Shown in pieces: positions 1 to 64,000 of a DNA stretch of 64,000 nucleotides. The stretch is taken from contig JAWMAR010000825.1 of NCBI GenBank assembly GCA_036785375.1, positions 248,001-312,000 of the forward strand, read 5' to 3'. Source of the DNA: Leucoraja ocellata (taxonomy: Eukaryota). The notes beneath the pieces are model-generated. The model was not told the DNA's origin. It saw only the letters and a program-made list of their open reading frames with translations, and ran no database searches. The number at the start of each line of letters is the position of its first letter. Positions within the stretch are counted from its first letter, which is position 1. A program made the translations under genes and the position numbers.

Positions 1-2251
1 GGTGGCACTGCTCCTACATGGCGGAGTCCGGGGGGTGGGGACAGGCCGTGCCAAGGATCCAGAACCTGGCTACTGAGGCTGGCTCTGGGAACGGTGGCAC
101 TTCTGCTCCGGGCCCACAAGGAGGGAGAGGAGCAGGACCCTCGAGATCCTGCGGAGGGAGAGTGGAGGGATTGAGGGAGAGGTGAGGAGGGAGTAGGATA
201 GGGGGAGGTGAGGAGTGGGGGAGGTAGGGGATAGGAGGGGAGAGGGGTTATGGAGGGAAGGAGTAACTGAAGGTAGGGTAAATGAGTGTGAGTGGGGAAG
301 GGGAGGGGAAAGAGGGAGGGTCAAGAGGAGGGGGAGTGCGGTGGATGAGGGGGAATTGAGGATAGGGGTAGGAAGAGGGATGGCAAGGCCTCGTTGGGGA
401 GGGTTTCCGTCACAACGGGGATCTGTGGCGTCACAATAGGAACCCGTCAGCCATGCCTGTGCAGTTGGGGGCTATGGCTGAGTGATGGAATATTGTGTTG
501 GGGAAATGGGACCCTATGGGTCCCACTTGGTCTAGTTTCTATATATATTACTGAAACTCTCATCTTGTTTCTGTCTATATTTATGATCCCATGTGATCAT
601 GGACCTACGCCAAAACAGTGCACGATAGTGTTTTATCACTCACCTTTGTCCTGTGGTTGTTTGTGTCAAGTTTAGTTCAGATTGATGTTATACTTCACAA
701 GTTATTGACATTTTTAGATTTACAAAACCCAATTTGCGAAAAATGTCTTCCGTGTGCTTACAGCTATGATGTCACAATGGGATTGTGGCCCTGCTCACAC
801 CATTGTTGCTATCCAAGTACACTGAGTCCTGCTAGCTCTAGCAGGTGCAAATACATTTTTCTTAAAGTCACAGTATACTGAATTTCATTTAAAGTTTAAA
901 ACGAGGGAAGATGAATAAGGCGATATGAGTAGCCCCTGCGCATTTGGGGGATATGGGTAAGAGGTGGAATATTGCGTTGGGGTAACGGGTGAGTGGTGGA
1001 AAATTGCTTTGGGGGACCTGGCCGCCCATGGGGGCTATGGATGAGTGGTCGAATATTGTATTGGGGCACCAGGCCTCCCGTGTGACAGAGACCCAATGGG
1101 TCCCACTTTGTCTAGTATATCTTATATTACTAAAAGTCTGATCTTGACCACTTCCTGTTCTGTATATTGATTTTTAAAAAAATGCTGCCACGTACGGCTG
1201 TGATTTTTGGCCATCTTACTCAAAAGAGTCCCCCTCCGCGGACAAGAGGATTTTTCCCATTGATTAAAAATAAAATAGTTATTAGTGTTTAAAACATGTT
1301 GAGATTCTCTCTCCTGATGGCCACGCCCCTTCCGGAGAGACTATAAAATCCAGCAGTGTTGAGTGCCTCAGTCAGTCTCTGCAAGATGGGGGAGCGAGAG
1401 GTCCACGTCTCTCAGTCAGAGCTGTGAATAACACTGAACACATGTCTACTAAACTGTGAGTGGTTTTACTGACCTGTCAGTGCCCTTAATGTGGTTTGAA
1501 AATATAGTTTGGAAATGCTAAAGTTGTGTTGCCTTTGGTTTGGAAATGCTAAAGCTGTGTTGCCTTTGGTTTGGAAATGCTAAAGCTGTGTTGCCTAATT
1601 AAAGTTGCCATGCCTTCTATATAATTAAAAGTCTAATCTTGACCACTTCCTGTTTGCGCTTTATATTGATTTTAGACAAAAATGCTACCACGTATGGCTG
1701 TGATTCTTGGCCATCTTACTCAGAGTCCCCCTCCGCTCATCAGGTGCCGAGGACTTTTCCCATCGATGAAAAATAAGTTATTAGTGTTTAAAAAATATTG
1801 AGATTCTCTCTCCTGTCAATCACACCATGAAGGCCACACCCCTTCTAGTGGGCGGGGTTATAAACCCCAGAAGTGTGGGCGTGGCTCAGTCTCCGCAAGA
1901 TGGAGGGAGAGGTCAAGGCTCGCTGTCTTTAGTGGCCTTGCACTCTGCTTCAAATGGAATTTCAGGGAATAGCGGTGAGTCAACTGCCAGCCCACCAGCT
2001 GGGGGTGAGTGAGCTGCCAGCACAAAACGCTTGAGTGACTGAGCCGCCAGACCAAGAATCCATTCGGCCCACAATATCCATACTAGCCCTCTGGAAACCA
2101 GTCCCTTCAGCCCACAATACCCATACTAGCACTCCAGAAAGCCCCTCCACCCCCACCACCAGTATTGGAATTGGTGGAGAGATGGAATATTGCATTGGGG
2201 GACTAGCGCTCCCGTGTGATGCTGGGACCCAACGGGTCCCACTTAGTCTAG
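1..2251 (+). mobile_element. Tandem array of non-autonomous Helitron-like elements (units <1-535, 538-1115, 1120-2251)
   Basis: Each unit ends in a G(G/A)GACCC-3nt-GGGTCCC hairpin, 7 nt, then CTAG (532-535, 1112-1115, 2248-2251). Units start with TC...TATATTACT (538, 1120; internal restart at 1616). Confidence 0.8.
1507..1596 (+). repeat. 31-bp minisatellite x3 inside a Helitron unit
   Basis: gtttggaaatgctaaag(c/t)tgtgttgcctttg at 1507, 1538 and 1569. Confidence 0.9.
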
Positions 2252-2329
2252 AATATATATTTAGATTGATATATAGATAGCAGATAGATAAATACATTCT
2301 AGTATCTGCTTCAACGACTGACTCTGGTA

Positions 2330-2890
2330 ACTTGTTGCATATACCCATCACCCTCCGGGTTAAAAGGTTGTCTCTCTTGGGTTTGTATTAAATCTTGCCC
2401 CTCTCACCTTAAAATATGTCCTCTGGTTTTTGATTCTTCTACTCTGGGTAAAAGACTCTGTGCATGCACCCCTATCTATTCCCCCTCATGATTTTATTCA
2501 TGTCAATAAGATCACCCATTACCTGCACTCCCAGGAATAACGCCCTTGCCTGCCCCACCTCTCCCTATATCTTAGATCCTCAAGACCTGGTGACATCCTT
2601 ACAAAACCTCTCTGCACTCTTTCCAGATATAGCAGGGTGCCCAAAATGGAATACAATTTTCCAAGTGTGGCCTCACCAATCTCTTGTACAACTGTAACAT
2701 GACGTCCCAATGCCTATACTCAATACCCGGATTGATGGCCAATTAACCAAGAGCCACTTTCATGGAACTATGTACGTGCACTCCGAGACCACTCTGCTCC
2801 ACAACACTCCACAGGGCCCGACCATTCAGTGACGGTCCTACTCTGATTTGACTTCCTAAAATGCACCACCTTGTACTGATCTGCATGTTT
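2330..2890 (-). mobile_element. CR1-like LINE 3' fragment
   Basis: Reverse complement resembles the CR1 RT C-terminus (LVRPHLE/YCVQFW-like; ERVQR) seen in the other copies in this window. Confidence 0.7.
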
Positions 2891-4627
2891 TAAATGGATT
2901 GAAAGCTTACATTCATTGTTCAAACTCTACAGATGTCTCCCTGGTTTACAAAGGGATTATTGCTCACAAAGAGATGCAAATATTTATAGACTGGGGGAAG
3001 GATACCTGTTGATGAGAATGATAAAAATACACAAGCCATCAATCTTCTCCCTTTAAGAATGCAGTAAATCAAAAGCAAAGCACTTATTTTGATGCGCTGA
3101 AACCCAAATCAATTTGTTGGCAGATGGAAGAGTGCAAGTGCTCAAGGGCGACCCCTTCCGTCTTGATTATCAAATATTAATTTCAGTTAACCCAATCAAA
3201 AGACGCAAATGTTACCCACTTTCACACAACTGTTTGAAAGAATAACACCAAACATGTCCCTTAGGTGCGGTTTGCTGCAACAGATAAGTTGAAAGGACAA
3301 ATTAAATTAGGGTTTATAGTTTTGTTCAGCAGTGGGGATGGGGAAAACGCAGTCGAGATGGGCAACAGATTGGAAAATATTGCAGATGGTGGAACTTCAA
3401 TTTACACACAGGAACTGAAGGAAAAAAAAAACCCAGATATTTGGGAAAACAGGATTACTGTTTCAGATCAACAGCACTGTGTTCCCATACTAGACAAATC
3501 AACCTGAGGCTCTGCTCAGATGCTGCCTGGTTTGCTGAATGTTTCTAATGCCTTCTGTTTTATCATCACAGATGCTCTATTATTTCAGTAATATCCCAAA
3601 CCAAAACCTCACTTTTTTGGTTTGCAATTTTGAGGGCTTGGCTTAAGGATAAAAGTAATTTCCAGTAAATCTACTGCAAGTTGTGTTTAAGGAGGGTGAT
3701 AGTAGACAACGGATGCAAAACCTCTTTCCAATATTACTTCCATCGTTGTCACATAAAGGATGTTTAATTTAGGCTGAAGGATTAAAAGTGATGGAAAACC
3801 AAAAGTAAATTTTCTGAAATAATTCATGCGAATGTGGCCAAAAGATTGTTGACAACAATATACAATGTACTGGAATTTTACTAAGTGAGACAAGATTACA
3901 GAAAAAAAGCTTAACAAAATGGTGCTGCATGCAAGTACTGTACTTACAAATCTGACACTAATGCAATTATCAAAAGAAAGAATAGCAACATTCAGTAATA
4001 CAGACTGTGTTGTACAGGGCTTTTTTTTTTTTTAAGACTAATCTCCAATACAAATCATACAAGGTTTTGAACAGTTAATGAACATAATACCTGACTTCAA
4101 AATGCTTCCATTTTAACTCTGTTGATCTCTCATTTAGTTTTCATGACATAATGCTAGGCAGTAATGTCAATGCACATTATACTATGGCACAGATAAACTT
4201 CTGCATTAGCTCAGGAAGGTTCTTCCCCACCCTCAAAAATGTATGTATCAACTGTACATTTTAATAACCTCATTCAAAGAAACCGGGTACTAATGAAATC
4301 CCCATAATCGTGATTTTCATTTAATTCAACTAGCATTTTGGTTTGCTCCCCACTTAAAAGGTAAAAATTGAGTGTGTTGCCTACACTTCTTTTTTTTTTA
4401 AAAGGTCACACACTTAAATATAAAGTGTTAAAACCCATTAAACTAAAAAACATTCTTGAAACAAGTTGATGTCCAACAGCTTATCTAAAATAGCATTCTA
4501 CGGAATTATCTAAAAATAAGTTTCTACTTTTTTCTAGGTTAGCTGCAGAAAAGTATTGTGTCACTTGGCGTGTTTCAAATGACAAACACATGCACCACCA
4601 AAGAAGAGCATTCCACCTTTGCTGTTT

Positions 4628-4904
4628 TTACTTTCTCTGCCTCAGTGAATGCCGCGTGGTGGTCTTGGTAGGTCCTTTCACCTTCTTTGGGGTTGCAGAA
4701 GACTTTTTAGGAGACCCACGGCGAGGCTTTTGAGGTGCTGCTGGCTTTTTAGCCAACTTTGCAGACGAGGGCCGCGACTTCTTAGCTGGTGTTTTTGCAG
4801 GTACTTTCTTTGACAACATGCTCTTCTTAGCAGTGACTGCTTTCTTCGGCTTGGCAGCTTTTCGTTTCTGCAACTTGGCCTTGGCTCGTGGAACTGGCTT
4901 GTGC
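4628..4904 (-). CDS. HP1BP3: HP1BP3 last coding exon (Lys/Pro/Ala-rich H1-like tail)
   Basis: Acceptor aacag|G at 4905-4906; reads HKPVPRAKAKLQKRKAAKPKK...SLRQRK then TAA at 4628-4630. Confidence 0.93.
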
Positions 4905-7900
4905 CTGTTTCAGGTTATAAATGCAATAGATTTATTATTGTAGACTAGAGTTAAATGGCTCTGTTGACTGCCCAGTGTTGATACAACTTCAAGCTTCTGG
5001 GTTCCATTAGGGAAAGAAAGTGATCGAAGTTTCAACTATTGTCCTTTGTCAGAATTATTTGAAAAATGTCCTATATTGTTGCCCAAACACCGATGGAGAC
5101 TATTGATTATTTGTAGTTTTTCATTTTTATTTCATACATTTGTTTTTTTATTACCCGAGGCTGTAATTTTAAGTGCTGATGCTCTCTATAGCTTTTAAAA
5201 ATCTCAACTGACTAGTTAAGCAGTTTTGTCAATACATTAAAAATGCAGAAAGGCTACATCATTAAAATTAGTTAGTGATAAACACACACCTTTTCTTAGG
5301 AGGCTCATCTTCATCAGATTCTTCTTCTGACTCCGATATATCATTGTCCTCTTCCTCTTCATCTTCTACTTCAGAGTCGTCTTCTTTCTGATGCTGCTTT
5401 TCTGGGAAAAGGACACTAGGACTAAAGGAAAATCAAAATATTAAGTTACAGGTACATTGGGCATTGCACAATGTGAAGAAACGCAATGACAGTTTAGACA
5501 GAAAACTATTGGAAAAATAGACATTGTAAAAAATTAGAAAGCAGTAAAGATCCAAGAGACAGAAAGACCCACACAAAGCCTTGATGTCTCAGCATGTCCA
5601 AGCACTTAAAGTTCTATGAATGGCAGTTAATTTGAATTGTAGTTAATTGCAATGTAAAAAATGACATATGGGTTCAAAGCTGTTAAATATATATTTACTT
5701 TCCACTTGATGAAAACCCCAAGCAGTCCCATAAGGATACAAAGTACATGAAAATCTAATGTAAACTATAAGGTTGATGAGGGTGGGGCTGCTGACGGAGT
5801 CTATATGGACTTCAGCAAGCCTTTGATATTGCTCTGGAAGGCTAAATTGCATGGAACCGAGGGAGAGCTAATACAGAATTGGCTTTGTGGTAGGAAGCAG
5901 AGGGTGGTGGTGAGAGGTTGTTTTTCCACACTGGAAGCCTGTATCTAGTGGTGTGCATCAGGGATTGGTGCTGAGCCCATTGCTGTCTGTCGTCTATTTC
6001 AATGACTTGGATGAGAACGTACAAGGCATAATTAGTAAGTTTGCAAGTGACATTAAAATAGGTGGGATTGCATTGTGAAACTTGTTATCAAGAATTACAG
6101 CATAATCTTGATTAGCTAGGCAAGTGGACAGAGGAATGGCTCATGGAGTTTCATTCAGATGAGTGAGGTGTTGCATTTTGGGAAGTCAAACAGGACAGGA
6201 CCTTCAGTGAATAGTAGGGCTCCTGGGAGTGCTGTAGAGCAGAGGGGTCTTGAAGTACAAGTACTTAGTTCCATGAAAGTGACAAAAACAGTTTATGGTA
6301 GGGTTCTGAAGGCAGCTTTTGACACAGTGGCCCTCATCTGTAGGGAAGCAAGTTTAGAGGTTGGGACGTTATGTTACATTGTACATGCTGTTGGTTATGT
6401 CGCACTTGGAGTAGTGTGTTCACTTTTGGCTATAGGAAATATGCCATTAAGCTCGATAGAGTACAAAGATGATTTACGGGGATGTTGCCAGGACTTAAGG
6501 GCCTGAGCTTTAGGGAAAGGTTGGTCAGGCTAGGACTTTATTGCAGTCATGAGGAGAATAAATAGGGCAGGGGAATCAATATCCAAAGGACATTTGCTTA
6601 GGGTAAAATAATTTAATGGGATCCCAAGGGGAACTTTTCCCAGAGTGGTGGGTATATGGGGCGAGCTGCCAGAGGAAATATTTGAGGCAGGCACAATAAC
6701 AACATTTCAAAGATATTTGGACAGGTACCTGGATCGGAAAGATGGAAATGGGCCAAACGTGACTAGCTAAAATTTTGCATCTTTGTTGGCATGGACAAGT
6801 CCAGCCGAAGAGCCTGTTTCTGTACTGTATGACTATGATATTGGTGAACATCCAGACTAACAGAATATATTTCAAAACGAAGAGCTCCAATGAGTATATT
6901 AGGAGTATGACCAAGTGCAATAAGAAGGAATAATATGGTGCTCAACAAAAAATTATAACCTAATATATGTTACATATCCCTATTGTCCAACTTCCATAAA
7001 TGGAAGCATACTGAAATAAATAGTGGTGCCAAAAAGATAATGAAAAAATCTTAATGTTGTTCAACTAAAACAATGCTGTATGCTGAAAACATGCAATTAT
7101 CTTAAAACTACCTTTCTCGCTGTTTTCCATAAAGAGGTTATTAACAGACTGATCTAATCTCCTCTGATGCATCGTGCTACATGAGATCTTCACTACGGAA
7201 GATTGTGTAAACATTTGAAAAAACATTGCCTTAGTTACTGTTGTGAATCCACTAAAAATATTAAATATATTGATGATAGAGAGTACAGAGGAGATTTACT
7301 AGAATGTTGCCTGGGTTTCAGCAACTAAGTTACAGAGAAAGGTTGAACAAGTTAGGGCTTTATTCTTTGGAGCGCAGAAGGTTAAGGGGGGACTTGATAG
7401 AGTTCTTTAAAATGATGAGAGGGATAGACAGAGTTGACGTGGATAAGCTTTTCCCACTGGAAGTAGGGAAGATTCAAACAAGGGGACATGACTTGAGAAT
7501 TAAGGGACTGAAGTTTAGGGTTAACATGAGGGGGAACTTCTTTACTCAGAGCGTGGTGGCTGTGTGGAATGAGCTTCCAGTGAAGGTGGTGGAGGCAGGT
7601 TCATTTTGACCATTTAAAAATAAATTGGATAGTTATATGGACGGGAAAGGAATGGAGGGTTATGGTCTGAGCGCAGGTATATGTGACTAGGGGAGAATAC
7701 GTGTTCGGCACGGACTAGAAGGGTCGAGATGGCCTATTTCCGTGCTGTAATTGTTATATGGTTATATGGCTGTAGCTGCTCGTAAGCAGAGCATCAACAA
7801 ATGAGAACATGGTGTTTCTGTAAATGGAAACAAACACAAAAGTTACACCCATTTAACTGTAAAGAGAATGTCTGCAGAAAATGGCCAAACAAATAACCTA

Positions 7901-10900
7901 AGGTGATCGACAATCTATACAAGCCCACTAACAAACCTATATTTGCCATTGTGCATGTTTAAAAAAAAAATTCCAATTAAAATTGTTCTTGCCTGGGGTA
8001 AAATGGAAAACAGAGCTGGAAGGAGCCACTGAATCCTTTGCCAGATATCTGTTCAATCCATCCATTTTTTTCACATTTCTGCAGTGTTCTCTTCAACATG
8101 TGCACTGGAACAAATAATACAATACAATCAAAATATTATCGTTGAAATTCACATGTGTTTTGTTGAATTAAGGTACCAATGATGTTTGCTTTTGTAGAAA
8201 ATATGACAATTATTTCAATCATTTCCTCTCACGGGCACAGGTTAAATACACCATGCCCATTCAAAAAACAGGCGAGATATAATTTGGAATATTGTGCACC
8301 TTTTAATACTCCCATGTCAATAATGAAATTCCGGCCCTGACTGACCTGCTGAGTTACCAGTGTTCTAACTAGTACAGGAGTCACTGCCTCAAAAAGGCAG
8401 CCAGCTTCGTCGGAGACCCACATAACCTTGGCCACAGGGAGAGGGTTTTGACCCAAAACGTCACCTATTTATTTTCTCCAGAGATGCCGTGCGATTGTGC
8501 GCCGAAGCGGAGTTCGCGCTAAGTGCGCACTAAGTTTGCGCGTTACATCATTTACGTCATGCTTACCAATCAGCTGGACGGGAGGCGGACCAACTGAATT
8601 TGGGCGTCGCACGGCGACGTCATCGCGCAATGTCACGCCGGGCAGTGACGTCATCACGCAACGCCACGCGCTAGGGGTACGCCGTCAAGACGCTGCGTAC
8701 GATCGCAATGCACCTGCGTGCCAACAGGCCGTTGGCGCGCGAGGATTTCGACCACTGCAAAAAGTTCGGAGCCCCGTGCGATGTTGGGACCAGCCCCGCA
8801 CAACTCCGCACTTCTAAGTGCCCGTACGCCTCAAGCGACCACGAGGTCGCGTAATTTGCGAGCCAAGGTCGCGTAAGTGGGACAGGCCCTTTACTCCAGC
8901 ATTTTGTCTATCCACCATGGTCATACTCACTTCACTCTTGCCATCGGGAAGAAGGTATTCGAGCCTGAAAACTGTAACATCCAGGTTCAGGAGCAGCTTC
9001 TTCCCTACAACCATCAACCATATTAAACATTGCAACCTCCAAATAAGCTCCAAACTACAGACTTGGGGGTATTGTTTTTGTATTTGCACTATTATTGTTT
9101 GCTTGTTTTTATATACATTTCCAGAGTACTATGTTTACATATCTGTTGTGCTGCTGCAAGTAAGAATCTCATTGTTCTGTTCCAGGACATATGACAATAA
9201 AACTCTCTCTCTCTCTCTCCATTTGTGACACAGTTTGATGTTGATGGAGCACACAAACCCTGATCAGTGTGGTGGGGGATCTTTTACAAAGTAAAATTTA
9301 GGAGAACTGTAATAATTCAGACATAAACACATTATTTATTTTGCCTTTAAAACCAATCAATGCCTCACCCCCTAGATTTCCAATTTCTTCCATCATTAGA
9401 GTTCCTCATTTCAAGACAATTTATTTTCTTATTAAAGACTGTCATTTTCCACCCAAGAGTTCTGCATCAAAGTACCAAACTTCTGACAGTTAATCCTAGA
9501 CATTTTGCCGACTGTTTCACTTCTCACTCAGAGGTTCAGCCTAAAGAATCTGAACTAGGTTGGGCCCAGCCCAGAAAAGGCAATTCCATTCATTTTGATG
9601 TTGAGGAAATGATTCAGTCTGCAACTCAAAGCACACCGCTTTCACAATTAAATTAACAGTTTCCAGAAGAGTGTGGAAAAATTGAATCTCAGACAATTAA
9701 ATGATTAGCTTTTTAGTAAGCAAATATAAACGAAGGGCAATAAAGACAATGTCTGACTTACTCTGGAAATTCGAATTGGTTGCAGGAACTTTCTCCAAAA
9801 CATATTTTTTAAGAGCTGTGGTTGAACAGGTTTTTGGTTCATTCATGGCAGTTATAGCACTTAGAATTGCATCCTCAAATGGACCCCCACTTAACAATGG
9901 CTTGTCTCCAGTCTTTTTAAGCTGCAACAGAAGATGCAAGCAGTAAGTCAAAAAACTTTCTAAGTTATATCACAAGTGGAGCTATGGTGTAAATGTTTCT
10001 ATATGTTTGTTATGCATATTATGTTACCGCTACCAATATCAGGTCAACAGGATGGTTCTACACAGCCCACCTCAAATGGCAGGCTGTTAAGACCCATGTG
10101 CATACATTTTCTACCAGATATTTCTGGGAGCAAGTAGGAATAACTGTTCATGGTTAAATAATTCAAGCCAACCAGTTAAAAAAAATGTAATTTGTTCTTC
10201 TTTTGTCCTCAAATAATTGACACAAATCTATGTATTAGGTAGTTGAAACAGATACTGTGAGCATTACAAAATGCAACACAGTACATTTGTCCACAAACAT
10301 TCTGACGACGTTTGAAGCCATAGCCCACGCTGAACTGGCTGATAAAAGTGTGCGTGTCAATGAATACCAGAAATATTAAAAAATTAAGTCATACTATTTC
10401 AAGATTTAAAAAAATAAGCAGGTAATTATATTGAACATTATCTAAAATCTAAGGTAGACAATCTTTCCATTTTCCTCAGAGCTGCTCCCCATTTGAAATG
10501 GAATCCCCAAATCTACACAAGTACAACCAGAACCACATTCAGCTCCTATATTCACGAATGCAATGCAGATGTTTCCACTTCATCACCAAATATGGACACA
10601 ATTGAACCTCAATGGATCTTTATGACTGCTGTGCATATCCCCGATTGTCAGCTGTAATTTGGTGTTCATTGTAGCCTAACCCCCCAAAAGAGATGCATTT
10701 CAATGTTTTATGCACTTTAGTAGTCATTTGTCAATTTCCTTTACTCCCAAGTGAATCCTTGAGATGAGATAAATTAAAGTGACAGATGAGATTTACATTT
10801 TAAAAGATTCCCCTGGGATCAAAACTCTCAGATAACTTCCAAAGGATATGTAAAATTCACTTTAATACCCATTCACTCACATACCCAAATTGAAAATGAT

Positions 10901-13900
10901 CCCACCCCTCTATTCTTAACATAGCTAGTATTAGTAGTACTTACCTGGAACGTCCCCGTTGCTCCCTTGCCAGTGATCTGCTCCAACTGACCCTTATCTA
11001 CAGCTCTTTGCAAAGCCTGTTTAAGTAAATAGGCCCTGCAATTTCAGCACACACAAAATAATCTTCAATGGTAGATAAACCAAGCCATCAAAAAATGAAA
11101 AAAAAACATCAACACCTTAAAGAATTAATATTTTATTCAACCAAATGGTCGACCTGTCGCACGAGGCCTGGTCCCCCAACGAAAAACCCGTTTCCCCAAC
11201 GCAATATTGCACCAGTAACCCGTAGTCATCAATGGAGGCGTGGTACCCCAACTGAACCCATTCCCGAACGTAAGATTCCAGCACTCCCCTGCCTCCCTCA
11301 GCACTGGACTTTAAAAAAGAATCCCAATTCCACTTCCCTGCCAGCCGCAGCAGATCCAATTGCAGATTCGCCCTCCCCCTCCCCTCCTGTTGAAGGACTT
11401 GCTGTGACATCCCATTGAGGTGAAAAGTTCAGAGTGTTCCTGTCTTGCAACTTCGTATCAATGTGTGTTGGAAGCTAGCAGGAAGGATTTTAACAGTAAA
11501 AATCCTGTTAAATTTGGCTTTTATTAAAGCTTTAATCATCAATAATGTGAAATATAGCATCAAATCTTAAGCGAACCTGATTACGACGTGGAGGGCAAAA
11601 ATGCGAGTCAGAATATATAAAAATGTAAGCGCTAGCGAGTAGCGTTTTGAGGAAGATACAAAACACATACAGACATACATACAAATTGGAGAAGCCAATG
11701 TTCACACCGCTGGGGTGTAAATTACCCAAGCTAAATATGAGGTTCTGTTCCTCCAATTTGCGGTGGACCGCACTCTGGCCATGGAGGAGGCCCAGGACAG
11801 AAAGGTTAGATTCGGAATGGGAAGGGGAGTTGAATTGCTGAGCCACCGGGAGATCAGGCTGGTTATTGCGAACTGAGTGGAGGTGTGTGAAGCGATCGCC
11901 AAGCCTGCACTTGGTCTCACTGAGGTTGATCATACGCTGAATAATCCCACCAAATTGTGGTATATATCATGCCTTGATTGATGAATATGTTTAATTTGTG
12001 ACTTTATTTGAAGCAGAAATAATATGTGAATGCTTCATTGAACATAATTCCGACTACGCACTTCGTCCGAGCACATTATCGCACTCGTCATGCAAGCCGT
12101 CTTAAATGACCATCTAAACTGTCATTTGGCAACCTAAATAGCTTCCGAGGTTGTCCGGCTGGCAACAGGGAAAAAAAAGTTAAGTGAGAGCCTTGTGTGT
12201 GCATACAACTTTCTAGTGTCTTTCTCCTAGTCTGACTAACATTTAACGTAGAAATCTATTCTTCTTTCTTTGCCTCTGCTCACCTTCCTAGAAATCAATT
12301 TACTTGGGAGAACTTATTCAATCAGTTAGGATTACTCTCATTATTTTTATCTGGACAAATTACCAGAACTGGTAACTTTAGTGCACATGATGACAAATCT
12401 TCAAGAATGAAAAGCAGAACATGCTATAAAAATCCATAGGCTTACAGGCTGAATCACAAAGTAGGGATTTAGAGTGCTTTACAATGGTTTTAGTCTTGGA
12501 CAAAGATGCAAACATAAATTTTCCATACCTGCTTTCAGCATTCAGTTTGGGGTAATATTGAAGAAGATACTTCTTGATAAGACTGTATGATGCCTCCTTA
12601 GGTTCACACAGCTTTGTGAATGCCAGTGGTAGAGCATCCTCCAGTTTTACTGGCTGTTCCATTGGTCCTGATGAGGTGGTTTTCTATTAAAATAAGAATA
12701 CTGGGGTTTATGGAAAATAAAAAATTATTTGAAAAACCTCAATCCATTGAGGTTGTCTGTGCAGAGGTACAATATTCAATTCAATTCAATTTATTTATTA
12801 ATTCAATATGCAAGATTTAGGCGAAAAGCATACCGATATACTGAATAAAGGGTCAATACAACTATTAGCTAAGGTAGCAGAGGAGTGCTGCTAAGAAATA
12901 TTGGGGGAAAAAATTAGAAGGTTATTCTGCTAATGCCTTGGAGAAAGTCTATTTTTTATTGCGAAATAGAGTGGTTATCAGGCAGAATCAGATGGGAAAC
13001 AGCGACAGTATTTGCAGTTGGACAGTACCATGAAAACCAAACTCAATACTTTTTTCGGAGCATGATGATATGGTTGAACGTTCTCTATTATTAATCAATA
13101 TTTGATGCTTTATCCTTGATCATATTAAGAGAATGTTTTAGATTAGTGGTCAGCTAGGACAAAAAATTATATGTGCTAGTGTTCAGGTTTGGACTGGCCT
13201 TGATCAGGTCAAGTTATAGTTTTATAACCAAGCAGACTCTTGCATAGCAAACCATAAACAGGACTATATACCAACAATAACTGGTCCAAAAGACTATTCA
13301 AAAAGCTATAGTCACTTTACAATCAGGTGCATCACAATAACATTCACCTTCAGCTAATAAGGTTTTGACTGAGAATGACTGTACAGAAATTGTATCTGCA
13401 CAGATTGTTTCTGCTCTAATTAAAACTTTACATTTTCTGAAGCAAATTTGGGATGTTGATGCAATGGTAAACCCTGACTACAAAATACCCATGGGCAATG
13501 AACAAATGATTTATCATGAATATATCCAATACCTTTTTGTCCTGTTTCGATTTATGCGATTGTTTCCCTGCATTTGACACAACCACAAAACTTCCAGAGG
13601 CACCCTTTCCCTTCACCTGAAGAACAGGATGAACTCAAGATTAATCCTTTCGTGTAATGGACTGTACGTCGTGCGACAGCTTAGAGTTCAAAGCAACATT
13701 ATATATTTCCAAGGAAAACATTTATCCTGGTACCTTGAATCAAGTAAAAAAAGTTTAAAACATTTCTTTATAATGTTAATGACTATACAAAATAACCCAT
13801 TACATGCAATCTTTGTACAGGGGCATAAAGTTACATTGAAATTCAGACTATGTTGAATTCAAAATGAAACACACCAATATTGGCTCTATAGAACTTGTCC

Positions 13901-16900
13901 GTGGCTACTGTTCAATTGGTCCAGATTATCTAGAGTATGTTAGATAAACAGCAGATCCACAGTATATCAATCCACAAATATAACACCCACCCTAAACAAT
14001 ATGTCTTCACTAAATCTTACCATGGATTCCTGCCCCGTTCAAATGATTCCATTGTCCGTCACCCTTGCACAACAACCATGCTGATACACTGTAATATTCT
14101 ACGTGTACATTCCTATGTGCACTACTGATTGCTACATTTCAAATTAGCCTCAAATTAACCAAAGTAGCAAATGGAACAGAACTCACATCATAGCACCTAC
14201 ATAAATAATTTTCCAATAGTCCTTGCTTTGCAAGCATGCCCAGTTTACGTGACTGCTATTCAGATCCCAACCACTCCATTCAAAAAGTCAAATATTATTT
14301 TTGTATTGTGGCAATCAGAACTACAAGTTATGTTCAAGGTACAGATGCAACAATGATCGATTAAGTATAAATAGGCTCTCAATATCCTGGGGATAGAGAG
14401 GAGCAACTTAAAAAGTCAGATAAACAAGAAGGAAAAAAGCGGTATCATCTTTCCAGAGTGTTGAAATGCCCCTGTACATCAACAATATTACCAGATTGCA
14501 ATGCACTCCTACTTATCCTGTAGTCACTAAATTTCACTTTATTTTCATTGATATGTATATACAGGTTTTTGATAGGCAGTTTGATAATAAACTAAGGGTT
14601 ACCTGTTTGATAGCACCACGTTCCAGCTCTCGTTTCAAGGCTTGCTTCAGTATATATCCCCTGCGCTCGAGTTCCAGTGATGGATACTTGTTAATGATGT
14701 ATTTTCTTATGGCGACAACGGAAGCACCAGACTTCTGGAAACAAGCCTGAAAAGTGTCTGAGTATTTTTAAAATGTCCCATTTTCAGCGTGCATTTGCAA
14801 GTTTTGAAACGACTCTCACTATTATGGTCATCCTACAAAGAGGATATTTTGTTTTAACCAAAATAATCTTAACAACGGGTACAAATATTGCTAATTATCT
14901 TAAATAACAGAAACAACAAAGGAAAACAAGCAGCACAATATCATTTGAGAATTGAAAAAGCATATCACTTTATCAGCTGTGTAATTTCTGATTACAAGTT
15001 CATTAACTGTAAAGCATTGTGACGAGTGCTGCGCATGTGCAAGTCTTTCTTTCAGCAGGTCTGACCGTATCCTATCCAGTACTATGTCCTGCTTATCCAT
15101 CACCCTGTTCGTCAATATCTTAAATGTGAAATCTTCAATCTTATTTAAATTCCAAAATGGCATTAAGGGCTTGTCCCACAGGCTATATTTTAGGTGACTA
15201 GGCTGTCGCCACATGGTCGGTTGTATGGCCGTGAATAGTCTCCTCAGTCGCCCAAAGAGTAGTAGCGTCTCTCTGGTCACAGCTGGATTTTCAACATGTT
15301 GAAACATTTTTGGAGACAATCGGCGACAGTGGGTTTGATGCCAATGAGTGTAGCTTGACTCCTCCTGATGTAGGTGATGTCCTAGCTGTCGCAAGGTTAA
15401 TGTAGGATGTCGCCAGGTGACGTAGGTTGTCGCCGGTGCTGTCTTAGGTTTTTCTTGTTGTTAAAGTAATGATTCTATTTCAAATTTAATGTCGAAGGGG
15501 GGTCCAGTTGCCGTTTTATCGGCGACCTGCTACGACTGGAAAGTCATCTAAAAATAGCCTAAGTGGGACAGGTCCTTTACCCTACCCAATTGTGCAATGT
15601 ATTTTCTTAAGTTGCCCCAATCCACAACTATTGGTGGCAAATTCAGCTACCCAGGTTTCAAAGGTGTGAGATTTTTTTTCTTAGATCATTTGCACCTCTA
15701 CATTAGGTTGTATGCTTAAATATTCAGGTTCTGAATTCTTAACCTTCCAATGTGAAGGACAGTACAACAACTGAGTCAAAAGAAAATTTATAGGTAAACA
15801 TCACAATGAGAACATTTCATAAGAGGGCAGGTAATATCAAAGACCCACACCATCCCGGCCATGCCCTCATCTGACTGTTACCATCGGGAAGGTGGTACAG
15901 AAGACCAATAACTTTTACTGTTAGATTTAAGAACAGCTTCTTCCTATGAACCATCATGCTCTTGAACCACTCAGCACAACCCTACCTCAGCACTGAATTA
16001 CTTCGTACTTAGTTTGCACTACTTACACCATCATTGTTTGGTTTACCTAGAATAACTGATAATTTATTGTATATTTATTTGTGTTGTGTTTAGTGTGCCT
16101 GTAAAGCTGCAGTAAGAATTCATTGTTCCAGCCTTAGCGCACAAAACAATTAAACACTCTTGACATTTAGTACTTGAGTGCAACTTTTGACGTCACATTT
16201 ACGTGTCAATGTAGCACATGAGTTGTCAGCAGAAGTGTTGGAATACTACTCCACAGAGGTTGCAAAGGATCCAAATGAATATTTTAAAAACATCATGGAG
16301 GTTGTCATTTAACCTTTGATATTCTGGTACAACGGTGAAGAGAATGAAAGACACACCATAAGGTTTTTCGTTATCTACCTTAATAGCTTCCATGACAATT
16401 GCATCCATTTTTGGTCGTGCAGTAGTAGTCATCTGAGAATTTTTCTGTACTCGAGCTAGTTGACTAGCAGACAAGGTAGCCCATGATGGAATGGTCTTTT
16501 TAATCTTCTTATCCTTTATTGGTTCCTTTTCTCTGTTAAAAGTCACAAATTACAGAACTTTAGCCTTGTTCCATATTTACTATTCTCCCCCTTACACATA
16601 CTAAACACCTTGCATTTCATATTCAAATTATGAATCAGATTGAAAATAACATCATCTAGTTGTAAGTGAAATTGGTTGAGCGAAGATTGCCAGAAAGATT
16701 GTGGAGAGCTTTTCTTCAGGTTCAGCCATTGGATCCTCCATCTTCTAGAGAAACAAGGTCACAAGCAAATTAGGTTTAATTGAACAACTGTGCAGAAATC
16801 CTTCCACACCAACACTTCCAATTATATCATGCCGAGCTACTGTGCACGCTTGGTCGATGCAAGCTTCACTACAACAGCAGAATGACGGCTGACATGCTGA

Positions 16901-19423
16901 CTATTTTTTTCTGTATGGCATAATATTAATGATGGGAATGTACCGAATTATAAGGGTTCTTGATTGTACAAACTAGAATCATCAAATCTACGTGAACTAG
17001 GGTTGAAAAGAAATGTTCATGCTAACAGTGTAGCCTCATTCAATTGGTGTACGTTAAACAGTTTCATACTTTGTTGGTGACAGAAGATGAAATCACGAAG
17101 CAGCGGAGCAACAATGCAGATATGCTGTCCATGATGTCCAATGGATATCTACTCCAAACATTTTATTATTTTTAGGACAAATAATGCTTCTGTTCAGTGT
17201 TCATTTTAATGTTGCATTTTGAGATTTCTTCTTTCACTATCTGCCTAGGAATTGAGATGCTAATTGCTAACGGTGGAAAACAAGATTTAGAAAAAAAACT
17301 GAAAGCATGCGAAAGCAACTAAAATATACTTTTGCTCATTCTGGGTTATGCCATAGCCACCATAGGAATGCACTGCACCCCTAATGATTCAACTTTTCTA
17401 CGTTAGCACCAGAATTTAAATTGAACACCGCCTCGTGTATGGGTGAGTGGTGGACTATTGAGTTGGAGGAGGGGGAGACACGTGCTTGGTCTAGTTTAAA
17501 TATATATTTGAGTATACATACTCTTTTTTGGGCTCCTCTGAAGGTTTGGTTTCTTTTTCCTCATCCCCACTTTTTTCTGTTTCTTTCTTTTCCTCTTTGG
17601 CTGAAGTGTCATTTTCTGGTTCTTCCTCCGCTGAGATAGATTCTTCAGAAGTCACATCTGCTTCTTAATGTATGGAAAATAATTATTATTACTGAACTTA
17701 TAATCTCAGCAGATCATCAATGGTCAACCATGTTTCAAATATAAATGTCAATCATTAGAATTCTGATTCAACCTTTTGTTGTTTCCTTGGTCCCAACAAT
17801 ACTAAGGAGCACAATCCCCTGGGCCTCCGCTCACTAAAGATAGGCACACTCAACTTTAACCAAACACATTGTTCAGTTTATCTGATGGGGAACTTATCTA
17901 GCCAGTCATTCTTTATTGGGTCATTTGCTGATATATGTTAAGGATTCCATGAAAATAAATAGATGATCAACAATAGCATAGCATCAACAAAAAATATAAG
18001 AAGATAGCATATTGATGGCAAGTTTCCGAAAATAGCATCGGAATACACAAATACATTTTGTGTAATGGTTGTCACGTGGTGTCTACCAATGACCTGGTTG
18101 GCACAGTAAGTGCAAGTATTTCTTATTCCTTTCTTTGTTTATGAATACCACATGGAACAATAAAATTGCAAACACCGTTCCCACTTCATTCACCTGATCA
18201 TGTAGTAGAATACTGCGTCCAACGCGCGTTACACATCATACACATCAAACGTACGTTGCGGTGGCCACTAAAAGGTTTGGTGTCCCAGAAAATGGACGTT
18301 ACATTATTAGCGAAAACCAAACATTTTCACCAATGTGATCTAAAGGTACATCACCTTATGGATTTGAGCTATATCGATGGCCGATGATTCATCAGAACAT
18401 TTGATTTGGGCTGATTTTTTAGTAAGTAAAATGTCTCCGTAACGGTCGTTGTGGAGTTTCCCGAAATTGACACGAAGGAATGAAGTTAGCAACTTGGTCC
18501 ATACGAAAGCTAAACGAATCAGTGTGTTGCCAAACTGAAGTTTGGCTCAGTTTCTTATTGACCAATTTATGTGCAAAAAAAAAATCTTTTATTGATTTTA
18601 AAAAGTTGGAAAATATATCGTAAACGGTCGTTGCATTTCTGACACCACGATGTTTTTGATATATTAAATTGGAAAATAAGAAAAAATAATTAACTCGCTC
18701 AAAAATCGCTACTACCATAGGATACATTGGGTTTTTGAAAAGCATTAGAGGTTTGGAGTCTCCGTGATTAAACTTATGGAGGTACCGACCACGATAACAG
18801 TCGTTGTTACAATGGACACCAAGCACAACGACTGTTACGGTATCTTTACTGTACTGTATTATCTTTATATTACTATATTTTTCTCCTGGTATTGATGAAG
18901 ATATTTCCCTAGCTCATTATCAAAACGTATATATGTATGATCGCCCATATGAAGTTTATTTATGAATTAAATATTCATGACTAAATGTGGCAGCGTTTTT
19001 GATGTCACATTTTTGGTGTCCAAATTGGTGGTAAAAGAATGAAGATTTGTTTGTCATGAAAAAAGTTTTTGACTTTCGGTCTTGAAGTTATCTAATTTAT
19101 TTCTGTTATTTATAGGGTTTCACATGATGGGCAGATTTTTGTTAAGAACAGTGTATTGGTGTAAAAAACGAAATAATAATTTTGTTCCTCAAAATCTCTC
19201 CAGTATTGTAAAAAGACACATATTGAAATTGAATACACAGTGCGCACACATACAAAACATAAAAAAGTAACTGGTTATTCTAATAGCATGCTTGTCACAT
19301 TTGAGCTCTAACACCAAGAACAATAATTTTGAAAACAAGTCAAACATGGCTTTCACCTGCCGTGGTCTTGTTTCTCACTGGACTCTCCTGTGCTGAGGGA
19401 CTAGCATTCCGCCGAATAGGCAT
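4628..19423 (-). CDS. HP1BP3: Heterochromatin protein 1-binding protein 3 (HP1-BP74); spliced CDS of 11 coding exons, 505 aa
   Basis: Exons 19357-19423, 17522-17663, 16379-16532, 14603-14746, 13533-13616, 12529-12683, 10945-11035, 9762-9921, 7993-8104, 5290-5421 and 4628-4904 sum to 1518 nt with consistent phases. Peptides MPIRR, KKTIPSWATLSASQL, ACFQKSGASVVAIRKY, VKGKGASGSF, LCEPKEASYSLIKKY, QITGKGATGTFQ, NEPKTCSTTALKKY and QISGKGFSGSFQLCFPFYPS match three H15 linker-histone globular domains, followed by an acidic tract and a Lys-rich tail. Adjacent to EIF4G3 as in mammals. Confidence 0.96.
5290..5421 (-). CDS. HP1BP3: HP1BP3 exon (acidic tract)
   Basis: tttag|T...AAG AAA AG|gtgtgt; PSVLFPEKQHQKEDDSEVEDEEEEDNDISESEEESDEDEPPKK. 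Confidence 0.93.
5770..6840 (+). mobile_element. CR1-like LINE fragment (degenerate RT, 3' end)
   Basis: DFSKPF, SGVxQGxVL, INDLD and EVLHFGKSN motifs with frameshifts. Confidence 0.8.
7275..7770 (+). mobile_element. CR1-like LINE 3' end
   Basis: ORF 7304-7609 LSYRERLNKLGLYSLERRRLRGDLIE...TRGH...RGNFFTQSVV; short gttatatg tail repeat. Confidence 0.9.
7993..8104 (-). CDS. HP1BP3: HP1BP3 exon (end of third H15 domain; GC donor)
   Basis: ttccag|TG CAC...TAC CCC AG|gcaag; HMLKRTLQKCEKNGWIEQISGKGFSGSFQLCFPFYP. Confidence 0.93.
8487..8890. mobile_element. PIF/Harbinger-like MITE with one TIR retained, inserted into a Penelope-derived short repeat
   Basis: CpG-rich; ends aagtgggacaggccct|TTA; flanks ctccagagatgc / ttactccagcatttt are two halves of the short repeat. 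Confidence 0.65.
8910..9205 (+). mobile_element. Rex1/Babar-like LINE 3' end
   Basis: LLPSGRRYSSLKTVTSRFRSSFFPTTI followed by a tail ending gacaataaa. Confidence 0.75.
9762..9921 (-). CDS. HP1BP3: HP1BP3 exon (third H15 domain)
   Basis: ttgcag|CTT AAA AAG...TTC CAG A|gtaagt; LKKTGDKPLLSGGPFEDAILSAITAMNEPKTCSTTALKKYVLEK. Confidence 0.94.
10945..11035 (-). CDS. HP1BP3: HP1BP3 exon (end of second H15 domain)
   Basis: tgcag|G GCC...TTC CAG|gtaagt; AYLLKQALQRAVDKGQLEQITGKGATGTFQ. Confidence 0.94.
11140..11420 (-). mobile_element. Helitron-like remnant (same family as 1-2251)
   Basis: ccccaacgcaatatt and gaggcctggtcccc are reverse complements of the subterminal motifs at ~965-1080. Confidence 0.55.
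11680..11930 (-). mobile_element. Penelope-like element fragment, GIY-YIG endonuclease C-terminus
   Basis: ETKCRLGDRF..HLHSVR...PVAQQFNSPSH...RKLEEQNLIFSLGNLHPSGVNIGFSN. Confidence 0.8.
11935..12195. mobile_element. Probable hAT-like non-autonomous element end, interrupted by the Penelope fragment
   Basis: CpG-rich sequence on both sides of the Penelope fragment; ends gtgagagccttg (CAxGGCTCTC-type terminus). Partner TIR not found. Confidence 0.35.
12529..12683 (-). CDS. HP1BP3: HP1BP3 exon (second H15 domain)
   Basis: taatag|AAA ACC...AGC AG|gtatgg; KTTSSGPMEQPVKLEDALPLAFTKLCEPKEASYSLIKKYLLQYYPKL. Confidence 0.93.
13533..13616 (-). CDS. HP1BP3: HP1BP3 exon (end of first H15 domain)
   Basis: ttcag|GTG AAG GGA...AAA AAG|gtattg; VKGKGASGSFVVVSNAGKQSHKSKQDKK. 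Confidence 0.93.
14603..14746 (-). CDS. HP1BP3: HP1BP3 exon (first H15 domain)
   Basis: ttcag|GCT TGT TTC...AAA CAG|gtaacc; ACFQKSGASVVAIRKYIINKYPSLELERRGYILKQALKRELERGAIKQ. Confidence 0.95.
15166..15576. mobile_element. PIF/Harbinger-like MITE
   Basis: TIRs agggcttgtcccac / gtgggacaggtcct; TTA target duplication at 15163-15165 and 15577-15579. Confidence 0.85.
15820..16165 (+). mobile_element. Rex1/Babar-like LINE 3' end
   Basis: IIKDPHHPGHAL..LLPSGR..RFKNSFF-like sequence, homologous to 8910-9205. Confidence 0.7.
16379..16532 (-). CDS. HP1BP3: HP1BP3 exon
   Basis: taacag|A GAA AAG...ATT AAG|gtagat; EKEPIKDKKIKKTIPSWATLSASQLARVQK...PKMDAIVMEAIK. Confidence 0.94.
17522..17663 (-). CDS. HP1BP3: HP1BP3 exon (acidic N-terminal region)
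   Basis: Reads ADVTSEESISAEEEPENDTS...SEEPKK with donor GA|gtatgt; acceptor ambiguous within the tandem AAG AAG CAG. Confidence 0.88.
18206..19210. mobile_element. Unclassified ~1 kb non-autonomous DNA transposon
   Basis: CpG-retaining block bounded by TAGAATACTG / CAGTATTGTA (9/10 inverted match); no TSD seen. Confidence 0.45.
19357..19423 (-). CDS. HP1BP3: HP1BP3 first coding exon (exon spans 19357-19447; ATG at 19421-19423)
   Basis: caacag| acceptor at 19448-19449; aaaATG CCT ATT CGG CGG (MPIRR); donor G|gtgaaa. Confidence 0.85.
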
Positions 19424-20264
19424 TTTTACACTAACACAATGAACGACCTGTTGAAGAAGTTACAATATATAGGTTCAACCAAAATGGTAGTTTAATAGTA
19501 CTTCATAACAGAGATGGACAGGGAACAGAAGGGCTTGGACACTTTGGCACAATGTTGTGATGGAATTGCTACCAACCATTATAAAGCGGTAAATCCCACA
19601 TTTTCACATTATGCACACCATTTAGATGTACAACTGAAGTTTGTAAATGAGCACATTTTTTAGATAACATTAAAAAAAAATCTAATATCAAATGAACTGT
19701 GTTGAATTGTCAAAGAATGGACCAAACTTTAAATTGAGAAATGCTTCTCAATCGTTAGTCAGAATTACCTATTTAATAGACGTGGGCAACCTTTTAAAAT
19801 CTCACAAAATCTGGAAATGAATGAAATCTTCAATTGCATCAGATGACAATGCGATAACAGAGGCACATTTATCATTATAGAGCTGAGAGCCTGTGCACAA
19901 GGTTTAATTTCATTTACAGCATTCAGATCACAGCATGCGGCCAAGATATACCTTGTGAAAATTATGGAGGGAAAAGGGAGACAACACAGATGCAAAAATA
20001 CTTTGTGTTGAGGAAGTCAGAAATATAGCTGTCAATTTAGCAGAGCATCAGATAGTTACAAACAAGAGAGACTTATTTCTCAATTAGTTAGAGTTACACA
20101 GCATGGAAGCACAAGAGACTGAAGATGCTGGAATCATGAGCAAAAAAAAACAAAGTACTAGAGTAACTCAGTGGGTCAGGCAGCATCTGTGGATGGAATG
20201 GACTGGCGATGTTTCTGATGCCCATTCCCTCCATAGAATGCAGCTTGACCTGCTGTGTTCCGAG

Positions 20265-20840
20265 AACAGAGAAATGTGAGGTGTTGCATTTTGGGAAGTC
20301 TAACATGTTCAGGACCTACACGGTGCACGGTAGGGCTCTGGGACGTGTTTTAGAGCAGAGGGATCTAGGAGTGCAGGGACATGGTTCCTTGAAGATGGAG
20401 TCGCAGGTAGATAGGATGGTTAAAAAGGCTTTTGGCACATTGGCCATCATCAGTCAAAGTATATAGTACAGAGACTTTGCTGAGGCCACATTTAGAGTAT
20501 TATGTCTAGTTCTTGTTGTCAAGGGTACAGTGAAGATTTATGAGGAAGTTGCCAGGATTAGAGGTTCTGAGCGATAAGGAGAGGTTGAGTAGGCTGCGAC
20601 TATTACTTGGAGCACTGGAGGATGAAGGGTAATCTTATAGAGATTTATAAAATCATGAGAGGAATTGATCGGGTAGATATCCAGAGTAGGTGAATCGAGG
20701 ACCAGAGTACATAGATAATGGGGAAAAGATTTAATAGGAATCTGAGGGGTAACCTTTTCACACAAAGGGTAGTGGGTATATGGAACAAGCTGCCAAGGAG
20801 GTAGTTGAGGCAGGGGACTATCCCAATGTTTAAGAACGGT
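20265..20840 (+). mobile_element. CR1-like LINE fragment
   Basis: KCEVLHFGKSN...EQRDLGVQ...QVDRMVKKAFGTLA. Confidence 0.8.
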
Positions 20841-22044
20841 TTTGCTCACCAAAACTACATGCAGCTCCAGTTCCCTGTTCACCTGGTTAAACCTTAACTC
20901 TGTGCCAAAGTGGCCCAGGAAGTTAATCCAATGCATTAACTGTTACAAACTGGGTTTCTAAAAAAAATATAAGGCTCACCACTACCTTTATAAGCCAAAC
21001 TTTCCAGTTAGGCCCATATCCCAAGAATGAACAATAAAGACTCAGTGCGAAGTGTAGTGTTTAGCAATAATGCAAGTTTAGCAATAAAAAGTACTAACAC
21101 CCCATATAAAGTTGCTATATAAGCAAATCATATTTAAGCACCAAACATCAATCAATTAAACAACATAATTTGTTAGTTGCGACTTCAAATTTGATTTAAA
21201 TTAAATTAAAATTTCTATCCAGGTAGGCTCGTGCAATTTAAACCATTCAAATAAATTAATTTAGGAACTACTTTAAACTGTTTGGTACTTTGCCTGCTCC
21301 CTGTGAAATTTACTATTTTAATTAAAGAAATATACACAACTGGAGGAAGGTTAACATGTGTATTTGTGATTTTTACATAATTAGAAAACTATCATTAGGT
21401 TTGCAGCGATAGTCAATATGAAACATGTTCTCTGATTGATAACAAATATTAGCAGCACTTACATATTGTCAACATGTGAAATATGGTTTACTAGCTCTAT
21501 GTTGCTTCCCAGTGTTCTCAATGGTGTTTGGTTTTATAACAATCAGTATCGTGAAAACGGTACTGGTAAACCTCACATATTTTTTAGGCTAATAAAGAGA
21601 AAACATCAGCAGCATTTCTGCACGTGCATCAGATGCTGGTTTACAAAATAAACACAAAGTGCTGGAGGAACTCCATGACTTAGGCAGCATCTCTGGAGAA
21701 CATGGATAGGTAACATTTCACATCAGGGCCCTTCTTCAGACTAATTTTTATCTAGAATTGCTACTAATCTCGAATATATTTGGTCCATCATTATCCTGGA
21801 TTAGTCCAATAATAGTACTGGTTGATGGCAACAAGGAAATGAACAATGTTTGTTTTTGTAAACCAGCATCCGCAGTTCCTCGTTTCTTCAAAAACGTTAC
21901 ATTATTGGGAATAATGGGAACTTGAGGAAACATTTAATTATTTTTCATGGTTATCAGTTTTCTGAATATGAGTATGTGAATTTATAACACCAAATATGAA
22001 TAGTAAACAAAAACAAGTTACCCACAGAAAACGGGAAGGGATGT

Positions 22045-22835
22045 ATTAATGTGAGGTTATCCACTTTGGTGGCAAAAACAGGAAAGTAGATTATTATCTG
22101 AATGGTGGCCGATTAGGAAAGGGGGAGATGCAACGAGACCTGGGTGTCATGGTACACCAGTCATTAAAAGTAGGCATGCAGGTCCAGCAGGCAGTGAAGA
22201 ATGGTATGTTAGCATTCATAGCAAAAGGATTTGAGTATAGGAGCAGGGAGGTTCTACTGCAGGTGTATAGGGTCTTGGTGAGACCACACCTGGAGTATTG
22301 CGTACAGTTTTGGTCTCCTAATCTGAGGAAAGACATTCTTGCCATAGAGGGAGTACAGAGAAGGTTCACCAGACTGATTCCTGGGATGTCAGGACTTTCA
22401 TATGGAGAAAGACTGGATAGACTCGGTTTGTACTCGCTAGAATTTAGAAGGTTGAGGAACGTACAAAATTCTTAAGGGGCTGGACAGGCTAGATGCAGGA
22501 AGATTGTTCCCGATGTTGGGGAAGTCCAGAACGAGGGGTCACAGTTTAAGGATAAAGGGGAAATCTTTTAGGACCGAGATGAGGAAAACTTTTTTCACAC
22601 AGAGAGTGGTGAATCTCTGGAATTCTCTGCCGCAGAAGATAGTTGAGGCCAGTCATTGGCTATATTTAATAAGGAGTTAGATATGGCCCTTGTGGCTAAA
22701 GGGATCAGGGGGTATGGAGAGAAGGCAGAAACAGGATACTGAGTTGGATGATCAGCCATGATCATATTGAATGGCGGTGCAGGCTCGAAGGGCCGAATGG
22801 CCTACTCCTGCACCTATTTTCTATGTTTCTATGTA
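22045..22835 (+). mobile_element. CR1-like LINE 3' end (young)
   Basis: ORF 22128-22475 RDLGVMVH...LVRPHLEYCVQFWSP...LGLYSLEFRRLR; ctatgttt tail repeats. Confidence 0.92.
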
Positions 22836-23099
22836 TTTTTAAACTTTTACTTTTTGACAAAGAAACAAAATTTCAGTGCACCAAATACTTCAAAAACATA
22901 ATGGCACATTGTAAGTGAATGAGGTGACTATTAGGAATATTGTTTGGAACCAGTGGATATGTGCATTCATAGCAAAAGGAACCAGTGCATTAATTTACAA
23001 AAATAAAGCTTCTAAAAGCTTGCAGTGTGTAGTGTTGGCTGTCCAGTTTAACGCAAAGTACCGGGAATAGTCTTAGATGTGTCTGGGCTTTTAGAGGGG

Positions 23100-23900
23100 A
23101 GGGGCAGGTTAATCCAGGGGATGGAGGGAGTCCCTAGTTGCTGCGAAGGGACGCACCCACCGATCCAGCGGCCCCTTGACAAAAGCAACAAACGTTCTCC
23201 ATTCAAACTCGGCAAAAATAAGCAACTACGGGTCCCCCGCCCTCTTCAGTCACACCTTGAACTGGCTGTGGCCGCACACAGCGCCAGGCTCCGCACAGGT
23301 ACAAGTAAGCGAGCAGCGGGCGGGCCAGTGAAGAGCGGCGGACGGTGGCTCCCAATCCTCCTCCACATCAAAGCCCCAACATCAAAATGGCGTATTCGCG
23401 AAAAAATTCCCACAAACATTGTAAGCCTCAGGACTCCGCTGCCCACAGCTGTCGCCGAAACGCCCATTTAATCGGCCGCATGCTGCAGCGGTGCGCCCTG
23501 TGTTATTTGTGGAGGTTAACCGCTTACCTTGGCGGCCACCTTGCCCTCCACCTCCTCCCGCTGCGCCTCCAGCTCGGGCTCTGGCGCGTCTCCCCCCCCC
23601 CCTCCCACCACCAACCTGGCTCCCGCCGGAAAAGCCGTCACCCAACCGGCGCCGCGCGAGACACATTCAAACAAAAACAAAAAAATACACTCCTCCGAAT
23701 TACAAACCACCACCCTTGTACCAAACCAGTAAGAATGTCCTCGTCTCAAAATTATTTTAATATATGAAGTTTGGTGTTATTTCCTTTGAGCCGTTAAACC
23801 CCCCCCCCCCCCCCTTGTTTTCCCTCACAAACATGGCGACTAGGGGACAGAATGTCCCTCATAAAATGGCGACCACAACATTTGCCCCTCAAAGAATGCT
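23100..23900 (-). promoter_or_regulatory. CpG island / promoter and probable non-coding first exon of HP1BP3 (~23528-23660)
   Basis: Sharp rise in GC and CpG; strong donor AAG|gtaagc at 23526-23527; YY1-type (A)AAATGGCG / ACATGGCG motifs at 23383-23392, ~23830-23840 and 23863-23873. Confidence 0.75.
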
Positions 23901-24110
23901 GACCATGGGCATTTGCCCCTCACAGAATGCTGACCATGGGCATCTGCCCCTCACAGAATGCTGACCACGGGCATTTGCCCCTCACAGAATGCTGACCGCT
24001 GGCATTTGCCCCTCACAGAATGCTGACCATGGGCATTTGCCCCTCCCAGAATGCTGACCATGGTCCTTTGCCCCTCACAGAATGCTGACCATGGGCATTT
24101 GCCCATCACA
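23881..24110. repeat. 31-bp minisatellite, ~7.4 copies
   Basis: tttgcccctcacagaatgctgaccatgggca units at 23881, 23912, 23943, 23974, 24005, 24036, 24067 and 24098 (partial). Confidence 0.95.
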
Positions 24111-24734
24111 AAGATAACGCACCGAGTCCCACATGCTTCTTTTTTTTTGATCATATGTATTTTGCTGGAGCTAAACAAAATCAAGTGTGTCTAAAACAAA
24201 TCCAAATAGTGGAAATGTCGAGATGTTATTTTAAAGGAGCAATTAATTATTCGGAGCAGTTTGCATCACAATTTTTTTTTAATCGAAGAGACCCGGTGGG
24301 AAGGGGCGTTAAACATTGTGCTGATTGCTTCAACCGAAACGAGCCGAGCTTCGGGAGCCATCTTCAGGCAGAGGTAATGTTTCGCATTTTAAATGAGGGG
24401 CCACATTTCCAGGGGTCGGGTGGTCCGAGCAGCAAGTCCCTCCGCCTCTCACTGATCATGGCTTATATTTGAACGAGCCAATTGCATGGAGGACCGGCCC
24501 CCGGCCTGCTCGGCCCAGCCTGGAGCGCAGCCAAGCGGATTCACCACTCAGGCTGGTTGATGCCTTCACACCAAAGATCAGCTTCACACCCGGTTTATTG
24601 AAAAACCCCAGGAATGAAACTAACAGCGATGAGTTGGGGATATTAAAAAAAAACAAATGCCCATGTTCTTGTCAAGAGCAAATGTTTAAAACAATAAGCA
24701 ATAATAATATGGCTTCATTGCCAAAACAGGTTTA

Positions 24735-25340
24735 CAGGTTTCCTTTATTGTCATTCAGACCGAAGTCTGAACGAAATTTCATGCCTGTCATACATACATA
24801 CAATACAATTAAAAAAACAACAATAAACACATATTAACATCCACCACAGTGAGTCCACCTAGCACCTCCTCACTGTGATGGAGGCAAAAGTCTTAGGTCT
24901 GCAGTCTCTTCCCTCCTCTTCTCCCTCTGCGCTGAGGCGATACCCCACCGGGCGATGTTAAAACAGTCCCGCGGCTCAATCACCGCGGCCCGGGGTGGTC
25001 GAAGCTGCCATCCACCAGCCCTGCTGACACAGCCGCTGGCTCGCGGCCGAACCCCGGACTCAGGTCACCGCCGCCAGAACGCCGTCCCAGCCACCGGACC
25101 ACCGTTCCAGCCGCGAGCCGGATCGCCCTCACGTAAGTTACCATCTCAGCCTCGCGCCAGGCCGCCCCGACATGGGCGCCACTCCTCCCTCGGGCTGGGC
25201 CGCCCCGACATGGGTGCCGCTCCTCACTCGGGCTGGGCCGCCCCGACATGGGCGCCACTCCTCCCTCGGGCTGGGCCGCCCCGACATGGGCGTCGCTCCT
25301 CCCTCGGGCTGGGCCGCCCGGACATGGGCGCCGCTCAATA
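24735..25340 (-). mobile_element. Non-autonomous retroposon with a LINE-type gacaataaa tail and a GC-rich 5' part; related fragment at ~57930-58100
   Basis: tttattgtca terminus, ccacagtgag...ctcactgtg hairpin and agtctcttcc shared with 57930-58100. Confidence 0.5.
25161..25337. repeat. 38-bp GC-rich minisatellite, ~4.7 copies
   Basis: gccgccccgacatgggcgccactcctccctcgggctgg units at 25161, 25199, 25237, 25275 and 25313. Confidence 0.93.
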
Positions 25341-25659
25341 ACAGGAAAGTAGAAAGGAATTGCATAATATTTAAGAGACAATTGTACAGATACAAGGATA
25401 GGACACAAAATGCTGGAGTAACTCAGCGAGACAGGCAACATATCTAAGGAAGGGTCTCGACACAAAAAGCCACCTATTCCTCTCCAGAGATGCTGCCTGT
25501 CCTGCCAACACAGATACATGGATAGGATAGATTTAGAAGGTTAAGGGCCAAGCGCAGGCAAGTGGGACTAATGTAGATGGAGCATGTTCAGCGTGGGCAA
25601 GTTGGGCGGAAGTTGCCTGATTCCACAATGTATGACTTCATGAGATGCTGATTTACCCA

Positions 25660-26260
25660 AAAGGACACAAACGCTGGAGCAATTCAGCGGGTTAGCGAAA
25701 TTCCCTGGAGAACATGGATATGTGACGTCTTGTGTCGGGACCCACCTTCAGCCCATTGGGATGAGGGGTGGAAGAAAACTGGGAGGAGAGGCAGGCCAAA
25801 GTGTGGCAGGTAATAGATGGACACAGGTGATGTTTGATAGGCAGAAAGTTGAAACGAAGGCAAGAGATTAAAGTAGAAGGCGAGTCAAAAGGACTGAAGA
25901 GTTGCAAATTGTGAAGTTAGAGGAAGGAACATAGGGGAAGGGGCGAAATAGCTGTGAGCAGAGGGGCACGGGAGGGGAGGTTAGTTAGAGGTTACCTAAA
26001 ATTGGAGAATTCAATGTTCATATCAATGAGTTGTAATCTATCCAAGCAGAATACGAGGTGCTGTTCATCTAGTTTGCAAATGGCTTCACACTGGTGATGG
26101 AGGCGACTCAGGACAGAGAGGTCAGTTGGGAATGGGAATGGGAGTTAAATTGGTTAGTAACTGGGAGAAACAGTGGGCCTTAGCAGACTGAGCATGATTG
26201 TTCAATGCAACAGTTGTCGAGTCGATGCTTGGTGTTGCTGATGTACAGGATCACTGAATC
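25660..26260 (-). mobile_element. Penelope-like element 3' end (GIY-YIG tail, pyrimidine-rich UTR, terminal repeat)
   Basis: Minus strand encodes KLDEQHLVFCLDRLQLIDMNIEFSNF (homologous to 11680-11930), followed by the short repeat with a degenerate hammerhead-like core at ~25722-25751. Confidence 0.75.
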
Positions 26261-28029
26261 CAGTAGATGCAATCAGTACAGAGATGCTTGCTGCCTGACC
26301 CATTGAGTTACTCCAGCACTTTATATCCTTACAGGAAAATATTTGATGGGAAGCTTTCCATGTTTGGAGTACATTCTACCACAAAGAGAGTAAAGAACAA
26401 ATCCAAAATAAAAAAAAGTGTTAGAAACACTCCGCTGGCCAAGCAATATATGTGGATATTACTTTACGGCCAACTTTAAGGTCTGGGACAAAAACAAATG
26501 TTCCAAAATGTTTAAGTCTATCGTTTACTCAATACCGATCTCTCCAAACACTCTCTTCCCAATACTGATTAATCAAGCTGCACCAATACCAATGAAGAAT
26601 GAAATCAGAATGGATTCTGCAGAATAAATCAAGGATTTTATGTTGATGTTAGCGATAAGAGTTGCCTCCCTGTTTGCCGAATAAAGCCAAGGAACATTAC
26701 GGGGCAAAACTGCACTCTCTGGAACCATAACTTGCATCAAAAAAGACGGTTAGAGGTTGTCATGCATTCATCTCCAGGTTGCTACTGTAGGACTTCTTCA
26801 ACTGCTTCATCAATGTCCTTCATTCCATCACAAAGTCAGAGACGGGAAAGCCAGTTGCAAAACAACGCAGCCCATGCCTGCAAGTTGCAAGGTTGGACAG
26901 CATGGGCCAACAAATGACCAACAGCAATTATTCAATAAAATTGCCAAGAAATGACCCATCATCTCCAACAAGAGAGAATTAGTCACAGAATCATAGGGAA
27001 ATTGAGACTGATGCTCTTCAGCCAACCATCAATTCATCACCCATTGACACTAATCCCATTTTGTATTTGCTCCCATCAACTTTTTACACATCTTTGGAAT
27101 GTTGAAGAAAAATCGAGTACCCAGGGGAAACACACGATTACAGAGTAAACATGCAAAACGTGGATAGCACCCAAGGTCAGGTTTGAACCTGGCTCTCTTG
27201 CACAGGATAGCGATAGTTCCATGAGCTGTGCCACTGCATCTTGATGTTAACGGTTAATACTGTTAGTGAGTTCCTTATTTTAGGGGGGAGGGGGCAAGTT
27301 TAATCAGAAACGTCATTGACTTAGTCATAAATGCTATAAACAGAAATGCTTGGATACCGTGCAACGTGACGCACCTCCTGACTTCCCTGGATCTTCCTAC
27401 AAACTGCAAGGTACAACTTAGGAGTCTGATGTAATACTTTCTCCTTGGTGTAGAACTGCAGTATCCCAGTTTCAACCATAGAATAGAATACTTCCTAAAC
27501 TTGTGATCTCCCACACCAAGGAGAACGATAGCAGATGCACGGGACCTTGCTCATGGTCCCCTACAAACCAAATACCATCCTGAACTGGAATTATAATGTG
27601 ATTCTCTGTTGTAAATCCTGGAACATCTTACCTGACAATATTGTAGTAGGTACTTTCAACTAGTGGAATGTAATTGTTCACCACCATTTTTCTAAGAGCA
27701 TTTAGTGATGGGCATGAAATGCTGACCTTTGCTTGATGCTTACACCTGTAAATTAAGTTTTTTTTAAAAATTAGTTAGAGAATAAAATGGGATCGGTAGA
27801 TGCCACAATGGAGCTAGCATATAGCCATGCCAACTGTGCTCAAAACCTAAGCAAATTATCTCAAGCACTGGATTCTTCTTCCAACTACATCTTTCAAAGG
27901 GAAACATACAGAGTGCAACAAATAGTTCTCTGTATTGTAGCTCATCAGTTCCATAGAAAATGTCCACAATGACATAGAGGCAAATCAGACAGTGTCCAAG
28001 CTTATGAAAGGGGTATTCAGAAGCCTGAT

Positions 28030-28352
28030 AACTGAGGGGAAGAAGCTTAGAAGGAAACAGGTCCTTCGGCCCACAGTCCACACCGACCATCAATCACCGT
28101 GGGATTATTATCATATTATTAAAACATATTACCGGGGTAATTCAATGTTATCCCAGTCCCTACACACTAGGGGCAAATTTGCAGAGGCTAATTAACCTAC
28201 AAACCCAAACCTATTTGGGATGTGGGAGGAAACCCGAGCATCTGGAGGAGACACGGAGAGAACTTGCAAATTCTGCTCAGACAGCACGCGAGGTCAGGAT
28301 AGAACCCTGGTCTCTGATGCTGTGAGGCAATAGCTCTACCATCTGTGCCACT
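28030..28352 (-). mobile_element. tRNA-derived SINE (HE1/V-SINE-like)
   Basis: Reverse complement of the SINE at 33001-33262 (B-box, gtttcctcccacatcc core). Another minus-strand copy at ~27000-27235. Confidence 0.75.
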
Positions 28353-28379
28353 CTGCTCCTGAGTCTAGTGGTATGCGCT

Positions 28380-29615
28380 TTCAAGCTTTTGCTCGATCGG
28401 AGCAGGGAGAAAGTGAAATGATTGGGATAGGACAAGTATTTGATTTAGTTGTTTGCTTTATTGAGGCAGCGTGAAGTATAAATTGAATCAATGGTGGGAA
28501 GTGTGGTCCGTAGGACTGGGCTACATTTACAACTCTGTGCAATTTCATGCAGTATTGTGCAGAGCTGTTCCCAAACCAAGCAGTGTTTTCTATGGTGCAT
28601 CTATAGAATTTCGAGTCTTGCAAACATACCAAATTTCCTCAGGAAGTAGAGGCATTGGTGTGCCTAATTAGCTGTCGCATCAATGTCAAGAGTCCTGAAG
28701 TTGATAAACTAGCTCATTTGTTTTACTGATATTGAGGGGGAAGTTATTGTTCTGAACGGTGTTACTATGATCTCTATCTGGTTTCTTAAGGATTAGGTTT
28801 ATTATTGTCACCTTTACCAAGGTACAGTGAAATGCTGTGTGTTGCATGCTATCCAATCAAATAATCCTAATCAAAGATAGACACAAAAAGCTGGAGTAAC
28901 TCAGCGGGCCAGGCATCTCTGGAGAGGAGGAATGGGTGATGTTTCAGGTCGAGGCCCTTCTTCAGACTCTAATCAAATTCTGTATCATCATTGTTTGTGA
29001 TCTGGCCCATCACAGTGGTGTCATCTGCAGAATTCTAGATGAAGTTAGAGCTGAATGTGGTTGTACAGTCGTGAGTGCACAGGGAGTAGCATTGGGGACT
29101 TACATGCAAAGCACCAATATTGAGAATTATTGTGAGGAGGTGTTGTCACCCATCCTCAGTGATTGAGGTCTGTGGGTCAGAAAGTCGAAGATCCAGTGAC
29201 AGAGGGGGGAGTTGATTCCTACGTCCTGGAGTTTGGAGATGAGTCTGGATGGGATTGTGGTGTTGAAGGCAGAGTTATGTTTGATAAATAGGAGTTGAAA
29301 ACATGTGTTATTTAGGTGGTCCAGTGATTAATTTACGACCAGGAAGATGGTGTCGGCTGTAGACCAGTCGTAACGATAAGAGAACTGCAGTGGATCAAAG
29401 TTGACTGGGAGTGCCATCACCAGTCTCTTGAAGCACTTTATGATGGTGGATGTCAGAGTCACTGGACAGTAGTCATTAGCGCACATTATCTTACCTTTCT
29501 TTGGCATTGAGATGATAGCGATCTTCTTGAAGTGGACGGGGACATCAGCATTGAGTAGTGAGAGGTTAATAGTGTCTGCCAGCTAATCAACACCGGTCCT
29601 GAGGATGTGCTCAGT
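28380..29615 (-). mobile_element. Rex1/Babar-like LINE, degenerate RT with nested insertions
   Basis: NDYCPVTLTSTIIKCFKRL, ADDTTVMGQI and FYRCTIE...WFGNSSAQ...LHRVV motifs. Confidence 0.75.
28876..28968 (-). mobile_element. 93-bp Penelope-derived short repeat with hammerhead-like core
   Basis: Flanked by the 9-bp direct repeat CTAATCAAA (28867-28875, 28969-28977); minus strand reads CTGAAGA AGGGCCTCGACCT GAAACATC. Confidence 0.7.
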
Positions 29616-29679
29616 TGCTTCCTGCAGATTCACTCTCAGTGAACCCGGTCCGCCACCGTAACTGCTCAATGGAAAGAAG

Positions 29680-32390
29680 AATAGGAGCAGGCTCTTCTGT
29701 AGTTTCAATAGGATCATGGCTGATCCAATATTACTCACGTCCACTTTCCAGACCAGTCATTGATTCCTTTACTGATTATAAATCTATCAGTATCATCCTC
29801 AACCCAACAGCTCCCTGTGCCAAGGACTACTAATCCTCAAGAAATTCCTCATCTCAATCTTAATTCTGGCATCATGCCATCGGGCTCTAGATTCTCCCAT
29901 GAGAGGAAATATCTTCTCACCATTTACCCTGATTAGTCCCCTAAGAATCTTATACTTTTCAATAATATTGGCTCAAATCTTTCTGAACTCCAACAAAAAG
30001 TGTTCCAACCTGTTTAACATTTCCTCACAGGACAATGCAACCTCCTCGAATGAAATCTTATCTTTACTTAAAGATGGGGAGCAATATCATATGCAGAACT
30101 CTAGATATGATCTTTTATATGCATTGTACAGTTGCACTAAGATATACCGACTTTTACACTCCAACCTACCTGAAATATGGATCAACGTTCCAGATGTCTA
30201 CGTGACCAGATGCATTTGTGTACCTGTTTTGTCTTTCGTGCACAAGGATCCCTAAATATCTTTGAGCTTTCTGAAAGGTTTTCTATGTGGATCTTGTGCA
30301 GGCAGATGTGTTTAGTTTATATTGGCATCATGTTTGGACCAGACATTGTGGGCCAAAAGGCCTGTTCCTGTGCTGTTCTATTTAAATATTGTTGTTTCTT
30401 CCAAAATGAAATAAGAATTTTCTTACATTATGCATTATTTGCCAACTTTTTTCCCCCTCACCTAACAATAACTTTCTGTAGGTACACAAAAATGCTGGAG
30501 AAACTCAGCGGGTGAGGCAGCATCTCTGAAGCGAAGGAAGTTGTTCCGTAACTTTCTGTAAGCTGTTTCTGACTCCATGCAACTTGTCTTCCCATCTTTT
30601 CTTATATCATTCTGGCTATCATGCATTCACATTCTCCCTCCAAGTCATCAGTATATATAGTAACCCACTGCAGTCTCAGCACTGATCCCTGTGGTACTCT
30701 CCCAGTCATGGTTGCCAATCTGAAAATGATGCTTCTATTCCTGCTTGCTGCTTCCTGCACCCGAGGCAACTTATAATTCATGGTTATGCAGATTCTGCTT
30801 GATTTATGATTTTAAATCATGTTTTGCACAAACATTTTGGGCCGAATTATGATATTCCAAATGTACTGGTTATTTTCCTAATAACCCGATTATGAAGAAA
30901 GATAGCATCTCCACCAATTTGTGGGAATCTATGGACCATGAACACCTGTGGCCAATGCACTTGGGAGCACAGAGAAGACTTGTGTGAATTACTGAATTGC
31001 CAGTCTCATGTGTGGAAGAATTTGGGGTTCAGACTTTGGCTTCATTAGCCACCTCAACTTGAAAATGGAGGTGGTTATTCTTAATGTGGAATATTGATGC
31101 CAAAGGAAAAGGAGCAGAAAGAGGAGGAAGTGGAGGAGGAATAACAGGAGAAAACGAGGAAGAATTGATTTTTGCAACATTTTTCACCCCAATATGCAAG
31201 GCATGATTGCCTGCTTTTTACTTCCATCCTTTTTGAGGCGTTGTAATGGCAGTTTTCCCATCTTCTGGCACATGTCCAAACTTGAAGGACTTATGGAACA
31301 TTTAAGCTAATACATGCAACAGCATTGCAGGCACTTTCATAGAATGTAACATTATTGGAACCTGGGGACTTATCAACTTTTCACTTCATTAGTTTACCTA
31401 ATACAATTTCTCTAGTGATGGTATTTAATTCCTCCCTGGCATCATTTAGTATTACTAGGATATTCACAATATCATTCACTTTAAAGATTGATGCAACATT
31501 TCTGCTTAACTCCTCTACCATCCCTCATTTTCCATAATTATCACCCCTTCCTGTTTATGTACTTCAGTCTTTTTCATCATTTTTATGTTCCTTGTTAGCT
31601 TAACCTCAGTTTTTTTTCATTGTCCTCCTTTGCTGAATGCAAATCATCCCAGTCTTCATGTCTTCCCCCAACCTTTGCCTCCTTATACAACGTATTTCAA
31701 CAATATCCTTCTTCTTTTCCTTGGATAGTTTCTCCGTCATTAGAATTGTTCCGTTACTGGGATATATTTCTGCTGAGTATCCCGAGTTACCGCCAAACAT
31801 GTCTGCCACTGCTTTCCTGCCATCCTACTTGCTCATCTCTTGGCCCTGCTCACTTTTGCCAACTCTATTCTAATTTTATTGTAATTTCCCATTTGCAAAT
31901 TGGTTATTTTGCATTCTCAATAGAGTATATAATATAATCTGATCTCGGCAATCTTTGAAATCTTTTACTTTGAGGTACATTATTAAACATGCCACATCAC
32001 CCATGGCAGATTCTGAATCGCCTGTTCCTTCGTTGGCTCCATAATAGATTACTCCAGGAAATTATCCCAGATGCATTCTCTGAATTTATTTTCATAGCTA
32101 CCCTTCCACTTTGATTAACCCAATCTAAAGATGATCCAAGTCTCCCATATTTATTGTTCAGCTCCTTTTACACACTCCCATTATTTGTTGATAAACATTC
32201 TAGCAGCATGGCTACTGTTTGGACATCAAAACAGTTTACTGGATTTAACATTATCTAAGCCTAGCCTAATTATTTATTTTCTTATTAACTGCTAACCCAC
32301 CATCTCTTTCATCCCATCTGAATTTTCAAATATTTCTGAATATTGAGTCCCCATCTTTGATCGCCTTGCAACCATGTTTCCACAATGGCT
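29680..32390 (-). mobile_element. Old, long CR1-like LINE remnant with younger insertions
   Basis: Degenerate reverse-complement similarity to the CR1 3' end near 29700-30250 and to RT/EN-region sequence further along; heavily decayed. Confidence 0.5.
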
Positions 32391-33000
32391 ATCAGATCAT
32401 ACTACTGAGCAAAAAATAAACTGCTGGAGGAACTCAGTGGATCAGGCAGCATCTGTGGAGGGAAATGGACAGATGATGTTTTCGGTCGAGACCTTTCTTC
32501 AGACTTCAGTCACATACAGGACGGTAATTGTATTATCTTTTTGATTTTTCTTGAAGGTTACTGGAAAAACATTTATTCAAAGTCTAACAATAATAATTGA
32601 ACACATGGCCTAAAAAAATGTTCCATAATTTTGTATAAACTGATAAATGGCAAACGTACCTCAAGAGAACCACAGCTGCTTGTTATTTTATAATTACTTC
32701 ACAGACCACCAGAATATTTGATAGGATAACCTGGAAGATCACCAAATTTCACAATTGCTGATCAATTGCATTCTCATTAGGATCTCCTATATTATATTAT
32801 CAATTAAAAATGCAATTGCAGTATACACCAGGAAAGCTTTACCTAAATAAATTATTTGAAAAAAAGTGCCCCGAAGCAGCTGCTCTAAAACTCAACAACT
32901 TTTAATAATGGCATCTTTAAGATAACTTTTCACTGAAATGGTTGTAAATTGTTAAAGGAAATCCACCACTGCTGACCGTTCTAATAGCAGATGAATCTAG

Positions 33001-33262
33001 GGCAGCACGTTGACACAGCTCGTAGAGCTGCTGCTTCAAAGAGACCCGAGTTCGATCCTGACCTTGGGTATTGTAAGTTTTCCTCTGGGTGCTCCGGTTT
33101 CCTCCCACATCCAATACATGCAGGTTTGCAGGTGAATTGGCTTCTGTAAAATTGCCCTAGTGTGTGGGGAGTGGACGTGAAAGTGGGATAACATAGAACC
33201 AGTATGAAGAGATAATGGATGGTCAGCATGGACGAGGTGGACCGAGGGTATTTCTAAACTAA
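33001..33262 (+). mobile_element. tRNA-derived SINE (HE1/V-SINE-like)
   Basis: Pol III B-box GTTCGATCC at 33050-33058; core gggtgctccggtttcctcccacatcc; aaactaaa tail. Partial copy at ~57515-57712. Confidence 0.8.
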
Positions 33263-33774
33263 ATTCTCTTCCAGAGCCCCTTTACTTCATTGACTTTATT
33301 AAAACCTGTCACTTTGATAGTCCAATTATCACCTTTCTGTTGTGTGATGATCCTGTTGATGTACAGTGCTCTCCATAATGTTTGGGACAAAGACCAATCG
33401 TTTATTTGCCTCTGTACTCCACAATTTAACATTTGTCATAGAAAAAAAATCACATGTGGTTAAAGTGCACATTGTCAGATTTTAATAAAGGCCATTGTTA
33501 TGCATTTTGATTTCACCATGTAGAAATTACAGCTGTGTTTATACATAGTTCCCCCATTTCAGGGAACCAAAATGTTTGCGACACAGCTTCACAGGTGTTT
33601 GTAATTGCTCAGGTGTGTTTAATTGTCTCCTTAATGCAGGTATAAGAGAGCTCTCAGCAACTAGTCTTTCCTCCAGTTTTTCCATCACATTTTGAGTTTC
33701 ATTGCTGCTTATCAACATGAGGACCAAAGTTGTGCCAATGAAAGTCACAGAAGCCATTATGAGACTGAGAAAGA

Positions 33775-33932
33775 AGGAGGTTCCCGGAGGTTTTTTGTCA
33801 AGTCTCCATACCTGTTTCCACTACCTGCAACCTCCAGCAACCACCTGCAACCTCCGGGAACCGCACGGAAACCTTGGGTGGGGCACAAAGTCTCCAGAGG
33901 TTTCCGTTCAGGTTTCCTAGTGGGACAGGGGC
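33775..33932. mobile_element. PIF/Harbinger-like MITE fragment inside Tc1
   Basis: Interrupts the Tc1 colinearity; ends agtgggacaggggc. Confidence 0.6.
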
Positions 33933-34208
33933 ATTAGAAACATCAGCCAAACCTTAGGCTTACCAAATTTATCTGTTTGGAACATAATTAAGAAGAAAGA
34001 GAGCACTGGTGAGCTTACTAATCGCAAAGGGACTGGCAGGTCAACGAAGACCTCCACAACTGATGACAGAAGAATCTCTCTATAATAAAGAAAAATCACC
34101 AAACACCTGTCTAACAGATCAGAAACACTCTTCAGGAGTGGATTTGTCAATGACCACTGTCAGCAGAGGACTTCATGAACAGAAAATACAGAAGGTACAC
34201 TGCAAGAG

Positions 34209-34637
34209 TGGACCTGGATAGACTCGGCTTGTACTTGCTAGAATTTAGAAGATTGAGGGGGGATGTTATAGAAACTTACAAAATTCTTAAGGGGTTTGAC
34301 AGGCTAGATGCAGGAAGATTGTTCCCGATGTTGGGGAAGTCCAGAACAAGTGGTCACAGTTTAAGGATAAGGGGGCAATCTTTTAGGACCGAGATGAGAA
34401 TTTTCTTTTCAGTGTTGAATCTCTGGAATTCTCTGCCACAGAAGGTAGTTGAGGCCAGTTCATTGGCTATATTTAAGAGGGAGTTAGATGAGGCCCTTGT
34501 GGCTAAAGGTATCAGGGGGTATGGAGAGAAGGCAGGTACAGGATACCGAGTTGGATGATCAGCCATGATCATATTGAATGGCTGTGCAGGTTCGAAGGGC
34601 CAAATGGCCTACTCCTGTACCTATTATCTATGTTTCT
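34209..34637 (+). mobile_element. 5'-truncated CR1-like LINE inserted in Tc1
   Basis: Close match to ~22410-22835; flanked by the AAGAG duplication (34204-34208, 34638-34642). Confidence 0.9.
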
Positions 34638-34920
34638 AAGAGGCAAACCAATGGTTAGCCGCAAAAATAGGATGGCCAGGTTACAGTTTGCCAATAAGTA
34701 CTTAAAAGAGCAACCACAGTTCTGGAAAAAGGTCTTATGGACAGATGAGATGAAGATTAACTTATATCAGAGTGATGAGGGTTGGGGGGGGAGAGGGAAG
34801 GGGGGGGGGTGAAGGCAGGTGGAGAGATGGTGGGAAACGGGAGCACAGGGAATAGTTGAATCAGTTGTCATCTAATTGAATGACAACAATTGTTCAAGGG
34901 CCCAATTGGGGAGAGAGTTC

Positions 34921-35508
34921 CTTTCACAGCGTGGGGAGTCTGTGCCAGGGTAAAGTTGCGGGGAGGGCAGGAGTGTTGAGAAGGAGGGGTCGGGGATAAT
35001 GCTAGTAACTCACCGCTGCCGCAGCTCTCCGGGCGCGGAGCCACTGCATTGTAGCCGGGGATAGAAACAGCTCAGGAGGCAGCGAGCGGCTGCCGGGACC
35101 CGATAGCAGAACTGGCCGCCACTTCAGCACCTTCTGCCGGCCCGCTTACCTCTGGCAGTGCTCTCCGTCTGAACACCTCTTACCTGCTGCTCGCATATAA
35201 GCCGCTTCCTGCAAATCCTTAAATTCCCACAGCTGAGTAACCTCAATCTCGCTGTCGGAATTTAAGGATTTGCGGGAAGTGGCTGACATGAGTGAGGCCA
35301 GCGAGCGGCAGGAGAGAGTTTTTTCGACAGAGAGCTGCCAGAGCTGAGCTGGGGCCGGCAGAAGGCGCTGAAGTAGCTCGCAGCCACCCGAGCTACTTCT
35401 CCTCTCCGTGCATGTGGGTTACTGGCATGATCCAGATCCCCTCCTTCACAACGCTCCTGCCCTCCCAGCAACTTTACCCCGGGCCAGACTCCCCAAACGT
35501 TGTGAAAG
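34921..35508. mobile_element. GC-rich foldback (palindromic) element
   Basis: Arms pair along their length, e.g. ctttcaca...gggtaaagttgc / gcaactttaccc...tgtgaaag and gcaaatccttaaattcc / ggaatttaaggatttgc. Confidence 0.75.
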
Positions 35509-36099
35509 CTCACCCCTCACTCCCACACCCCGGGAGATATGGTATTTAAAAACATCACCAAGAAATGTACTTACCACATCATTGGTACACAAGCTCCATC
35601 CTTCTCTCTGTTTCCTAAGATACATTAAAATAATGGCAATCCATAATTGAAAACCCCGCCAAGAAACTAGCGCTGCGCATGCGCAGTAGGCTGCTGCGCC
35701 TGCGCAGTTCTGCAAAGGCAGAATTTCAGCTGCCTTCAGTCCCGCTTGAAGCAGCACTGACTGTACACGGGCTGCACAGACCTTCAAGGGTTACAAGCGT
35801 TGCGGATGAAAGGCACGGAGAATTATGCCCACCTATGAGATCGATCTCTTAGATAGGCATAATTCTCCCATGTTATAATTTTAGTCAGGGTAGGCAGTGC
35901 CTACCCTTACGGCACGTGCCTGCATTAAGGTCACCTGGATGTGGCAAGTAATGGAAGATATAGCCATGTGGGAAAGATGCATTAAGACAAAAGGTTAACC
36001 AAGCAGCCTTCAAGGTTATGATGTTGAACCAATTGTCTACAGAAAGCTTGGGACAGGAGGGCTGAAGTTACGAGGTGCTGGATGGTCTGGGATTCCCCC

Positions 36100-36505
36100 C
36101 TCCCCCCGGAACGAAAATGTCTGAGTGGTGACCTTATAGAGGTTTATAAAAGCATGAGGGGGTATAAAAAAGATTGTCAGTCTTTTCCTAAATCAGAGGA
36201 GTCTAAAACCAAGCTGTTCAGCTAGTTACTGCTTAGTAGATTTAAGATGAGAGGGGAATATTTAAGGGAAATCTCAGAGGCAAGTTTTTCCCAATATAAA
36301 TGTTGGTGGGTATATAGAACGAGCTGTTAGAAGTGTTGGAGGCGAGAACAATTACAATGTTCAAAATACATCTGAACAGGTGCATGAATAGGAAAGTTTT
36401 AAGGGATATGGGCCAAATGGAGGCACTAATGTGACATGCTCCATAAGACTCCTTGGTCAGCATGGGCCAGAGGGCCTATTTCCATGCTGTATTATTTTAT
36501 GATTG
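36100..36505 (+). mobile_element. CR1-like LINE 3' fragment
   Basis: gaccttatagaggtttataaa (DLIEVYK) and the CR1-type 3' UTR. Confidence 0.65.
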
Positions 36506-39214
36506 CTACCTGGTTAATCCTTTCGTTTTGACTAATGACATGAAAATGGAGAACCTTGACGGAAATAAACAAATTCAATCATTAAATAATCCAGTAAAAT
36601 ACGAGTTATTACCAGAATTTGTAAATTACCATTATGTTGGTAATTTATCCGTTTTAAGGTCTTATACATTACAATTTTGAAATCATACTAGTTATGGTGT
36701 GGAAAGATGCCTGGAAAATGGGGTGTTGAAAATATTTGGTTCCTGTAAAATAGGTTAATGAGATAATCGCTGACCAGTTCAGTCCAATATTAATGGGTGG
36801 TGGGGGAAGGAAGAAACTTTCTACCTAGGAGATACGGTAGAAACTGCAGATGCTGCAATCTTGAAAACATGAAGAGCCGGAAGAACTCGGGTCAGGCAGT
36901 ATCCTTCGATGAATGGACAGGCAATGTTTAGTGGGGGGTGGGAACCCTTCTTCATGCTGTCTGACCCGTTGAGCTCTTGTGGTACTAGATGTTTTGTTCA
37001 AACTTTCTACCTCATTAAATAGTTAGAATAAAAAATGATTAATGATTGAGGTAATGTAATTAATAATATGTTATTTTTTCTAATCCTGTCTACTTGGAAT
37101 GAAGGACTTCATTTATGCATTGTACCTCGAGAAATAGGGGCTACTCTGGAAAATACACTGGGGATTTAATCCAGAGTAACGTTTGTTGAGTAAATGGTTA
37201 AGTAATCATTGACATTGGTTGGGTTTTAGTAAGCAGAATACATAGGTTTTATATAAATTACAACACAGTCAGTTGGGATTTTTTAAGTGCAGTAAATTAC
37301 TATCTATAATGCATTGCCCAAAATGATGTTGGAGGTAATTGCCAATTAATAGATTTAACTTTATTTAACAATTATGGTGTTAATTACTTTATACAAGCTG
37401 AATTTGTTTTAAGATACATCATTTAATTGCACACCGTTTTCAAAGTAGTGAATTATACTTTCACTCTTAAAACGATACTGTCAGAAAGCAGGCTGGCCTT
37501 TCAGACCTCATCACTCACAACATGCTATGCTGTTTGGAGCAGCCACGGCATGAAACCTCAAGGTTATTGTCAGCTGCAGAAGGTAATATTGCAAGCAGCA
37601 GAACACACCTGCATGGGCTAGGTCAAAAAGCAATTTGGCCCAATAATGTGTTTCTATCCACAAAAAGCAGGATTGAAAAACTGAATGCCTTCCATCTATT
37701 TCTGTTTCTAAATTACTTTTAAAACGAGTTATAAATTTGAAATTATACTTAATTTATCATTAGAGTACACTAATGTCACAACACTGGAGGGTGATCAGCC
37801 CATTGTGTCTACGTCTGTAGACAAATTTCTCAGCCTAATCCCATAATGGGATACTGAATCATTTGCCACGTAGATCACTTTTCTTCAACTTCCCAAATCC
37901 AAGTGCTTCTTAAATGTGATAAACAGTTTCACTACCACCGTTTGAAGGAGTTAACTCTAAACTCTCACTATTGGTTGGAATAAATCTCTTCCCAAAATCA
38001 TCTCACAAATCCTTATATAGTTTACTTATAATTTTGCTCGTTAGTTTTTGATCCTTCTGCAAAGGAAAATAGCCCTCCTTACAATATCTGGATCCCCTTG
38101 TGATTTTACAAAAGTCAATAAAATTTGTCCTCAGCCTTCTCTCTTCCAAAAAAAACCTCTGCCTTTCCAATGTTTCCTCAAAGCTGAAAAGTCCTGGAAA
38201 ATCTGCACAACACATTGTGCAACCATTTTATTGACCTCCCCTGCAACCTCTAAATGTCTGCGGACTTGCACATCTATCAGTGCCCCAAATACATTTAATA
38301 TGCACTGCTTTGTTGCATCTCACACTTTTCGGGATCAGTCCAAATATATTTTCCGGGAGTTAAAGGCTTTCCTCCTGTCAGCCACTTAACCAATTTTTAT
38401 CATTTGGAAGCTTTCTAATCCTCTACTTTGTTTAGAACATTAATACATTATTAAAAAGAACCAATTGAGCCCTGTCAAAACCCTTCCCTGTTACAAAAAC
38501 ACCCTTCACCTACTATTTCCTTCCACTGTGCTATTATCTGTTCAAATTTGTCACTCCCCCTTGGACATTATGAGCACTTATTCCTTTCATTGGCCCGCAA
38601 GCAGAGCCTTGTTAAAACCTTTGCCAAATTCCATGTTGATTTATTTCCACTTTCATCGACACTTACCTCCTTAGAAAATACTCTCAAGTTATTTACAATA
38701 CCTTCCCTAACAAATCTGTCCTGCTACTGGTTAATCTATGTCATTCTAAACTGAACATTTATATTGTCTGTCAGAATTAATTCTAGTTATTTGCTTAATT
38801 CTTAATAACTGGCATGTAATTACTTCATTATTTGGCAGCGCAGTCCTTTAGCACCTATCCTTTAGCACCATTCCGGTGGCCCAATCGGAGTAAAAATGTA
38901 AAAATTTACCAGTTTTGTATTCAAGGACCAACAGAATCCATATTCTTCCATTTACCAAATTCAAAATCATTTTATCATATGCACAGGATATGCAATTAAA
39001 AGCACACCCTGGCTTGTAAATTCATGGTTGTTTCATAACCTCCCTATCATCACATATAAACACCGACTAGAATCCCTCTTTAAATTCACCTGCTTTCCAA
39101 ATTCTCCTCAAAGACTTGACTTCTTTCATTTATCGTGTATGTTTTCCAATGTCTTAATTGAAAGCATAAGGTATATGTTTTCTGAAAGTTACAACTATTG
39201 AAAGAAAAGTCATA

Positions 39215-39700
39215 TGTGATAGCAGAATTAGGCCATTTGGCCCATTAAGTCTACTCCATCATTCAATTATGGCTGTTCTATCCCTCCCTCCTAACCCAAT
39301 TCTTCTGCCTTCTTCCCGCAACCCCTGACACCCGTACTAATCAAGAATCTTTCTGTGGTTACACAAAAAAGCTGGAGAAACTCAGCGGGTGCAGCAGCAT
39401 CTATGGAGCGAAGGAAATAGGAAATCTTTCTGTCTTGGCCGTAAAAATGTCCAGTGACTTGGCCTCCACAGTCCTCTGTTACAAAGAATTCCACAGATTC
39501 ACCATCCTCTGAAGAAATAAATTCCTCCTCATCTCCTTCCTAAAGGAATGCCCTTTTAATTCTGAGGCTATGACATCTAGACTTTCCCACTAGTGGAAAC
39601 ATGGACACTATCCAAGCCTTTCACTATTCGGTAAGTTTCAATGAGGTTTCCCCTCATTCTTCTAAACTCCAGCAGGTACAGGCCCAGTGCCATCAAATAC
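39215..39700 (-). mobile_element. CR1-like LINE 3' fragment with a nested short repeat
   Basis: Reverse complement of the 22400-22830 type sequence. Confidence 0.7.
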
Positions 39701-40089
39701 TCCTTGAAGGGTTCAAATTTATGTTAGTCCAGAGAAACAAGTTTCACATTCTGGGCTTTAAAAACAATAAATGACACATCAGACTGAAACTTGTCTAATT
39801 TTATTCATAGTTATAATAATCATAAGACCGTAGCCAGTAATGGTATTGTATCCTGTGAAGTGCAGTATCATTTGAAACAAACAAATTGGTACCTTGGTCT
39901 ACTTTATTTTCATTTGTATGTAATTATAAAGGGAAAGACTTTAAAGATTATTAAAATTACTTCCACATGAATAAGTCGTCTTACCAGATAATTTGTAAAT
40001 TTGCTAACAATCAGGTTGTCAGACGAGCAGTTAATTTCTGATTACCTATCCATAGGGTTATTAAGACTGCTCAGATCTTAACTGCGTTA

Positions 40090-40515
40090 ACAACCAGACT
40101 TACCCATCAACATCCATGCCAGTTCCTATTGGAGGCACAACGACCCCTACTAGCTGGAATATGAAGCATCACCAACACTTTCCATTGGATCTCCACGGTT
40201 TCCATTTACCCACCTTATCTCCCTTGGTTGTCCCATACTTGTCCTTCCTTTCCCATCAGATTTCATCATCTGCAGTCCCTGGTTACCTCCACCTATCACT
40301 TCCCAGCCTGTCGTTTTCACCCCACCAGACTCCATCCACCAATTCATCTTTCTCAATTGGACCCACCAATCATGTCAGCTCTTGCCCCACCTCATCACCT
40401 CTTTTTACTCGTTATCCCTCCACCCCTTGAGCCCAGATGCAGGGTCTCAACCCAAAACATTGATTGCCCACCACTCTGGCCTGTTGGGTTCCTTCAGCAG
40501 TTTGGTTTTGCTCCA
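40090..40515 (+). mobile_element. Degenerate Penelope-like 3' end
   Basis: Pyrimidine-rich UTR homologous to the reverse complement of 25760-25990, followed by agggtctcaacccaaaacatt. Confidence 0.5.
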
Positions 40516-41464
40516 ATTCTCGGCAAGCTTAACAATTTCTTCTCATTGTGATTGACTACCTTGCCTCCATCCTCTGCCAAATTTGAGTTTATTCAAAATT
40601 CTGTTGCCCATAACCTTCCAACACCCAAATCCTTTCCACCATCTACAAGACTCAAGTTAGTATGAGAGAACTCTTCACATGCCTGAATGACCACAGATCC
40701 AACAGCAATTGGGAAATGTAATGCTATCCAGGACAAATCAGTCCCTTGGATTAGACACCATCATTAAGACAGAATGGTGGCAAACTGTACTGCACTGGTT
40801 ACTCATTCAGGGCAATCTAATGGCAGCACAAGTTGATTTCCCTCCAAGTTGCATACCATCGTACTGTCATTCTTTCATCACCACTGGGCTTTAAACCAGT
40901 AAGTACCCCCCAAAGAACATTATTAGAGAACCAACAGCTGAGTTGTGGTGGCTACAGTGCTTTCCATGTGGTGACTTCCTCACCGTCTCCTCACATCCCC
41001 ATAAACTAACAAAGAAGCTCATGTGTTTCACTGATTTTGAAATGTCTCAAGGACACTAAAGGTACTAAATTAATTCAAATTCACTTCTAAAGAGTTTGAA
41101 AGTCTGCACATCCATTCATTTAGTTTACTTTAACAATACACTCTTCTAACCTCAAAGAATTCTTTCAAAATCGGCAGACAAAATTTGTCTTTTATAAACT
41201 CGTTCTGGCCTTCTTTGGTTAATCTATTTTTTCTAAGTAGCAAACATATCGTACATTTTGATGGATAAAATACCTTTTTACGATTACGTAATTTTCAAAC
41301 ATATTTTCACACCTTCTCAGGATTACAAGAATCCCAGAACAATATAATGTACAAAACTTGATTTTCAAGACAACACAATGAACAAATGCTTAGATTTTAG
41401 AAATGTCCTCAGTGTCTTGCAAAACACACCATCCAAGAGCAAATCAGATGAAGTTGTGAACCTG

Positions 41465-41497
41465 TTTGCCACCTGGTGACTACCTGGTGAATTGCAG
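41465..41497 (-). promoter_or_regulatory. Candidate CTCF site (core plus upstream module)
   Basis: Minus strand: CTGCAATTCA-CCAGG-TAGTCACCAGGTGGCAA. Confidence 0.55.
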
Positions 41498-42234
41498 TAT
41501 ATTCAGAGGAGTAACTGATTTTTCTGCCTTAAAATCCATCGGTTATTATTTTCTGAATGTGTTTAGGTTTCAATAATTTTGATGCCCATGTTGACATAAT
41601 GTCAAAACGTTCAGTGACAGAAAACATTCTATGTTTTTAACCAAAGTACAAAGAGGGAGAGTTAATCATAGCAGGTGCAGGAGAGGAATAAAGTAAATAA
41701 TAGAGTAAATGATAAAATATATATGAAAAATAAATTAACATCTAACAATTCATAACTAGATGGAATGAGATCCCATGCATATAACCGTCCACATCCTGAC
41801 TAATAATGGTGATGTTAACAAATAACTCATTGTTAAACAGGCATACCCTGTAACTGAACTCCATCAGTTTTATGGGCACAGAATTAGCAAGGAGAGGTGC
41901 TTTATTCACAAAATTAACATTAGAGATACTCAAAATTTGAGCAATTTATTTAAGTTTTTTCCCCTCATTTTAAACTACCCTGTTGATAAAGTGCACCGAT
42001 AAGTGTTGTTTAGATGTCCCCAAAATGGCCAATTACACATCAGGAGGGAGAATGTGGAGTGACAGCATTTTTTTATTGCTGGTGCAATTTTAAAGCACTA
42101 TCAAATTGCTGTTGATAGTTTCTTGTTTCACTGCATGCAAAACATTCTAATACACAATAACGGAACATGTTTAAGAGGTGCAAATAATTATAAATTGATA
42201 AATTCCCAGAAGATTTATACTTTGTATTTACTGT

Positions 42235-43200
42235 CATAGTGGAATGCCTGGGCTGAACATGATTCGAAGTTAAACTAATCTCTGCCGTCTCCACGTGATC
42301 CATACCCCTCCATTCCCTGCACATCCATGTGCTACGTAAGTGCTGCCATTGTATCTGCTACCAGCACCAACAGCCTCGGACCCTCGGAGATAGACCCTCA
42401 GACTATCTTTAATCGGACTTTCTCTTGCACTAAATGTTATTCCCTTTATCATGTATCTGTACAACCGTGGATGGCTTAATTATAATCATGTATTGCCTTT
42501 CCACTGACTAGTTAGCATGCCGCAAATGCTTTTTCACTGTACCTCGGTCCTTATGATAATAAACTAAACAACAGCATCTTCTAGACACCACCCACTCTCT
42601 GTGTGAACAAATTGACTGTCCACCCTAACTATGCCTCCCATAATTTTAAATACTTCCATCAATTTGTCCAACCTCTCCTTATAGCCAACATCCTCCAATT
42701 CAGGCAGCATTCTGGGAAGCCTCTTCTGCACATTCCACAAAACCTACACATCCTTCCTGTAACAGGCAATCATAACTGCACACACTGTTCCAAATGCAGC
42801 TTAACTTAAGTTTTATAAAGTTACAACATGATTCTCTGACCCTAATACTCAATGCTCAACCAGTGAAGGCAAACATATCATATGCTACGTTTACTACTAT
42901 CTACTAGTGTTATCATTTTCAGGGAGCTATGGATTTAGACCCCAAGATCTCTCTATACATCAATGATGTTAAGGGACTTGGCATTATCTGTATACTTTCC
43001 CTTTTCATTTGATCTCCCAAAGTGGAACCCATCATACTTGCTCGGATTAAACTCCATCTGAACATTTATTCGCCTAGATCTGTCACTGATCAAATTCCTG
43101 TTCTATCCTTTGACAGCCTTCCTCACCGTCTGCAACTCCACCAACTTTGGTGCCATCTGCAAATTTACTACCCAATCCATCTCTATTATGTTTGTCGTTC
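42235..43200 (-). mobile_element. CR1-like LINE fragment with a nested short insertion
   Basis: ttggtgccatctgcaaattta (KFADGTK on the minus strand) and CR1 3' UTR. Confidence 0.65.
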
Positions 43201-43616
43201 ATGTATAATCAACCCCACATCAGTTTCAAAAGTACATTTCTGTAACCACTCAAACCTTGTTCTCTCTAGGTCTTGAAAAACAAGAGGAATATAAATTTCA
43301 GAGTCAAAGAGCCCTTGGAACCACATATAAGCCCAATGATGCAGTGTGCCAATAAAAAGGGAAAGGAAACAAAATAAATCAGACCATCAAGGTAAATGCC
43401 CCTTAAATAAATCCTGAACATGGTACATTTGTAATTTACAATTTTTTAAATTGTCTATTGGAGTCTTCACAACTTACGATAATTTAAGTTCAATTTTGAT
43501 GCACCCATTGGGTGGAAGCAATTCTAGTAAGTTTACAAATATTATTTTTAGTGTCAAATATTAGATGGAGTAAGATACTTAATTCAATACTTAAAGATTG
43601 TTACCAAATTCCATAA

Positions 43617-44136
43617 AGGGGCTGTCCCACTGCGGCGACCTAATTGGCAAGTTTAGAAGAGTTTAGGAGAGTTTGAAAAAATGTCATGTTGAAGACCTCC
43701 TTCGACTATGTTGAAGACTAGCTTCGGGAAAATTGGACACCGAATAGTGGAGAGTGAAGACAACCTCCTTCGATCTCCTTCGACTATGTTGAAGATTATC
43801 TACGACTTCCTTCGACTACCTTAGATTACCTTCGACTACCCTCGATTACCTACGAATAACATGCCGACCTACTACGACCTACTTCGAATAAACCTACGAG
43901 TAAAAAAAGTATCAAATTTTTCCATGGCGACCTTTTTTTTACTTGCGGTCATTTTTCAACATGTTGAAAAATACGCTGCAACCTAGCTGAGGCCTCGAGT
44001 ACGCGGGGACTACTCTCGAGCATGAAGGAGAGTTACAAAGACCTCCTGGGACCTCGTGTCGACCATGCTGCGAGTATGAGTCGAGGGCAAACTCGCCAGA
44101 ACTCGCGGATTAGGTCGCCGCAGTGGGACAGCCCCT
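43617..44136. mobile_element. PIF/Harbinger-like MITE, intact
   Basis: Perfect 28-bp TIRs aggggctgtcccactgcggcgacctaat; TAA duplication at 43614-43616 and 44137-44139; internal ccttcgacta repeats. Confidence 0.92.
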
Positions 44137-46499
44137 TAAGAAAGGCAATGGAATCACTATTTTACATAGCTGATCTTGCATGCAGAAAATTCAGTAATTA
44201 ACTTTCATATTCATTGCAGAATTAAAATCAAATTTTACTGCACTTTGTACGAAAATTGAGTTTCATTTAATAATCAAGTGAAGTGCAAGGTCCTGTAGGA
44301 TTCCATTTTAAATGTTTCCATGTTTCCAGTGTTTAATTATATTCTGTCATGTTCATAAAAAGCGGCATTTCAGAACTGCCAATTAAGTCTGGTTTTAACA
44401 ACAGCTGCTGTAAATTCTTTATAAAATGGAAGCAGTTTCCTTAAATCTCTGACATATGAACCATTCTTCTGCCTCATAAGCTGTGGCAGGCAATGCTTTG
44501 AGTTCTCTGTAGTTAGACTGAACATACATCATCTGATTTTTAGCTCACAATAACTGAATTTCTAGTTCTTGTGCCCTTGAAGAACACCGAACGGTTCTAC
44601 GACTGGATACATCTTTGTCAGAGCAATTATTTATAAACCTATAGGATAAAGCTGTGCTGTTTGAACTAATAGTTCTCAACCTAGAAGAGGGCAGATACAT
44701 TAGAGAACACAAGTACATCACACTAATGTGTTACTAAATTACAACTTTATCTGGCAAAAGATTACAACCGAGTGAAAAGATAATGAAAATAGGATACAAT
44801 ATTTTATACAATTTTGAACATTCGTGAAGCACCATTCATGCATTTAGCAGTTTTGTTTGGCTCTTTAGAATTAAAAAGATTGATGAGGTTAATTATTCTT
44901 CACTTTTAATTATTTAACATAGTAAATCACAAAATGCACAAATACTCACATTTTCTTGATCCATAATGATGCAGCTCATGCACAAGCATGAGAAATGAGC
45001 CACCTCTGTGACTTTCTGTCAAAAAAAAGTTAACCACAGAATTTTCACACCACATGAGATGTTGTTACGAATAGCGAGCCAGGCTAATTCCCTTAAGTAT
45101 TTATTGCACAAAGCATACCTCAACGTTTGTAAGGATCAAAGTTTTCACAATGCACCAGTTAAGTTTTACTAATGAGCAATCTGGACCCACCAAAGACTCC
45201 ATTAATACAGAACCCATTGTGGTATTACAAACATAGGAGATCTTCTACAATCCAGTTTATTGTCATTTTACAATGATCCTGTAGAACTAAAGTTTTCATT
45301 CTTGATGCTCAAAGAACAAAATGAGTAGTTCTCAATTCTCACATTAGCTGTTTTGCCATTTCATCTGTGTAAGCAAATTGTCTGATGGGTATATGAGCCT
45401 CTATTTTGTAGATAAAATAAATAGTTTAAAGTCTTACGTTAATTTCCTTGGGTTACGACTTCCGGAAGAAGTCATATGGGAAGTAGAATGCATTAGTTAA
45501 GAGTTTTAACTATTTTGATTTGGACATATTTCAATCCATCGTGTATACATAATATTCCCTGTGGGCTGATACTCAACAAGGCACGTTACATATTGAAAAA
45601 AGTGAATAACAGTCCATTCGCCACCATGAATAACTTATGCCATTGATGAATCAATATGACCGTTACATCTTGTCTTTGTACTAATGAACCATTGCCAATA
45701 CACAATTTGGCAGTTAAGTGCAGCAGCTTCATTCAGAGCAGAACCACTGATCATGCACAAATCCGAAAGCAGGGAAATAAAATCCACCCAGCATTTATTA
45801 CCAGCCTAGAACAGTTTTTAATTCAAGTTATACAGTTATTTAATGGCATCTCAAGTCTGGAACATTATCTTCATAAGCATTCCAATAGCCACTTGCATTG
45901 AAGCAAGTTTCAAAATCATAACTGATCCATGTTAAGCTTGGCTTTTCAAAACCAATTTTCAAATAAATGCACAAACTGGTACAAGTAAAATCTAGCATTA
46001 ATCTACGAGTCGCTGTTTCAAATCAAACTAGTAACTCATGAGATTAACCAGAAAAGTTTAAGGAAAGTGCTGTTTTACATGGTAATATCCTCGATTTGCT
46101 GTATGTAAAAATCAAGGCAGCAGTTTCTGAGAAAGTTTGCATTTCTGCATGGGAATTGTAATCCTTTATTTCAGAGACTCTGACCTCCTAGGTTTTTCAT
46201 TTCTTTCATAAGATCCAACAGCTCTCAGATCACAGGTAGAAAGTTTGTAAGGAGAAGGGATCCTCATTCGTGCAGCATGTTTTAAAAAAAACAAACTTGT
46301 CATAATCCAATGACTGACCCGTGTCAGCCAGCCATTCGACACGACTTCTGCCACAATTATTAGCATTGCATCCACTGCACTATATATTACAATGAGGTAA
46401 CAGAGTACAAACTGATGTGCAACCGGTCTTGTGATAATTAATTTTCAGATAAACAGCAGTTTTTTTTTTTAGTTTTTTTTTTAACTTGCACGGTTTGTT

Positions 46500-47216
46500 T
46501 TTATTTAGTTTTGAAAGTGAAAAGATAGTAATGAGTCTTTTTTTTAAATATTTCTCTTTATGTATTTACAAGCTTTTGAGTAGGTCTATAGTTTGAAAGT
46601 ATTACAAGCACTTCCTCGGTTGAATTTTTGTTTTGTACAAGTTCTCCATATTCTGCAGTTCATAATGAATGGGCTTGGAAATTCGGGGAGCATCATCTTC
46701 CAGTTGAATGTTATGTACATTTCTAGAGCAAGCTGAAGCAGGCAGGAAGGATTACTGGTACATATTACTACTTTCAGCCATTATTGTTACCACCCCCCAC
46801 CCTAACCACATACTAAACTTTGATACCCTATATTTGTTTGAAATGACCAAGAGTTTGGGTTTTGTTTTCGCTATGTTACATTCTGTTTACAGTAACTGCA
46901 AACTCAAATTACATCACTGTTGCAGTTCTAAAAATAAATTAAAGTGTTCAATTTTTTTATTTTTTTTGCTGCACAGAAAAAATGGAACCATATGTCCTTT
47001 TAAAAATAACAAAAAAGCGTAAAATTTAAAACAAAAATATTTTCTATAAATAATACATTTCTTTTAGTGCTCCCACCCATGGTTCTTTAACATCACCGCG
47101 GCTTTTCTTTACGTGCGTGTACCATAATTTTCATCATGATCGCTGACTGTATATCCGTGCATATTTGTTGCGATGATTGGCCTTTGTGCACTTTGATTGG
47201 CGAAGACTTTTTTGTT
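46500..47216 (-). other. EIF4G3 3' UTR (minimum extent; may run to ~44200)
   Basis: AT-rich, repeat-free sequence after the stop; AATAAA on the minus strand at 46956-46961 and 46500-46505. Confidence 0.55.
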
Positions 47217-47398
47217 TTAATTATCTTCCGATTCCTCCTCTGCTTCTCTTAGCCATGTAAAAAAAGCCGTAACAGATTTTAGCGCTACCCCCTTGCCACT
47301 CTGTTCTGCTGGGTCTTTGCTACATTCCCATTTGTAGAATGCATCTTCAGATATAACATCCTCATCGTACAAAGTGTCAAAGAACATCCTTAACAAAT
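47217..47398 (-). CDS. EIF4G3: EIF4G3 last coding exon (W2 domain)
   Basis: aaacag|AT TTG TTA AGG; [59 protein letters not shown] then TAA. Confidence 0.96.
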
Positions 47399-50300
47399 CT
47401 GTTTGAAATAGTAAAAATGGAAAAGGAATACAGCATGTTAGTATATCATAGCACTGAGAAAAGCAATTTGTCTATATAATGGGGAAATTTGATGAAATCA
47501 TAGCTTTTTTCTCTCGCAAAAAGCTAATGATTCCATATACCACTCCAGTTATGTTTGAATATATACATGCAAGTTTTAAGTTTGGAAAAACGGCAGAAAG
47601 AAATGCGAGTAAAGATCCATAATTTTAGAGTAGATACATGGAATTGGGAGTACCATTCATTCAAATGCTATTCAATTAAAAAAAACACATTTTAACCATT
47701 GAGGATATTAAATACTATCATCTACAACCATTCCATTTAGATGTTATAACACAACAGTCAAGAATAGAGAAATGTGACCAATGTCCTCGCAATCACTCAA
47801 GAACATGTGGATCAAAGCCAACATGAATACACACTCTTAAACTGAGACGGACTCACTTAGCAGGGACTCTTATAATGTATGAGACACAAGATTATTTGTC
47901 ATAGGCACATGATGGAACAATGAGATTCTTGCTGCAGCTTTACTGACACATTAGACCCATAAATAAAAACAATAAATCATCATTTATTTAAGTAAACTAG
48001 ATCACAATAGCACAAAAAACAAAGTACGGAAAGCAACCATGGTAGTGCAAAGTCCGCAGTAGTTCAGTTGTGCTGGGTGATTCAAGAACCTGGCGAATGA
48101 TGGAAGGAAGCTGTTCTTGAACCTGGAGATAACAGTACCTTCTTCCTGATGGTAACATCGAGAAGAAAGTATGGCCAGGGTGATGCAGATCTTTGATATT
48201 AGCTGCTTTCTTGAGGCAGTGCTTCATGTAGCTTCCTTCGATGGTGGGGAACCCATGATAGACCAGGCAATGTCCACCACTTTATGCACTCTCCTACGTT
48301 CCCGAGTGTTTAAATTGCTGAACCGGGCCACGATGCAACCAGTCAGTACGCTTTCCATCGTACACTTCTAGAAGTGCGATAGAGTATTTGGTGACATTCA
48401 GAATCTCCTCAAACCTTTGAGGAACCAGCGGTGTTGGTGAGCTCTCTGTGTGACTCTTAGTTAACAGAGCTCAATACGACAAGGTATAAAAAGACAATGT
48501 GTCTTTTTGTGTAATAACCAGCATTTGCAGCTCCTTATTTTTATTCTATAGAATGACCAGGTCTTGCTGATTTCACTGGCCCAAAAACATTCCGGGGCAT
48601 TGGCAGGATGTCAGTAGCCACAGAGCCTTCAGTCATAACCTCAAACCACCCTGAAACCTGGGCAGCTAATACCACCGTGACTGCAAAACGCTGTAAGCTT
48701 ACTTTTAATAGTTTATATGTTTGTAATATTTGGAAATGTTTAAAATGATTAAAATTGAAATAAATGAAAATAATTCCTTTCAAATGAAAATCAACTAATA
48801 AAACTAAATTCAAAATAATTAAAAAAATTAACTTGACGTTCCCTTAGCTTCCTATGCCGAAGTATTAAAAATACTCATTGTAATCAATGGATTCTTTGCC
48901 AGATCCAGTCTGACAAATGATCCAACAGGAAACATCTCTGAAATTCTGGGCTGCGCTTGTGGACTCTATTGGGGATCTGGCTCAACCTGTTCATCTGATG
49001 GTACTGTGGAACACTAAACATACATGACTAATTTAATTCAATACTATGACAGCAATTAAATATTTTATAACCATTATATACAGAATTGGTCCAGAGATTT
49101 GTATATTTATAAATAACGATCTAAAGGTTGCCATGTGAACTAGAATAGAAGCAGGATAAAATTAAATAGCCTTCTGTGAACATTTTAAAGCAAAGTATTT
49201 CATGCTATTGCTGATGTGTGAGAGCAAAGAAAGGGAGACAGAGAGAGACAGAGAGAGGGACGGACACAGAGAGAGACAGAGACGGAGAGAGGACGGAGGG
49301 AGAGACAGAGAGGGAGAGCTTACATTCAAATAAACTTTAGATAAAACGAATTGTAAAGAAGCTTGAACAATACTTACTAGGAGGTTGATCAAGTTTTACT
49401 ATTAATGCTTGTAGTGCATAAAGTGCTTGTAATTCTCTCTCAGGATCTGAATTAAGGTATTTGAGTAATAATCGCAATCTTTGCTGTATAATGTTTGCAT
49501 CTACACGACTTGGAGGTCCTTCTCCTAGACATTAAAAAACATTGGCAAGGAACTCACACAGAGAAGCAAGGAATATTTTTTTTGAAACAATGGTATTCTT
49601 TAACAACTTGGAGCAAAGTAGCTTCTTCAAAATGCACAGCACTTTTCAAACATATCAAAAGGACAGCATCCTGACCGTCTCCTGTGAGGAAGGCGGGATG
49701 GCAATGTTCAGGAGCACTGGATGACACAAGATGGTGTAAATTTATTAAAAAAGAAAAAAAAAGAAAGCATTTGCAAGGTTTAGGAAGCTAAAACAAGGAA
49801 TACAGAGGGAAGCAGAAAAAATATATAAACAGGGAATGAGGGGGTTGAAAGAAGCCATTAAATGTCCTTCGCAAGTAGGATTAAGGAGTGTTTCCGAGGC
49901 ATTTTATACATATATTAAACACGAGAGGGGAGCTTGGGAGAGGATGTGACCACTCAGGAACAAGGAACGGAACTTATGCCTGAAGCCAGAGATCTGAAGG
50001 GCAAGATATAACATAAGTACTTGTATCAGTATTCACCAAGGAGAAGGACATTGGGAGTGGCAAGACCAGGGAGGGGGGAGATATTGATATCAAGGTGGTG
50101 GTGGTATTGGGTCTCTTGCAGAACATTAAGCTAGATAAGTTCCCACGGCCTTTTTGAGAAAGTCAAAAGATTGCTGGGGCCTTGACCGAGATCTTTGTAA
50201 ACTCTTTCCCTACAAACAAGGTCCAAGAGGACTATAAAATTATCGATGTTGTTCTGCAGGGATCAGTGCTGGAACCTGTTGATTGTGTTCTTATTGATTT

Positions 50301-53300
50301 GGACTGAAATGTAGGTAGGCTGATTGCAGTAAGTTTGCTGATGACACAAAAATTGGTGGATAGTGTGGAAGGTTGTGTAGACTTTGAAGAAGTTGCAGAA
50401 AAGGTTCACCAGAATGATAACTGGATTACCGATTATTAGGTATAAGGAGCAGTTGGACAAACTTGAATTGGTTTCTCTAGGGCACTGTAGGCTGAGGGGC
50501 AACCTGATAGAAGTATATAAAATTATGAGAGACAGGATAATAGTCAGAATCTTTTTCCTCATGTGGAATTGTCTAATGCTAAAGTTATGGTGAGAGGGGG
50601 AAAGTTTCAAGGAAATTTGTGAGGGAAGTTGTTTAAAAAAAAAAGTACAGCGAGTGGTAGGCGCTTGGAGATGGTGGAAGTAGATACAATAGCAATGCTT
50701 AAGACACATTTAGATAGGCATGGGATGGAGGATCACATGCATGCAGGATGGAATTAGTTTAAATTAGCATTATGTTCAGTACCGACATCTTAGGCCAAGG
50801 AGTCTGTTCCTGTGCTGTACTGTTTGTTCCATGTTAACAGTCTCAGTGCTCACCAGTAATTAAACCAATATTTAAGATCAAAGAATTTTGCTTTTTAATT
50901 TAAAACGTAGTTGCATTATAATTAAAAATTTATCGGGACCTAAGAAGTTAACCCCCCCCCCCCCTCCACTATTTCTAAGAGTTTGAAATAAATCCAGGGA
51001 TTTGAGGCTGGGTGGTCTGATCATAGACCAGCACTAGCTCTTAGACAAATGGTGGCCACATTGGCAGAATGGTTTGTTATTCGCCAAGCTGATTTCTCCA
51101 GTAGAGTAATCATTCACTGATATGCTGGTGGGAGTGCAATAATATTGGGGGGTTTTTGCACCAGTTTAACCTGCAATCCCCATCTGTGTCTCTCGGTCTC
51201 CCCCTGCCCTCCTCCATTCTTGTGCCAATAAAACAAATGGTACAGAGTTGACCTGCTGCATTATTAGTCAGGAGTTCAGCAGGCTCAATGGAATTAAAGC
51301 TGGGCACAATGTTGTCACAAACCATCGGCAGGTTATGGATGAATATCTACTTGACGATCTGACTGATTCTATGTCACCCTTTTTTTGCATTACATTTAAA
51401 TGAAGTACATAGTATAGGTATGTTGTAAAACGTACCTGAAGCGTCGCTGAAAATCTGTCCTAGCCCGTGTGCGCGATTTTGGCACCGTTTAGAGGGGGGC
51501 GGGTTTAAAACGCGATTTTCCCTAGGCTGTTCAAATCGAGGATGTTCAGCCTAGTTAATTATTAACGAAAAATCGCTGGAAGATTGCGTCGCTTGAGCTA
51601 TTTTTAGTTTTAAGGGGTTTATTTACTTGTTATAGTAGGTTAAAAATTAACCTCTAAACCCGCGACCGCCGACAACGAGCCGGATCTCATACAGGGGACA
51701 ACGGAAGGTAGGTTGTTTATTTTTATGTTAAAAAGGGCTTCTTAAGATCCCTTTATACAAAATTTTATGTTGCGAGTAGCTAATTTGGGGCCCATTATAT
51801 CCCGCAGTATTTTTCTGGGCATTTGGTGCACAAATCTACGGCAATGTGAACGTTCTAAACCAGCGCGTTCCACAGGGAAAGCCGATTTAAATGCCATTAA
51901 TTTACATCAAGTAAACACTAAATTCCTTCCATTTGGCCTATAAATTAATGTAAATGAGATTTAGAAATCATGTTTTGTTGTGAATTCTTTGTGAATATTA
52001 TTTGGACACTTAGGCTATTTAAACATGTTAATCTTTTCTTAAGAAATGGATAGATGTTTAGATCTACTAATTGAAGTTTGGAATTAGCTACAATTGGGTA
52101 ACTAACTATATGCTTTAATTTCAGGTCATCCAAGTAAGATTATTTTATATTTGTTTCAGAATGCTTCAATCTATGATAACTGAAAATTTCATTCAGTTCT
52201 CTTAATTTTTAAGAAAGTTATGGGCTTTTGACTGTCCACGATCACAGTTTTTTTGTTATGTCCATAAAAAATCAATAGGGAACAAGATGCTAATTTCCGA
52301 GTATGAAAATTGCCATAACTTTTTTAATACTTGAGATATGAAAGTGAATTAGGTGTCAAATTAAACTTTTTATGCTTTATCTGATGGGATAAATTGCAGA
52401 CTTGATTTTTTAAATCTCAAAATTGTGTTAACATTGCTACATAGTAAATTAGGAAAGCAGCATAAAGCTGATTTAATTACCTGTAATAGATGATCTACAT
52501 ACTGTTGTCATCAAAGCTCTAAGGAATGACGATGAACCAATCTGTGATTCATCTAAATGAGCCTGTAGGGAGATAGAGAAATAATTTTAGAATTGAACAA
52601 TAATGAAGGGCATCTACCAGGTTTTCAACCAAGTGTTGTTCTTACCTCTTGGTTTGAGAATTCACTCAGCACTCAGATTTAAAATAAACGTACATCTGAA
52701 TAAAACCAACCACATTTCATTCACACAAAAGTGGCATTAATAAGCCAATCCAAAATGTAGTAACAAAGGACAAACTGCAGAACTGGAAAAACAACCCGTT
52801 TTAAAGATTCGTTTTGATCACGTGGGTTGCTGTGCAAGATTTAGTGTGACTTTTCTGTTATATGGAAGGAAAGTAAGGAAGCAGCATATACAAGATATTA
52901 GTGATAGATATCTTCTGGTCATTAACGTGATAAGAGAGAGCACGTAAATAACAATGGGGTAAATGAGAGAGTTTACTGCACACAAAAGATGGTTAACATG
53001 TGAAATACTCTGTTAGAAATCATGTAGATACATACCAAAGTACCAAAGCAGATACCAAAAATACTTCAAAAAGAAAATTGGGCAACTGCTTTAAAAAAAA
53101 AAGGATCTGGAGACAGAGCGGTTATGAACAGGTTGCTCATGAAGAAAAAAAACAAAAACAAAAACCACTTCCTGTGTTTTTTTCCTTTCTCTAAGACCTA
53201 TTTATAATTGTGTCTCATGGGACAAGATAGCCCAAAGTATTCTGCACAAAATGATGGATTTTAAACTGTTGTAATGTGGCAACTTGATCTGTCATCTCTT

Positions 53301-56300
53301 AACATTGTAAGGATATCAATAATGACCAGATAATCGATTTGAGTTGCTTTAGTTTAGTTGAGGGATAATTATTGGCTAGGGCACAAGGAAAAATCTCCCT
53401 GTTCTCCTCCCAATTATATTTTTGGACTTTGATAAGAAAGGCAAATCGCTCAATTTTAATGCAGTTAGGTGATCTCCCTCAGTAATGCACTGGGGCATTG
53501 TTAAGATTTTGTGTTCAGTGGGACTTGAAATTAGAATCTTCAGACTCAGAGGCGAGAATGCCAATACTGCAAACAATGATCACACCTGTAATCATTAATT
53601 AAAATAACCAAATGCAAAGTTAGAATTGGTAGGACAAGCAACAATTGTATAGCAGTATAATAAAGCTAAAATATGATTGGAAGTTTCTCATTGATCAAAT
53701 GCCATAAAACATCAGAGATAAATAATGTATTCTGGATTTAGAAATTATAATCAAAACACCTTTGAATAATTTTATGACAATATAGTTTTACTTTGGTTCA
53801 GTTTAACATTACAGAAACTGTATTCCGTGTTTGCTTAATCCTTAGTGATCAAGATCACAATAAACTACATATGGAAACAATGAAAATTTGTCGCTACTTT
53901 TTCAACACATCTTGTTAAATGAGATTCAGACTCGGCTTCAATTGACTGAAGTCTTAGAAGGTGATTGTTTGATTTTTTTGGTTTGCTATTTGACATGCAT
54001 GAAAACCTGACTCTATGTTTACCAATCTCTGAACTAAGTACAGAAAAATCTATACACAGGGAATCTCTGCTTACCTGAAGCAAAATGCCCTTTCTGCCCT
54101 TAATTACATTAGATTAACAAAATTTAAATTAACACACCAATATTATTAAATGAAAGAGTCAACAGTATCAACAGAATTATAGATTACAAACTAGTGCAGG
54201 AAAGGTCACTGAAAAATCAAGTACAGACGCTCCAACAAAATCTGAATACGTTTGGGTTTTGTTTCAATTTACGTTTTTTAAATGTAATAGGCACGAGTAA
54301 AAATTACTTTGGTTTGCATATTTAAGTATCAGCAATGACTTTCATTTACAAATGCAAGCATGCATCCTGTTAGTTGATGGATTTATATATTTAGCCATTA
54401 TGCAGGAAAGATATGCATTTTACATTGTTGCAACTACAAAAGAGGTAACCAAACACAAGTACAATATTTGTCTGGGTGATAGTCAACTAGTTTAATGATC
54501 AATAATAAGTTACCCTTAGTATAAATTTAACATTATAGTCAATGTAAGAAATTGCCACACAATGGTTTAATCTTATTGGTTATAAAGTAAAACAAACTTA
54601 AAACAAAAATAGAAAATGCTTAAAACATTCCGATCAATTGGCTTCTGTGTCTGTTTTAGTTCAACACATTTTAATCAGTTTAGGGGAAAGGTCATCAACC
54701 TGAACTGTCAACTACAATTCTTTCTCCAAAGATGCTGCCTAGCCTGCTGACGATTTCCTGTATCTGCAATATTTTGCTTTTTAAAAATTCAACCTACTTC
54801 TACCCAATCAAAGATTTGCTCATTGCTGGCTTTGTCTTCGATTATAAGTTTTTCTAGCCACTTGTTCAGTTCTTCGGCAGAGAGCTCCATTTTTGAAAGT
54901 GCTTCAGTAGGACCAGAAACATCTGATATGGTAAACTCCAATTTCTGCAAAGGAATTGCAAAACTAATATTAATTATCCCTGTCAACACAATTAAAACAT
55001 GACTTTTCACAGTAGTAATATCTCCACCTAGCCTGCCTATTTGGTTTGAGGTTGGAATTCAGAAAAATGACCAATGATTTTATTTGTCAGGAGCGTCACC
55101 TTTACAAAAGCTAGACTCAAGACATAAACATGGTTGCAAACCGCAACGCTCTAATCTTATTGCTACAGTGATACATCTGTAACTGTTGATAATTCAACAA
55201 AGGAGTTAAAAATAAAAAATGCTGAACAGACAGAGCCTGGTTCTAGAACCATACAATTTAAACCAATACAATGTTATTAAAGCAGAATAGGATACCATGG
55301 AGGTAAAACAAGGTCAATAACAGTTTCATGATCCAGTACTATTATTCTAGTCCTTTTCACAAACCTGGGTAATCTGAATTATGAAATTTTAGTTGTTGTA
55401 AAATATTATAGCAATGAATGATATATTAAAATGCATGACAACTGTACAATAATTTCATTTCATTCTTCACATTTACAACTATTCTGATTACAATTATAAA
55501 TTGCAGGTAAATGGAGACTTTTATATATAGAATCAAACATCAGAGAAGACAGGTCCATTAACTCATCATGTTCATGTCGCCCACCAGGTCACCACTCACA
55601 CTAATTCCATTTGTAAGTGTTGGGCCACAGCCTTCTATGCATTTGAAATTCAAGTGCTTGGCCCAGGTCCTTTTCAAGATGTTGTAAGAATACCTGCTTC
55701 TGTCAGCTTTTCAGGCAGTGTGTTCTAGACAGTAACCACCCTCTGGGTAAAAACAAAAGTTCCTCAGATCCCCTTTAAATCTTTAACTCCTTGCTTATTC
55801 CCCAGGCTTTATAACTCAGTTCCTGTTTTTGCAAATAGTCAAAGTGCAGGCCTTTTTAAAAACCATTACTGAAATTACTTAATATTCCTAAATATTTCTT
55901 ACAAGTTTTATTCCAGGTCGAGAGAGACATTTCTGACAATGAGCGGCCTAAGATGACAACAACAAAGGTGAGACAGGTAGAGGATAGTGGCCAACAGGTT
56001 GCGCACTGCACAATGGCTGAGAAGGCAAAAGACGACTGCAGTAGGGAGAGATAACCAACCGCCATGTAGTTTCCGTAGAGTCTCACGGAGACTGTCTCCG
56101 TCAAGGACTGTGTAGTGGCTGATCATGTATCATTCTCCCCATGTTAAAAGATGTATGCACAGGCATCCCACCTGAAACATGAAGCTAATCATACTTGTTT
56201 TGGAGTGATTGCCGATGATGATAAGCTCACAACAGTGTTGTGCTATTATGAGGCTTATTAACTATTGCAGTGCACTTCCCCACCTCCCCATCAAGATAAA

Positions 56301-59300
56301 CAAAGTATTTTCAGATTCTCCTCTCCTTCTATGGCTGCAACCATACTGGGACCCAAGGGAATATCATGCAACTAGCACTATTCAGAAAGTTATCATTTGC
56401 TCAGCCTTGATAATACCTTCCCACCTGATTAATTTCAACGGCAACAAAATATTTACAGTGCTAAAATAGATTACATAAATGTTTTCATATTTGAAAACAA
56501 TTTGTAAGTTTGGTCCCTTATCTGCCATGTTCCTTTATATGAACTTTTAAATAATTGTGATGCACAGCAATGACAAGTTAAATTGAGGCCGTCAGAGCAG
56601 TTTCCATCCTTCAACTTAGCCATTATTCATTCTGGGGCTTAAAAAAAGCATGTTCCGTTGCTCACTCTCAATGTGACAGAAATTGGCCATAGGTTAACTT
56701 ATGTGTTCATGTGTAAAAAAGAACTGCAGATGCTGGATTAAATCGAAGGTAGACACAAAATGCTGGAGTAACTCAGTGGGTGAGGCAGCATCTCTGGAGA
56801 GAAGGAATGAGTGACGTTTCGGGTCGAGACCCTTCTTCATGGTACATTTCAGAGTGCTTCACACGGTAGGTGCTGAAGGCATCAGACAAGATGTTAGTAA
56901 TAATTAAGACAACCATGGTATTGGTCACAGCAAAATCAGATATTTTTTAGTTTGTGTACTGATTGAGACTTAAAAGGAATAGACTCACTTTATCACTAAT
57001 GAAGTTTTGAACATCATCTCCTTCAGTTAGAAAATCTTTCCAATTTAGGCCAGCCTCTTTCCATTGGGCCCCGACTTTCTTATGGCTCTGTTAACAATTA
57101 AAATGAAATATTTACTCTGGTTTATTCATACGAGTGAACAAAAGAGACTTAATGTTGCTGTTGATATTTATGCGAGACATCAGTTTGGGAATTCTGTACC
57201 GAGTTCTCCTTTTCACTCACCATTTGTTTGCATAGAAGGTGCAAAATTTCTGCAAGCAGAACCCCTGCTCTCCCTACCGGAAGTAAAGGTTTACTAAGTT
57301 CTCTGCAAGAGAGGGAAAACACATTTATCATTCAGTATCCCAAAAAACAGCTTGAGAATCAATATACTTGCAGCTGGTTAGAACAATTAAATGCAGATAT
57401 CCTGGAGCAGAGTAAAACTGAGAAATTATATCAAAGGATAATTGCCAATTTAAAATGTTGTTCTAGTAACCATATTATGAGGGTATTATTCATGCAATTG
57501 AAGTGGATGTACATTTTCTCCCTGTGACCATGTGAGTTTACCCTGGGTGCTTGTTTCCTCCCACATTCCAAAGATGTTCAGGTTAGTAGGTTATTTGGCC
57601 TCTGAAAAATGTGTAGGATGTGAAACTATAGAACCGATGTACGGGTGATTGATGGCCGGCATCGGCTCAGTGGGCCAAAGGACCCGTTTCTGTATCTCGC
57701 AACTAAACTAAGATTATAAAAGACTAAGCGTAAGTGATTGGTGAAACAGTCGTTTTGTCAATGCTTGGTCTTGCTGACATAAATCTGTAGGTTCACAAGC
57801 TAAAATTGTACATAGGTTAGTTACTTTAAATTGATAATCACGTTAAAAAGTTACCAATGAAGAAACCGACGAGGAATACTCAGTTCAGGATTATTGGAAA
57901 TTACAAAACATGGCATTATATCAAGATACATTTAATTGTCACATGTGCCAGATGGCACAGTGAAATGAAATTCCCATACAGCCATACAATAAAAATAAAG
58001 AACACAACACACTATAGAATTTAACATAAAACATCCCCACACAGCAGAATCAAAGTTTCCCACTGTGTGGGAAGGCACCAAAGTCAGTCTCTTCCTCCAT
58101 TCTATAAATATATCCTATTGAAGCCTAGATCAATTCCTAAATCAACGAGGAACGGCATGTGTTTTTCTGGTAAGAACCAGATGCAAAGTAGATCCACAGC
58201 ATCTCTATTGTGCTTTTGCATTCCAAGAACTTAACTGAAACATATGCTCATAGATTATGAAGATCACTTCTCAAATCAAAGAATGTTTAAAAGGAATATG
58301 CTCAAAATGTTAATCCATTATTGGATAAAAATTTGGGATTTCCTTAATATTTCAAATATGTTGCTGTAAAAATAAAATGTTTCTTACGTAAATAATTCTC
58401 TCATAGAGATTCCTCCTTCTTGTAACATGGGAGTCACAAGTTCACCCAGGTACAGCCATATATGTGGTATATCAATGGCCATATCCTCTGCCAATTCCAA
58501 GAGTTCTAAAAACCTACAGGAAAATAATAAGAGCAAATAACCTTCATTCCATGTCAAAGATATCTATCTATTTGCAAGAAACCAAAACATGATTTTATAC
58601 CCAACCACACTAATGAAATGGCAGAATAAAATTATAAAATACCGTGCTGGAATTGGTAGCTTCCCATCTCTACCACTAAAATCCACTCATCATTAAATGC
58701 AACCCTCTCTCATCGCGGTCTGATAGTTTCAATTTGAGGACTGAAGATTGAACACAAATTATAACAAATTGTGGGATTAGTTTAGCAGGAGTATTTAGTT
58801 AAATTTCTAAGATAACACTGAATTTTGTTAATTTATTAAAATTTATGCCCAGAAAATTTGAGGTCTAGATAGTAGGGAAGAAGGAAAGAAAGTAAAGGCA
58901 AATCTGTCTAAATTCCAATCATTGTTTTCCCTTACTTATTATTTGTTTGACTACAATAAAGATCTCACTAACCAATTCAGTTGCTGGGCCTGTGATAGCA
59001 AAGATTTGTTCAGTTCTGGCAGGATTTGACAAGCAATGTACGTAAACGATCAAATGTGACGGGGATTCTGTCTGAAAGGGTGGTTAGGGTTATTACAAAG
59101 GAAAAACAACTCTGACTGAAGACGATTGCAGTTATTGATGTCCTGATCATTTTCATGTACCATTATGCAGGTGTAACATGGCAGTCATACCGTGCCCTCC
59201 TAATTTTGGGACAAAGACCCATCATTTATTTATTTGCCTCTGTACTTCCACAATTTGAGATTTTTAATAGAAAAAAATCACATGTGGTTAAAGTGCACAT

Positions 59301-62300
59301 TGTCAGATTTTATTAAAAGGCATTTTTATACAATTTAGTTTCACAATGTAGAAATTACAGCAGTGTTTATACATAGTCCCCCCCCCCATTTCAGGGCACC
59401 ATAATGTTTAGGACACATGGCGTCACACCTGTTTGTAATTGCTCAAGTGTGTTTAAATGCCTCTGTAATGCAGGTATAAGAGAGCTCTCAGCACATAGTC
59501 TTTCTTCCTGTCTTTCCATTGCATTTGGAAACTTTTATTGCTGTTTATAAACATGAGGACCAAAGTTGTGCCAATGAAAGTCAAATAAGCCATTTTGAGA
59601 CTGAGAAACAAGAATAAAATGTTAGAGACATCAGCCAAACCTTAGGCTTACCAAAATCAACTGTTTGGAACATCATTAAGAAGAATTAGAGCACTGGTGA
59701 CCTTACTAATCACAAAGGGACTGGCAAGCCAAGGAAGACCTCCACAGCTGATGACAGAAGAATTCTCTCTAGAATAAAGAAAAATCCCCAAACACCTGTT
59801 CGACAGATCAGAAACTTGTCACTAGTCAGGTGTGGATTTGTCAATTACCACTGTCCTCAGAAATACAGAGGCAAGATGCAAACCACTGGTTAGCCGCAAA
59901 AATAAGATGGCCAGGTTAGTTTGCCAAGAAGTACTTAAAAGAGCAACCACAGTTCTGGAAAAAGGTCTTGTGGACAGATGAGCCGAAGATTAACTTATAT
60001 CAGAGCTAAGTATGGAGGAGAGAAGGAACTGCCCAAGATCCAAAGCATACCACCTCATCTGTGAAACACGGTGGTGGGGGTGTTATGGCCTGGGCATGTA
60101 TGGCTGCTGAAGGTACTGGCTCACTTGTCTTAATTGATGATACAACTGCTGATGGTAGTAGCATAATGAATTCTGAAATGTATAGATACATCCTATCCGC
60201 ACAAGTTCAAACACATGCTTCAAAACTCATTGCCCAGCAGTTCATTCTACAGCAAGACAATGATCCCAAACATACTGCTAAAGCAACAAAGGAGTTTTTC
60301 AGCTAAAAAATGGTCGTCAATCACCCGATCTGAACCTAATTGAGCATGACTTTTTATACGCTGAAGAGAAAACTGAAGGGGACTAGCCCCCAAATCAAGC
60401 ATAAGCTAAAGATGGCTGCAACACAGGCCTGGCAGAGCATCACCAGAGAAGACACCCAGCAACTGGTGATGTCCATGAATCGCAGACTTCAAGCAGTTAT
60501 TGCATGCAAAGGATATACAACAAAATACTAAACCTTACTACTTTCAATTACATGACATTGCTGTGTCCCAAACATTATGTGCCCTGACATGGGGCGACTA
60601 TGTATAAACATTGCTGTAATTTCTATGTGGTGAAACCCAAATGTATAAAAATACCCTTTATTAAAATCTGACAATGTGCACTTTAACCAAATGTGATTTT
60701 TTTCTATTACAAATCTCAAATTGCGGAGAACAGAGGCAAATAAATAAATGACGGGTATTTGTCCCAAACATTATGGAGGGCACTGTATATACTGATGTCA
60801 TGGTCATTACACTTCCAAATGGAGTATACCGAACGTTGGTGCATGAAGCTGTAAACAGTGCTTTGTGGTATCTTAATATGAAAGGCATTCTACAAATGTA
60901 CACATTAACTGACTATGCAACATTTCCTTGCAAATTACTTTTCTTCATCAAATATTACATACCCCTTGAAGAATTCATCCTTGGGTAGTTTTTCAGACTG
61001 TATCAGTTGAAAGAAAAGCTGACCCATGTGTTCTCTTGTTATTTGACTTCTCTCTAACGTTGATTCTACACCTACTCTTACAAAGACATGGAGTAGGCTC
61101 AGTGAATTCAATTCATCCACACACTGGAGCGCTTCCTGGAAGTTGAAAATATTATAGCATTATCAATCACTTTTCTTTTTACACAGATGGTACTTTTCCT
61201 AGAAGCACATACACCCTATTAACAAATAACCTTGATAATTTAATCAATTGTCTTTTAATTATCTATTTTTTTTCTTCTCTCATTTCTTGTTTTTCTGCTC
61301 CAACGTTACTGAAGTTTTTCTGCTCACAACATTACGACTGAAGAATGTAGTGAACAATGGCAAGAATATTGTTTTGAAAAAAAAAGTACAAGCTACGAAT
61401 TAGAGAAGGGACTGGAAAATAAACCAAATATCTGCAATAAATGTTCTTTCAGCAGAAAAATATTCAAAGGAATCAGAAGGTCAAAAAGCACCCAATGTTT
61501 CGCAATCTACGAGAGGAATTTAAGATACTTCCTTCTCTTTCCTTTCCAATTAATAATTTAGCCTTTAGAAACTTGCACATTCTGAATATACCTTTAGCAA
61601 TACTTATTCAGCAGCATTTTTAAAGCATCTATACTATTCATTCCAAATAATCCTTATGATGGAGTTTCAAATTCTTAGATAGTATACATCTGAATTATTT
61701 GCAACAATAGCTTCTTCCACACATGGAACATCTTACCCTAATCCATTGAAACTTTCCATAATGTTTTAATACTTATTTTTAGAAAGAAAATTAACACCCG
61801 TTCTGTTCATTCTTTCCTAATTGTACACTGAATGAAACATGGACAATAGTTGGATGACATTTTATGCTGGAGTTTCAAAGGAATCTGTTCCAGAATGAGG
61901 ATCTCCTGACATCTTGTTTGTAACAAATTAAAATAAACGCTTTTCATAGAAACTATGCAGTTGTACGACAATTAAGTATTCACCTTATAATCATTAATGT
62001 GTAAAAACTCATCAATAATGGATTTTGATTTTTTCTCCATCGTCTCCTCAGCCTCAACAGTTTTGAGGGAAGCCTCAGCAGAAGGAACTTCAGATTTCAC
62101 TGTGGGGGATAAATAGAAAATTTAAGGATATTTTCTTCAACAGAGAGTGTTTATGTGAACAGTTATTCAATGACATCAACCAGTTAGCCACCATTAATAA
62201 CATTATTTTAATACATCTGCAATGTTTTCTATCATTTTTAATGGAGTGCAATCATAAATTCTTACCACTGCTTCAAGACGTTTTGAATTTAAAATGTCTA

Positions 62301-63172
62301 ATGATATTCTTGTAACAAATATTGCAAAACACAAGTGCCCACAAGAAATTGCCAGTTTGCCATAGTGATTACACCTTTATGACATCAGCAGCCAGTCACA
62401 GAGAAACATGGCAGAGGCTTTTCCGATTTCATGTACTAAAATACTTACAAACATATACACTCCTCTGCCCAGCACAGTCGGCTGATTATCATCTGTCTCC
62501 GATTCTCGAAATTATCGCCTGATGAATAAACCCGTTCACACTGCATATGCTACTATCATCAATTTTTTCAAATGGCTATCAGTTAAGAAGACTGGTCATC
62601 ATGATTATTTATATAGCTGCTTATTGATTAATAACAAAACCTCAAAGTATTTTGGTAGAAAATAAAGGAAATACCATTGAACATGGCAAATTGTATTTGC
62701 TGCAGATCAGTTAATGTTGTTTATGTCACAAGGGTGAATAAATATGCTGAATTCTACTGTTAAAATCTTGTCTTGTGTAAAAGGAAGTGCGAATCTGGAT
62801 GTACGCTTTTGTAAACAGTAATAATGCAGATAGTGGAGCTAGGTTAAGCTAGTTTTACATGTCTATTTGTTATTATACCACCAATTTCCTGCTTAATAGA
62901 CCAAATATAAAGGTCTAGCTTCATGATGGCTACAACAAGCCAATGTATATGCATGTTACAGGAATTGCAACGTACCATTTTCCTTGGGACGATTCCTATC
63001 TCCCTCTGCACTCTTCTCCTCAGCCGTATTTGTGGCTTGCTGCACAATTTCAAGGACTTCCCTTCTCTCTTCTTCTCGCGTCCGATCATCAAGGAGCTCC
63101 TTATTACTGCTCCCCCGTGTAATGGCTGGCCGACTTGGTTTATCATTCTTTTCTCTTCCCGTACTGCTTCGA
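47217..63172 (-). CDS. EIF4G3: Eukaryotic translation initiation factor 4 gamma 3; last 10 coding exons (~450 aa, MA3 and W2 domains). Gene continues beyond the window.
   Basis: Exons 62976-63172, 61984-62099, 60963-61135, 58388-58513, 57221-57302, 56989-57087, 54798-54944, 52481-52562, 49378-49524 and 47217-47398, all GT-AG and phase-consistent. C-terminus [26 protein letters not shown] and REKNDKP...GSSNKELLD fit the EIF4G3 paralogue; synteny with HP1BP3. Confidence 0.95.
47885..48455 (-). mobile_element. Rex1/Babar-like LINE 3' end
   Basis: [29 protein letters not shown] on the minus strand. Confidence 0.75.
49230..49318. repeat. (GA)n-like compound microsatellite
   Basis: gagacagagagagacagagagagggac... 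run. Confidence 0.8.
49378..49524 (-). CDS. EIF4G3: EIF4G3 exon (W2 domain)
   Basis: tctag|GA GAA...CCT CCT A|gtaagt; [43 protein letters not shown]. Confidence 0.94.
49730..50830 (+). mobile_element. CR1-like LINE, internally deleted
   Basis: QGSVL, KFADDTK and [10 protein letters not shown]...[13 protein letters not shown] motifs plus 3' UTR. Confidence 0.8.
51415..52439. mobile_element. ~1 kb non-autonomous DNA transposon (hAT-like?)
   Basis: Imperfect TIRs TAGGTATGTT / AACATTGCTA; flanking direct repeat CATAGTA (51408-51414, 52440-52446). Confidence 0.7.
52481..52562 (-). CDS. EIF4G3: EIF4G3 exon
   Basis: tacag|GCT CAT...ACA G|gtaatt; [27 protein letters not shown]. Confidence 0.93.
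54798..54944 (-). CDS. EIF4G3: EIF4G3 exon
   Basis: ttgcag|AAA TTG...GTA GAA|gtaggt; KLEFTISD...[30 protein letters not shown]. Confidence 0.93.
56722..56840 (-). mobile_element. Penelope-derived short repeat with hammerhead-like core
   Basis: Minus strand: TGAAGA AGGGTCTCGACCC GAAACGTC ACTC. Confidence 0.7.
56989..57087 (-). CDS. EIF4G3: EIF4G3 exon (end of MA3 domain)
   Basis: taacag|AGC CAT AAG...GAT AAA|gtgagt; [33 protein letters not shown]. Confidence 0.94.
57221..57302 (-). CDS. EIF4G3: EIF4G3 exon (MA3 domain)
   Basis: tgcag|A GAA CTT...CAA ATG|gtgagt; [27 protein letters not shown]. Confidence 0.94.
58388..58513 (-). CDS. EIF4G3: EIF4G3 exon (MA3 domain)
   Basis: tgtag|G TTT...TTT AC|gtaaga; [41 protein letters not shown]. 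Confidence 0.95.
59190..60785 (+). mobile_element. Full-length Tc1-like (DD34E-type) transposon with IR/DR ends; transposase pseudogenised
   Basis: ~225-bp TIRs (59190-59417, 60562-60785); TA on both sides; WTDE (~59970), [20 protein letters not shown] and SPDLNLIE (~60321-60344) motifs with frameshifts. Confidence 0.95.
60963..61135 (-). CDS. EIF4G3: EIF4G3 exon (MA3 domain)
   Basis: ttccag|GAA GCG...AAG GG|gtatgt; [41 protein letters not shown]. Confidence 0.95.
61984..62099 (-). CDS. EIF4G3: EIF4G3 exon (start of MA3 domain)
   Basis: ccacag|TG AAA...TAT AAG|gtgaat; [22 protein letters not shown]. Confidence 0.93.
62976..63172 (-). CDS. EIF4G3: EIF4G3 exon (linker before MA3)
   Basis: Long pyrimidine tract then atgtag|T CGA...AAT G|gtacgt; [45 protein letters not shown]. 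Confidence 0.9.
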
Positions 63173-63357
63173 CTACATGGGCGTGGGAGTGAGATGGGGG
63201 AGGGGGGAGGAATGGAAGAGGAGAAAAAGGTACATTGAACACTCATTTTAACAGACCCCTTTATAATGGATTTCAGTGATAGTGGAAAGACCTGGCAACT
63301 CACCCCCCTGGCTCACATCACCAGCCCTGGCTTCTGACGCCACCCCAGCTCGTAAGG

Positions 63358-63801
63358 TGCACCAGCGAGCCCTTCTTCACCCACCGCAAGGGTCCAGTTT
63401 ACACGGCTGTTGTGGCACACGTTGGATCACCTAAGATTTATTCTGTCCGCTGCCACCGACTGGATGCGCTTGGTCACCCTGGGGCTCCCTTTCCTCTCAC
63501 CAGCAACAGCTTCTTTCTGTTGGCCATCGCTTTATCCACTCTGACTCTTCCGGCCCGCCCCTCCCTCTCCCCCCCCCCCTCCCCTTCCACTGCTGCCTCC
63601 TCCTCCTCCCATCACTTTGTCCACTCCTGGGGAGGAGGAGGAGACAGTGGAACGGTCAAAGCAACAGGCAAGAGCTGAGGGAGCCCCAAGGTGACCAAGC
63701 GCGTCTTATTGGTACGGCGGCCCGAAGAAACGCGCCCTCTTGGTGGCTACGACGTGAACCGCAACACAGGCGCATCAATGGGTGAAAGGCTCACTGGTGC
63801 A
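63358..63801. mobile_element. GC-rich foldback (palindromic) element
   Basis: Nested inverted matches: 63358-63383 / 63780-63801, 63466-63490 / 63678-63702 (24/25) and 63586-63610 / 63629-63652. Confidence 0.7.
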
Positions 63802-64000
63802 GACCAAGCTTGCATCTGCATTTAGTTTTAAGGCGGGTGGAGTAAATAACAGAGGCTAGAGGTTTAAGTTTATTGTCACGTGCATTGAGTTGAGGTACTG
63901 TAAAAAGCTTTGATTTGCATGTTATCCAATCAGATCAGCTAATACTATACGTAAATACAATCAAGCCATACTCAAATACAATAGATAGAGCAAAGGGGAA

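Follow-up and report, generated by a model that had tools for sequence, protein, structure and literature searches.

The stretch of DNA analysed here, called the window in the following, comprises 64,000 nucleotides of the skate Leucoraja ocellata (contig C825, positions 248001-312000, of an assembly of 3.44 Gb). It carries, on the minus strand throughout, the coding exons of HP1BP3 at 4631-19423, mostly 90-100% identical to the Amblyraja radiata protein, together with EIF4G3-type exons (W2 and MA3) at 47223-47399 and 60950-61144. A non-repeat, CpG-rich stretch at 23000-23900 with a minus-strand donor-like site near 23.5 kb is probably the promoter and first exon of HP1BP3; a short tandem repeat with units of about 30 bp lies next to it, near 23900-24100. 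A second non-repeat stretch rich in GC and CpG, located between the two genes at 35000-36000, has donor-like sites, an internal inverted repeat and a weak miRNA-like match at 35201-35283. At 63580-63657 a hairpin with purine and pyrimidine arms gave several weak matches to miRNA families, all of them far under the curated scores.

An earlier note on this DNA, made from its letters, had described a repeat of about 90-120 bp in about a dozen copies. A profile made from the window copies yielded 19 matches at E<=1 in the window, among them all ten places named there, and none in the reversed window. The 9-bp TSD ascribed to the focal copy was confirmed as an exact direct repeat on both sides of the insert (Table 1). 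Because the last bases of the TSD resemble the element's own 3' sequence, the right end of this copy is read as a microhomology junction. The focal copy retains CUGAAGA and GAAA of a hammerhead ribozyme; its helix II has a G-U closing pair and a C/A mismatch, and ACAU replaces the ACGU palindrome.

The note had further placed several copies, in the transcribed sense, in introns of HP1BP3 and EIF4G3. Three copies do lie within the coding spans, but only the one at 56.8 kb is sense, those at 8.4 kb and 54.7 kb being antisense. Two further sense copies, at 20.1 and 21.7 kb, probably fall in HP1BP3 intron 1, a placement that relies on the CpG-rich, non-repeat stretch with the donor-like site near 23.5 kb, while the focal copy is probably intergenic. 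The sense copy at 56.8 kb misses the first C of the core and the copy at 8.4 kb is without the core; since no intact sense copy is present inside either gene, there is no support for an influence of the repeat on the RNA of HP1BP3 or EIF4G3.

Table 1. Copies and fragments of the repeat and of its parent element in the window
Feature	Position	Strand	Remarks
pLTR fragment from +11, without CUGA core	8436..8489	+	HP1BP3 intron, antisense
Endonuclease and 3' UTR region fragment of the same PLE	11683..11929	-	
pLTR fragment with tail, core lost	20113..20231	-	probably HP1BP3 intron 1, sense (inferred)
pLTR copy starting at +1, with broken helix II	21620..21745	-	probably HP1BP3 intron 1, sense (inferred)
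Two pLTR fragments arranged head to head	25401..25505	.	25401-25450 minus, 25443-25505 plus
Old pLTR copy, subfamily C-like, mutated core	25643..25758	-	
Endonuclease-region fragment and pLTR fragment	25999..26328	.	endonuclease region 25999-26250 minus, pLTR 26278-26328 plus
9-bp TSD, left copy	28867..28875	.	overlaps element-like 3' sequence (microhomology)
Focal solo pLTR copy	28876..28968	-	unit +1 to about +97, subfamily A, 92% like consensus, without tail
Decayed minimal hammerhead of focal copy	28938..28965	-	core retained; helix II and ACGU palindrome mutated
9-bp TSD, right copy	28969..28977	.	
Subfamily B pLTR fragment without hammerhead	30469..30567	-	
pLTR copy from +1, mutated hammerhead	32399..32512	-	
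Old diverged pLTR copy with tail	36835..36959	-	
Subfamily B pLTR fragment without hammerhead	39347..39441	-	
Old diverged pLTR copy	40434..40527	+	
Old pLTR copy, mutated core	54676..54788	+	EIF4G3 intron, antisense
Young pLTR copy with tail, first core C missing	56707..56841	-	EIF4G3 intron, sense; +5 to +135, 95% like consensus

The abundance of the repeat was estimated from 55 stretches of 10 kb at round coordinates of large contigs (550 kb). This sample gave 237 matches and the reversed control none, which extrapolates to about 1.5 million fragments in the genome. The exact hammerhead motif was present 90,901 times in the assembly, haplotype duplicates included, with no match of the control. 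Because the window has a second copy on contig C23, which we attribute to haplotype duplicates, assembly counts may be inflated up to twofold. Near-identical loci also recur 0.1-1 Mb apart on one contig (e.g. C69, C93 and C101), which suggests that both haplotypes were joined in one contig and that counts are inflated there, too. In the literature covered, with most subscription papers and Repbase outside its scope, no description of this repeat in skates was found; the supplements of PMC4209133 and bioRxiv 10.64898/2026.07.22.740005 may list related motifs.

For the analysis of copy ends the A before GUCUGAAGA was numbered +1, so that the hammerhead cut site follows +31. Copies with at least 55 aligned bases and 80% identity numbered 196, and 187 after removal of 9 from tandem arrays. 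The unit was covered from +6 or earlier in 116 of the 187 copies, i.e. in 64 solos, 23 copies with an inverted partner and 29 running into the 3' UTR, some copies of the last kind having been counted as solo. The remaining 71 start further in, just 4 of them at +31 to +33. The element was still matched by 53 of 59 solos at +4, by 35 at +1 and by 23 at -1, and among exact young copies holding +1, 22,127 of 39,686 continue into the upstream ATC. The 5' edge at +1 is a preferred but not an obligatory start. On the 3' side the copies fall into two groups, 77 ending at +87-99 and 68 at +126-135, about 37 nt from one another. A TSD of at least 7 bp surrounded 14 of 56 solos compared to 1.9% in controls. 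Most copies are dispersed solos, not retrozymes. Three subfamilies were distinguished, whose consensuses differ at 22 positions and have an identical hammerhead core and ACGU. The identity of the core fits selection on an active parent.

The parent was recognised from longer copies. Several of the 30 best genomic matches extend upstream into sequence whose translations contain a GIY-YIG domain, a CX4CxxC linker and RT motifs, and full-length copies start with the same pLTR unit (L160-L162, L166, L167 and L174), so that the pLTR stands at both ends as in EN+ PLEs. From these two observations we conclude that the repeat, about 135 bp long, represents the pLTR and tail of a Penelope-like element (PLE) of Neptune type; the Penelope origin proposed earlier was thereby borne out. 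A 313-aa piece had 215 relatives, which carry PF26215, mostly PF00078 and in part PF01541; the closest named one is from Chiloscyllium (60%). Five homologs align over the whole length of the decayed elements (about 3.5 kb), consistent with a single ORF of RT and C-terminal GIY-YIG, whose first ATG lies about 170 nt in from the 5' end of full-length copies. A CX2-5CxxC Zn-finger linker between RT and EN is ascribed to Neptune and shared with Nematis in PMC8557442, so the CX4CxxC linker of the skate element is common to both. The optional tail of 30-40 bp and adjacent inverted 5' copies of such elements were likewise present, 56 of the 187 copies having an inverted partner. None of the copies retrieved was an intact autonomous one, and a Pfam search of decayed ORF pieces returned a weak GIY-YIG match alone (E=0.069), with none for two longer pieces.

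A stop at +61-63 interrupts the pLTR in most copies (+63 is A in 90 of 140), which led us to discard a reading frame across it. Two pairs of loci, L161/L168 and L164/L165, are short internally deleted elements, in which about 450 nt of the ORF start are joined directly to the pLTR from +1. L161/L168 have an extra pLTR before the ORF start, and the internally deleted elements are possible template jumps.

The family consensus has the features published for the minimal type I hammerhead of PLEs, namely CUGANGA, an extra base, G10.1-C11.1, GAAA, a palindromic 15.2-16.2 and UH, in agreement with the motif first noticed in the window. Of the composite core drawn up at that time, CUGAAGA, one extra A, a helix II of 4-5 bp, GAAA and ACGU recur in the family consensus. 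Its final ACU does not, as +34 is C in 119 of 130 copies and the T derives from the copy at 56.8 kb. Helix I is therefore 2 bp instead of 4-5 bp, the pair +1/+34 being A/C in 61 of 65 copies. As described in PMC4209133, PLE motifs share with that of the skate the type I core, the extra base before helix II, G10.1-C11.1 and the palindromic ACGU without loop 3; they, too, are mostly single, dispersed and tied to truncated PLEs, with pairs on opposite strands, and showed no activity as monomers and low activity as dimers. According to the same source, helix I has 4-5 bp in Schistosoma and, like in the skate, 2 bp in a D. virilis variant; the helix II of 4-5 bp sets the skate motif apart from the motifs given there, and so does its number, against about 4,000 in coelacanth and about 9,000 in Xenopus.

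In the window itself a minimal-hammerhead descriptor had no match, compared to 12 in 400 kb of sampled genome and none in each of 10 shuffles, and an Rfam scan gave 21 matches at E<=10, none of them a hammerhead. Intact motifs were found in 20 of 103 inserted copies covering the hammerhead. CpG sites of the core had changed in 19-28% of 122 copies and non-core CpG in 16-20%; A had changed in 15 of 366 core and 43 of 715 non-core cases (p=0.20) with two subfamily-variable positions left out, and the core appears better conserved (p=3e-6) when these are kept in. With these positions left out the core is no better conserved than the rest, and the inserted copies decay neutrally with no sign of selection. 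In a check for covariation, helix II showed one-sided wobble changes only among the three close subfamilies; a metagenome pattern scan for distant relatives, meant to extend this check, returned no matches. A core no better conserved and, as far as these subfamilies show, a helix II without covariation are two of the three observations that the earlier note had named as refuting its inference, the third being the absence of cleavage. Three real copies folded no better than shuffles (z 0.2-1.5), and in foldings of subfamilies A and B a competing hairpin displaced helix II. Judged by their sequence, the hammerheads of the window are decayed and likely inactive.

RNA was explored in four raw-read runs (poly(A) and single-cell short reads), which were assigned by species label and may stem from a close relative, with a 586-bp copy spanning 3' UTR, pLTR and ORF start as target. 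The unit was carried by 0.26-0.44% of the reads. Depth reached about 44,000 on the unit versus about 250 or less in the ORF, and 92-96% of the unit-bearing reads run on into unlike flanks, which fits host transcripts carrying stubs. RNA ends after GUC, predicted for a cleaving ribozyme, did not appear: read starts or ends did not pile up at the cut site or anywhere else on the copy, fragmented short reads being a weak test of cleavage. Read starts at +1 are unreadable because the target copy has a deletion in the core.

Taken together, we are fairly confident that a Neptune-type PLE supplied the repeat as its terminal repeat, that the short copies are likely early-ending products of the element's own RT and that the known minimal hammerhead, decayed in the window, probably did not set their ends. 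In the mechanism that we propose the endonuclease of the element would nick the target, and RT would begin at either of two internal sites of the uncut RNA, which define the tail. It would then stop at or near +1, probably the 5' end of the RNA, leaving an insert of 93-135 bp with a variable TSD. Two such events would produce a head-to-head pair, and some of these pairs might subsequently have been recopied whole as non-autonomous units, mostly nearby and with no need of a working hammerhead. The bases around +1 may resemble the initiator consensus. An initiator-like sequence has been reported for rotifer pLTRs (PMC3846280) and an internal promoter for the D. virilis pLTR (PMC2377424).

The two groups of 3' ends and the head-to-head pairs fit the model of internal RT starts of the anole PLE PAc, in which RT starts inside the RNA at two sites defining the tail and both strands are cut and extended; hammerhead mutants are reported to insert normally, with no reads ending at the cut site (PMC11167929). 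As far as described in PMC8557442 and PMC11167929, EN+ PLEs such as PAc have RT, Zn-finger linker, C-terminal GIY-YIG, pLTRs and inverted 5' copies in common with the skate element, and PAc in addition the 30-40-bp tail from two RT start sites and the missing RNA ends at the cut site. The skate element differs from them by an extreme excess of pLTR-only stubs and by a concentration of 5' ends at the motif's leading edge. Furthermore, its ORF starts after the tail, while that of PAc starts inside the hammerhead (PMC11167929).

The earlier inference of a non-autonomous, ribozyme-bearing retroelement amounts to an independent SINE- or retrozyme-like family, whose hammerhead-processed dimers or circles would be copied in trans by the PLE protein. 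Discrete TSD-flanked inserts of 93-135 bp, the 90,901 intact motifs, the share of reads with the unit and the existence of tandem derivatives would suit it. Yet we regard such a family as improbable. Copy ends do not fit the cut site, and every subfamily includes copies extending into the 3' UTR (15, 10 and 4 of the 29). Tandems are rare, with 400 matches for a second core 60-90 nt downstream as opposed to 90,901 cores, and for a dimer of the 44-bp unit described below the double-hammerhead fold reached -4.5 kcal/mol, far from the best fold of -28.0 kcal/mol. The reads run mostly into host flanks, and a large offshoot has no core at its junction. For the bulk of the copies the inference hence fails, as they run into the 3' UTR and form few tandems; an offshoot elsewhere in the genome is truly non-autonomous, but its shared junction is without the ribozyme core. 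RNA processing at the front of the hammerhead, whether through splicing to an acceptor at CAG or through a permuted cut immediately ahead of +1, is equally unlikely to have made the 5' edge: although a pyrimidine-rich stretch ending in CAG precedes the core, a donor-like site follows about 33 nt after the tail and a D. virilis intron is described to end at helix I (PMC4209133), the donor-to-acceptor junction was found just 4 times in the assembly, one with element sequence upstream, and the donor-like site overlaps the first ATG. Splicing or back-splicing as the main route was rejected on these 4 matches, and the permuted cut because the upstream sequence differs among subfamilies and the permuted helix is not conserved.

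The 400 matches for a second core revealed arrays of 44-bp units on contig C33. At the spacings searched, head-to-tail units with a motif in each are not a feature of the family at large; they are one of the C33 offshoot. Between 6.1 and 11.0 Mb of C33, 17 array loci were retrieved (L197-L213), 16 with the 44-bp unit, which is the hammerhead alone, and one with a 74-bp variant. The arrays comprise 2-10 units on both strands and are located inside head-to-head insertions with different flanks; candidate TSDs of 8-15 bp, each different, were recognised at six loci or more. L206 holds an additional array whose downstream flank is the same as that of L209. Of the array units 34 of 81 are intact. 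Arrays of 43-49 bp derived from other subfamilies were seen on C7 and C12 (L214-L216), and all rejoin at +1.

Metazoan non-LTR retrozymes, as presented in PMC7229834 and bioRxiv 10.64898/2026.07.22.740005, share with the skate family an origin from the PLE pLTR and with the C33 offshoot head-to-tail units with a type I motif in each. A canonical type I hammerhead in a unit of 150-450 bp, typical of retrozymes, was not found; the skate has a minimal motif in 44-bp units or in solos of 93-135 bp, and the bulk of its family consists of dispersed solos. The C33 unit is below the range of 51-972 bp reported in the bioRxiv survey, which includes one chondrichthyan and gives 51 bp as the shortest unit, and it differs from retrozymes also by its partial intactness and its place inside a fold-back insertion.

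Many C33 array insertions share one head-to-head junction without a CUGA core. A junction 20-mer of this kind had 3,599 exact copies in the assembly. Among the first 100 matches listed of these, 63 were at C1 20.1-23.9 Mb and 37 on C5 from 14.3 Mb onwards; C1 0-20.1 Mb and C2-C4, for which the expectation was 93, had none. Fold-back composites (L217-L268) were seen at C1 20.1-23.9 Mb, C5 14.3-19.4 Mb and C23 8.1-11.8 Mb; on its left the C1 cluster ends abruptly at 20.1 Mb, which may reflect a rearrangement or a join made in assembly. Forty copies retrieved from C1 and C5 are composite, having acquired units from next to them as well as 66-bp tandems and sequence foreign to the element. A TSD of at least 8 bp was called in 8 of the 24 bounded copies, 16 of the 40 running off their locus, and these calls are unreliable. 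The fold-back units have probably been copied as wholes, with neither ORF nor core, and every variant is centred on a region of its own. What is new here is a head-to-head derivative without the CUGA core at its junction that recurs 3,599 times, is clustered in multi-Mb regions and has region-specific sub-variants.

The RNA of a retroelement leaves the locus at which it was made, so that the copies are expected to be dispersed. The clusters suggest a short-range spread, unusual for an element copied through RNA. We tentatively favour local hopping with occasional long jumps: the Penelope machinery may copy fold-back units that have neither ORF nor hammerhead from RNA that has not left its site of synthesis, and insert them within a few Mb of the source, so that region-specific lineages would spread along chromosomes and gain flanks and neighbours, one of them now forming the shortest hammerhead tandem so far (44 bp). 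An almost equally probable explanation, which concerns the clustered offshoot alone, is local gene conversion among pre-existing head-to-head copies of B type, or a preference for GC-rich domains combined with assembly duplicates. This explanation stays alive because the clusters are GC-rich with twice the usual density of ordinary units (GC 0.47 and 8.2 units per 10 kb in 8 cluster stretches against 0.43 and 4.3 in 55 stretches), and because two pairs among 12 C1-marker loci share both flanks; these loci are also without clear TSDs. Moreover, older variants are common to the clusters, as 54 derived 16-mer sets were multi-region and 24 single-region (permutation mean 3.1, maximum 9), the latter figure being inflated since the C33 loci were picked by their marker. 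A marker expected to centre on C1 centred on C23.

On the other hand, one shared RNA pool should mix the variants among receptive domains, and no mixing was seen. One captured-piece marker had 39 of 68 matches at C1 20.1-22.0 Mb and 1 on C5, and the terminal array unit 29 of 55 on C33 6.1-11.0 Mb. The hybrid junction was found 73 times on C5, 21 times on C1 and 6 times on C23 among 100 matches listed of 1,678. A second captured piece had 59 matches at C23 8.1-11.8 Mb, 5 on C1 and none on C5 or C33 among 100 listed of 230, and the C33 array junction was on C33 in 98 of 100 listed of 158. A C5 marker gave 2 matches only and was uninformative. The rival explanation is further opposed by the density of junction copies, of which up to 46 were counted in 1.17 Mb (about 1 per 25 kb), whereas the 550-kb sample had 4 B-B pairs among 23 pairs, by the B-type of 18 of 19 typed arm ends on C33 and by the even spread of ordinary young copies along C1. 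The junction copies on C33 have separate TSDs and flanks.

Adineta vaga Penelope elements, as described in PMC3846280, have in common with the skate that the pLTR alone suffices for mobilisation in trans and that head-to-head junctions are palindromic; the skate differs by thousands of ORF-less fold-back units with one junction and by their variant-specific clustering at the Mb scale. Cut-and-paste DNA transposons also place new copies near related copies, and PMC12477816 reserves local hopping for them in contrast to copy-and-paste elements; the skate units differ from DNA transposons by variable TSDs of 8-16 bp and PLE-type ends. In literature represented mainly by titles and abstracts, plus PMC12477816 and PMC8969392, no report on local hopping of PLEs or their derivatives was found.

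The repeat of the window is itself ordinary, a known PLE motif in decayed and locally inert copies, and the interest lies in the offshoot. If local hopping holds, the hammerhead would be dispensable for mobilisation in trans, and it would become apparent how retrozyme-like tandems begin. If the PLE protein loads onto RNA that has not yet left its gene and inserts close by, this would bear on how PLEs choose their templates and keep introns. The region-specific markers make local hopping testable with existing skate genomes.

Finally, a 66-bp tandem from subfamily C (+24 to +90, without the CUGA half) was observed at L045:6556-6937 and 9287-9641. It is also built into fold-back composites and is well covered by RNA reads.
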